A stretch of DNA of 48,313 nt, counting the filler, from Jimgerdemannia flammicorona (Eukaryota): NCBI GenBank assembly GCA_003990765.1. It is 2 parts of 2 records of this genome, joined end to end, with 100 filler letters (N's around TTAATTAATTAA, not from the genome) between each part and the next. Parts side by side here need not be neighbours in the genome. Positions count along the whole stretch, not along the records: positions 24,213 to 48,313 come from RBNJ01001021.1; 1 more part is not named here. The stretch is one strand, 5' to 3'. The position numbers were made by a program, and so were the translations under genes. The notes under the pieces were generated by a model, which ran no database searches, was not told the DNA's origin, and saw only the letters and a list, made by a program, of their open reading frames with translations. This document shows, piece by piece, positions 1 to 48,313 of this stretch. Numbering within the stretch: the stretch's first letter is position 1; every line of letters begins with the position of its first letter.

Positions 1-587
1 GGAATATATGGAGGAAGATGGTTCAGAATATGAGAAGGAGGAGGATCAGTTGGTTTATAGCGATGAAGAGGAGGATCAGTTGGTTTATAGCGATGAAGAG
101 TAAGATCTGTTCACACCAGTAAGTTCTTTATTTTCCTTATTTATTTCCGATTTCATTTTGATTTCTGATTCCTAATTATGTTTCTGTTTGTTTATTCTAA
201 ATATATCTTAGATGTGCAATATATTTTTTTTGGTGCCTTGTAGCTTAAAGGCGGATTAAAGACGGGTCTGTGTTGGGTTAAATACGGGTCAGGTCACATA
301 TATTTCTTGGGTTGGGTTAAAGACGGGTTACGTATAATTCCAGGTCGGGTTAAAGACGGGTGACGTACGTTTCCAGGTCAGGTTAAAGATGGGTGACATA
401 TAATTCCGGGTCGGGTTAAAGATGGGTGACGTATTATTCCGGGTCGGGTTAAAGACGGGTGATGTATTATTCCGGATCGGGTTAAAGACGGGTGACGTAC
501 AATTCCAGGTCGAGTTAAAGACGGGTGATGTATAATTCCGGGTCAGGTTAAATATGTACACAGGTCGGCTCGAGTTGCAATGCACTA
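1..587 (+). mobile_element. 3' end of a probable hAT-like DNA transposon: acidic ORF tail, subterminal repeats, terminal ...TTGCAATGCACTA
   Basis: Frame 2 reads EYMEEDGSEYEKEEDQLVYSDEEEDQLVYSDEE* (stop 101-103), with a 30-bp duplication at 41-100. A 33-bp subterminal tandem array follows. The end reads TAGTGCA.. on the minus strand, like the TAGT(G/A)CT termini of the other hAT-type elements in the window. Confidence 0.45.
314..553. repeat. 33-bp tandem repeat, ~7 copies (GGGTTAAAGACGGGTGACGTATAATTCCRGGTC)
   Basis: Units start at 314, 347, 380, 413, 446, 479 and 512, with a partial unit at 545. Degenerate copies lie at ~254-290. Confidence 0.95.
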
Positions 588-689
588 TTGCCAATGACGT
601 CATCACATTCGGTAGTGACAGGAACAAGGAAGTCTGGAGCTCTCCAGTCTATGAAGTTCTCTTCCACAAAATAGAGGACAAATGTGGGG

Positions 690-1150
690 TCTTGGGAAGG
701 TCTAACCTGGATGCTTGAGCCTTGGAATACTGAGATTAATCCTTACAGGAATTGGTCTGGATTGTCCTGGAGGATGAAATGCCAGAAGTCTTCTACTTCA
801 TCACTATTGAGAGTGATAGTGGACTGGGTTTCTGTGGCCACTCTGGCTTCTAGTGCATTGATATGGCAGGCTGATAGATCTCTGAAGTCTGAGACTCTAA
901 TATACTTCAAGTTGAGGATTGACCATAGTGCATGTCTGAAGATCTGATTGATCTTTTTAGCTGTCCTTATTTCACATATATCCATGAAAGTAGTATTTTG
1001 TAATTCTTGAGAGCTGGCCTGTAGAAACTCCCAGTAGAGGAGGTTTCCTATTTTGTACTTCTGTCATATTTGGAGGCATTCAGTAGCAATGGTAATCCTT
1101 ATTTCTATTTTATAGCAGTAGAGGATAAAGTAATAGAGATCTGTAGTACC
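690..1150 (-). pseudogene. Relic of a Gypsy-associated extra ORF (homologous to the ORF downstream of integrase in element 1)
   Basis: Minus strand reads QKYKIGNLL...EIRTAKKINQIFR...LKYIRVSDF, which aligns by eye to QEYFKLEQLL...QITIAK*VYKLFR...LQEVVSGDF at 7630-7808. In-frame stops, CpG-depleted. Confidence 0.5.
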
Positions 1151-1840
1151 TAGGTTGAGGCTAGGAGACCTTCTTGTATAGGTCCTCATAGCTCTTCTGA
1201 TGTCTTAGAACATCCTTTCTTCAACTGGGGTACCTTGGTGGTTCCTTGAGCTTGAGGTTTGGCAAGCAGTAGGTATTTTATTTATAGTAAGTCTTTGAGC
1301 TATTTTGGAATTGGTGAGTCTTATTGAGTTGCTGCTACTGCAGTTCCTTGATCCTTCTTTTATATTTCTCAAGATGTCTATACTGTGGTCACAATGACTC
1401 ATAGTTAGTTATTATTACTCATCTTGTATGCCATATAATCTTCTTGTGCTCCGATCTGGTGGCTTGCAAGAAAAGGCTGTCTCTTGTACTAATGTCATCA
1501 TTCTGAGGTCACTATTACAATAGTTAGTTATTAGAGTGAATATTTTTCTGATAAAGTAATACTTAAATAGAATAATTATCTATATAACTATAAGATATTT
1601 CAATTTAGTACTACTATAGTAGATCTACTGCTTATTGATAACTCAGCTTATATAAATTATTAGATAGAACTACTGATTAAATTCTTCTTAGGCTAAAACT
1701 ACTCTAAGGCTATCTTTAGAAGTATCTATATATATATAAGATAAAAGGCTTTTGCAAGTTAGGTTATATAAAGACTAATACTATAGTTATATAATACTTA
1801 AGTTTCTTGAAGACTAGCTTTTGTAATTTCTTTTATTTAT

Positions 1841-2296
1841 TATAACAGTTAATCTGAATTAATAATATAAATCAGGGGAATAAATATTTGATTATAGTAT
1901 CTGAATCTGATTTCCAAATAGAGTATAGCCTTATAAATAGCAGTTATATTTCACAAATGTAAAAATTCTATAGATATAGAATCTTCATGATCATAGAGAT
2001 TTCACAGATATAGAGAATCTACACTTATAGAAAATGACTCACAGGAAACATAGTCATAACTTAGCCACCTTATAGCTAGCAAACTTATATAAATATTTCA
2101 GTATCTAGAGTGAATAAACCTCAGATTGAAATAGTTTAAAGCAAAGAGAAAGTAAAGGAACTAGTAAGTCTGTAGGCAGATATACTTCAAACTCACTCCC
2201 CTGCACCCTGAGGACTCTGTGAGAGTCAGAACAAGTTAAGTTTTCAAGATACAGAAATCTGCTATACTTCTGAGATTAGGCATCTACTATGTTACA
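1841..2296 (+). repeat. 5' LTR, family 1
   Basis: Direct repeat of 7943-8419. Starts TATAACAG (TG>TA), ends TGTTACA, and contains AGAGTGAATAAA. Confidence 0.92.
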
Positions 2297-2329
2297 ACTT
2301 GATACCCATTGGCTAGTAATTTAAGATGA

Positions 2330-5300
2330 ATCTCTCACTTTCAAGCTGAATAATAAATAACTGCTACCACCCAAATAACTATATAAATTGAATCAAGACA
2401 TCTAGACAAGATGGATATGAGATCATCAGTATTTCACAAAGTAGTATTTACAGCTATAATCTATGTGGGAAATGATGATAATGCAGTACTAGTAGCACAG
2501 AAGGTCAGGCTCTGAGCTACCTATTATATAGATGAGATCAAGCAAGCCCTAAAGAATCAGCTCAACTCAACTTGCTAAGGAATAAGTGAGGATCCAAACA
2601 CATTCTACACCAGAATCCAATATTAAATAATCCTTATAGATTATACTGCCACTATCTGAGATCAAGTAGCTGAGGCAATCTTCATGAAAGGAGTTCACCC
2701 AGAGATAGCTCTAGCTATCCACTTATCACCAATAGTTCTGGACCTATTACAAAAAGTCAACTATGCTCAGTGATACTGGATAGCCAGACACCTACAAGAC
2801 TATATAATAGAAAGAGTCACTAGAGTTAGAATTGAAGCATACAAGGCAACCAGTGTGATCTCTATTATAGTAATCAATCAAAACACACCTCAGCCAAGAG
2901 TTACTAAGCGGTAGAGGAATAGTGACCCTATAGAGAAACTTACTAAGAAGTTCACTTAAATGACAGCCCACCTAGGAGATATGGTAAAGGAAATTAAAGG
3001 AAGAGACTGGTACCCAGTTTAGAAATTTACTACCACCTTAGATAAGAAGAGAGGTACTTGCTATACTTGTAGAGAAGAAGGCCACTACTCATATGAATGT
3101 ATGAGTAAAACCAAGCACAAGGCTCAGCCAAGCAATACTACTTGAAATAAGAAATAGATCAATACCATCACCTTTGAGGAGATCAGGGAATCAGATGAAG
3201 AGGAATGAGAAGTCTACCTTGCTGAGACTATCAAGAAAGATATCTGCAAGCAACCCTATAAGAGACCATCAGAGAGATCCAAGAAAAATCCTGTGGAAAA
3301 GCAGATGGAAACTACTATAGAAAGTCAAGATGAAGAAACAGATCAAAATATGAAGCTAGAACAGGCTGTTCAAGATATAATCTGAGAAACCACTCCAGCC
3401 AGTAAAGGAGAAAAAAAGAAGAAGCTTTGCAAAACCAAGACCTTTAAGTATGATATCTTCAAGGATCTCAGTCAACAAAAGGTCAATACAACCTTCAGTC
3501 AGCTAGTGGAAATATCTATATTCAGAGAGCAAATGAGATATACATATATAGACTTGCTGAGGCAATGAAAGAGCAAGGTTGGAAAATAACTAAGGCCAAC
3601 AATGTCCAAGAAGACTCAGGAGAAGAGAGCAAAGACAATTACAAGACCTCTGCTTATACAATCTGTCAGATTGAAGATAAAATCTTTGAAGCCATTATTG
3701 ATATAGGAGCAGGAGGATGTCTTCTTAGTGAGAAAGCAGTAGACCATCTAGGTTGGGAAGTTGAAGAAGCAATCAAATTAGTATTTATCACAGCAGATAG
3801 CACAAGAGCCACACCTCCAGGAAAGATTTGAGATATTTCCATCAAGTTCAGGGGAGTAATAATTCCAGTAGATGTGATCATGACTAATACCACCAACTAT
3901 GATATTGTCATTGGCAACCAGTGGCTTCATAAAGCCAAGACAATAATTGATCTGAATGCTCAGAAGATACAGATCATCTACTGAGGCCAGAAGATGTGAA
4001 TTCCCATTAATATCAATAAAAGAGTACTGTCTGAAATGGAGAAAGAAGAAAGTAAGCAAAAAGAAGCCTATGGTGATTACTCAGAAAAAGAAGAAGAAAG
4101 TCAGATGGATTAGTAAAGAGGACTAGTGCAAGAAGATTGCAGAAGAATATACACTACAAAGAGTCTGCCCCTACAGAATCAAGATATACTGTAGTGAGCA
4201 CATCAATAACTGCTATCAATATAGCATCAGCATCAGAAAGATCTACCAGGAAAGAAACCAGAAAGTTTTTGAAAAGCAGACAAGAGAAGAGGAAGAGAAG
4301 GAAGAGGATGATGAACCACTAGCTCTTCTGGAGGACAGTGATGATGAAGAAGAAATCAAGGTCAAGATTCAGATGATCTACTCCGATGCAGTTCTACCAG
4401 AATACAAGTCAGAGAATACAGCTGAAATAGATATTACTACAGTAGAAGAAATCATACTAGAGCCTCAGACAACCACCCTACTTATAACTGGTCTAGAGAT
4501 AACTATTCTAAAGGACTATATCAGAATCCTCAAGACAAGAAGCAGTCTGGCTAAGAGTGAAATCACAATTGAAGGAGGAGTCATTAATTCAGATTATATT
4601 GGAGAAATACTACTTATTGCTATAAACCACAATTCTACAATTTCATTTCTAATCAAAAAGAAGGACCAACTGATATAGATGTTGATCTTCTCAGTTCTTC
4701 AGCCAAGAATCATAGAAGTCAAGAAGTTGGAGAAAATGGAAAGAGAAAGAAAAGAATTTGAATCTATAGAAAGAGGAGTATTTGCCAGCACCAAGATCAT
4801 TAAACTTGACCACAAGAAGGAGGAAACTATAAACAAGCATAGCTATAACATTAGAAACAAATTTTCACTCAAGAAGGAACTTAAGAAGATACTCTATAAA
4901 TTTGAGGATGTCCTAGCCATAGATTTCAAGGATATCAAAGGAAAGACTCCATACTATTATCATGATATAGATATAGGAGACACCAAACCAATCTATCAAA
5001 AAGTAAGGCCAATACTACTAGCCTATCACAAATAGCTTAGAGAAGAAATTAAACAGATAAACTGGTATTATTAAAGAAGCTAGCAGCCCCTGGGCTTCAT
5101 TAGTTGTACTAGTCCCAAAAAATAGAAGCAAGTTAGGAGAATTTGCTCCAAGACTCTACACTGATTACAGGAAGCTCAACTTGGTTACCAAGAAAGATTA
5201 CCAACTATTACCCCTCATCAGTGACATCCTTGTAACCTTGAGAGATGAAGTATAGTACTACAGTATCTTGGACTTATACTTGGAATTCTACCAAATCAGT

Positions 5301-7450
5301 CTCACTAAAGTAGTAAGTAAAAAGTCAGCCTTCATTACATCAGACAGAACTTATATCTATCTATAAATACTATTTGGAATATACAATGCCCCTATGAGCT
5401 TCCAGCAAATGATAAATAAAATCATTTGCTATGATATGAGAAGATGGATGATGGTTTATATAGATGATGTTATCATCTACAACAAGACAGCTGAAGAATA
5501 TCTGCAGTATATCCAGCAGATAATAGAGAAGCTAAGACAGTATGGTCTTTATATCAAGTTCAAGAAGTGCAAGTTTGCAGAAATTGAGATCATCTATCTT
5601 AGCTATATCATCAATTAAGATAGAATACACATGTACCTCCTGAAGATTCAAGCAGTAGTAGTATACCCAAGGTCCACCATAGTTACTAAAGCCCAAGCCT
5701 TCATGAGACTTGCCTCCTATTATCAAAGATTTATCAGAGGATTCTTCAACATTATAGGCCCAATCTATGAACTCAATAAGAAGAATACCAAGTTTCAATA
5801 GACTGGTAGATAATAAAAAACATTTAACAAACTTAAGATCAGACTGACCCAGGCACTCATCCTCAGAAGACCTGATTGGACTTAAGAATTCATCCTGCAG
5901 ACAGATGTAAGTACCCAAGGACTAAGAGTAGTCCTGACTCAAAAGAAAGACAAAGTGGAGTAACCTAAGCTGAGAAATCCAAGGAGCTGAAAAAGAGTAT
6001 GAATTCTACAAGATAGAATATCTTGCAGTCATCTGAGCTATAGAGAAGTTCTATTACTATCTCACTGAAAGACACTTCACCATCCAGATAGACTACTCAG
6101 CCCTTACTTAACTACTAACTACTGGGTAACCTAAAGGAATCTATGCCAGATTGATCATAAAGTTACAAGTATATGATGTAACCATCATGCACCACTCAGA
6201 AAGAATCAATGCCAATGCAGATACCCTCTCATGGATATCTCAAAGGACCCCCAACCAGCAAATCAATTATGAATAAGAAGCTCTACTATAGAATCATCAC
6301 CTATCTGAGACAGTGAAAGATGCCCCAACATCTGGAAGAATGGACATAAATAATTATCAATAGAATGTAGAAACAATTCAAGACTGATAGAGAAATGCTG
6401 AATAAAGAAAAACTACTAGTCATACCTAAATATAAGAAGAAGTAAGTAATGAAATTACTATATAAACTTGGCCATCTAGGAGGAACAAATATATATGATA
6501 AAGTAAGAAGAACAATGTGGTGACTGGGAATAGAGAAAGATATCAGACAATTTATTAAGACCTGTGACAAATACCAGAAACAGAAACAAGATAAATGAAA
6601 TCAGACTCTGGAATTAGGATATATAGAACTAGTATCCTTTTTACACATTGCAATAGATGTAATCAGTCCTCTACCTTTGACCTTGACTGGCAACTAATAC
6701 ATCATTGTTGTTGTAGATCTTTTTACAAAATGGATAGAAGCAGAACCCCTCAAGAAAGCCAATACACAGACAATAGCTGATTTCTTCTATAAAGAAATCA
6801 TCTGCCAATTAAAGAACCCAAAGCAAGTAACTACAGACAGAGAAACAGAATTCATAAACCAGTTCTTTGAGGTTCTTTACAAAAAGTACAAGATCCAGTA
6901 TATTCAGACTACAGCATACCACCCTCAAGAAAATAGACAAGTAGAAAGGATCATAAGACTCTCAAGAATGTTATTACTAAGATCTGCAATAACTACAAAA
7001 ATTTAGATTACTATCTACCAATAGCATTATCTGCTCTTTGGAATATCCAATCACAAAGTACTCATTTCACCTCTCAAGAGATATTGTTCAGAGAAGAAAG
7101 TTCTTAAGGAACCCTATCATTCAATGGAGATGCTGTATTTAAATATATGAATACAGAAATATAAAGACTGTATCAAATCAGAAAGAAGGCTATTATATAA
7201 CCAAGGTGCAGATACTACAATAGAATAATGCAGAAAATATTTATAAATCTCTGAAAATTATTAAGATAAGAGATAAAGTCTTAGTATATCAGAATATGGT
7301 AGAAGCTTCATGGTTACAAAAACTGCAGCCTAAGTGGGAAGGACCTTATCTTGTGTAAGATATAAAAGGAACCACCTTTTGGCTACAGAAACTCTCAGGC
7401 ACAATCATCCCCACTACCATTCACTGAAACTGACTCAAGAAGTATCGTTA
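2330..7450 (+). pseudogene. gag-pol polyprotein relic (Zn knuckle, aspartic protease, dUTPase, RT, RNase H, integrase)
   Basis: Motifs: CYTCREEGHYSYEC (~3059-3100); AIIDIGAGGCLL (~3690); SPWAS..VLVPK (~5085); DYRKLN; VYIDD (~5455); FILQTDVS (~5890); IAIDVISPLP, VDLFTKWIE and TDRETEF in the integrase; KWEGPY (~7335). Many stops and frameshifts. Confidence 0.93.
4373..4775 (+). pseudogene. dUTPase domain within pol (between PR and RT)
   Basis: AEID, RSSLA, GGVINSDYIGEI, KKDQLI*M and RERKEFES are decayed forms of the five dUTPase motifs. Confidence 0.88.
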
Positions 7451-7492
7451 ACAAAGTATAGTTATAGCTCTCAAGATCACTAGTGCTACACA

Positions 7493-7859
7493 ATGAGCCA
7501 TAGAAAGACAATGGTATACTACTGAGCCACCCATGATGGAGGAATCCTTTGACAGCATCCAAAGTATAGTACAGATACATCTGTTACAAATTTCACACTT
7601 TAAGGCCTACCAGAATCAGACAGAGCTTCAAGAATACTTCAAGTTAGAACAGCTACTGAACTCATAGTCAGAGATGACAAAAGAAGATTGGATTAGAGAG
7701 TACCAGCTCTTCCACATTCAGATCACTATTGCTAAATGAGTATATAAGTTATTCAGAGAGAATGAGCCAGCCTTAGCTCACCTTCAGGAAGTAGTTTCAG
7801 GAGACTTTACACAAGTCAGAAGACATTATTGGGAGAATATGATGATACAGATTATATAG
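7493..7859 (+). pseudogene. Extra ORF (ORF3) between integrase and PPT, unknown function
   Basis: MSHRKTMVYY*ATHDGG...ELQEYFKLEQLL...IAK*VYKLFRENEPALAHLQEVVSGDF. A homologous segment is present at ~32278-32645 in the second family-1 copy. Confidence 0.6.
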
Positions 7860-7942
7860 TATAAGAATATACAGATTGTAGAGACTTGGGAGTTTGATTG
7901 AATAGGGTATTTTAGAGATGAATCACTTATTTAGGAGGAAGT

Positions 7943-8419
7943 TGTAACAGTTGATCTGAATTAGTAATATAAATCAGAAGAAGAGATATTTGATTGCAGT
8001 ATCTGAATCTGATTCTCAAATATAGTATAGCCTTATAAATAGCAATTATATTTTATAAATATAGAAATTCTATAGATATAGAAATTCTACAGAAGTAGAA
8101 TCTTCATAATCATAGAGATTTCACAGATATAGAGGATCTATACTTATAGAAAATGACTCACAGGAAATATAGTCATAACTTAGCCACCTTATATATAGCT
8201 AGCAAACTTGTATAAATATCTCAGTATCTAGAGTGAATAAACCTCAGGTTGAAATAGTTCAAAGCAAAGAGAAAGTAAAGAAACTAGTAAGCCTATAGAC
8301 AGATATACTTCAAACTCATGCCTCTGCACTCTGAGAACTCTATAAGAGTCAGAACAAGTCAAGTTTTCAAGATACAGAAATCTGCCATACTTTTGAGATT
8401 AGATATCTATTATATTACA
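7943..8419 (+). repeat. 3' LTR, family 1
   Basis: TGTAACAG...TATTACA, preceded by AGGAGGAAG (PPT). Confidence 0.92.
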
Positions 8420-8425
8420 TTATAT

Positions 8426-8861
8426 TAGTACTCTCAAATAAATTAAATTAATTCAAATTGAATCAAATTGAAGTTCATTCAAATTAAATCAGATTGGAGA
8501 ATTTTAAATTTGAATTAAATTTGAATTAAATTAAATTGAAAATATTTATCCAAAATTCAAAATATAATAACTCAATGGAAATATGTCCAAATTTAATATT
8601 CTTTATTATACTAGATTCTCTATTACAAATTGCATTGAACAAGCTAAAATTTATTAAATTTGGTTGAGTTGTTGAATTTTGAAAAATTAGATTCAAATTG
8701 GACTTCAAATCAAATAGGACCTCAATTTGATTTGAATTGAATCAAATTGAGCCTCAATTCAAATTGAATTGAATTGAATTAATTCTTAATTTTATTTGAA
8801 TATTTCAAATTAAATTGAATTAAGGGGAAATTTAATTCAATTTGATTCATTCTGAGTACTA
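8426..8861. mobile_element. hAT-type MITE, copy 1
   Basis: Termini TAGTACTC...GAGTACTA and subterminal (A)ATTGA/TCAAAT repeats. The 8-bp TSD ATTTATAT is at 8862-8869 and is reconstructed on the left after removing the LTR element. A second copy lies at 18622-19081. Confidence 0.85.
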
Positions 8862-9006
8862 ATTTATATAGTGTGATGAGCAACAGAATTGTACCACTGA
8901 AATCATAAATTAGCCATATACTATATCTAGTATACTAAGCAACCAAGACTGCTTTACTGCACCAATCTGTATATTTAGCTAGAGATACTAGAAACAGTAT
9001 ATTTAT

Positions 9007-9108
9007 CTGTACCCTCAAGGTACACTGTACTCTTAAGATATACTGTACCCTCAAGATATACTGTACTCTTAAGATATACTGTACCCTCAAGGTACACTGT
9101 ACCCTCAA
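9007..9108. repeat. 18-bp tandem repeat in the family-2 LTR (CTGTACCCTCAAGGTACA, ~5.7 copies)
   Basis: Units at 9007, 9025, 9043, 9061 and 9079, partial at 9097. The undecayed unit is a hairpin (TGTACC/GGTACA). Confidence 0.93.
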
Positions 9109-9836
9109 AGAATACTTACCATAGATAGCAATCTATAATTAGTAATATAGTAACCAGATAGCAACTATAATGTATAAAATACCCCAGAGATAAGAGTGAA
9201 TAAACCTTAGTCTGAAATTTAAAGCCTACCTATCATACTTCAAGAAGAACCCTACAGCAACTACTAGAAGATTGTGAGCTTACTTTCTACTCCAGTCCAC
9301 TTTCTGATACAAAGAAGAGTTTGTTATATTTTTGGTTCACTTGCCAGATAAGCCTGAAGAGTCTGAGTTACCTACATTTCCAGAGAACTCTTAAGGAATC
9401 TTGCCACAAGCCAGTCTCTTGATGTAACTTCACAGTGATACATTTACACAAATGAAGCCAGTCTTTGATGTAACTTGCCAAGAATCCGTGACATCTGAGT
9501 TATCCAAGTTATTAGGTTGTCCCCAGTGATCCTGATTCAGAGAATCTGCCACTAGTATTATTTCCAGTAAGCCACTAATTCAGGAAGAATCTGTACCATC
9601 CTCTATTCCCAGTGAGCCTGGTATAGAAGAATCCATGCCATCCCCTATTTCCAGTGAGCCTGGTATAAAAGAATCCATGATATTTAAGAAGTCTACCAAT
9701 TTAGGAGAATCTGCACCCAAATCGAGTTATCTACCAAATTGCACCATTACTTAGAAATTGCATACTTTTGGAGATCATCATGCTACACAGAGATATCTGC
9801 ACTATACAAGAGATTGTTATGCAGAAATTGCATATG

Positions 9837-11038
9837 CCCCTTTCTCTGCTATCTTACTGGTCACAATAGTTTGGTAGGCAATCTTCCAAGTCTACTTTCC
9901 ACAATTATTACCCCCTCTACCTTGGGTTGATTTGCTATACCTGTTGCAGGGCAGTAGGAGGGAGGCAATGGTGATGAGTTGTCTCTTTATTGGTGTCTGA
10001 TTGATATCTTCTCTACTTTTTGCAGTTTCTGATACCTTCAGCTGTGTCTGGAGTACATCCATTTTGGTGCTGTGCTTTCTTCCCTTTGCCATTACCAATA
10101 AGGTGTGTCTTGATATATCATGAGTTACATAGGGAGTTGGCTGACCTTGGGTATCAAGTGCCCAGTATAGGTTACCTGCAGGTCCTCAGTACCTGTGGTG
10201 GGGCCCTCTGGCTTTGGTGAGCTTCTCAGCAAGTATGGTTCTGGTGTAGGTGATTGTTTTTCAGGTGTTGTTGGGATGGGAGGGGAGATGGCTGTCACAG
10301 ATAAGAGGAAGAGCAATTACAGTAAACCAGTAGGATATCAGACTGGGGGCAGTCATCGGGACTGGGGCAGGTACTGCTTCAGTGGGGCCTTTTGATTGGT
10401 GTGGAGTAGTTAGGTGATAGGTATCACTCTCAGCTTCTTTTAGCAATTTGGTGGATTGGGCCCTGGTCATTGGGGGGGATTGGGGGGCCTGAGGCTATCC
10501 ATTTCAGGCATCTTGGCTACACTCAACTAGAACTAGGAGCTGATACAGCAATATAATCAAGGCCTATAGGCTTGAGTAGTAGGGTATTGAGAGTCTCCTC
10601 CTGCCTTATATATAAGTTCTTTACTCATCTCAACTGGGAGAACCAGGCCCTATCCACTATGATATACTTTGATAAGGGTTTTTTCTTTGCCTGTCATTCT
10701 CTTTAGAGTGGCAGAGGCTATTCTATTTGGCTTGGGTATGGTCTTATATATATATTGGGGTCTTGGGCATATGCTTTCAGTTATTAGCATATGGCTGGGT
10801 TCTCTCTGGTAGTAGGAAGAGCATGGTGCACAGAATGAGGTGCAGGCCACTATAGGCCCTGCTGTGCCTGGCATAGTTGAGCTGCTGGACAATAGCTAGT
10901 CTAGATTAATGGGAGAGCAGTACTTGATGGGTGGTGGGGGAGAGTTTTGGCCTATATAGTCTAGGTTCTCTTCTAATAAAATTCTATGGAACTTAGAGTC
11001 CATTAAAAAAAAAAAAAAAAAAAAAAAACAAAAAAAAA
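9837..11038 (+). mobile_element. Poly(A)-tailed retroposed insertion (5'-truncated LINE-like 3' end) in the family-2 leader
   Basis: Absent from the inverted family-2 copy. AATAAA at 10975-10980 and poly(A) at ~11005-11038. Degenerate 18-bp TSD at 9819-9836 vs 11039-11056 (12/18 identical, differences mostly transitions). Confidence 0.75.
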
Positions 11039-11482
11039 ATATAGAGATCACATAAGAAGAACCATCAAATTGCCAGACCATCACATATAAGGAATATCTA
11101 CACCATATATACAAAATCGCCACTATACCCAAAGAACCATCTCAATTAGGAAATCAACATATAAATTGCTTGCAGATATCCAGCTTTGACAATTATACCA
11201 CTAAACACCAAGAACATTTTGTTGCTTTTAACAAAGTAACTAGGGGCTCAAGCCAAACTACACCAACCCCCAACCTTATAATTTGCCTTTATTGAGCCTG
11301 GTATGTTATATTTGGGGGCTCAACTGGGAAGATTTCAAAATTGATGTGACTTTTCAGCTCACAAGAACTCACAGTCAAACTGGATATATTTGATATAACA
11401 CCAATCTCTGCCACCACAAGAGAACCAGTCATCACTAATATTTGGATAGGAGGAGAAGTAATAACTTCAAGACTTGCCAATT

Positions 11483-14400
11483 ATGCAACATCAGAAGGAT
11501 CCACCAGAACCAGAAGTCAGTACAGCCCAAAATTCCCAACCAGATCAATCAGACAATACAGGCAGCCCTATTGAAAACTTTAAAGAACTTGTCCAAGAAC
11601 TAGAATATATCATTACACAAGTCTGAAATTGTACAGCCAGATACCCCACAGCAGTCCCACCAATCTTACCCATAGAACCTTTACCACCAGCTCTTACAGA
11701 ATTGGAAGTAGCTCCTACAAGAATACCTAGGCTCATTCCACCTCATCCAAGGTCCAGAACACTATCCTTAAGATACCCAAGCACTCCTACATATCTCCAG
11801 TGACAGTTCAGAAAGTGAATCAGAGTAAGAATCCAAATCAGAATCCAGACCAGAACCAGAATCAGAAGAAAGTGATGATAAAATAGCCACCTTATTGCCA
11901 ACCTTTACAGGATATCCAGAGGAAGACTCCAGCGAATTTCTTAATGGAATTGAAGAAATCACAGCCCTGAGGAATCTCTCAGATAAAAGAAAAATTACCA
12001 TCTATAAAGCCCAGCTCAGAGAACTAGCCAGAGGAATTTTCCACCAAATAGCAAATGACCCAAATTCAGAACTAATAGCAGAAATACAAGCAGCAGCATC
12101 TTTTCAGCTGGAATATATAGCCATGGTCCACTGGCTTATTGAAAAATATGCAGGAAATGAAATCTGCCACAAGGCTGAAGAATCCATCATGGGGATGAAG
12201 ATAAATCTTGGAGAATCACCCAGCGCCTTCTTCACAAGAATCCAGAAGAGAATGCATACTGCCAGATTCAATATCACCAATCAAGACATCATAGGTCCAA
12301 TGACCTTTATGAATGGGATTCCCCTGAACATTACCCAGCATGTCTGCACCCTAGGCATCAGAAGGTCTGAAGAACAAGTAGATACAGTCCAAGAATTCTT
12401 TGATATCAGATAAGGAACTACCTGGAGTGACTATGATAAGAAGGATGATAAGGAAGACATCCTAGTCAAAGCCCTACAAGGCTCCTCCAAGGACAAGAGA
12501 GGTCTGAAGAAAGAAGACCAGCTAAAGAAGAAAAGAAAGACAGGAGTGAAATCTAAAAACTTAGCTCCAAGTTGGACCAATTGGTTGGACAAATCAAAAA
12601 ACTTACTCTATACAAAAATTAGAGTTATCAAGACAATAAAGGATACCCCCCACAAAGAAACCAGGGTTATCCACCCAGAGATAACAGGAGCTATCAGTAA
12701 GAAGAAAGAAGACACTCTGTCTGAGACAGAGCCCAAGTCCAATACTTCCACTGTGGACAATTTGGACACTATGCCACTGAATGTGATAATAAAAGAAGTG
12801 ACTAAAGGGACTCAGAACCACCAAACCAAAGGAATGACACTCAGGTCAAGAAGACTGAAGCCTATCCTATTGAAGACTTTGAGGAAGCAAGCAACAGTGA
12901 AGACTACAGTGATCTAGACCTATACCCTACTAAGGTTACTACTCAGAAAACAGTCTATCCAGTAGAAAAAAGGAAGAGACCTGTAGGAAGACCATCCAGG
13001 AATATTAGCAGAAGAATTATCTAAGAAGAAGATGAAGAACATGAAGAGGAGTAAGTGGAAATACCTCCCCAAACTCTCTCACCTTTTGTTTCTAAGAAAA
13101 ATGAGCTGCCATCAGAGGATGAAGAAATGGAACAAGAAGAACAGAAGCCTGCTGCTCCAAAGTCTAAGAAGAAGTATACCCCAAAGACTATACCAAGAGA
13201 CATCTACAATGAAGTCTGGCAGAAGATTCAAGAAGCTAAGATGGAAGTCTCTCTTCTGCAGTTCCTGCAACTGATACTAGCTGGAGTCTGAAACAAATTA
13301 TTGAGGACCACTAGGTCTAGCACTGGCTGAGTTCCAATCTCACAGCAAGAGCCCACTCCCACTCCTATCCAGGCTGCAGAGAGATATATTAGCACCTACT
13401 TATATGGAGACATTGGAGGACAAAAGGCAAAAATCCTTATTGATACAGAAGTAGCTATCTGTATCATTGCCAAATAATTCCTAGATACCCTCCAATAGCC
13501 AATTGATGGACCATCCAACCTCAGCATTATAGTAGCAGATGGAGCCCAAACTCAACCCCTTGGAGAAGTATGAAACATTACCATTTCTCTTGGACACATT
13601 CAGTTCTCCATCCTGAAAGCTGTTGTCACTGAGGCTGTCATCTATGACATAATCCTTGGCACCAACTAGATGAAGGAAATGAATGCAGTTGTTGATGTCA
13701 GTCAACAAGTACTCAAGTTTGACTACTGAGGCAAAAAGTATAGAGTTCAGGTGACCAACTATGAGCAATTAAAGATGAAGAAGAAGATCACTATTTAGGA
13801 AGAATATGCCAGTAGTGAAGAATCTACTATAGAAGAGGAAGAAGAATCTGAAGACAGAAATGATCCCAGAATCAATCCCTGAATCAACCTAGTGGATGAC
13901 AGACCAGAAGAAAATGTATGGGCCAAGAATACTGTCTCCATTACCATCAGAGCCATTGTAGGAGAAATTAAAGGATGCCCCACCTGCTTCAAGAGATACA
14001 AGTGCCCCAAGCACTCCTCCAAGATCATTGGAACAAGGAATTCGCCTGGTACAGCCTGCCCAGAGTGCAGAAAGAAGTAGAAGAAATGCAGATATGTTCC
14101 AAAAATGTCTGCAGCTGAAGCTGCAGAAGTATAAGCAATTTGGGGCCAAGAATTATCTGGGGAAGAAGAAGCTCCTGACCAAGAAGTTCCTGAACAAGAA
14201 GCACCTAAAGAAGAAGAAGTCCCTGAACTCATTTCCTGGGATAACTCTCACTAGACACTATCTGAAGACAATGACTCTTGGAATATAGAAGAAGGACTCA
14301 GCACAATCCCTATTATTCTCAAGAAAGAAACCCACTAAGAGAGGACATTTCAGCTAGAAAGATATCTATACCAAATAGTCTTCCACTCTCCTCAAGACTA

Positions 14401-17400
14401 CTGCTATCAGTGCTATCTACTAGACCAACAGGAGAGACAGAGACCCCAGAGACCATAACCCTCAAATATAGTTACACAGTTAACTACTTTCCAAGAAGTT
14501 ACCACTAAGTTGCAAAGCCAATTTAGAGGACAAGGTCTCTTCACCTAAACAGAAGTATATCCCTTATCCACTCTTCCCCCAACTTATGATTAAGATGGAT
14601 ACTAATTCTCAAGACAATAAGAAATTAACAACTGAGAACATCATTTCTGAGCAATGGGATGGAAGACACCCAGACTGCTGAGACTACAGATATCAGAAGA
14701 TTCACCTCAGTCATGATGTTGCAATCTACACCTTGAAGAGAGGAGATAACAGAGGCCAGATTCGAAAAAGCCAAACCAAGAAGCCAGAAAGAAGGACCCT
14801 TAAGATCTATGATCTAGGAGAAGACATCCTAGCTCTTATCAGACATGCAATCTGCCAAGGATGGGCAGAAGATGCCACCAATGTCATAGAAGCCCTAGAC
14901 TCTACAGGAAGAAGCGGAATCAACTATGTCCAAGACCCCTCTACTGGAGCCAGATGGCCACACCTTAACCTCAGAGCCTGGAGACTCTCTGCTAGTGGAG
15001 CTTCAGCCCTAGGACAGCCCAAACTCAGCAAGAATATTGTCCAGTATACCCTACTGCATCTCAAGGCCAAACCCCCAACCAAAGCTCACCCAGAAGATAT
15101 AGGATATGATCTTTACAGTCTGGAGAATGAATCCATCAAGTCTGGAAAAACATTCATGATCAGAACCAGACTAGTCATGCAGCCACTCTAAGGAACTTAT
15201 ATCCAACTGACCTCAAGATCTAGACTTGTCAGATAAGGAATAACCATAGAAGAAGGAATCATTAATCCAGAATATACAGTTTAAATCAAGGTCATCCTAT
15301 ATAATAGCAGTACAGAATAGTACTGAATCATCAGAGGACAGAAGATTGCCCAAGCAGTCTTCATGAAGGTCAAGACTCCACAATTACAAGAAGTCTCTAA
15401 ACTGACTGAAAGATCAAGACAAGCCAAAGGATTTGGAAGTTCAGATAAGAAAGAAGTACATCTCCTTCAAGTCAACCATCTCAAGAGGAATATTCTCCAG
15501 CAAGTATATCACCAACTAGTCAAACTGCACAAGAATCTCATCCTGGAGCCTGGAGAACAAACCACCTTTGAAATCTTTGTACCACCTGACCCCAGAAACC
15601 TTTTCTTTGAACCCAATGAAGATATCCCACACCTGGATATAGAAGGACATACATTCTCTGACAAGATGAACCCAGTATATTTCTGAGCAACCAACCAAAG
15701 TTAGGAAACTATCATCCTGCCAAAAGAAACCAATATAGGGCATCTGGTGTCTTTTATTAACTGAACTCATAGAGAAGTTTATGAACTAAACTTCTCAGAA
15801 AATGGCAAAAGGTCTCAGAAGAAAGAAAAGGCCCCACTGTGACCCAGGAGATAGTAAAGCCTTTCACCAACATTGGAGAAGAATTGATATCCCAACAACA
15901 GCAACAACTAGTAGAACTCCTCAATAAATATCAAGATACCTTCACCACCAATTATGGCAACCTGCCATACAATCCATTATATCACCACAGCATAAATACA
16001 GAAAATACAACACTTATCTAGCAGAAATTCTATAGAATACCCCATTATTTAAAAACATTTAAAAAGGAGCACATTCAGGAACTCTTAGACAATAGAGTCA
16101 TCTGACCCTCTACTAGCCCCTGGGCCAGCCCTATACTTATTATACCAAAGAAAGGAGGATGGAGACTCTGTATAGATTACAGGAAATTCAATTTAGTCAC
16201 TGAAAAGGATGCATATCCTTTGCTCAGAATTGATGACCTTTTGGATCAGTTACAAGATACCAGATACTTCAGCAGTATAGACCTTTTCACAGGATTCCAT
16301 GAGATCCCCATGGACCCCAAAGACATTCAAAAGACAGCCTTTCTTGCTTTAGGAAAACTGTTTAAATACCTCTGAATATCCTTTGGACTTTGCAATACAC
16401 CTCCTACCTTTTAGAAGATGATGAATTCAGTCTATGCCCCCTTGATCCACCACTGCCTGATTGTATACATGGACAATTCTAACATCTATTCTGCAAATTT
16501 TGAAGAATACCTACACCACTTGGAGGAATTCTTCAAGCTCACCTGCAAGAACCACCTGAGACTCAATGTTAAGTAATGCTATTTTGGAAAACAGAAATGT
16601 AAATTCCTTGGATTCATAGTTTTGAAAGAAGGAACCTATATAGACTCAAAGAAAACTGAGAAGATCAACAATTGGCCAGTACCCAAGACCCCAAAGAAAA
16701 CACTATTATTCCTAATACTAGTATTCTACTACAGAAGGTTTATCAAGAACTTTACTCAAATCACTACTCCAATCCAAGTTCTTCTCAAGAAAGAAGTATC
16801 TTACAAATGGACAGAATCATAAGAGAAAGTCTTAAAAGAACTCAAGAACCACATAACCACAGCACCAATCCTTATATGCCCCAATCTACAGAAGCTGTTC
16901 ATCTTATATACAGATGTCTCCAAAGATAGCCTAGGAGCAGTTCTAGCCCAAGAAGGACCTGACCAACAGCACTATATGATAGCTTATGTAAGCTGAGCTA
17001 CCAATCAGCAGCAGATGAACTATGGTAGCACCAAACTAGAATACCTTGCAGTCATATGGGCAGTCACTCTGTTTAAGCATTATCTTATCAGAAAAAGATT
17101 CACTCTGATTACAGACTATATAGCCCTCAAATGGCTATTCAACTGCAAGAAACCCACTGGAATTTTAGTCCACTAGATCCTTATCCTTCAGGATTACAAA
17201 ATCACCATCATCCACAAAGTAGGAAAAGCTCATAACAATGTCGATGTACTTTCCTGCCAGTCCCAATGAACTAGAAGAAGTCTCAAGGAACTACACTCTA
17301 AAGGAAGCTCCTCAGACCATCAAGGCACAAGAAGATCTCATTTGAAAAGAACACCAGAAAGCTCACTAAAGACAAGCAAACATAGAAGAAAAGTTGTAAA

Positions 17401-18268
17401 CAACACACCAACATTGGCTCAATCTTAGAATACAAGTCCAGGATATACTCAAGAAATATGACACTTATCAGAAGTACTAAGGAAGAAAGAACTACTAAGT
17501 ACCACTGCAACCAATCATACCACTAGACAACATCTTTTAGAGATGAGAAGTAGATGTAATTAGACCCCTACCAGTTATACCAAAAAGAAATAAGTACATT
17601 CTTGTATTTGTAGAATATCTAACTAAGTGGTCCAAGGCTTTCTCAATGAAAATCACAGATGTCTTAATCATTGTAGACCTTCTCTATAGACTCACTCTCA
17701 GATATGGACCCCCAGAAGAACTCATCTTGGACCAAGGCACAGAATTCATCAATAATATAATTATAAGTTATACCTGAATTCACAAGATCCACCTCAAATA
17801 GAATACATCATACCACCCTCAGACCAATGGCATGATAGAAAGAATGAATCAGACCATCAAGAAAGAACTTACCCAAGTCAATCCTACCAACTGGGACCTT
17901 TGCTTACCTGAGATCCTATGGGAAATTTAGAACACCCCTGCTGCCTCTACCAAACAAAAGCCATTTGAAATGATGTTTGTCAAGAAAACCAGAACTACTG
18001 ACCATGAGAATCTCAGAGACCTTCTCAAGAAAGCAGAATAGTTATGAAATCAAGTCCAAGCTCTGATTATTAATGCCCAGAAAAGACAAAAGAAGTACTA
18101 TGACCAGAAACAGAAGAATCAGGTGATTAAGATTGGAGATCAAGTACTAGTTTGGAGAAGCATGATTGAAATGAATTTTGCTGCCAAACTGGAGCCCAAA
18201 TAGAAAGGATCTTATCTTGTATACAACATCAGAGAAACCAGCATCTATTTAAGAAGTATAGATGGATA
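11483..18268 (+). pseudogene. gag-pol relic of family 2
   Basis: LPTFTGYPEEDSSEFL (gag), YFHCGQFGHYATEC knuckle (~12745-12785), and PR, dUTPase, RT, RNase H and integrase motifs, with numerous stops. Confidence 0.9.
15045..15450 (+). pseudogene. dUTPase domain within family-2 pol
   Basis: PTKAHPEDIGYDL, TSRSRL, EGIINPEYT, GQKIAQ, RQAKGFGSSD. Confidence 0.9.
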
Positions 18269-18621
18269 TTCTAAATGTCTAGAAATCTTTTCTTAACACC
18301 AAGACCTCACTAGAACATTTTTGTCTTTTCTTGGTACCAAGTCTCATATCTTGGCTAGTTATAAAATCTTTTGGAATATTATTAGTCATCTTTACTAAGA
18401 ACTTATTTATTAGCTTTTCTCTTTTTTTCTGAGATTCTTCTGGATCTTCCTTTTAGATCCTATATAAATATTCTTATTCTCTGCTTGAATAAAGCTCAGA
18501 ATATTTTCTCCCAGAATTCCTTTGAGAATACTTAAATCTATAAGTATCTCTTCAAGCTACTTTAGATCATCAGAACTTTCAGAACTTAGTCACTTTCTCT
18601 TAAAGAAACTAGAACTATTAT

Positions 18622-19081
18622 AAGTGCTCCCAAATGAATCAAATTAATTTGAATCAAATCAGATTGAGGGTTATTCAAATTGAATTTAAATTGAATTGAG
18701 GCCTGATTTCATATAATTAAATTGAATTGAATTGAATTGAATTTGATTTGAAATATTTAGCTTATTAAAAATATAATAACTTATTGAAAATATGTCCAAA
18801 TTTAATATTCTTTATTATATTAGATTCTCTATTATAAGGTATACTGAACAAGCTAAAATTTATTAAATTTGAATATATTTTGATCAAGTTATTGAATTTT
18901 CAAAAATTTGATTTGAATTGAACTTCAAATTAAATTAGACCTCAATTTGATTTGAGTTGAATTGAATTGAGCCTCAATTCAAATTGAATCAAATCAAATT
19001 AATCCTTAATTTAATTTAAATATTTTGAATTAAATTGAATTAGAGACAAATTTGATTTAATTCAATTCATTCTGAGTATTA
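18622..19081. mobile_element. hAT-type MITE, copy 2
   Basis: Colinear with 8426-8861 (shared core AAATATGTCCAAATTTAATATTCTTTATTATA; ends CATTCTGAGTATTA). TSD not clean. Confidence 0.85.
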
Positions 19082-19644
19082 TATAAGTTTATATATTATT
19101 ATATTACTATTATTTATCAGAACAAACCAGTATTAATTGTTATATTTTTATCTATATAGGAATCTGAATATTTTTCAAATATCATAATACTTAGAAAAAA
19201 AGTAACAATCAATTATATAATTTCAAATAACAGTCTATTTGTAGTAATAGTGACAGATTTATCATATATATCCTCTTTTTTCAAATTCAGATATCAGTGA
19301 AGAATCTATTATCAAAACAAATGAAAATAGTAATATAAATTATTTTGTTAATTCTGATGAAATTGAATAAAATCTGAATAATGATCCATCTTAAGTAAAT
19401 ATTTTATATTTTTTATAATGTTTTATAAAATATATACTTTATATTTATCATATCACTATTCTCCAATAGTAGGTTATAGACAAAGTAGATATCTTAAGTA
19501 TATTGTTAGAATGGTAACTTGATATAACAGCATGTAATCTTACACCATTCTATCAGATTTACATTATTCATTAATAATGTAAGAAATATGTGACCTACAC
19601 AACTTCAATAAAATCACCTCTCTTTACAATAAAAGTTATGAGTC

Positions 19645-22600
19645 TGGTATTAGTTGTAGGAACTACAGAAGAGAGACCTCTATCTTGGCTTCTTGAATCT
19701 TCTGCCAGGCTTCATTATAGATATCTCTGAGTATGATCTTTAGGGTGTACTTCTTCTTAGGCTTTAGAGCAGCAGGCTCCTGTTCTTCTTGTTCCATTTC
19801 TTTATTCTCTAAAGGCAGCTCATTTATCTCAGAGACAAAAGGTGAGAGAGTCTGGGAAGGTATTTCTACTTGCTCTTCTTTATTTTCTTCATCTTCTTCT
19901 TGGACAATTCTTCTGCTGATATTTCTAGATGGTCTTCCAATAGGTCTCTTCCTTTTCTCTACTGGGTAAACTGTCTTTCAGGTGCTGACTTTGGCTGAAT
20001 ACAAGTCCAGATTACTATAGTCTTCACTGTTACTTTCTTCTTTGAAATCTTCAACAGGATGGACTTCAGTCTTCTTGTACTGGGTTTCATTCCTTCAGTT
20101 TGGTGGTTCTGGGTCCCTTCAGTCACTTCTTTCATCACATTCAGTAGTATAGTATTCAAATTATCCACAGTAGAAGCATTGGACTTGGGCTCTATCTCAG
20201 ATAGGATATCTTCTTTCTTCTTACTGGTAGTTTCTGTTATCTCTGAGTAGATAGCCTTGGCTCCTTTGTGGTGGATGTTCTCTGTTATCTTGATAACTCC
20301 AATTTTTATATAGTGAGATTTTCAATCTGTCCAACCAATTGGCCCAACTTGGAGCTAAGGTCTTGGATTTCATTTCTATCCTTCTTTTCTTCCTTAGCTG
20401 GTCTTCTTTCTTCAGATCTTTCTTATCCTTGAAGAAGTCCTTATAGGGCTTTGACCAGGATGTCTTCTTTGTAATCTCTTTTGTCATGGTTATTCCAGGT
20501 AGTTTCTTGTCTAATATCAAAGAATTCTTAGGCTACATCTACTTGTATTTTGGACCTTCTGATACCTAGAGTGCAGACATACTGGGCAATGTTTGGGGGA
20601 ATTTCATTCATGAAGGTCATTAGACCTATAATGTCTTAATTAGTGGTATTGAACCCAGGTTTATGTATTCTCTTCTGGATTCTTGTAAAAAATGCTCTGG
20701 GTAATTCTCCAAGATTTATCTTCATCCCTATGATGGATTCTTGAGCCTTGTGGTGGGTTTCATTTCCTGTATATTTTTTGATGAGCCAGTAGACTATGGT
20801 TATATATTCCAACTCATAAGATGCTACTGCTTATATTTGTACTATCAGTTCTAAGTGTGAGTTATTTGCTGTTCAGTAGAAAATTCCACTGACTGGTTCT
20901 CTGAGCTAGGCCTTGTAGATGGCAATTTTTCTTTTATCTGGAAGATTCCTCAGAGCTGCAATTCTCTTGATTCCATCAAGAAATTCTCTAGGGTCTCCCT
21001 CTGGATATCTTGCAAAGGTTGGTAATAAGGTGGTCATTTCATTATCACCCTCTTCTGATTCTAGTTCTGGTCCAAATTCTGATTTCGATTCTGACTCTAA
21101 TTCACTTTCTGAACTATTACTGGAGATTGGGGTGCTTGGGTATCTTGAGGATAGTGTTTGGGACCTTGGATGAAGTGGAATAAGCCTAGGTATTCTTGAA
21201 GGAGCTGCTTCCAATTCTGCAAGGGCTGGTGGTAAAGATTCAATGGGTGAGACTGGAGGGGCCTCTCTGGGATATCTGGCTGCTGGATGCTGAGCTTGTG
21301 TAATGAGATCTTCTAGTTCTTATGCAAGTTCTTCAAATTGTCCAACAGGGCCACCTATATTGTCTGGTTGATCTGGTTGGGGATTTTGGGCTATACTGGC
21401 TTCTGGTTGGAATTCTTCTAATATTATATAGTTGGCAAGTCTTGAGGTAATTACTTCTCTTCCTATCCAGATGCTAGTGATGACTAGTTCTCCTATAGTG
21501 ACAGAGATTGGTGTTATATCAAATGTATCCAGTTTGACTGTGGGTTCTTGTGAGCTGAAAAGTTATATCAATTTCAAAATCTTCTCAGTTGAGCCCACAA
21601 ATATAATATGCCTGACTCAATGGAAGCAAATTACAAGGTTAGGGGTTGATATAGTTTAGCTTGAGCCCTCAGTTACTTTGTTAAAAAGTAACAAAATGTT
21701 CTAAGATTCCTAGTATCCTTATTGGTGTTTGGTGGTATAATAGTCAATCTGAATACAGTAGTTGATTTTGGCAATTTCCTTATTGGGACAGATCCTTAGA
21801 TATGAGTAGTGATTTGTATATAGCACAGGCATTTTAGCAATTTAGTGGTTTTTCTTATATGATTTCTACATAATGATCTTGTGTGATATGACAATCTCTA
21901 TATAGTATGATGAGTTTCCTTATACAAGGCAATCTGGCAATTTGGCAGTTTCTTTCTTAGGTGGCAATCTCCAAAAGTATGTAATTTCTAGCAGATAACT
22001 CAATTTGTCATAGATTCTCCTAAATTGGTAGTTTACTGAAAATAGAGAATAGTACAGATTCTTCTCATTAGAAATAGATAAATAACTTGGATGACATGGA
22101 TAACTCAAATAACTCAGATATAAATAATTTAATAACTCAGATAACTTGAGATATTGTAGACTCTTCTTAAATTAGTAAGGCTCTGGAAAATAACTTGGAT
22201 TCTTGACAAGTTATGTCAAAGACTAGCTTCATTTACATGGAGTTATATTATAAACTAGCTTTACTGTGAAGTTGCATCGAGAGACAGACTTGTAGCAAGG
22301 TTCCTTATAGCAGACTCTCTGGGAATGTATGTTTCTCTTCAGGCTTATCTGGTAAGCAAACTAAAAATATAGCAGACTTCTCTTAAAAACGGTAGCTTAT
22401 TCCTTAAGCAGTGGATTACTCAAATGATGGTGAAGTTATTCCTTAAATTTTGGCAGCAAACTCAGATTCTTCAGACTTATCTAGCAAGTATACCAATTAA
22501 TCTTTATATTGGAAAGTGGACCAGAGTAGGGAAAAGGAGAAAAATACTCAATCTTTAGAGACTTCTTTGATTTGCTTCAACTTTTCAGACTGAGGTTTAT

Positions 22601-22856
22601 TCACTCTTATCTCTGAGATATTTTATTCAGTTGTGGTTGCTACTGATTACTACATTACTAATTATAAATTACTATCTATAGCAAGTATTCCCAGAGAGTA
22701 TAGTGTATCTACTCAGTATAGATAAACATACTGTTTCTGGTATCTCTGGCTAATTATATAGATTGGTGCAATAAAACAGTCTTGATTGCTTAGTGTACTA
22801 GATATGGTATATGGCTAATTTATAAATTTTGCAGTATAACTTTATTGCTTGTCACA
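19645..22856 (-). mobile_element. Family-2 Gypsy copy, inverted: LTR/leader plus gag only
   Basis: Reverse complement of 8872-13290 minus the 9837-11038 insertion. Minus-strand ORF LLPTFARYPEGDPREFLDGIKRIAALRNL matches family-2 gag. Confidence 0.92.
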
Positions 22857-22860
22857 CTAC

Positions 22861-23310
22861 CTATAGGCTTACTAGTTCTCTTACTTTCTCTTTACTTTTG
22901 AACTATTTTGATCTGAGATCTTTTCACTTTAGATATTAGAGATATTTATATAAGATTGCTAGCTATAAGGTGGCTAAATTATAACTATGTTTTCTCTGAG
23001 TCATTTTTTATAAATATGGATCCTCTATATCTGTAAAATCTCTATAATTATAAATATTCTTTATCTATGAAATCTCTATATTTGTAAAGTTTCTATATTT
23101 GTAAAATAACTACTATTTATAAGGCAATATTATATTTATAAATCAGATTCAGGTACTATGATCAAATATCTATTTTCTATTTCTATTTCATAATATATAT
23201 CATATCTTCCCTCTGAATAGATTATTTTTGATATAAAAATATCTATTCAAATTTCTATATCTTAATGTTTATATATTTGTTCCTCTTATATAGATATATT
23301 TATTCTCCTT
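22861..23310 (-). mobile_element. Partial family-1 3' LTR with PPT, inverted
   Basis: Reverse complement of the family-1 LTR (TTAGCCACCTTATAGCTAGCAA). The purine tract GAGGGAAGA lies on the minus strand at ~23205-23213. Confidence 0.8.
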
Positions 23311-23316
23311 ATATAG

Positions 23317-24112
23317 TGTGGCATTCGGTTTGTACATATCTCTAGTTGCTTCTTGCACGGCTCAATGTGCCACTTGGTGAAGTGCGCGATGTATAACTGA
23401 AGGCATTGGTGATGTTTGCGGGTCGATGGTCATGTGATCGGTTATTTGATTCATGTGGTAATTGTTAATAGCAGGAGATCGTTTGATTGTTCAATGATGG
23501 TGGCTCAATTGTTTAGTGGATAAGGGTGGCGAATAACTTGGCGGCAAACTTGGCGACGGTCTTGATGGTCTTGCTCTTTATGCAGTCAATTAAAGCAGTC
23601 TGTGGCGCAGTAGGTCAGGAAAAAAAATGGAGGTTGACAGCTCGCTCATCCGTCTTGACTTGTTAACTTGGAAGGTTCCTGGCAGTCGTTCGAGTCTTTG
23701 GCAGCAGTCTTGTATCCTTTGGCTGGGTATCCTTAGGTTTCCAGGTCTTGAATCTCGAATGGCGGTCGAATGCGCGGTCTGAATGGTGGTCTGAATGTGC
23801 AGTCCAAATGCGCGGCGGTCATGGTCTAGAATCCTTGGCTGGGTCTCCTTGGGTTTCTGGGTCTTGAATCCTTGGCTGGGTCTTGGGTCTCGAATTGGCG
23901 GTCGAATGCGTGGTCCAAATGGCGGCAGTCGGGTAACATTTTCTTTCTTTCCATGGCAAGAGAAAATTCTTTAACTCAAACCTCAAGCGATCGTTGCTCT
24001 AGTTATCTTGTTCTCAGAATTTATCTGGTCTCTTGGAGGCAGTGGTTTCTTTGTAATCCTTTTTACTTTTAAACACAAACTGACTGAGGCTTTATTCACT
24101 CTAAGAATATGG
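23317..24112 (-). mobile_element. Probable LTR of a third, less decayed family (cut by the gap)
   Basis: Ends ...GCCACA on the minus strand at 23317 and carries AGAGTGAATAAA (minus, 24091-24102). Internal short duplications at 23715-23930. CpGs retained. Confidence 0.55.
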
Positions 24113-24212
24113 NNNNNNNNNNNNNNNNNNNNNNNNNNNNNNNNNNNNNNNNNNNNTTAATTAATTAANNNNNNNNNNNNNNNNNNNNNNNNNNNNNNNN
24201 NNNNNNNNNNNN
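24113..24212. other. Artificial assembly linker (44 N + TTAATTAATTAA + 44 N)
   Basis: Exactly 100 bp; the core gives stops in all six frames. Confidence 0.95.
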
Positions 24213-27200
24213 AAAAAAAAAAGGGAAGGAAAATCCAAAAGGAGCTGCTGGCAAAGCTGGGTGAGAGTAGAGCCGGTGGAGGCACAGGGGAGGGGGATGC
24301 AAGATTGCAGATGAGCACCTAGGCTGTGGGAGGCGAAAGGGCCCATAGTGGGGCTCAGGCTGAATTGGAGGAGGAGAGAGAAGACAGTATAGAGGCAGAT
24401 GCAGAAATGGGCAAAGGGGCATACCCTCAGTATAGTGTCCCAGATGGAGCTGAGGGGGAGGAGAAACTTCTGGATGTGCTAGATGAGGAGTGGGATGAGT
24501 CAGTGAGGAGGAGTACTCTGGTGGACCCAGAGGTAGATGGGGGGCAAATCATCCAGGGTACAGCAGAGGCAGTGGATGAGGAGAAATGGATGTGGAAGAC
24601 CCTAGAAGGGGTAGTGGCAGAGGAGCTAGGGGGAGAGGATTTCAGAGTTATGGAAGAGAGGAATTGGGAGGAAATCCTACAAGGGGAGAAGGTGCCAAGG
24701 AAGATGAGGAATGAGATCCTGGCTGTCCTCCTAGAGTCGGTTGAATATCAAGTCAATAATCAGAGAGAGGAGGAACTTAGGGAGATTGTGAGTGACCAGG
24801 TACTATACTTATGGAACTTGAGGAAGAGACTGGAGAAGTGATATACAGTCTGTATAAACTACTGGTCAGAAATAGAGATAGTGGATAGGGTGGAATGTCA
24901 GGAAATCTTGGAGGCACTGGATGCTCAGGCTAATGCAGAGGGTGACTTGGAAGCTGAATGGCGCTTGGATCTGGCTGGGGATGAGATGAGTATAGAATAC
25001 TAGACTGGGGTCTCAATTGCAACATTCTTTCAATATGAACAGTACAATTAGAATATTCTCTTTGAACATAAATGGGTTATGGGGGGCAGCTAGGAGGAAG
25101 CATATATTTGGATGGCTAAAGGGACTGGATGCAGACCTCTTTTTGTTGCAGGATATTTATTATGAGGCAGATGTAGATTTATAGGATTGGACTAAGGAAT
25201 GGGGGGGGGGTGGTAGTATGGAGGGGACAGGTGGGTATTCTTATTCGGAAAGGGATGGGGGACATTGGGGACATTGGACATTGGGAGTCTTGGGTGGTAT
25301 GAGGAGTGTGGAAGAGGCCTGGATGGGGCTTGTTGACAGTTGGGTCTTGCTACTACCCAGCTGATAGAGGGGAGAGAGTGAATTGGATTCGTGGGTTAAA
25401 AGAGTCTGGTGTCTTGGGTGAGGTTGGGTTGGACTGTCTGGGGGGTGACTTCAACATGGTATAGGATAAGGAGATGGACAGAACAGATAGAGGAAGTGGC
25501 ATGTGGAGTGAGAGTGGTGGGCTGGGTGACTGATTGGAGACAGAGAGATTGAGTTCTTTAGTGGACTTAAGAAGACAGTTTTGGGACAATTGGAAGATAT
25601 ACACTCACTGGGCAGCAGGGCTGGGCTCTAGAATTGACTGAGTTTTGACAGTAGAGTGCTGGGGAGCAGATATCTGGATGGCACTGGAGGTAGTTTGGTG
25701 TCCATGGTCTGATCACTGGGGGCTGCTAGAAGGGGGGAGGTTTGGGGGAAGTGAGGATGGGCCTGGATATTGGTGACTGAATTCTTCCTTATTGGAGGAT
25801 GGTGTTTTGTAGGAGGATTGGGAAAAGGAGGTTATTGAGAATATTGAAAGGTGGTGGGAACAGGGCTTGGGGATTGGGGACTGCTAGAGGAGACTGAAGG
25901 CAAATGCTCAGGAGTATTGGAGAGAAGCAGGGAAAGAAAGGTGTGCTCAATGATGGTGGTGGGTGCTGTGGGCCTTACAGCATCTGGCAGCACTCATGGG
26001 GAGATAGACAGGTGTGCTGGAGGATGGGGAGGTGACCAACTGGTATATTGGGAGGATCCATAAGAAGGTGAAGGAGCTTAAAGGAGTGTTACAAAGAGAG
26101 GAGGAAGTGAGGCTGCAGGAGATGGTAGCCCGGCTGCAGTGGCAGGGACTTGAGGAGGGGGAGAGGCCTACTAGGTTTTTATCATGGTTGTTACAAGCAT
26201 GATGAACAAAGCAGTGGTGGGAGGGAGTCCTGGATATGAATGGTGAGCTGGTGGTGGGAACTCTGGTGATTCTGGGTATACTGTGAAATCATTGGGAGAG
26301 TCTATAGAGTAAGAAGGAAGGTGGGGTGGATGCCTTGGACATTGAAAGGCAGCTGGGGGATTGGCACCCAAGCCCTGCAATAGGTCTAGGGTCTTTGGGG
26401 GACCCAGTGAGTGGAGAGGAAATCTGCAAGATTGTGGCCTCGGCGAGTAAGAGGACAGCTCTGGGGGAGGATGGACTTCTCTGGGATTTCTGGAAAAAGA
26501 TAGCTAGGGTGAGTGAGGTACTGGAAGAAATGACCACTATGTATAGTGAGGTTCTTCAGTCTGGTACTTGGATAGGGGGCCAATGCCTAGGGCTAGTCTC
26601 CTTACTCTATAAGAATAAGAGGAGGCAGGAAGATTGGAAGAACTGGCAGCTGATCATGCTACTCGATATGGACTGCAAACTGGTGATGAAGATCTTGGTG
26701 ATGAGGCTGCAAGGAATTGCTCAGCAAGTGCTGGGGGTGGAGCAGCATGGATTTGTCAGTGGCCAGTTGATTCAAGATGGGACAGCTTGGGTATATGGTA
26801 TGATTAAAGGTGCTCAGGCTATAGGGGTGGATGGGTGGTTGGTATTTCTGGATCAGGAGAAGGCATATGATAGAGTGCAGAGGATCTGGCTAGAGAGAGT
26901 GCTGAAATGGATTGGTATTTCCCTGGAGTTCTGAGGATCATTGATTGGCCTCTTGGAGAACAGTCAGGCTGCATTGGTCATCAATAGCCACAGGGGTGTG
27001 GCTTTTCCCCTAGGTCGTGGGGTGCCACAAGGTGACCCCTTGTCACCAATATTGTATGCCCTCTCCCTGGAGCCTCTACTGGACAGGATTCAGTATCGAA
27101 TCAGAGGTTTGGATATTCTAGGGATAAATTGGAAGGTGGGGGCCTTTGCTGATGATATGGTGATTGGACTGGGCTCCTTGGTGGATATGGGGGAGTTACA

Positions 27201-28781
27201 GCATTCTGTGGAATGGTATGAGAGAGGATCTGGTGCTAAACTAAACTGGCACAAATGTGAGACTCTGGTGCTGGGTGCTGGAATTATTAGTGATGATATA
27301 ATTGAGATAGTGGTGCCAGCTAGTGAACCAGTGCATTATTTGGAGATCTACTTCTCAGTGTTTGGATCTCTTCTTCCCTGTGCATAGTGAAGCCGACAAC
27401 TTCTGGAGTGGGGAAATGTTCTGCTGCGATGGGGAGGTTGGCATATGTCCTTGGCCAGAAGGGTGATGGTACTGAATGTATATTAGATACTGAAGCTGTA
27501 GTATGTGGGGTATCATTTGGATTTCCTGACCTGAGTGGTTCAGGGGCTATTGAAGATGGTGAGATCATGGATCTGGAGAGGGCAGTGAAGTCAGGTGGGT
27601 TGGGAGGTACTCACCCTGCCAGTGGAGAGAGGTGGGCTGGGCTTAGTGGACTTTACTAAGCAGCTTCATTGTTTGAGAGCTTGGTGGTTGAGGAGGGCAA
27701 GTGAGCTGAGGGGTCAGGAGTGGGTGCCACTTATACAGAGGGTGTGGGAGGTTTGGTATTCCTCTTGTGGAGACTCTGGTGACCTGCTTGTGATGGTGGC
27801 CATGGATGGGGACAGGAGGATGAGGTTCACAGACTTCTGGTGGGGGGTGGTAGATAGTGCTAAGAAAATTGAACTTCGGTGGTGAGGTGATGAAGCAGAG
27901 GAGGATTGGGGACTGCAGATGTGATGGTGGGACAGGCTTTTACTGGGTGGTGTTCTGGTGGAGGATTTCCAGCTTGGAGAGGGTATGGAGTACCTGTAGG
28001 GCTTGAGGGGAGACCTGTGGCCCGAAGCCTGGCAGAGGGTTGGAATTGGTGAGGAGTGGGATTGGAATGGACTCTGGCTTTGGAGCAAGCAGATGAGGCA
28101 GTGGCTGTCCCCCAAGTTCTAGGTGGTGTGGTGGTGAGTCCTATGGTGGAATGTGATGTTGAACTATCAGTCTGGGCACTTGGTGGATGGTGGCATATTT
28201 GAGTGTGAGGAATGTTTCAATATTGGTCAGGAGGGTAGAATGGTACAAATGTCTGAACATTGGCTTAGTGAGTGTGAGGTTTTGGAGGAGTTTTGGAGAT
28301 ATATCATGGACCAGTTAGGGCTGTGTGCCCTGGAGGGGGGGGAAGGGGGGAGATGGGGAGAGCTCCACCAAAGACTGGTCGGTAGAGTTGGGGATGAATG
28401 GCTGACCCTTGGCTAGGCTCTGGTCATGTGGATTGGGTTAGTTGGGCATTGGGTACATGTATTTGAGAAGGGTCAGCAGGTGGGGGTTGGGGACAAGGTG
28501 ACACATTGGGAATGATTATTACTGGACATTTTGAATGGCTGGTAGTGAGGGTGGGGGCTGGGTAAGGGGAATTACAGGGGTTTGGTACAGTGTATCTCCT
28601 GGAAGAGTGGTGGGAGGATTCAGGTGGTGGGTGACTGGGTTGTACTCAGGCAGGGGGAGGTTGAGGGAGTAGGGATAGGTCCACAGAGTATTGGTTGAGG
28701 GTTTGGAGTGACATTGTATTGTTAGAATTATAGATGGTAGTAATAAAGGGCAGTCCAAGTGACTTAAAAAAAAAAAAAAAA
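24213..28781 (+). mobile_element. Degenerate L1/Tx1-like LINE (ORF1 tail + ORF2 APE-RT-CCHC) with poly(A)
   Basis: APE motifs LLQD, GGDFN, SRID, SDH; GPGYW*LNSSLL; EGERPTRF. RT motifs QHGF, FLDQEKAYDRV, RGVPQGDPLSP, FADD; then GGLGL and C-terminal CEEC..EHWLSEC. AATAAA at 28742-28747 and A-tail at 28766-28781. Confidence 0.93.
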
Positions 28782-30174
28782 GATATCTAATATCAGCTCT
28801 TTTAGAACTAAACTGATTGTCTTATATTGTATAGTAAATTTATCTCATTATTATAGAGATGATCAGATCAATACAATTAGTTTGTGTAGCTTAGAAATAA
28901 TACTCAGAGTTCCTTCACTTCTAGATATTTTATCTATACATAAGATACTTCTGAATAGTAAGATTTAGTATATGGGTCTGATAATATATATAGCAGTTTT
29001 CTATACTGAAGGCTATATTTTCCTATTGAAGGCTTTGCTAAATTTTAGAAAAATATTGAATTATTTGTAGCATTATCTATCATAATGGTCAAAATCTGTA
29101 CTTGAAATTTTCAGTTAGCAAATTTATATAAAAATAAATAACTATTAAAATCTGGTTTGTTTTAAGACCTCTCTCAAAATGCCAACCAGATAGCAAGCCC
29201 CCTCTTTTTATCTTGATTATAATTCCAAGCTCCCAAATATAACTAATAAAATATCTGTAATGTTTTCTTCAGAATGAGAATCAGTAAGTTTAATAAAGTC
29301 AAGAGTAAGAGATTTAAGTTGCTAATTAAGATCAATCTAATAACTAGTAATACCCAGAAATAAAATTGTATTAAAGAATATTTATATATCAATTATAAAT
29401 GAAATTCTACCTACTAAATTCTATTTATTGAATGTGAGATTAAATTGATAAACTATATATATATATATTATTTAGCTTGCAATAGTTATAGTATTGCTCT
29501 TATTTATTTATTTTATCTAAAGTGTCTAGTAAAGATTATTATACTCCTTCCTATAGGCCTCCAGAATATCTTTGTGAATAGTATCAATATTTAGCAAATA
29601 TAAATCATACTTGAGGAGGTTAAAGATACTATACAATTAGTTATTCTTAATAGTTATGAATAGTTGGTCTATATATACAATTTAGCAAATGAGTCAATTT
29701 TGAAATTCTGCTAAAGAATATGATTAAATATTTTTAATTAAATAGAGTTATTAATATAGAAATAGTTAAGTAATTAGATAAATATACTTACCATCGCTTG
29801 GATATTGATTTTATTTATTTTTGTATTCTTTTTAATTTTGTTAGAGTATTTTGTCTTTTATATATAATATATATTTAAAGTTGAACTACTAAGTATTTTG
29901 AACTTCTAGCTATATAGTATAAAGAGATTGGTAGAAATAATATAATATATATATCAAATAAAAACATCAGTTATATTATAAATATATCTTCTTTTTTAAT
30001 TTTTTACCTATAATAATTATAAATAATATTATCTTCAGTCTTAGTATAATATTATCAGATTTTGGAATGAGAATTATATAGAAGGTATAGAGCTATCAAG
30101 AATATTTAACTTGAAATATTATCAGTACTATGAATTATTGAAGACTGATCTATTGACATATATGTTTATATATT

Positions 30175-30208
<34 letters not shown>

Positions 30209-30597
30209 TATATTTATATATTATATATATAGACATATTGAATATATGAGTCATGTAGAGAATTTGGATTAGAGAATTTAAATTAAAGAATTCAGATTAG
30301 ATGATTCAAATTAAATAATTCAAATTGAATAATTCAGATTAACTAATTTAGATTAAATAATTCAGATTGAATAATTCAGATTGAGTAATTTGAATTGAGT
30401 AATTTAGATTGAGTAATTCAGATTAAGTAGTTCAGATTGAGTAATTTGAATAGAGTAATTTGGATAGAGTAATTTAGATAGAGTGATTCAGATTAATCTA
30501 AGTTAATTCAGATTGTTTCAGATTTGAGATTTGGATCAAACTATCATATAATGAATTGAATTAAGATTTGATTTGAATTAACTTATTTAAAGTACTA
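28782..30597 (-). mobile_element. 5' part of a highly decayed hAT DNA transposon
   Basis: Minus strand ~29420-29255 reads GRISFIIDI*IFFNTILFLGITSY*IDLN*QLKSLTLDFIKLTDSHSEENI, matching the hAT transposase SFTTDxW..FLGIT.HWID..HSGENI region. Terminus TAGTACTT at 30597, with subterminal repeats. Confidence 0.8.
30255..30500. repeat. 14-bp subterminal tandem repeat (GATTGAGTAATTCA, ~17 copies)
   Basis: Clear 14-bp periodicity at 30351-30495. An adjacent (TA)n-rich tract lies at ~30165-30232. Confidence 0.9.
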
Positions 30598-33194
30598 CTG
30601 GCAGATAATAATAAGTATTTGAATATCTTAAGATCTATTTGATCCAAGTATCTATCTTGAAAAGATCTGACTGATCTCAAAAGTTTATTCTATAAATAGA
30701 TATAAGCTCAATTGAACTAAGAGCAGTCCTTGTATAAAAGAAAAATAAAGTCAAATATGTGGTTATATATCTCAGTTAAAAAACTCATAAAGGAGAAAGA
30801 GAATATGAATTCTATAAGCTAGAGTATCTTATAGTTATTTAGACTATAGAAAAGTTTCACTACTATCTTATTAGAAGATACTTTACTATTCTGACTAATT
30901 ATTCAGCTCTTACCTAGTTGTTGACCACTAGTCAATCTAAAGGAATATTTATTAAATAGATTATAAAACTATAAGCTCATAATACAATCATTATATACTA
31001 TTTAGAAAGAATCAATACTAATATAAATATACTTGTATAGATACTCTGAAAGACTTATAATTAGTAAAACCAAAATGAATAAGAAACTTTACTATAGAAT
31101 TATCACCTATCTGAAATAGTAAAAGATGTCTCAATACTTAAAAGAATAGATATAAATAATTATCAACAAAAGCTAGAAATAATTCAAAACTGATAGAGAA
31201 ATACTAAAGAAAGAAAAACTACTAGTTATATCAGAATATAAGAAGAAATAAATAATGAAATCAATATATAAACTTAGCCATTTAAGAGAAATAAATACCT
31301 ATGACAAAGTAAGAAGAATAATATAGTAGTCTGAAATAGAGAAAGATATCAGATGATTTGTTAAGATCTGTGACAAATATTAGAAACAGAAGTAAGATTA
31401 GTAAAACCAGATACCAGAATCAGCAGATATAAAATTAGTATTATTTATCTATATTATAATAAATATAATTAGCCTACTACTCTTGATATTAACTAATAAC
31501 TAATATATTATTATTATTATAGACCTCTTTATAAAATAAATAGAAGCAGAATCCCTTAAAGAAGCTAATGTATAGTTAATTGCTAATTTTTTCTATAGAA
31601 AAATCATCTGTTAATTTAAGATACTAAAGTAAGTAACAATAGATAGAAGAATAGAATTTATGAATCAGCTCTTTGAGGTTCTATATAAGAAGTATAAAAT
31701 TTAGCATATAGACTAAAAAGATCAATAATATATTCAAAAGTATTATTATTAAGATCTGTAATAATTATAAGAATTAGAACTACTATTTATTAATTGCATT
31801 ATCTGTTCTCTAGAATATATAATTACAAAATACTCATTTCATCTCTTGAGAATTACTATTTAGAGAAGAAAGATCTGAAAGAACTCTATTATTCAATAGA
31901 GATACAATATGGAAATATATAAATACTGAGATATAAAGATTGTATTAAATAAGAAAAAAGGCTAAAGATTATATAATTAAGATATAAATATTATAATAGA
32001 ATAATATAGAGATGATTTACAAATCCTTGGATTATTAAGATATATAGGAGAAAAAGTCCTAGTATATTAGAATATAGTGAAAACTTCATAATTATAAAAA
32101 CTAAAGCCTAAGTGAGAAGGATCTTACCTTGTGTAAAATATAAAAAAAACTATTTTTTGACTATAAAAACTATTAGATATAATCATCTTTACTATTATCT
32201 ATTAAAATCAACTTAAGAAGTATTATGACTAATCAACAAAGTATTACTCTGGTTCTCAAAATTACAAATATTATATAGTGAGCTATAAAAAGACAATAGT
32301 GTTCCACTGAGCTACCAATTATAGAGAAATTCTTTAATAATATTTAAAGTATTATACAGACCCATCTATCATAAATTTCATACTTTTAAAGTCTACCAAT
32401 ATCATGCTGAGTTTTAAAAGTACTTCAAGTTAGAGAAATTACTAAATAAAAGAAATATAACTAAAGAAGAATAGATTGTAGAGTGTCAGATATCCTATAC
32501 CCAGATCACTATAGCCAAGCAGATTTATAAATTATTTAAAAATAATAAGCAAGCTCTAGTCTATTTTCAAGAAGTAGTTCCAGAAGATTTCTAATAGGTA
32601 AAAAAAAAAACATTATTGGGAGATAAAATTAAGTAGATTATATAGTATAAGAATATATAATTGGTCAAAGTATAAGAGTTTGAATAAGATAATTCAGAGA
32701 TCAAATTACTTATTTAGAAAAAAGTTATAATAGTTGATCCAAATTAGAAATAATAATTAGAGAATAGATATTTGATTATGATATTTGAATCTGATTCCTA
32801 ATATAATATAGCATTATAGTTTAGTAGTCACTCAATCTCTCAGTTATATAATTTATACTATATATTATATGAAAAGCACAGATCTTAACTATATAGATTT
32901 TACAGATATATAAATCTCTCAACTGTACAAAATGACTTATAAAAAAAGAAATCATAGCTTAATCACTATATAGCTAGTAAACTTGTATAAATATTTTTAG
33001 TATCTAGAATAAATAAATAAATCTCAGATCAAAATAGTTTAAACAAAGAGACAAGAAACTAGTAAGCCTGCAAGCAGATATACTTTAAACTCATCCACCC
33101 CTATATCTAAGAACTCTGAGAAGTCAAAGAAGATTAAGTATTCAAGATAAAGAAATCTGCCACACTTCTGCTAGTATATATCCACTATATTACA
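30598..33194 (+). mobile_element. 3' half of a second family-1 Gypsy copy (RNase H-INT-ORF3-LTR), very AT-mutated
   Basis: Colinear with 5803-8419. 3' LTR at 32726-33194 ends TATTACA. Begins exactly at the hAT terminus. Confidence 0.9.
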
Positions 33195-33446
33195 TTATTT
33201 ATAAAAGTAAGAAAATTAATATATATAATAATCTTAATTTTATCATATAAATATATAATACTTTATATAGTTTTAATATAGAAGAGATTTAGTTTAATCA
33301 GTTATAAATTCTTTTACAAAGAATAATCTAGTGTGTGAACCCATCATGGCTGATGCTGTTGTGAGAATACAAATAGAAGATGAACAAACAGATCATTAGC
33401 TAATTTCCTTACACAGACACACAATGCTCACACAGTTTTGACATAC

Positions 33447-36400
33447 TTTAGAGATTCAGTTCGTCGTGTTCTGCTTCAGAGACTCAGCTAGGAGGCGCTC
33501 TCCTTCCTTGCTAATATTATTCACTTTAAAATGAACAAGGGATGAAAGAACACGCATAGATGATTGGCTTGATCCCATCATACAGTCACATACAATGCTT
33601 CACACAATACTGACATACCAAAGAGATCGGTCAAGGTCGTGTTGTGCCTCAGAGACTCGGCTAGGGCACGTGCTCCCTCTTCGCCAATATAATTTCCTTT
33701 AAAATGAACAGGAGATGGACGGACCATTAGCTTGATCCCATCATGCAGCCATACACAATGCTTCACACAGTTCCAACATACCATAGAGATCTAGCCCGGT
33801 CAAGGTCGTGTTCTGCTTCAGAGACTCAGCTAGGGCGCATATACCCTCCTTGTGAATTTCATTCCCTTTAAAATGAACAGGGGATGGGCAGTTCATTAAC
33901 TTAATTATGTCACACAGCCGCGCACAATGCTCTACACAGTTCTGACATACTTTTGAGATCCAGCTCGGTCAAAGTCGTGTTCTGCTTCAGATACTCAGCT
34001 AGGGCGCATGCCCCCTCCTCGCCAATATTATTATCTTTAAAATGAACAGGAAATGAGCGAACATGCGCTCGATTCCATCACACAGCCGCACACAGTTCCG
34101 ACATACCAGAGAGATTCAGCTTAGTCAAGGTCGTGTTCTGCTTCAAAGACTCAACTAGGGCGTGTGCTCCCTCCTTGCCAATATTATTCACTTTAAAATG
34201 AACAGGAAATGAGGGAACACGCACAGATCGTTAGATTGAACACAATGCTTCACACAGTTCCAACATACAAGAAAGATTCAGCTCGGCCAAGGTCGTGTTC
34301 TGCTTCAGAAACTCGGCTAGGGTGCATGCCCCTTCCCCGCCAATACGATTCCCTTTAAAATAAACAAGACAGGAGCGAACACGCTCAGATCAGCTTGATT
34401 CCATCACGCAGCCGTACACAATGCTTCACACAGTTCCGACGTACAAGAGATATTCAACTCGGTCATGGCCGTGTTCTGCTTTAAAGACTCGGCTAGGGTG
34501 CGTGCTCCCTCCTTGCCAAAATAATTCTCTTTAAAATGAATATGAGATGAGCGAACTCGCACCGATCGTTAGCTTGATTCCATCACGCAGCCGCACACAA
34601 TGCTTCCCACAGTTCCAACATACTTTCGAGATCAAGCTTGGTCAAGGTCGTGTTCTGCTTCAGGGACTCGGCTAGGGCGCATGCCCCCTCCTCGCCAATA
34701 TTATTCCCTTTAAAACGAACAGGGGATGAGAAAACACGATTACATTACGCAGTCGTACACAATGCTTCATACAGTTCCGACATACTTCTGAGATTCAGCT
34801 CGGTCAAGGTCATATTCTGCTTCAGAGACTCAGCTAGGGCGCGTGCCCCCTCCTTGACAATCTCATTCTCTTTAAAGCGAATGCGCGAACACGAACATGT
34901 CGTTAGCTTGACTCCACCATGCAGCCGTAAACAATGCTTCACACAGTTCCGACATACCAGATAAATTAAGCTCGGTCAAGGTCGTATTCTGCTTCAGGGA
35001 CTCGGCTAGGGCGCGTGCTCCCTCCTCGTTAATGTTATTCGCTTTAAAGCGAACAGGGATGAGTGAATATGCACAGATCGTTAGATTGATTATATCACAC
35101 AGCCGCACACAATGTTTCACACAGTTCCGACATACCTTCGAGGTTCAGCTTGGTCAAGGTCGTGTTCTGCTTCAGAGACTCGGCTAGGGCGCGTGACCCC
35201 TCCTCGCCAAAATTATTATCTTTAAAATAAACAAGGTGTGAGCAGACATGCACAGATTGTTGGCTTGATTCCATCACGCAGCCGCATACAATGCTTCACA
35301 CAGTTACGACATACTTCCGAGATTCAGCTCGGTCAAGGTCGTGTTCTGCTTCAGAGACTCGGCTAAGGCGCGTGCCCCCTCTTCGCCAATATTATTTTCT
35401 TTAAAATGAACAGGGGAGAGTAGACACGCATATATCGTTAGGTTGATTCCATCATCAACCGCGCACAATGCCTCACACAGTTCCGACATACTTTCGAAAT
35501 TCAGCTCGGCCAAGGTCGTGTTCTGCTTCAGAGACTCGGCTAGGGCGTATGCTCCCTCCTTGCCAATAATATTCCCTTTAAAATGAACAGGGGACGAGCG
35601 AATGAGCACTGATCGTAAGTTTGATTAAATCACACAGCCGCACACAATGCTTCACACAGTTACGACATACTTCCGAGATCCAGGTTGTTCAAAGTTGTGT
35701 TCTGCTTCAGAGACTCGGCTAAGGCGCGTGCCCCCTCCTCGCCAATATTATTCCCTTTAAAATGAGCAGGGGATGAGCGGACAAACACACATATTCCATC
35801 GTGCAGCCACACACAATGCTTCATACAGTTCCAACATACAAGAGAGATTTAGCTTGGTCAAGGTTGTATTCTGCTTCAGAGTCTCGGCTAGGGCGCATGC
35901 CTCCTTCTCGCCAATCTTATTATCTTTAAAATGAACAGGGGATGAACAACCCATTATGCAGTCACACACAATATTTCACACAGTTCCGCCATACCAGAGA
36001 GATTCAGCTTGGTCAGGGTCGCGTTCTGCTTCAGAGATCCGGCTAGGGTGCTTGTTTCCTCCTCGCCAATATTATTATCTTTAAAATGAACAGGGGATGA
36101 GAAAATACACATATCGTTAGTCTGATTACATCATGCAGCCGCACACAATGCTTCACACAGTTCCGACATACCAGAGAGGTTCAGCTTAGTCAAAGTGGTG
36201 TTCTGCTTCAGAGACTCGGCTAGGGCGCGTGCCATCTCATCGCCAATATTATTTCCTTTAAAACGAACAGGGGATGAGCGAACATGCACTGGTCATTAGT
36301 TTGATTCCATCACGCAGCCGCACACAATGCTTCACACAGGTCCGACATACTTCTGAGATCCAGCTTGGTCAAGGTCGTGTTCTGCTTCAGAGATTCGACT

Positions 36401-38352
36401 AGGGCGCGTGCCCCCTCCTTGCCAATCTCATTCTCTTAAAACAACAGGGAATGAGCGAACACGCACTGATCGTTAGTTTGATTCCACCACACAATGCTTC
36501 ATACAATTCCGACATACCAGAGAGATTCAGCTCCGTCAATGTCGTGTTCTGCTTCAGAGAGACGGCCAGGGCGCATGCCCCCTCCTCGCCAATATTATTC
36601 TCTTTAAAACGAACAGGGGATGAGCGAACACGCACTGATCGTTAGTTTAATTCCATCATGCACCGTACACAATGCTTCACACGGTTCTGACATACCAGAG
36701 AGATTCAGCTTGGCCAAGGTCGTGTTCTGCTTCAGAGACTCAGCTAGGGCGAGTATCATCTCTTCGACAATGTGATTCCCTTTAAAACGAGCAGGAAATG
36801 AGCGAACACGCACTGATCGTTAGTTTGATTCCATCACGCAGCCACACACAATACTTCACACAGTCCCGACATACAAGAAAGGTTCAACTCAGTCAAGGCC
36901 GTGTTCTGCTTCAAAGATTCGGCTAGGGCGAGTACCCCCTCCTTGTTAATGTTATTCACTTTAAAATGAACAGGGGATGAGCGAACACGCACTGAATCGT
37001 TGGTTTGATTCCATTATGCAGTCACACACAATGCTTCACATAGTTCCGACATACCTCTGAGATTCAGCTCGGTCAAGGTCGTGTTCTGCTTCAGAGACTC
37101 GGCTAGGGCGCATGCCCCCTCATCTTTAATATTATTCCCTTAAAACGAACAGGGAATGAGCGAACACGCAATGATCGTTAGTTTGATTCCATCACGTAGC
37201 CGTACACAATGTTTCACACAGTTCCGACATACCAGAGAGATTCAGCTCGGTCAATGTCATGTTCTGCTTCAGAGATTCGGCTAGGGCGCGTGCCCCCTCC
37301 TCGCCAATGTTATTATCTTTAAAATGAACAGGGGATGACCAAACACAAACTGATCGTTAGCTCAATTCTACCATGCAGCCGCACACAATGCTTCACACAG
37401 TTGCAACAAACATTCGAGATTCAACTTGGTCAAGGTGGTGTTCTGCTTCAGAACCACGGCTAGGGCACGTCCTCCCTCCTCACCAATGCTGTTCACTTTA
37501 AAACGAACAAGGGATAAGCGAAGTTAGCTTGATTTTACCATGCAGCCGCACACTATGCTTCACACAATCTTGACATACAGCAGAAACTCAGCTCGGTCAA
37601 GGTCGTGTTCTGCTTCAGAGATTCGGCTAGGGCACATCCCCCCTCCTTGCCAATTTCATTCGCTTTAAAACGAACAGGGGATAGTGAACACGCACAGATC
37701 GTTAGTTTGATTTCACCGTGCAGCCGCGCGCAATGATTCATACAGTTTCGACAAACCTTCGATATTCAGCTCGGTCAAGGTCGTGTTCTGCTTCAGAGAC
37801 TCGGCTAGGGAGTGTGCCCCCTCCTCGCCAATATCATTGTCTTTAAAACGAACAGGGGGTGAGCGAACACGCACTGATCATTAGTTTGATTTCATCACGC
37901 AGCCGTATACAATGCTTCCAGTTCCGACATACGTCTGAGATTTAGCTGGGTCAAGGCCGTGTTCTGCTTCAGAGACTCGGCTAGGGCGCGTGCTCCCTCC
38001 TCGCCAATATTATTCGCTTTAAAATGAACAGGGGATGAGCGAAAGCGCACAGAACATTAGCTTCGACGCTTCACACAGTTCCGACATACATCTGAGATTC
38101 AGCTTGGTCAAAGTCGTGTTCCGCTTCAGAGACTCGGCTAGGGTGCGTGCCCCCTCCTTGCCAATACTATTCACTTTAAAATGAACAGGGGATGAGCGAA
38201 CACACACAGAATATTAGCTTGATTCCATCATGCAGCCACACACAATGTTTCAGACAGTTCCGACATACCAGAGAGATTCAGCTCGGTCAAGGTCATGTTC
38301 TGCTTCAGAGATATGGCTAGGGCGCGTGTTCCATTCTCGCCAATCTTATTAC
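33447..38352 (-). repeat. Tandem array of 29 exon+intron units (155-180 bp period)
   Basis: Each unit is an 84-nt LRR exon plus a homologous 71-96-nt intron (GTATGTCGGAACTGTGTGAAGCATTGTGTG...CTAAC...CCTGTTCATTTTAAAG). Confidence 0.97.
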
Positions 38353-40682
38353 CTTTAAAACAAAGAGGATATGAACAAACACACACAGGTTGTTAGCTTG
38401 ATTCCATCACGCAGCCACACACAATGCTTCACACAGATCTAACATACTAGAGAGATTCAGCTCCGTTAAGGTCTTGTTCTGCGTCAGAGACTCGGCAAAG
38501 ATTCCGGCCTCCTCGTCGTCAAAGTCGTTCTCTGAAGTTGAACAGTGAATGAGGAACGCGCGCATATTGCTGAGCATGATTCTATCAGACAGCTCTGACA
38601 TACCACTAATATTCAGTTTCGTCAAGGTCCTGTTCTGCTTCAGATACTCAGCTAATGTACGCGTGAACAGAATTCCAATGCCGTTTTCTGATATAATCAT
38701 CAAAAAAAAAAAAAAAAAAAAAAAAAAAGTGAGCATAGCAAGAGAATACACCCGCTCCAACGTACCAGCCTCAAACAATATTTGATAGAAATGTTGGCGC
38801 ACTGGTGAGATCGAGCTTGATCACGTTTGTGTTATGCTCCAGAAATTGAACGAGAATGCTCGCTTCTCTATCGTTAATGTTCCATCCTGAACATGACAGG
38901 AGATCAGTAGATAGAAATATATAACAATCTTAATTTCCTATCAACAATAGTTTACATATTTCTGGCATACCAAATAGATTCAGCTCATGCGAGGTCGTGT
39001 ACTGCTCGAGACGTTCGGCTAGAATGCCTGCCCCTCCGCCGCCGGCTGTATTTTCTTAAGATAAATGGAGAGTGATTAGTTTCGACCAAATTATTGGATG
39101 GTACGGCTGCAAAACAATGGTTCGCACAATTCTGACATACGGGTTGTGTTCTGTTGCTGAGGTTCAGCGAAGTCGCTGGGCTCACCCAAGCCGGCGCTTA
39201 TCTCTGAGTGATTAGAAACTATAAACTGGTAAGCAATTGTGGTAGGCCAACCCTGCAGTTGTATCCCTCATCGGCGGAAAATGTGAATACTGAACCATGT
39301 AACCATATCGCTACGCACCTGAATTTGGCTGACGACTAAGACTTTCAAGCACCGCTCGCGAGTGATGTTCTGTAATTTTCTGGAGACGTTCGCTTGTGTA
39401 GAATTTGCTTCCGCCATGGAAGGCGCTCACTCCATCGAATAATTCGAAATCGTCGTTGGTACTGCTATCTTCCAGCTCCTGCTGATGTATGACCCGTCGA
39501 TTATCAATGAACGATTGCGTCTCCGGCGAAAATGGTACCCTCGCCATTGCAAGTGCTTTTAAAACTTGACTTTCCGCGTTTTGTGGCAAGGAAGGAGGAA
39601 TGTAGGCTAAACCAGCTGCACATTCGATCAAATGATCGTAGACTTCACGGGCGCTCGGTCGCCGGTTAGGGTCGAGGTGCCAGCAACTCCGAATGATATC
39701 ATTGTATGCTGTGGGCGCACCAGGGATCAGCTCCTCGCGAAGGCCATCTGGTCCCCTGGCGACAGCATACATTGCGTCGCCATGGGGTGGGACGCCGACG
39801 ACAAGCTGCCACAGCAGAGTTCCCAAGCAGTACACGTCCGATTTCTGTGTATACGGCTTGTTCTCGAACATCTCTGGAGGGAGGTATTCAAGCCGGCCAT
39901 AGACGCCTTCTTCGGGATTTTCTTGTTCTACAGAACGGCTAAGTCCAACATCGATCAAGAGTGTGGTGTGTGACTTGTGGAATACTACGTTGCCTGCGTG
40001 GAGATCCTGATGGCAGAAGCCCATATCGTGAAGACTGGCCAAGCGGCTGGCAAGTTTTATGGCATATGTCAAAGCGGTGTACCAATTACCATCTTGTTCG
40101 CAAGGCTGCTTTTCGAGAGTGCCAATGTCAGCCAATTGCATGATCATCAGATACTCTTTGGTAATGGGGTGTTTTGACAAAGCAACAATTTTCATCGTAG
40201 GGGGATTGCTGGTGTCATTTCCGCAGTAACTCAAATAAATATTCAGGACTAACTGTGTCGGTGGGATAAAGAAACAGCAAATTTACTGGAAATGTAAGTT
40301 TCCTGGAAAATAATTGTATGTATATACACCAACGAGAACTCACTTCTTCGGCCATTGACAATTTCAATTCTTTAGCGGCCACCTTGTAAGTAGTGTTAGA
40401 TACCGAAACGTCTGCCCGGTAAACTTTTGCAAACCCGCCTTGGGCAAGCAGCTCCAAGGGTTTGAGTTCCCAGGGCTGAAGCCAGGTAAGGTATGGCTCC
40501 AGCGGTGACACACCCAAGGCGACGAGGCAGGCACGAAGTTGCAGGCTTTCATTCAATTGATTGTTGAATTTTTGGGAATTTCGATTCTTCCATACCAAGA
40601 TTTCTGTTTGGTGGGCTCTGTTTAGTTGGTCCCAGGGCTTGATTCGGCCCAGCAAGTCGTTCGGGCGGGTTGTGGCGGACAT
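33456..40682 (-). CDS. TKL-like protein kinase fused to ~33 RI-type leucine-rich repeats (36 predicted exons, ~1361 aa)
   Basis: Exons 40682-40344, 40252-39319 and 39203(or 39218)-39141. Then 84-nt exons starting at 39054, 38886, 38687, 38531, 38352, 38173, 38016, 37840, 37662, 37495, 37316, 37138, 36958, 36779, 36601, 36434, 36255, 36078, 35923, 35754, 35575, 35398, 35219, 35041, 34869, 34707, 34528, 34352, 34190, 34034 and 33865. Then a 78-nt exon 33696-33619 and a last exon from 33523 to TGA at 33458-33456. All introns are GT-AG and the frame is open throughout. Kinase motifs: QGGFAKV, VAAK, HQDLHAGN, DVG, YLPPE, SDVY, CW..DP..RP. LRR consensus: NNIGEEGARALAESLKQNTTLTELNLSx. Confidence 0.85.
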
Positions 40683-43149
40683 GATGTTTGATTTCTGAGC
40701 GATTACTTTCTTTCTGTGATTTTATGTGGCGATCAAATCACATGCAGACCTCAGCCTCAATCTCCTGACGTTCTTTCTTGAGTAATCACGTTCTCCTGAC
40801 GAGCTGAGGCATTTTAGGATGGCCAAATCGAGATCGCGAGTGTTAGACGCACATCGTTTATTATTAGGACAATGTCCTTTGGGGATTGGGTATACCACGC
40901 GAAAATCATATTAACATCCTTGTTTGTTTCTTCTCATACTCGAGGACCGCACAAAACCGCCGACCACCGAAAATGCTAACTGGCTCACCATCCTGGACAG
41001 CACCCGAACTACAATCAGCACAACAACCCGCTAAAATTTCCGACGCCAAAGACCCCAATTCCGACGTTTGGCCGATGGATCATCCGTCGATGGGTAATGA
41101 GGCGGCTTGCAGGTGGGGTCGAGCCGGGTCGGTCGCTAGGAGCCGGTTTTGTTCGCGAGATGTCGATCCTCTCCAAGGGTCCTACGGCTGCTGTTGTGCG
41201 ACATTACCCGTTTATTAGGAAAACGATTTACTGGCCATAAGTCCTACATAATTATATAATAGTATTGCAGTAAACCTTCCTTCGCTCCGCCAAAGATCAC
41301 GATTGCCTCGTGTATAATGTCCCTTGGTTGTTGCCCGAGCGTGATCATCAATCACGTTCGGACATTACCCATCTTTAAGCAAGACATTCGGACATTACCC
41401 ATCTTTAGCATTGGGAATGGTCACGTGGGGTTCTGCACGTAACGCGGCAACTCTTACATATTTCATAGTATTAATTAGGGAAACTTGTATAAGTGGATGT
41501 TTGCTGATGGTGTGTATCGTCTTGTGCACAGAACGAGTCGTGGCGTAACCACGTGATCACGCGCATCGAAGGTTTTCTCCCGAATAAAGGCAAATATTGG
41601 TATATATACACTACGAATTAGATTCCAACAAGACGGATTGGCTCCAACAGGCCGATAAAAGCAAAAATCCTGAAATGTCCGGTCAGGCGATCAAATTAGG
41701 TTTTGCCGAGTCGTTCGAAATACTATCTGCACCCCTCACATCCAACCAGTACTCCAAGATATCTGGATTAGACATGCAGTCCTCCGTGGCAGATGATGAA
41801 AATAAAAACACCATCCTCATATTTATTATTAAAAAAAAAATGGACAACCAGTGATAACATTGTTTCAACCGTGACGCAGTCCATCTGTGACCTCTTCTGG
41901 TAACACCCTACTACTATCCAATGCTTACCTATCTCGGCGCCTCTGGCCTCGAATCACATCCTTGAACGCTGTCAGTGACCGCGAACACTGCGGTACAATG
42001 CTCGCGGATAGGACTTGTGAAAGTGGAAATCTCGGAGAATATTTCAGGTCAACGATCAATGCGTTTAGCTCCTCGTACCACCACATTCCTGCTGCTTTGT
42101 ACTCCCTCTTCGAATCGCGCTGCGCTTGAGCTTCAGCACGTAAGCAGCGCCACAGTGCGAAAATTGGCTAGTTCATGGTTGCGTGAAGTGGGTCATTTTT
42201 GAGTCCGAGGACCATGCCGATTGCCCGCCGTTCGTATTAATCATTTGTCACTACAGCAGAGTCTTTAGAGCGGAGAAAATGGAATCCCAGCAAAGGAATC
42301 TTAACGGAAGGGGTCTCATTGATGGGGCCACCATATGATGATTTCCAAACCTCTGCCCTAATTTGCGTTTGCTTTCGTCATAATGTTTCAGACCTGACGT
42401 AATTTAACCGCCCTCTGCCTCATTCTCTCTTATTGTTTTCCCACATCTTAACAGACTCGGTCGACAAACGTTGGATATGGTTTCTCTTGTGAATTACAAT
42501 TAAGCGTGTACTTGGCGTGGTGTGAAGTTTCCTTTTACGAGGCGCGAGTGCGCCTGTCTTGGTTGCCCCTTGAGCAAGGGCGAAACCGGTCTAGGTCATA
42601 GTTACACTAGTTACACTCCATAGCTTTGTATCTGTAATATATACGATTTTTTAAAAATATAAAATATTGAAAGCAACCCAAGGGGAAAAGAGATTGTTAC
42701 GTCGTCCTGAACGTGTCACGCAACTCTGTCACGCTTCCAACCTAATGCACCTATTCTCCGAGCTCTCCACACACCCGTGCCACCGCATCACACACACGGA
42801 CTCGCCAGGGATCGAGGTACCTTACGACCGCAATGATTGGCCGCAACTGCCAATCCGGACTGCGCCAGAACGTGAGGTACGACATTGCCGAGGTACGTGC
42901 GGGACACGGTAGGGGTGGACGGGAGTCGTATGCTTTTGAGGGGGAGGTACATCGAAGTGGAGCGTTGTTCCCTGTTCGGCCGTTGGAAAAGTAGGTGGGT
43001 TTACCAGGTGGCCGAAGTTGAGGCTTGGCATGTATAGGTGGCCTCCCCGCCACTCCTGCCATTCCAGCACACCGCACTCACCCCCCCTTTACAGAATAAC
43101 GAATCCAATAGCTACCCTGTCTACTACGGTTATCAGCCTCGGCCAGCTG

Positions 43150-43452
43150 TATGCCATGCTATGAACAAGAGGCACCTCGAGGTTGTGAACTTGCTCTTGG
43201 CCAACTCCAAAGCGGACGCCAACGTCAGGCAAAAAGAAGAATTACGCCGCTTCTCTTCGGGCATGTTGATATTGTGAGGTTACTCTTGGCCGACTCCAGG
43301 GCGGCCGAAAAAGGATGGATGGACGGCGCTTCACTTGGTTGCGCAGAATGGGCACGTCAAGGTTGTGAGGTTTTTGGCCGATTCCAAGGCGGACGCCAAC
43401 GCCAAGACAAAAGAAAAGGAGCGACTTCGCTGCGCAGAACGGGCACGTTGAT
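43150..43452 (+). pseudogene. Ankyrin-repeat fragment, frameshifted
   Basis: HAMNKRHLEVVNLLLANSKADAN / GHVDIVRLLLADS / WTALHLVAQNGHVKVVRFLADSKADANAK / AQNGH, in shifting frames. Confidence 0.8.
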
Positions 43453-43588
43453 CATCAAAAATTTATTGTATAAATGAATATACTAAACTAATTATTATCA
43501 GGCGACCTCGGAAGCGTGGAGGTTGTGCGAAGGGGATAATGAATGATAACTCTCTCTCCCAACTTCGTTGTGCCACAGGCGTACATGA

Positions 43589-45751
<2,163 letters not shown>

Positions 45752-46795
45752 TGCAAGAGAGGGAATGGGTGGCTTGGTGATCCTGTCACATGTTAAATTT
45801 CTCAAACATACACTATACTTAAATGGACAATATGGGCTGTTCTCACCTTAAATCTGTAGACTTAGTCTCAAACGGGTAAGGCGACGACGGGGACCTCTGT
45901 CGCGTCCACCCCCCCTGGATACGGCGGATCGATCCCTCATCCGCTCCCTAGTACCACAGTAAGCACTTAAGTGCCCACATCGGGAGAACTACTGGCCTGA
46001 GATCAAGCGTCCATCCCAAGGCACACAAAAATGAAAATGAACGAGCGATACCGTATATCACCAAGCGTCGAGCCTCTCGGATATCATATGGCAAGAAGTC
46101 GGACGGCAAGTTGTAGGGAATCAAGCACGGAACACACATTCACGGGTTGCGGGTAAAGCCTGACAGAAAAAACCAAATGGCCGTTTATGCGGGAATACGT
46201 ACCTGTCGTGTGGAAGGTGTTCGTTGAATCAATTGCCCCAGCCCGTCGAAGTGATAGAATCCACGTATCATATTTAACGGATGGAACATTCTTGGGGCAA
46301 CCGTCATTCTCGTCCTTCTATGCTAAACCAACCGCGGACGCAGTGCTCGATTTCCCAGGGGCCATGGTGAACCCACGCAACGAAAGGCAGTCGCCGGAAC
46401 AAAGAGGCTTGCGCCGTGGGATCGGAATGGCCTCCAAACGTTACGCCGGGTTTCGCGTTCCCGAAGTTCTGTTTTAAACGCATATTTGTATGTTCGGTCC
46501 CGTCACAAATAATGCCACAATGTGCAACGAGGGGGGCCGAGACACGTCGGGGGGTGGGATAAACCGTCTCACGGATGGGCCTTTTTGACGGCGATGGCGG
46601 CCACTTTTAAAATGTTAAAATGTTAAAATGTTACCTCTGGTGGCTTAGTATGACTCAAAAACAGGAAGTAACTTCAATTGTGTCCCTTGTTGTGTGGGGC
46701 CGGACCCTTGATTTCCAGTCACTGGAAAAGGCCAATGTTTGTTTCACACACGGTTTCTTCCGTGCTCAGCCTCTACGACCAAACACTCCACCGCC

Positions 46796-46803
46796 TATAA
46801 AAA
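46796..46803 (+). promoter_or_regulatory. TATA box of the CipC-like gene
   Basis: TATAAAAA ~90 bp upstream of ATG 46888, followed by a C/A-rich leader. Confidence 0.6.
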
Positions 46804-46887
46804 CCCCGTCGGATCGTAACCCCAACAACCCAACAACCTCATCTACCTCTACTTTCTTACTCCGTACTACACAAGAACCTCTCAATC

Positions 46888-47291
46888 ATGTCTCATGTGT
46901 CTCAAGAATCTCATGATCAGGTCTTTGGCACAGAAGCCCACCAAGTGATTATCCCCCGTAACTTTTTCACACTTATGATTATGATGATTCTCAAAATCTA
47001 AAGCTAATTCAACAACCTTCATTCCTTCCTCCATAGCACAAGGCCAAATGGTCTCACGAGCTGATTGGTGGTGCCGCCGCTTTCGAGGCCATGAAGGCGT
47101 ATGAGGACCACCAGGCGAAAAACGGCAAGCCCGACGACCATGCCCTGGCCAAGGAAATCTTTGCCGGTTTGGCTGGTGCCGCCATCGACCGTCTTGTCGA
47201 AACCAAGGGCCTCGACGCCATCGAAGCTGCTAAGGCCAAGCACCACGCCAAGAAGCAGACTGATAGCATCTACAACGAGAAGTTCGCGTAA
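46888..47291 (+). CDS. cipC: CipC-like (DUF3759) small protein, 2 exons, 103 aa
   Basis: Exons 46888-46944 and 47037-47291. HKAKWSHELIGGAAAFEAMKAYEDHQAKNGKP..HALAKEIFAGLAGAAIDRLVETKGLD is the family signature. Confidence 0.88.
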
Positions 47292-48313
47292 CTGGTCGTT
47301 GGATCGCAAAGAATCAATCTATCCATATTGTATATTACACATTCACGCTATGTCAATGAAACGAGCTCCGTTCAATTGCTACCTGTCTACTTGATACTCT
47401 CTTGTGATTAGAGACTTGGTATGGTGATATGAAATGGTGGATGATCGAGAGTCACGTCGGGTTACTGGGATGGCGATATCAAAGGAGAATATAAAACGCT
47501 ATCATGAAGCCAGTGCACTACTATTGAAACCCACTTGAATTTCATGTGTATGTCGCTCTACCACCATAGAATTATTGTGCCAAAGGCGTTTGGTTGAATC
47601 GAGCTAATCTAGATAAGCAAAATCGCTCTTTGTTGCATCTACGTTATTCTACGTCATCAAAAAAAGGGCTTGCACTCAGGATGTCGGCTCTATTCAATGG
47701 GCTCTTCGGAGATGCCGGTGCACGAGCCGAAGGCAAATTGAGGGGATATAATTACACATGCACATGTACATCTGGTCATATACTGATCGTCATAGTTGGC
47801 TTTACCAACAGGCCTCATTTTACGAAGGCACCTTCTTCTTTTCCTATTCTGATTGACTTTTTTACACCCTTTTCTCTTTTGGGAACCTCGTGTACGGGTA
47901 AGTGCATGTGGTGATGGGGACTTGCATTCAAGGTGGGTCTTATATTTAACGAGTTTACGGTAGTCGGAGAAGATGAAGGTGTAATTCGGGGAAGAGGTGT
48001 GGCCTTCCAACACCATAACATATTGCCCCGATTACAATCGCGCAAGCCGATTGTCCATGTGTGCGTTGAAAATCAATGATATCAATGGCGCATTTGAGCA
48101 ATCAGTTATTACGCATGAAAAATATGACCATCACCTCATTGGGTGATCGCCACAACAAAGATGTTCACTGGGAAAGATGGAGCCAAATAAATATAGTTTC
48201 TTTGTGCTCATGTATGAGGGATCGATGACGAATCCTACCTCGAGAAAAACTTGTTTGCATTTTTTTTTTTTTTAAACATGCAGCAGTTGTCAATAGCTGA
48301 GACAAACTTTGGA

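Follow-up and report, generated by a model that had tools for sequence, protein, structure and literature searches.

The window, a 48,313-nt stretch of Jimgerdemannia flammicorona DNA (filler included), carries on its minus strand a kinase-LRR gene of 36 exons (40682..33456) that encodes 1361 aa (Table 1). This is a real, spliced gene in which a protein kinase is joined to about 33 LRRs. Exon 1 encodes roughly 75 residues without a family match, followed by the start of the kinase N-lobe with its glycine-rich loop and beta-3 lysine. A Pfam search with this exon gave no match and no atlas match reached 0.9; its N-terminus can be aligned with those of the relatives P0001, P0059 and P0061.

Table 1. 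Coordinates of the kinase-LRR gene, counted along the window
Feature	Positions	Strand	Length	Description
Exon 1	40344..40682	-	339 nt	ATG at 40682 (first ATG of the ORF)
Intron 1	40253..40343	-	91 nt	GTGAGT..CAG, phase 0; joint 40252/40344 (91 nt skipped, GT..AG) in X1 and X2
Exon 2	39319..40252	-	934 nt	Remaining kinase domain and linker of about 110 residues; phase 1 end at CAG/GTGCGT donor
Intron 2	39204..39318	-	115 nt	Joint 39203/39319
Exon 3	39141..39203	-	63 nt	Phase 1-1; degenerate, shortened LRR-like unit; placed by joints 39203/39319 and 39054/39141 (X1, X2)
Exons 4-7	39054-38971, 38886-38803, 38687-38604, 38531-38448	-	84 nt each	Diverged LRRs
Core tandem array	33782..38352	-		27 units of an 84-nt exon and a 71-96-nt intron, period about 179 nt
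Core-array exon starts, units 1-14	38352, 38173, 38016, 37840, 37662, 37495, 37316, 37138, 36958, 36779, 36601, 36434, 36255, 36078	-		
Core-array exon starts, units 15-27	35923, 35754, 35575, 35398, 35219, 35041, 34869, 34707, 34528, 34352, 34190, 34034, 33865	-		
Exon 35	33619..33696	-	78 nt	Phase 1-1; LRR shortened in frame by 6 nt
Terminal coding exon	33456..33523	-	68 nt	TGA at 33458-33456

Evidence of splicing comes from contigs of two public runs, X1 and X2, presumed to be RNA, in a comparison that spanned 38250-40800 and covered the first eight exon junctions. Intron-less contigs display seven splices of the gene, including the one from kinase to LRRs. Six GT..AG joints are common to both runs (40252/40344, 39203/39319, 39054/39141, 38885/38970, 38531/38604 and 38349/38445), and the seventh, 38269/38173, is represented in X1 by a loose contig end identical to 38144-38173. 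Contigs overlie exon 1 at 40344-40659 and join 40344 to 40252. The initial annotation had proposed that a kinase ORF with an apparent stop at 39311 continues into LRR exons through a donor at 39319/39318. Both runs bear this out: in their contigs 39319 is connected directly with 39203, leaving out 115 nt bounded by GT..AG, which shows the CAG/GTGCGT donor in use. The naive kinase ORF (stop-to-stop frame 39311..40282, minus strand) ends at 39311, at a stop that lies inside intron 2; the last base of exon 2, 39319, is the single base of a codon and is directly followed by GTGCGT. Depth was 5-17 in intron bins versus 31-180 in exon bins. A joint over the poly-T intron 38802-38688 is absent from those listed for X1 and X2, and a few non-canonical joints (one skip of 159 nt bounded by TA..AG and two that jump back by 40) resemble paralogues or assembly artefacts caused by repeats. 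The gene is expressed, with support from these presumed RNA runs confined to its first eight exon junctions.

Downstream of the kinase, the gene is strikingly regular. Exactly 84 nt is the length of 31 of the 34 LRR-region exons, which run from 39054 down to 33782, and all 33 internal LRR exons are phase 1-1 and free of in-frame stops, as the initial annotation had stated, while the remaining two frames hold stops in nearly every one of these exons. Its count of 33 LRR exons, 31 of them 84 nt long, also stands (63 nt, 31 of 84 nt and 78 nt) with the terminal exon left uncounted. The end that it had placed at 33447 does not, and corresponds to a relic GTATGT donor (33446), 9 nt past the stop of the terminal exon. 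The last unit lost bases, and its frame was thereby shifted onto the TGA. Exons 4-7 are separated by unrelated introns of 84, 115 and 72 nt, and the donor of exon 3 and the start of its intron are similar to those of the array. With one repeat per exon, a uniform length and a single symmetric phase, the locus is an exon-modular LRR array.

Profile matches and catalytic residues place the predicted protein in the protein kinase superfamily. Exon 2 alone matches PF07714 at 88.2 bits (cut-off 23.1) and PF00069 at 82.4 bits (cut-off 31.7), and the beta-3 Lys, the catalytic Asp, the catalytic-loop Asn and the Asp of the D-F-G position are all in place. It is a non-RD kinase, in which Gln replaces the Arg ahead of the catalytic Asp (H-Q-D) and D-V-G stands for D-F-G. 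Both features recur throughout the family, and H-x-D-L-H-x-G-N and D-V-G are unchanged in 11 of 11 aligned sequences. No signal peptide is evident in the hydrophilic first 30 residues (mean Kyte-Doolittle -0.62), and no TM segment was found, the highest 19-residue Kyte-Doolittle mean being 1.08, within the kinase. The protein is thus predicted to be soluble and intracellular, in agreement with the initial annotation. Lacking NACHT, Roc-COR and TM segments, it is not an NLR, a ROCO protein or a plant-type receptor-like kinase. Exons 1-2 gave no NACHT/NB-ARC match and everything downstream is LRR, which excludes an NLR/STAND receptor; ROCO/LRRK is excluded by the missing Roc and COR matches and by LRRs that lie C-terminal to the kinase; and a plant-type LRR receptor-like kinase is excluded by the lack of a signal peptide or TM segment and by C-terminal LRRs of the ribonuclease-inhibitor (RI) type. 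In LRRK proteins, the order of LRRs and kinase is opposite to that in the present gene.

The named relatives of this protein all come from Endogonales (10 named among 33 matches, plus P0001 and P0002). P0001, a 769-aa hypothetical protein of Endogone sp. FLAS-F59071 (BC937DRAFT_86469), shares the conserved N-terminus, the non-RD kinase (57% identical to ours across the kinase exon), the linker and C-terminal LRR_6 repeats (112.8 bits), so that kinase and LRR proteins do occur in related fungi, as had been expected. It differs in having only about 11 diverged repeats, no long homogeneous array and no functional annotation. In the PDB it is best matched by RI-like proteins, ribonuclease inhibitor, NOD2 and NLRPs; LRRC34, DRC5 and RanGAP are also among the matches. 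In one paralogue, the same kinase is fused to a caspase-like domain, and a soil-metagenome relative (L004) has the same exon design: a script identified exons of 54, 84 and 90 nt, inspection by eye added another of 84 nt, and all are phase 1-1. Many relatives appear in databases as kinases alone, and several of these entries are ORFs that stop shortly beyond the same donor. Given the naive stop at 39311 in our gene, kinase-LRR genes of this family are probably under-annotated. The locus is surrounded by degraded retroelements and AT-rich DNA.

Each unit encodes 28 residues, of which six, N2, L12, L16, K17, N19 and L25, are invariant among the 27 units of the core array. Two single exons approach the LRR_6 (PF13516) cut-off of 23.4 bits, at 23.1 and 22.0 bits (E 6.5e-5 and 1.5e-4), falling just short because each exon is one repeat truncated at the exon edge. 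Together with the 28-29-residue length, this identifies the repeats as ribonuclease-inhibitor-type LRRs. TRF reports a period of 179 with 78-81% matches, and the 27 exon-intron units are on average 81% identical (pairwise range 72-90%), a pattern from which tandem amplification of a 179-bp exon-intron cassette can be deduced with confidence. The most similar pair is 89.8% identical at the DNA level and identity is flat over array distance (0.819 for adjacent units, 0.805 at 20 units), with nothing to indicate that units are still turning over; the array looks like the product of an old burst. Protein-level repeat identity averages 70%, at least 85% in 9 of 351 pairs, and the array falls outside the criterion of Dyrka et al. 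for repeats (>85% identical over at least 100 aa). Distances between exons and between their adjacent introns are uncorrelated (Mantel r 0.02-0.06, p at least 0.33), which fits a star-like burst as well as shuffling.

Purifying selection has kept the array open and spliceable. Among the 27 homogeneous units, 23 indel events were counted in 2387 intron nt versus 0 in 2268 exon nt, where the intron rate predicts 21.9 (Poisson P about 3e-10). When a consensus exon was mutated at the intron rate, only 0.26% of 5000 simulations yielded a stop-free set of 27 (P = 0.0026). Donors and acceptors are intact in 27 of 27 units, and dN/dS at framework codons is 0.27.

Against this conserved framework, three codons are hypervariable: the last complete one in each exon, the one that the intron interrupts and the third in the following exon. 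Repeat positions 1, 3 and 28 show 13, 9 and 7 different residues among the 27 units, respectively. Nucleotide diversity at codon positions 1 and 2 of the hypervariable codons is 0.58, versus 0.18 in introns and 0.15 in other codons; their dN is 1.18, compared with an array-wide dS of 0.32 and an intron distance of 0.21. The neutral standard for this stronger contrast is formed by introns and array-wide synonymous sites; the local dN/dS is only 1.5, because the few synonymous sites of these codons are also highly variable. The hypervariable codons adjoin splice sites, and a local mutational effect may play a part. A further set of moderately variable codons gave a dN/dS of 3.2, a value that comes from codons chosen post hoc and that CpG transitions push upwards; 6 CpG sites account for 53 of the 183 exon substitutions outside the hypervariable codons. 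The claim that the gene is diversifying thus holds for differences among repeats, with dN several times the intron divergence; of current reshuffling the array shows no sign.

LRR proteins usually contact their ligands where the beta-strand ends and in the loop after it. Positions 28, 1 and 3 are predicted to lie in this region, on the binding face: in a structure model of P0001, the strands take in residues just ahead of the exon border with local pLDDT of 60-77, the model being a single-sequence one of poor overall quality (mean pLDDT 45.9). On this model, a few hypervariable positions that appear to be positively selected would lie on the binding face. Since the intron splits the most variable codon, an unequal crossover or exon skip would keep the frame and create a new residue at the junction, which is a consequence of the design and not an observed event.

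Taken as a whole, these features are probably best explained by an amplified, selected LRR array that forms the sensor surface of an intracellular receptor kinase. The LRR solenoid would bind the ligand through specificity residues that vary from repeat to repeat; binding, or the release of an intramolecular contact between LRRs and kinase, would switch the kinase, which would then relay the signal. Such a receptor would be akin to the animal NOD/NLRC LRR sensors, wired to a kinase rather than to a NACHT ATPase. The protein resembles an intracellular sensor of a type seldom attributed to fungi; its function, including the immune-receptor role put forward in the initial annotation, is read from architecture.

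Somewhat unlikely, in our judgement, is an ordinary signalling or scaffold kinase, whose LRRs bind a conserved endogenous partner or merely autoinhibit, and whose variability reflects relaxed constraint and mutational hot spots following a single repeat expansion, without any part in non-self recognition. An array without recent duplications or distance decay, repeats that are only 70% identical as protein, and the modest local dN/dS of 1.5 at three codons would all suit such a kinase; much of the moderate variability can be put down to CpG transitions, and many proteins outside immunity have RI-type LRRs, the LRRC34, DRC5 and RanGAP matches being examples. However, relaxed constraint could raise diversity only to the neutral 0.18 of introns, not to 0.58, and CpG decay leaves the 7-13 different residues at the three codons unexplained. 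These codons also coincide with the usual site of LRR ligand contact, the family is lineage-restricted with many paralogues, the caspase-domain fusion among them, and the locus sits among degraded retroelements and AT-rich DNA, which fits poorly with an ordinary kinase.

We consider it quite unlikely that the protein is shorter or variable, with only the proximal LRR exons constitutive and the distal, homogeneous exons variously skipped or outside the main mRNA. RNA evidence ends at junction 38269/38173, a limit set by the interval of the run comparison (38250-40800). All LRR exons are symmetric, so every skip would preserve the frame, and human NLRP3 is a documented case of skipping among LRR exons of modular design (PMC6642158). 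Yet 27 of 27 distal exons keep their length, frame and splice sites while their introns gain indels, which is difficult to reconcile with rare translation, and the only non-canonical joints have the appearance of artefacts or paralogues noted above. That an assembler expanded or mis-joined a short repeat is very improbable: tandem repeats are error-prone in assemblies, yet the N's of the window sit at 24113-24212, far from a gene that contains no N gaps, every unit is unique (72-90% identical to the others) with its own intron indels, and the long X1 and X2 contig pieces listed match the proximal part without mismatch.

Exon-modular LRR designs have been described in other lineages. In vertebrate NOD/NLRC genes, each frame-preserving exon encodes a single 28-residue LRR of the RI type (Hoss et al. 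2019, PMC6642158), and, as in our gene, the exon border is fixed in or at the beta-strand; their proteins differ in having a NACHT ATPase, no kinase and far fewer repeats. This likeness, drawn from repeat type and length, frame-preserving exons and border position, may reflect either homology or convergence. The Ectocarpus ROCO genes, candidate receptors with positively selected sites, have 'type I' LRR exons, which also hold one LRR each and are symmetric and of fixed length, so that shuffling is permitted (Zambounis et al. 2012, PMC3341825; follow-up PMC11378527). Their exons are 72 nt long, however, and encode LRRs of 24 residues that are plant-like and precede Roc-COR; introns and the opposite strand contain relic LRR exons, whereas none was seen in the introns of the fungal gene, and in that study the LRR-kinase genes of Ectocarpus specifically showed no shuffling (PMC3341825). 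The ciliate Tetrahymena shares arrays of equal-length exons, a single intron phase, a 'junction' amino acid encoded by two exons and some kinase fusions, but its exons are 90 bp with introns in phase 2, encode 30-residue units and number tens of thousands genome-wide (PMC6564038).

Among fungi, NLRs likewise have internally similar tandem repeats with few positively selected hypervariable surface positions, but these are WD40, ANK or TPR repeats behind NACHT/NB-ARC, unsplit by introns, and the survey, in the sections drawn on here, found no LRRs (Dyrka et al. 2014, PMC4986451). Published surveys of candidate immune receptors in fungi describe WD40, ANK, TPR or HEAT repeats and, in the excerpts available, no LRRs (PMC4986451, PMC12258605). 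Kinase and LRR proteins have already been noticed in Mucoromycota, namely in Glomeromycotina and Mortierellaceae, and are relevant to the biology of hosts and endobacteria: Mollicutes-related endobacteria acquired kinase and LRR genes of their Mucoromycota hosts (PMC10507103). In its excerpted text, that report does not include Endogonales genes or mention exon structure or repeat arrays. The suggestion that the modular array is undescribed therefore needs to be narrowed, as the design itself is known from NOD/NLRC, brown-algal ROCO and Tetrahymena genes; what appears to be new is a one-repeat-per-exon LRR array in a fungus, fused to a kinase.

A more far-reaching reading, which we regard as unlikely, is that the 84-nt symmetric RI-type LRR exon is the same ancestral cassette as that of animal NOD/NLRC genes. 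An intracellular LRR sensor module would then have been present in the opisthokont ancestor and have survived in early-diverging fungi; Endogonales would have plugged it into a non-RD kinase, and their relatives perhaps into other effector domains, with the split codon letting recombination or skipping make new specificity residues. If so, fungi did not uniformly lose LRR-based innate receptors, and new specificities could arise in populations or between the nuclei that share a coenocytic mycelium.

In summary, an early-diverging, plant-associated fungal lineage possesses an expressed family in which LRRs of the RI type, the sensor type of animal NLRs, are carried on a kinase. If the sensor-kinase reading is true, this family would offer a way to test if modular LRR exons have an ancient or a convergent origin, and an entry point to how Endogonales handle endobacteria, plant hosts and other non-self.

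The kinase-LRR gene on the minus strand is confirmed as real and spliced in the way the initial annotation proposed. In the reverse complement of 33300-41300, a kinase-coding stretch is followed by GC-rich blocks that alternate with GTATGT...TTTAAAG blocks, and Tandem Repeats Finder returned a 179-nt period across 34240-38496 with 78-81% matches. LRR exons were located by a pattern search (AG, 84 nt, GT); in each, one frame encodes a stop-free 27-residue LRR segment, and the other two frames contain stops in nearly all of them. A phase-aware walk starting at the kinase exon, then corrected by RNA-like evidence, gave a complete model of 1361 residues from 36 exons, the internal LRR exons being phase 1-1 throughout. 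The apparent ORF stop at 39311 lies within intron 2, just past the CAG/GTGCGT donor at 39319/39318, exactly as had been claimed. An exon 3 at 39266-39186, placed by the first automatic model, was rejected because the RNA joint gives 39203-39141.

Exons of the kinase-LRR gene, intervals skipped by contigs of the runs X1 and X2, and neighbouring gene fragments
Feature	Position	Strand	Length	E	Remark
Exon 1	40682-40344	minus	339 nt		ATG at 40682
Exon 2	40252-39319	minus	934 nt		kinase; phase 1 at its end
Exon 3	39203-39141	minus	63 nt		degenerate LRR-like unit
Exons 4-34	39054 down to 33782	minus	31 x exactly 84 nt		single LRR per exon
Exon 35	33696-33619	minus	78 nt		shortened LRR
Exon 36	33523-33456	minus	68 nt		terminal; TGA stop
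Skipped interval	40343-40253	minus			GT..AG; in X1 and X2
Skipped interval	39318-39204	minus			GT..AG; in X1 and X2
Skipped interval	39140-39055	minus			GT..AG; in X1 and X2
Skipped interval	38970-38887	minus			GT..AG; in X1 and X2
Skipped interval	38603-38532	minus			GT..AG; in X1 and X2
Skipped interval	38447-38353	minus			GT..AG; in X1 and X2
PhyH dioxygenase exon	44471-44695	minus		1.1e-19	neighbouring gene fragment
DUF3759 protein	47037-47291	plus		1e-35	neighbouring gene fragment
Weak ankyrin-like frames	43038-43477	plus		0.023	neighbouring gene fragment; below cut-off

The splicing evidence comes from two small public sequencing runs of one organism, X1 and X2, which contain about half of the sampled words from 38250-40750 and whose contigs were compared with the window over 38250-40800 only. 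The listed long contig pieces match the window with zero mismatches, and read depth in intron bins is far below that in exon bins. The poly-T intron 38802-38688 was passed over in joint detection and is therefore absent from the joint count; beyond a loose end at 38269, the next 30 letters match 38144-38173 exactly, where the following exon starts. Because the contigs lack seven introns at canonical sites, they are most simply cDNA, from runs labelled only 'RNA? (a guess)', and the kinase-to-LRR splicing is thus borne out by their joining across 39318-39204. For exons 10-36, we infer inclusion in the transcript from sequence constraint alone. Exon skipping within the gene was rejected as the source of two further loose ends, at 38272 and 38273, since their continuations match nowhere in the window at three or fewer mismatches. 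We take these unmatched ends, and a summed depth of 23,000-44,000 in the bin holding the first consensus-like exon, to reflect numerous paralogous LRR exons that are expressed from other parts of that genome.

Comparison of exons with introns argues that the array exons are translated and under selection, rather than decaying copies. The 27 homogeneous units, whose exons start at positions from 38352 to 33865, were aligned with exons and introns kept apart. The introns are 71 to 96 nt long, and 20 of 27 deviate from the modal 95 nt. We counted 23 indel events in 2387 aligned intron nt versus 0 in 2268 exon nt, where 21.9 would be expected at the intron rate (P about 3e-10). No exon among the 27 bears a stop; of 5000 simulated trials that mutated the consensus exon at the rate of substitution seen in introns (10.6% from consensus), only 0.26% left all 27 stop-free. 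Donors and acceptors are intact in every unit (27/27 each), and most array introns retain a branch-point motif of CTAAC type, some 44 nt away from the acceptor.

Within this constrained framework, six repeat positions are invariant across the 27 units (N2, L12, L16, K17, N19, L25), and three are hypervariable: position 1, whose codon is split by the intron, has 13 different residues; position 3, directly after the invariant Asn, has 9; and position 28, the exon's last codon, has 7. Nucleotide diversity is 0.18 in introns, 0.21 at third codon positions, and 0.15 at positions 1 and 2 of ordinary codons, versus 0.58 at the same positions of the three hypervariable codons. By the Nei-Gojobori method, dN/dS is 0.27 for framework codons; the hypervariable codons, which carry the caveat of adjoining splice sites, have a dN of 1.18, compared with a dS of 0.32 across the array and a Jukes-Cantor distance of 0.21 for introns, and a ratio of 1.5 against their own few synonymous sites. 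Relative to the L-x-x-L-x-L-x-x-N motif, positions 28, 1, and 3 are x7, x8, and x10. A single-sequence AlphaFold model of P0001, an annotated Endogone relative described below, was poor overall (mean pLDDT 45.9), and only strand positions in its LRR part (pLDDT 60-77) were used. There, the beta-strands span the five residues immediately preceding the exon border, which would put one hypervariable residue at the end of the strand and the other two on either side of the conserved Asn in the next loop. LRR proteins usually contact ligands through variable positions at the strand end and in the following loop. A second variable tier, picked after the fact (codons 5, 6, 9, 10, 24), has a dN/dS of 3.2, its variability being driven partly by CpG transitions: changes at 6 CpG sites make up 53 of 183 (29%) non-hypervariable exon substitutions, as in the Arg/Cys/His alternation at repeat position 10. 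Across the array (33782-38352, minus strand), CpG sites are mutation hot spots, yet the overall CpG observed/expected ratio is 0.91. There are hints of cytosine methylation or deamination acting on the repeat.

The pattern of identity among units fits an old burst of cassette amplification, each cassette an exon with its intron, followed by divergence. Inter-unit DNA identity averages 81% (range 72-90%) and does not decay with distance along the array, being 0.819 between neighbours and 0.805 between units 20 apart; the nearest relative of a unit is usually non-adjacent. This pattern gives no sign of ongoing cassette turnover in the 27-unit array. Mean protein identity is 70%, and the array thus falls short of the 85% criterion by which fungal NLR repeats count as 'highly internally conserved'. 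Distance matrices of exons and adjacent introns show no correlation (Mantel r 0.02-0.06, p ≥ 0.33), and many variable columns hold minor alleles common to three or more units. Recurrent CpG change, short conversion tracts, or both may have blurred the genealogy of the units.

All named relatives of the kinase exon are Endogonales. Ten of 33 matches are named, all from Endogone sp. FLAS-F59071 or Jimgerdemannia flammicorona; the remainder are metagenome ORFs with identity up to 69%. The best long relative is P0001 (hypothetical protein BC937DRAFT_86469 of Endogone sp. FLAS-F59071, 769 aa, 57% identity), which has the N-terminus, kinase, and linker in common with the gene and carries about 11 LRR_6 repeats. 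The remaining named relatives have the kinase alone or in a fusion. Among them, P0002 (Endogone sp. FLAS-F59071, 719 aa) joins an N-terminal caspase-like Peptidase_C14 domain to a kinase of this family; its catalytic-loop motif is H-S-N, lacking the catalytic Asp, and it may be a pseudokinase. The protein database searched held no protein identical to the gene product, and the window's own genome therefore seems unannotated there.

The metagenome relatives bear on the age of the design. In an alignment of kinase relatives, 4 of 7 metagenomic ORFs end two residues beyond the position of the window's phase-1 donor. Our metagenome scan gave 29 loci, the only close relatives being L001-L004 on 1.5-1.8 kb contigs; a GT donor stands at the same site in all three close loci read (L001, L002, L004), L003 being left out because its match extends to the contig end. 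L004, from a soil metagenome, alone reaches LRR exons: after the kinase exon come exons of 54, 84, and 90 nt (by script) and another of 84 nt (counted by eye), all phase 1-1 with one LRR apiece. Its first four introns are unlike the array-intron consensus, and positions 1437-1508 are a final intron fragment. Over its last 38 nt, that final intron shares 76% identity with the array-intron consensus of the window (score 31, the maximum in 200 shuffles being 22), and the contig end is probably where assembly broke at the start of L004's own array. Third codon positions of the window and L004 kinases are 62% identical. Taken together, the exon design and the intron match argue that the layout of one repeat per exon is older than the split between the window fungus and the source of L004, as the array cassette itself probably is.

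With respect to protein class, an NLR, a ROCO/LRRK protein, and a plant-type LRR-RLK are ruled out, because profile search found no NACHT, NB-ARC, Roc, or COR domain in exons 1 and 2, everything downstream is LRR, and hydropathy found no TM helix or hydrophobic N-terminus in the predicted protein. The N-terminal 80 residues have no Pfam match and no atlas match of 0.9 or more. Residues needed for catalysis are present in the kinase. It carries D-V-G, and the Arg of H-R-D, at a position variable within this family, is missing. Non-RD kinases have been associated with pattern-recognition receptors. An exhaustive representative search with P0001 was dominated by giant LRR_6 proteins, with 136,898 matches reaching E 0.001 or lower, and is therefore uninformative on the spread of the kinase-LRR fusion. 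For a domain scan we took 18 of the 150 matches listed, picked for higher identity and comparable length, together with P0017 and P0021. A kinase domain is absent from all 20, and some carry NACHT, TIR, HEPN, RCC1, or Roc-COR domains. P0017, P0021, P0188, P0189, and P0222 carry LRR_6 arrays, sharing 41-45% identity with the one in P0001, behind NACHT, Roc-COR, TIR, or HEPN_DZIP3+NACHT domains; any of the five that is fungal would be an LRR-bearing NLR-like protein.

The surroundings hold decayed retroelements and AT-rich DNA. Directly downstream of the gene's 3' end, 29000-33000 is 4 kb of AT-rich, microsatellite-like repeats at 21-23% GC, versus 47-50% in the gene. Beyond it, GC skew ranges from +0.41 to +0.55 over about 5 kb at 24000-29000 (plus strand), a stretch that is very C-poor with long G runs on the plus strand and contains broken reverse-transcriptase frames (RVT_1 matches at 26308-27387). 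It has the appearance of a decayed retroelement in which base loss was strongly strand-asymmetric. Two N gaps interrupt the sequence, 24113-24156 and 24169-24212. At 3454-5035 and 14682-15686 (plus strand) are degenerate LTR-type elements carrying dUTPase, recognised by pieces of retroelement aspartyl protease and a pair of separate stretches resembling dUTPase (PF00692; best E 2.3e-13), none of which has an intact frame.

Single-repeat LRR exons have precedents in the literature. In most human NOD/NLRC genes, each frame-preserving exon codes for a single RI-type LRR of 28 residues, and its border has a constant position within the beta-sheet (Hoss et al. 2019, PMC6642158). Ectocarpus ROCO genes have 72-nt one-LRR exons, and its LRR-kinases are described there as without observed shuffling (Zambounis et al. 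2012, PMC3341825). Tetrahymena has tens of thousands of LRR exons of exactly 90 bp with phase-2 introns and a junction amino acid, some fused to kinases (PMC6564038). In the fungal NLRs surveyed by Dyrka et al. (2014, PMC4986451), LRRs are absent; the repeats are of WD, ANK, and TPR type, conserved internally but with sites under positive selection. The literature covered contained no description of a fungal exon-cassette LRR architecture or of this kinase-LRR family.

The design is thus an already-known modular LRR gene type in a fungal, kinase-linked form. We lean towards reading the product as an intracellular LRR-sensor kinase whose solenoid grew by amplification of exon-plus-intron cassettes and whose presumed ligand-contacting residues diversified under selection; its mode of action may resemble that of an NLR's sensor part. 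Mollicutes-related endobacteria acquired kinase and LRR genes from Mucoromycota hosts (PMC10507103); kinase/LRR proteins are therefore already known in Mucoromycota, where they are plausibly relevant to the interplay between host and endobacterium.

Follow-up and report, generated by a model that had tools for sequence, protein, structure and literature searches.

A fungal kinase-LRR gene with one leucine-rich repeat per exon and a hypervariable, putative contact codon split by the introns of an amplified module

In other lineages, publications have already described arrays with one LRR per exon, selection on the repeat positions discussed below and a 'junction amino acid'. The closest described systems are: the vertebrate NOD/NLRC and NLRP genes, with exon-modular LRR domains of the ribonuclease-inhibitor (RI) type (Hoss et al., 2019, PMC6642158; Istomin and Godzik, 2009, PMC2747839), where the NOD exon motif XLaaNaL...LaaL places the exon border at x5 of LxxLxLxxN (PMC2747839); the 90-bp LRR exon arrays of Tetrahymena, in which two neighbouring exons together encode a 'junction' amino acid, unequal crossing-over has been proposed as the means of clonal expansion and protein kinase domains are fused to some of the arrays (Xiong et al., 2019, PMC6564038); the ROCO/LRR genes of Ectocarpus, with one LRR per exon, exon shuffling, solvent-exposed residues of the LxxLxLxxN concave face under positive selection and a speculated somatic diversification (Zambounis et al., 2012, PMC3341825); and the fungal NLRs, whose WD, ANK or TPR repeats show high internal conservation, a small number of binding-surface positions being under positive selection, with diversity proposed to be generated by concerted evolution or repeat shuffling (Dyrka et al., 2014, PMC4986451). 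Fungal immune-like receptors use these WD, ANK or TPR repeats, attached to NACHT or NB-ARC, and in that survey 'no LRR motifs were found' (PMC4986451); fungi are usually described as being without LRR-type receptors (Soanes and Talbot, 2010, PMC2939053; Dyrka et al., 2014, PMC4986451). In RI itself the hot spots Tyr434, Asp435 and Tyr437 have been confirmed experimentally (PMC9939524).

The window analysed here (the whole stretch of DNA, 48,313 nucleotides with filler, from Jimgerdemannia flammicorona) contains an intact gene of 36 exons on the minus strand, from 40682 to 33456, with a product of 1361 aa. Its whole coding region (33456..40682) gives a spliced model that is open from the ATG (40682-40680) to the TGA (33458-33456) over 1361 codons, with all introns GT..AG. 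An N-terminal non-RD protein kinase is followed by 34 RI-type LRRs. Each LRR is one exon, exactly 84 nt long in 31 of the 34 cases, and the lengths are multiples of three except in the terminal unit. The LRR introns are all in phase 1 and interrupt every unit at the identical repeat position. The LRR exons were located by anchoring on the conserved core of the repeat, the consensus of which is RNNIGEEGARALAESLKQNTTLTELNLS.

All features that follow lie on the minus strand. Exon 1 (40344..40682), as read from sequence, carries the N-terminal region with the kinase's glycine-rich loop and VAAK lysine, and contig pieces of both sequencing runs end exactly at 40344. Exon 2 (39319..40252) holds the rest of the Pfam-matched kinase domain and a linker; contig pieces begin at 39319, and the exon is 57% identical to an Endogone sp. 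protein, P0001. The first LRR exon (39141..39203) is truncated and degenerate, 63 nt long and phase 1 on both sides, with no joint for it among the joints listed. Next come old, diverged 84-nt, phase-1 exons at 38971..39054 and 38803..38886 (both from sequence and gene model), at 38604..38687 (from sequence, with a contig piece spanning 38604-38687) and at 38448..38531 (contig piece 38445-38532; the joint 38349|38445 removes the next intron). The homogeneous tandem array (33782..38352) comprises 27 modules of ~179 bp, each an 84-nt exon with a 71-96-nt intron (TRF period 179; exon and intron tables). Its exons 1-9 lie at 38269-38352, 38090-38173, 37933-38016, 37757-37840, 37579-37662, 37412-37495, 37233-37316, 37055-37138 and 36875-36958; exons 10-18 at 36696-36779, 36518-36601, 36351-36434, 36172-36255, 35995-36078, 35840-35923, 35671-35754, 35492-35575 and 35315-35398; and exons 19-27 at 35136-35219, 34958-35041, 34786-34869, 34624-34707, 34445-34528, 34269-34352, 34107-34190, 33951-34034 and 33782-33865. 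The penultimate LRR exon (33619..33696; joints 33695|33781 and 33523|33619) is 78 nt long through an in-frame 6-nt deletion. The last repeat unit (33447..33523; joint 33523|33619, in run X1 only) has 77 nt, having lost 7 nt in a deletion that changes the frame and creates the TGA of the gene at 33456-33458; the old donor site follows the unit at 33446. The region of the array is rich in transposons.

The kinase domain matches PF07714 (7.2e-25) and PF00069 (4.4e-23) in exon 2, and the motifs VAAK, HQDLHAGN and DVG (β3 Lys, catalytic Asp and DFG Asp), together with PPE, can be read from its sequence. Profile and catalytic residues place it among the eukaryotic protein kinases, with the HRD Arg replaced by Gln, hence non-RD. 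The repeats match LRR_6 (PF13516, 1.1e-07; 31.8 bits for a two-exon read-through, where the cut-off is 23.4 bits), and their PDB sequence matches are RI, NOD2, designed RI-like LRRs and other RI-like proteins. Judged by profile match they are RI-type LRRs, with 28-29 residues and LxxLxLxxN/CxL plus a helix. Neither exon 2, where only kinase families were matched, nor the reading frame of exon 1 has a Pfam match to NACHT or NB-ARC and the gene model leaves no space for another domain, so the gene falls outside the NLR/STAND class. Pfam matches to Roc GTPase or COR domains are likewise absent, which places it outside the ROCO/LRRK class; the reversed order (kinase N-terminal, LRRs C-terminal) and the 28-aa RI type of its LRRs separate it from the plant-type LRR receptor kinases. 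No hydrophobic segment is visible by eye in the protein, and an Rfam search of 33000-41000, conserved introns included, matched no known RNA.

Set beside the described systems, the gene shares with the NOD, NLRC and NLRP genes frame-preserving exons of 84 nt that each encode one 28-aa RI-type LRR, a border at a fixed position of each unit, in or at the β-strand region, and a fold that skipping leaves intact (PMC6642158; PMC2747839). Here, however, the border lies inside the x8 codon, three residues after the x5 of NOD, the partner is a kinase rather than NACHT, the host is a fungus and the introns are themselves homologous copies. Like the arrays of Tetrahymena it has tandem LRR exons of equal length and introns of a single non-zero phase, but the ciliate exons are of 90 bp in phase 2 and those of the fungus of 84 bp in phase 1, and the passages of Xiong et al. 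(2019) cited here do not describe the junction residue as hypervariable or as a contact residue. As in Ectocarpus, each LRR occupies one exon and selection acts at surface residues of LxxLxLxxN; the brown alga differs in its 72-nt (24-aa) exons, a border outside the hypervariable positions and a ROC-COR GTPase partner (PMC3341825). With the fungal NLR repeats it has in common tandem, similar, superstructure-forming units under positive selection at a few surface positions, whereas the identity among its own repeats (mean 70%, maximum 89%) falls short of the threshold of >85% over at least 100 aa used by Dyrka et al. (2014). The fungal NLR repeats are, in the cited parts of that survey, not described as one repeat per exon, while here an intron lies in every repeat and LRRs are joined to a kinase. 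Finally, RI (1A4Y, 1DFJ) has LRRs of the same class by sequence, but alternates 28- and 29-residue repeats and is without a kinase.

An earlier note on this DNA had read the junction codons (the last nucleotide of one exon and the first two of the next), from 38269-38352 down to 33447-33523, as S,V,S,H,A,L,Y,G,V,W,E,E,R,D,D,W,R,K,N,A,E,R,K,W,L,D,R,G,V, and this series was reproduced exactly. There are 31 exons from 38687 down to 33447, and the 30 introns that separate them are all GT..AG and 71-96 nt long, with the signals GTATGT (26/30), TTTAAAG (27/30) and CTRAY (21/30); if retained, 28 of them would introduce a stop or a frameshift. That a codon is split at every intron is true, but should not be counted as 29 independent coincidences. 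A single exon-intron module was amplified, the units are its copies, and since their introns are homologous, 'every intron' is one inherited event. The evidence for splicing comes from k-mer contigs of two sequencing runs, presumed to be RNA. Of the joints, 15 are listed and 41 more lie outside the listing. Eleven of the 15 joints listed are ordinary adjacent joins falling exactly at predicted introns, and eight of those listed are spliced joints internal to the array. Three others carry foreign letters that point to paralogues. A single joint among the 15, 35136|34190, is a canonical non-adjacent GT..AG join, which links the exon 35136-35219 to 34107-34190 and skips five exons. It is found in both runs, in one short contig each, at a depth similar to that of ordinary joints; its shorter side is 25 nt, and none of its 30 spanning 31-mers is present in the normally spliced mRNA. 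It could equally stem from a paralogue or a shorter allele, which k-mer contigs cannot separate from an isoform. In the two runs, 438 of 603 and 544 of 759 placed contigs fit two places. The proposed counting of non-adjacent joins delivered, among the joints listed, one candidate with more than one possible origin.

Over the 27 canonical 84-nt exons the helix part is near-invariant (ALAESLKQNTTL, 22-27 of 27 identical at each position), and entropy and type counts bear out the variability claimed for the junction and its flanking residues: the junction residue x8 is the most variable position (13 residue types, 3.56 bits), followed by x10, the residue after Asn (9 types, 2.34 bits), and x7, the residue before the junction (7 types, 2.23 bits). 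At the nucleotide level, diversity is 0.64/0.67/0.56 in the x7 codon and 0.69/0.715/0.52 in the junction codon, the unsplit x7 codon being as diverse as the split one, against means of 0.18 over 95 intron columns (one column >0.6) and 0.20 over 14 fourfold sites (Mann-Whitney, 9 hypervariable nucleotides versus 81 intron columns: p=5e-6). In every unit the last 4 nt of the exon and the first 2 nt of the next form a hypervariable island, as exemplified at 35135..35138 by the x7 codon and first junction nucleotide at an exon 3' end. These six intron-flanking nucleotides, at exon positions 81-84 and 1-2, have per-position diversities of 0.52-0.72 over the units and sit between homogenised splice signals.

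The value of dN is 1.97 at x8, 1.89 at x7 and 0.61 at x10, as against a dS of 0.288 and a dN of 0.141 in the other 25 codons (dN/dS ~0.5) and an intron distance of 0.197. Fitch steps per site, counted on a tree from which the hypervariable codons were left out, amount to 15/13/8 in the junction codon, 10/12/7 in x7 and 8/4/10 in x10, compared to means of 2.16 in introns and 2.24 at other third positions. The non-synonymous excess expected at LxLx[x]Nx over intron and synonymous divergence is several-fold, and the check for a lack of such excess left that claim standing. For x7 and x8 it points to diversifying selection and not to a loosening of constraint. The 'neutral' baseline could be depressed by gene conversion between repeats, which makes dN/dS >1 semi-quantitative, but selection is still needed to keep the 6-nt island diverse. 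RIP-like mutation was considered and rejected, because introns are spared and all substitution types occur.

The positions were mapped on an AlphaFold model of the LRR domain of the closest homologue, P0001 (pLDDT 77, pTM 0.74), used for secondary structure only. The fold of this model matches NOD2, RI and an RI-like protein (TM 0.73-0.90), with NLRP3 also matched. The strand spans x3-x7, so that x7 is the last residue of the concave β-strand, x8 the first of the loop, and x10 lies in the loop bridge. In the model these positions belong neither to the buried core nor to the convex helix, which agrees with the placement at the concave face and adjoining loop that the earlier note had given for them. 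The RI hot spots have the same i, i+1, i+3 spacing as x7, x8 and x10 here, in a presumed register relative to LxxLxLxxN.

As regards its history, the repeats have a mean amino-acid identity of 70%, rising to 76% without the three hypervariable positions, with a maximum of 89%. The best exon-body identity between units is 93%, with no recent duplicates; given this and the mean identity, the amplification is not very young. In exon length, phase and intron position the five older, diverged LRR exons agree with the array. The same holds for six exons of L001, an independent metagenome locus in which the introns differ and one exon carries an in-frame TAG. The one-LRR-per-exon design is thus probably older than the array. 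Tblastn of the kinase against this and the four further loci (L001-L005) gave no match, so L001 is not an orthologue of the same architecture. Units that lie further apart in the array are no less similar than close ones (rho -0.002), the similarity of exons does not correlate with that of the introns next to them (rho 0.01), and the unit tree is star-like, with support of at least 0.9 at 1 of 24 nodes. None of these patterns yields an order of duplication events. When gene conversion was probed by a run-length (Sawyer-like) test, the sum of squares came to 91,488 versus 61,389 +/- 5,300 in 300 column shuffles, a difference confounded by clustered variable columns, and the maximum run was not unusual (33 vs 32, P=0.39).

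We regard the following as the probable explanation of these observations. The recent 27-29 repeats would have arisen by tandem amplification, through unequal crossing-over, of one 179-bp module whose founder consisted of an 84-nt exon and an intron of ~95 nt. Thereafter the framework would have been held by purifying selection, while diversifying selection drove apart x7, x8 and x10 of LxxLxLxxNxL and, more weakly, x3 and two positions at the helix start. The former would form part of the concave sheet's C-terminal rim, the place at which RI-type LRRs hold their ligands. The intron would follow the first base of the x8 codon by the chance of the founder's layout, and the strong intronic signals (GTATGT, CTRAY, TTTAAAG) may leave the exon ends free to vary; as a by-product, recombination between introns or an exon skip would stay in frame and re-spell x8. 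Going by its sequence, the product is a putative cytosolic receptor-like protein of an Endogonales-like (Mucoromycota) fungus, with a Ser/Thr/Tyr-type kinase and a 34-repeat LRR solenoid. The gene's anatomy, its splicing in the contigs and the non-synonymous excess are observed; ligand binding, receptor function and any use of the re-spelling at junctions are what we infer.

The split codon might instead be functional, with alternative exon choice or frequent unequal, perhaps somatic, recombination between the homologous introns making many receptor variants, every new junction bringing a new contact residue, by the logic of VLR assembly or V(D)J. The array exons, all 84 nt and phase 1-1, would permit each skip in frame, the junction residue is the most variable one, and the join 35136|34190 occurs in both runs with ordinary-like depth and unique 31-mers. 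The arithmetic of the junctional diversity that the earlier note proposed is also correct, 205 of the 435 forward non-adjacent joins giving a residue unlike both parental junctions, but this re-spelling is an automatic consequence of any phase-1 intron, and the one candidate for a use of skipping or unequal crossover would be that ambiguous join, 1 of 15 joints listed, with its 25-nt shorter side, amid contigs that mostly fit two places and three joints with foreign letters. Stops arise in 34 of the 435 joins (7.8%) and, as had been noted, in none of the genomic order; this is no sign of avoidance, as 1.9 stops are expected per 30 junctions and 8.8% of shuffles had none. With the unsplit x7 codon equally diverse and the intron position inherited once, we hold a functional split codon to be quite improbable. 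Its boldest form, an LRR-based, kinase-coupled receptor family that diversifies, in the germline or somatically, via homologous introns as recombination or splicing joints, lamprey VLR-like in logic and with 35136|34190 and the junction-variant transcripts as its products, strikes us as more doubtful still.

Another reading is that of a housekeeping scaffold or inhibitor fitted, like RI or the axonemal RI-like proteins, to one long, fixed endogenous partner, with a different contact residue required in each repeat and neither an arms race nor non-self recognition. The best PDB sequence matches do include axonemal RI-like proteins, LRRC34 and DRC5, besides RI, a NOD domain is lacking, and repeat divergence within one gene cannot separate past directional from ongoing diversifying selection. 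Yet the array is recently amplified, with homologous introns in transposon-rich surroundings; many paralogous transcripts (presumed RNA) share the exon body and differ at the junction; the nearest homologue, P0001, has only ~10-12 repeats; and the kinase belongs to the non-RD class, which has been associated with signalling in innate immunity. These traits fit fast-evolving receptor families rather than conserved scaffolds, and we think the scaffold unlikely. That the sites are merely neutral, or the array a decaying pseudogene or an assembly artefact, is hardly credible: the last two units are indeed damaged (78 nt; 77 nt with a frameshift) and the related locus has its in-frame TAG, but diversity exceeds that of introns and fourfold sites (0.18-0.20) three- to four-fold, the frame is open through 36 exons, the other 25 codons are constrained (dN/dS ~0.5) and spliced contigs occur in two runs. 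A receptor-like kinase-LRR protein diversified at its contact rim, with an incidental intron position, remains the reading that we prefer.

With this gene the design of one LRR per exon extends to a fourth and apparently independent lineage, besides vertebrate NLRs, the brown algae and the ciliates; the fungal lineage is distinguished by an intron inside the most variable contact codon. A description of this kinase-LRR family was not found in the open-access literature searched. If diversification at the intron joints were true, each new join would both reshuffle the repeats and re-spell the most important contact residue. What the locus presents is an LRR protein expressed, as judged by the presumed-RNA contigs, in an Endogonales-like fungus, coupled to a non-RD kinase and not to a NOD domain, and with the marks that evolution leaves on a recognition receptor, namely modules that have been amplified, a framework that is conserved and a dN greatly exceeding dS at a small number of contact positions. 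It thereby offers a concrete candidate for asking whether early-diverging, plant- and bacteria-associated fungi sense partners or enemies via LRRs.

The kinase-LRR gene lies on the minus strand of the window and is modelled with 36 exons, which give an open frame from an ATG at 40682 to a TGA and a product of 1361 residues. Its two 5' exons (40344-40682 and 39319-40252) encode a protein kinase, with Pfam matches to PF07714 (7.2e-25) and PF00069 (4.4e-23). The second of these encodes HQD for HRD, the non-RD state, DVG for DFG and PPE for APE; the equivalent catalytic loop is HED in the closest homologue, the Endogone sp. protein P0001, and HGN, lacking the catalytic aspartate, in the Jimgerdemannia protein P0002. 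Non-RD kinases are linked to innate immune signalling.

The kinase exons are followed by five older LRR exons lying upstream of the homogeneous array: a truncated one of 63 nt (39141-39203) and four of 84 nt (38971-39054, 38803-38886, 38604-38687 and 38448-38531). These are much more diverged than the array; they share its intron phase (phase 1) and the position of the border in the repeat, and their introns bear no relation to the array introns. The intron between 38803-38886 and 38604-38687 measures 115 nt and contains a run of 27 A in plus-strand orientation (38702-38728), read as T in the coding direction; contig mapping skipped the repeats around 38689-38737. TRF detects the array itself as a tandem repeat with a 179-bp period, spanning roughly 34240 to 38496, and anchoring the exon table on the conserved core of this repeat yields 27 homogeneous LRR exons of exactly 84 nt each, from 38269-38352 down to 33782-33865. 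On their 3' side stand an exon of 78 nt (33619-33696) and a last unit of 77 nt (33447-33523), in which a 7-nt deletion shifts the frame and brings in a stop codon at 33456-33458. A contig of X1, one of two public runs, has a 255-nt loose end that departs from the window at 33456, exactly at this deletion and stop, and is LRR-like by eye beyond that point; it may represent an allele or paralogue without the truncation.

The 31 exons that run from 38687 to 33447 enclose 30 introns of 71-96 nt, every one of them bounded by GT and AG. Most start with GTATGT (26/30) and finish with TTTAAAG (27/30), and a CTRAY box is present some 40 nt before the 3' end in 21/30; retention leads to a stop or frameshift in 28 of the 30. 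Of the sequence words sampled from 33300-40800, 28% are present in the two public runs, which are tentatively taken to be RNA. Among the best 15 of 56 joints, 11 introns are bridged by contigs whose exon-exon joins fall precisely on the predicted splice sites; the plus-strand ends of the contig-supported introns are CT..AC, and contig pieces stop at 40344 and 39319, the positions at which the model ends exons 1 and 2. If the runs are indeed RNA, splicing occurs as modelled. These data are k-mer contigs, and a large share of those mapped fit two possible places (438 of 603 and 544 of 759), which implies many paralogous LRR transcripts. Three other joints among the best 15 of 56 likewise point to paralogues, as they carry foreign letters where the exons meet.

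In the repeat motif LxxLxLxxNxL, the codon of x8 is split by the intron, and an independent derivation of the 29 junction residues listed in the earlier note matched them exactly. Across the 27 canonical units x8 takes 13 residue types (entropy 3.56 bits), followed by x10 (9 types, 2.34 bits), x7 (7 types, 2.23 bits) and a helix-start position (1.94 bits), while the segment ALAESLKQNTTL is identical in 22-27 of 27 units per position. The variability of the junction is confirmed and is statistically strong. At the nucleotide level, the six bases next to each intron have diversities of 0.64, 0.67, 0.56 / 0.69, 0.715, 0.52, against means of 0.18 in intron columns (95 sites, one column >0.6), 0.20 at fourfold sites (14 sites) and 0.17 at third positions in the remaining 25 codons (25 sites). 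The nine hypervariable bases differ from 81 intron columns at p=5e-6 (Mann-Whitney). The earlier note had expected non-synonymous change at these sites to exceed intron or synonymous divergence, and this is borne out by Nei-Gojobori estimates: dN is 1.97 at x8, 1.89 at x7 and 0.61 at x10, versus a dS of 0.288 and a dN of 0.141 in the other 25 codons and an intron distance of 0.197. On a tree built without the x7, x8 and x10 codons, the number of Fitch steps per site is 15/13/8 for x8, 10/12/7 for x7 and 8/4/10 for x10, compared with averages of 2.16 in introns and 2.24 at other third positions; x3 (E/K) is another recurrently changing position (10 steps). Gene conversion could have lowered the baseline, which makes the ratios semi-quantitative and leaves the conclusion on selection unaffected. 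The diverse island comprises six bases only and is flanked by homogenised splice signals; selection must keep the hypervariable codons different.

The structural setting of these sites was read from a model of the LRR region of P0001 rather than of the gene's own spliced product. This homologue shares the kinase-plus-LRR_6 architecture and is 57% identical in the kinase; the model has a pLDDT of 77 and a pTM of 0.74, and its fold resembles those of NOD2, ribonuclease inhibitor (RI), NLRP3 and an RI-like protein (TM 0.73-0.90). In it the predicted β-strand spans x3-x7; the loop begins with x8, and x10 belongs to a short bridge that leads to the helix. The variable sites would thus be at the strand end and loop, neither buried nor convex, in keeping with the contact role that the earlier note had proposed. 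Counting 28 residues on from the repeat register of RI presumably places the RI hot spots on x7, x8 and x10. These hot spots, Tyr434, Asp435 and Tyr437, are described as confirmed by experiment (PMC9939524), and their spacing (i, i+1, i+3) is that of x7/x8/x10. The predicted fold supports this reading of the variable sites.

The array introns are homologous, with a mean pairwise distance of 0.17, so the units are copies of one founder module. Hence the statement that every intron splits the hypervariable codon is reproduced, but as one inherited arrangement and not as 29 coincidences. The arrangement predates the amplification, since it is common to the five diverged upstream exons and to six exons of the independent metagenome locus L001 (of which L002 is a duplicate). 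These six, at 5677-6532, are 84-nt phase 1 LRR exons arranged as in the window gene, with introns of 63-78 nt that differ from those of the latter; no kinase is found upstream of them. L001 further shows two alternating intron types, which form a 303-bp higher-order repeat, an in-frame TAG in one exon (5839-5922) and decaying 3' units. A third exon-intron LRR array of this kind is represented by the database protein P0021 (201 aa), an unspliced read-through; here too the intron begins directly after the x7 codon and one further base, and it translates as SMSELSEF... versus GMSELCEAL in the window gene.

The intron position is best read as an inherited by-product. The alternative, that exon skipping or unequal crossover generates diversity at the junction, holds as arithmetic: 205 of 435 forward non-adjacent joins give a non-parental residue and 34 of 435 a stop codon, but evidence of its use is thin. 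The lack of junction stops in the genomic order is not significant. One canonical non-adjacent join links exon 35136-35219 to exon 34107-34190, skipping five exons and creating a GTG codon; it occurs in one contig per run, at a depth like that of ordinary joints. The collinear mRNA contains none of the 30 31-mers that span this join, so the molecule is real; it may represent an isoform, a shorter allele or a paralogue. Nucleotide diversity in the unsplit x7 codon is as high as in the split one. Junctional diversity is a possible mechanism beside the preferred reading of an inherited by-product.

The surrounding DNA contains retrotransposon remnants with broken frames (3454-7006 and 11829-15686), including dUTPase matches at 4127-4675 (2.3e-13) and 15327-15683, unusual within a retroelement, and an integrase core match at 6698-7003 (5.5e-10; all Pfam). 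N runs occupy 24113-24156 and 24169-24212. In the interval 24000-29000 one strand is markedly rich in G (GC skew of +0.41 to +0.55; GC reaching 50%) and carries RVT_1 reverse-transcriptase ORFs at 26308-26931 and 26935-27384 parted by a frame break. An AT-rich spacer (29000-33300, GC about 22%) adjoins the gene downstream and holds 14/28/42-bp tandem repeats (30256-30495) and an AT microsatellite (30158-30231). Upstream, 41000-48313 has a GC of 45-50%, with no long open frame or Pfam match among the ORFs 43112-43474, 44940-45359, 46885-47229 and 47022-47318.

Comparable one-repeat exons are known elsewhere. In vertebrate NOD/NLRC genes each frame-preserving exon encodes a single 28-aa LRR of the RI type, and the exon border falls at a constant point of the β-strand (PMC6642158; PMC2747839); their motif XLaaNaL...LaaL puts it at x5, as opposed to x8 here, and the intron positions consequently differ. 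Also described are Ectocarpus ROCO genes with a 72-nt exon per LRR and positive selection on concave-face residues (PMC3341825), and Tetrahymena arrays in which the LRR exons measure 90 bp, the introns are in phase 2 and a ‘junction’ amino acid is explicitly noted (PMC6564038). For fungi, published work reports NLRs with hypervariable sites in WD, ANK or TPR repeats and LRRs not found (PMC4986451), and LRR receptors as almost absent (PMC2939053). No description of this kinase-LRR family from Endogonales or Mucoromycota turned up in the open-access literature searched. The most fitting reading is of a gene for a kinase-coupled LRR recognition protein of the RI type in an Endogonales-like fungus, with its amplified one-repeat exons under diversifying selection at three rim positions.
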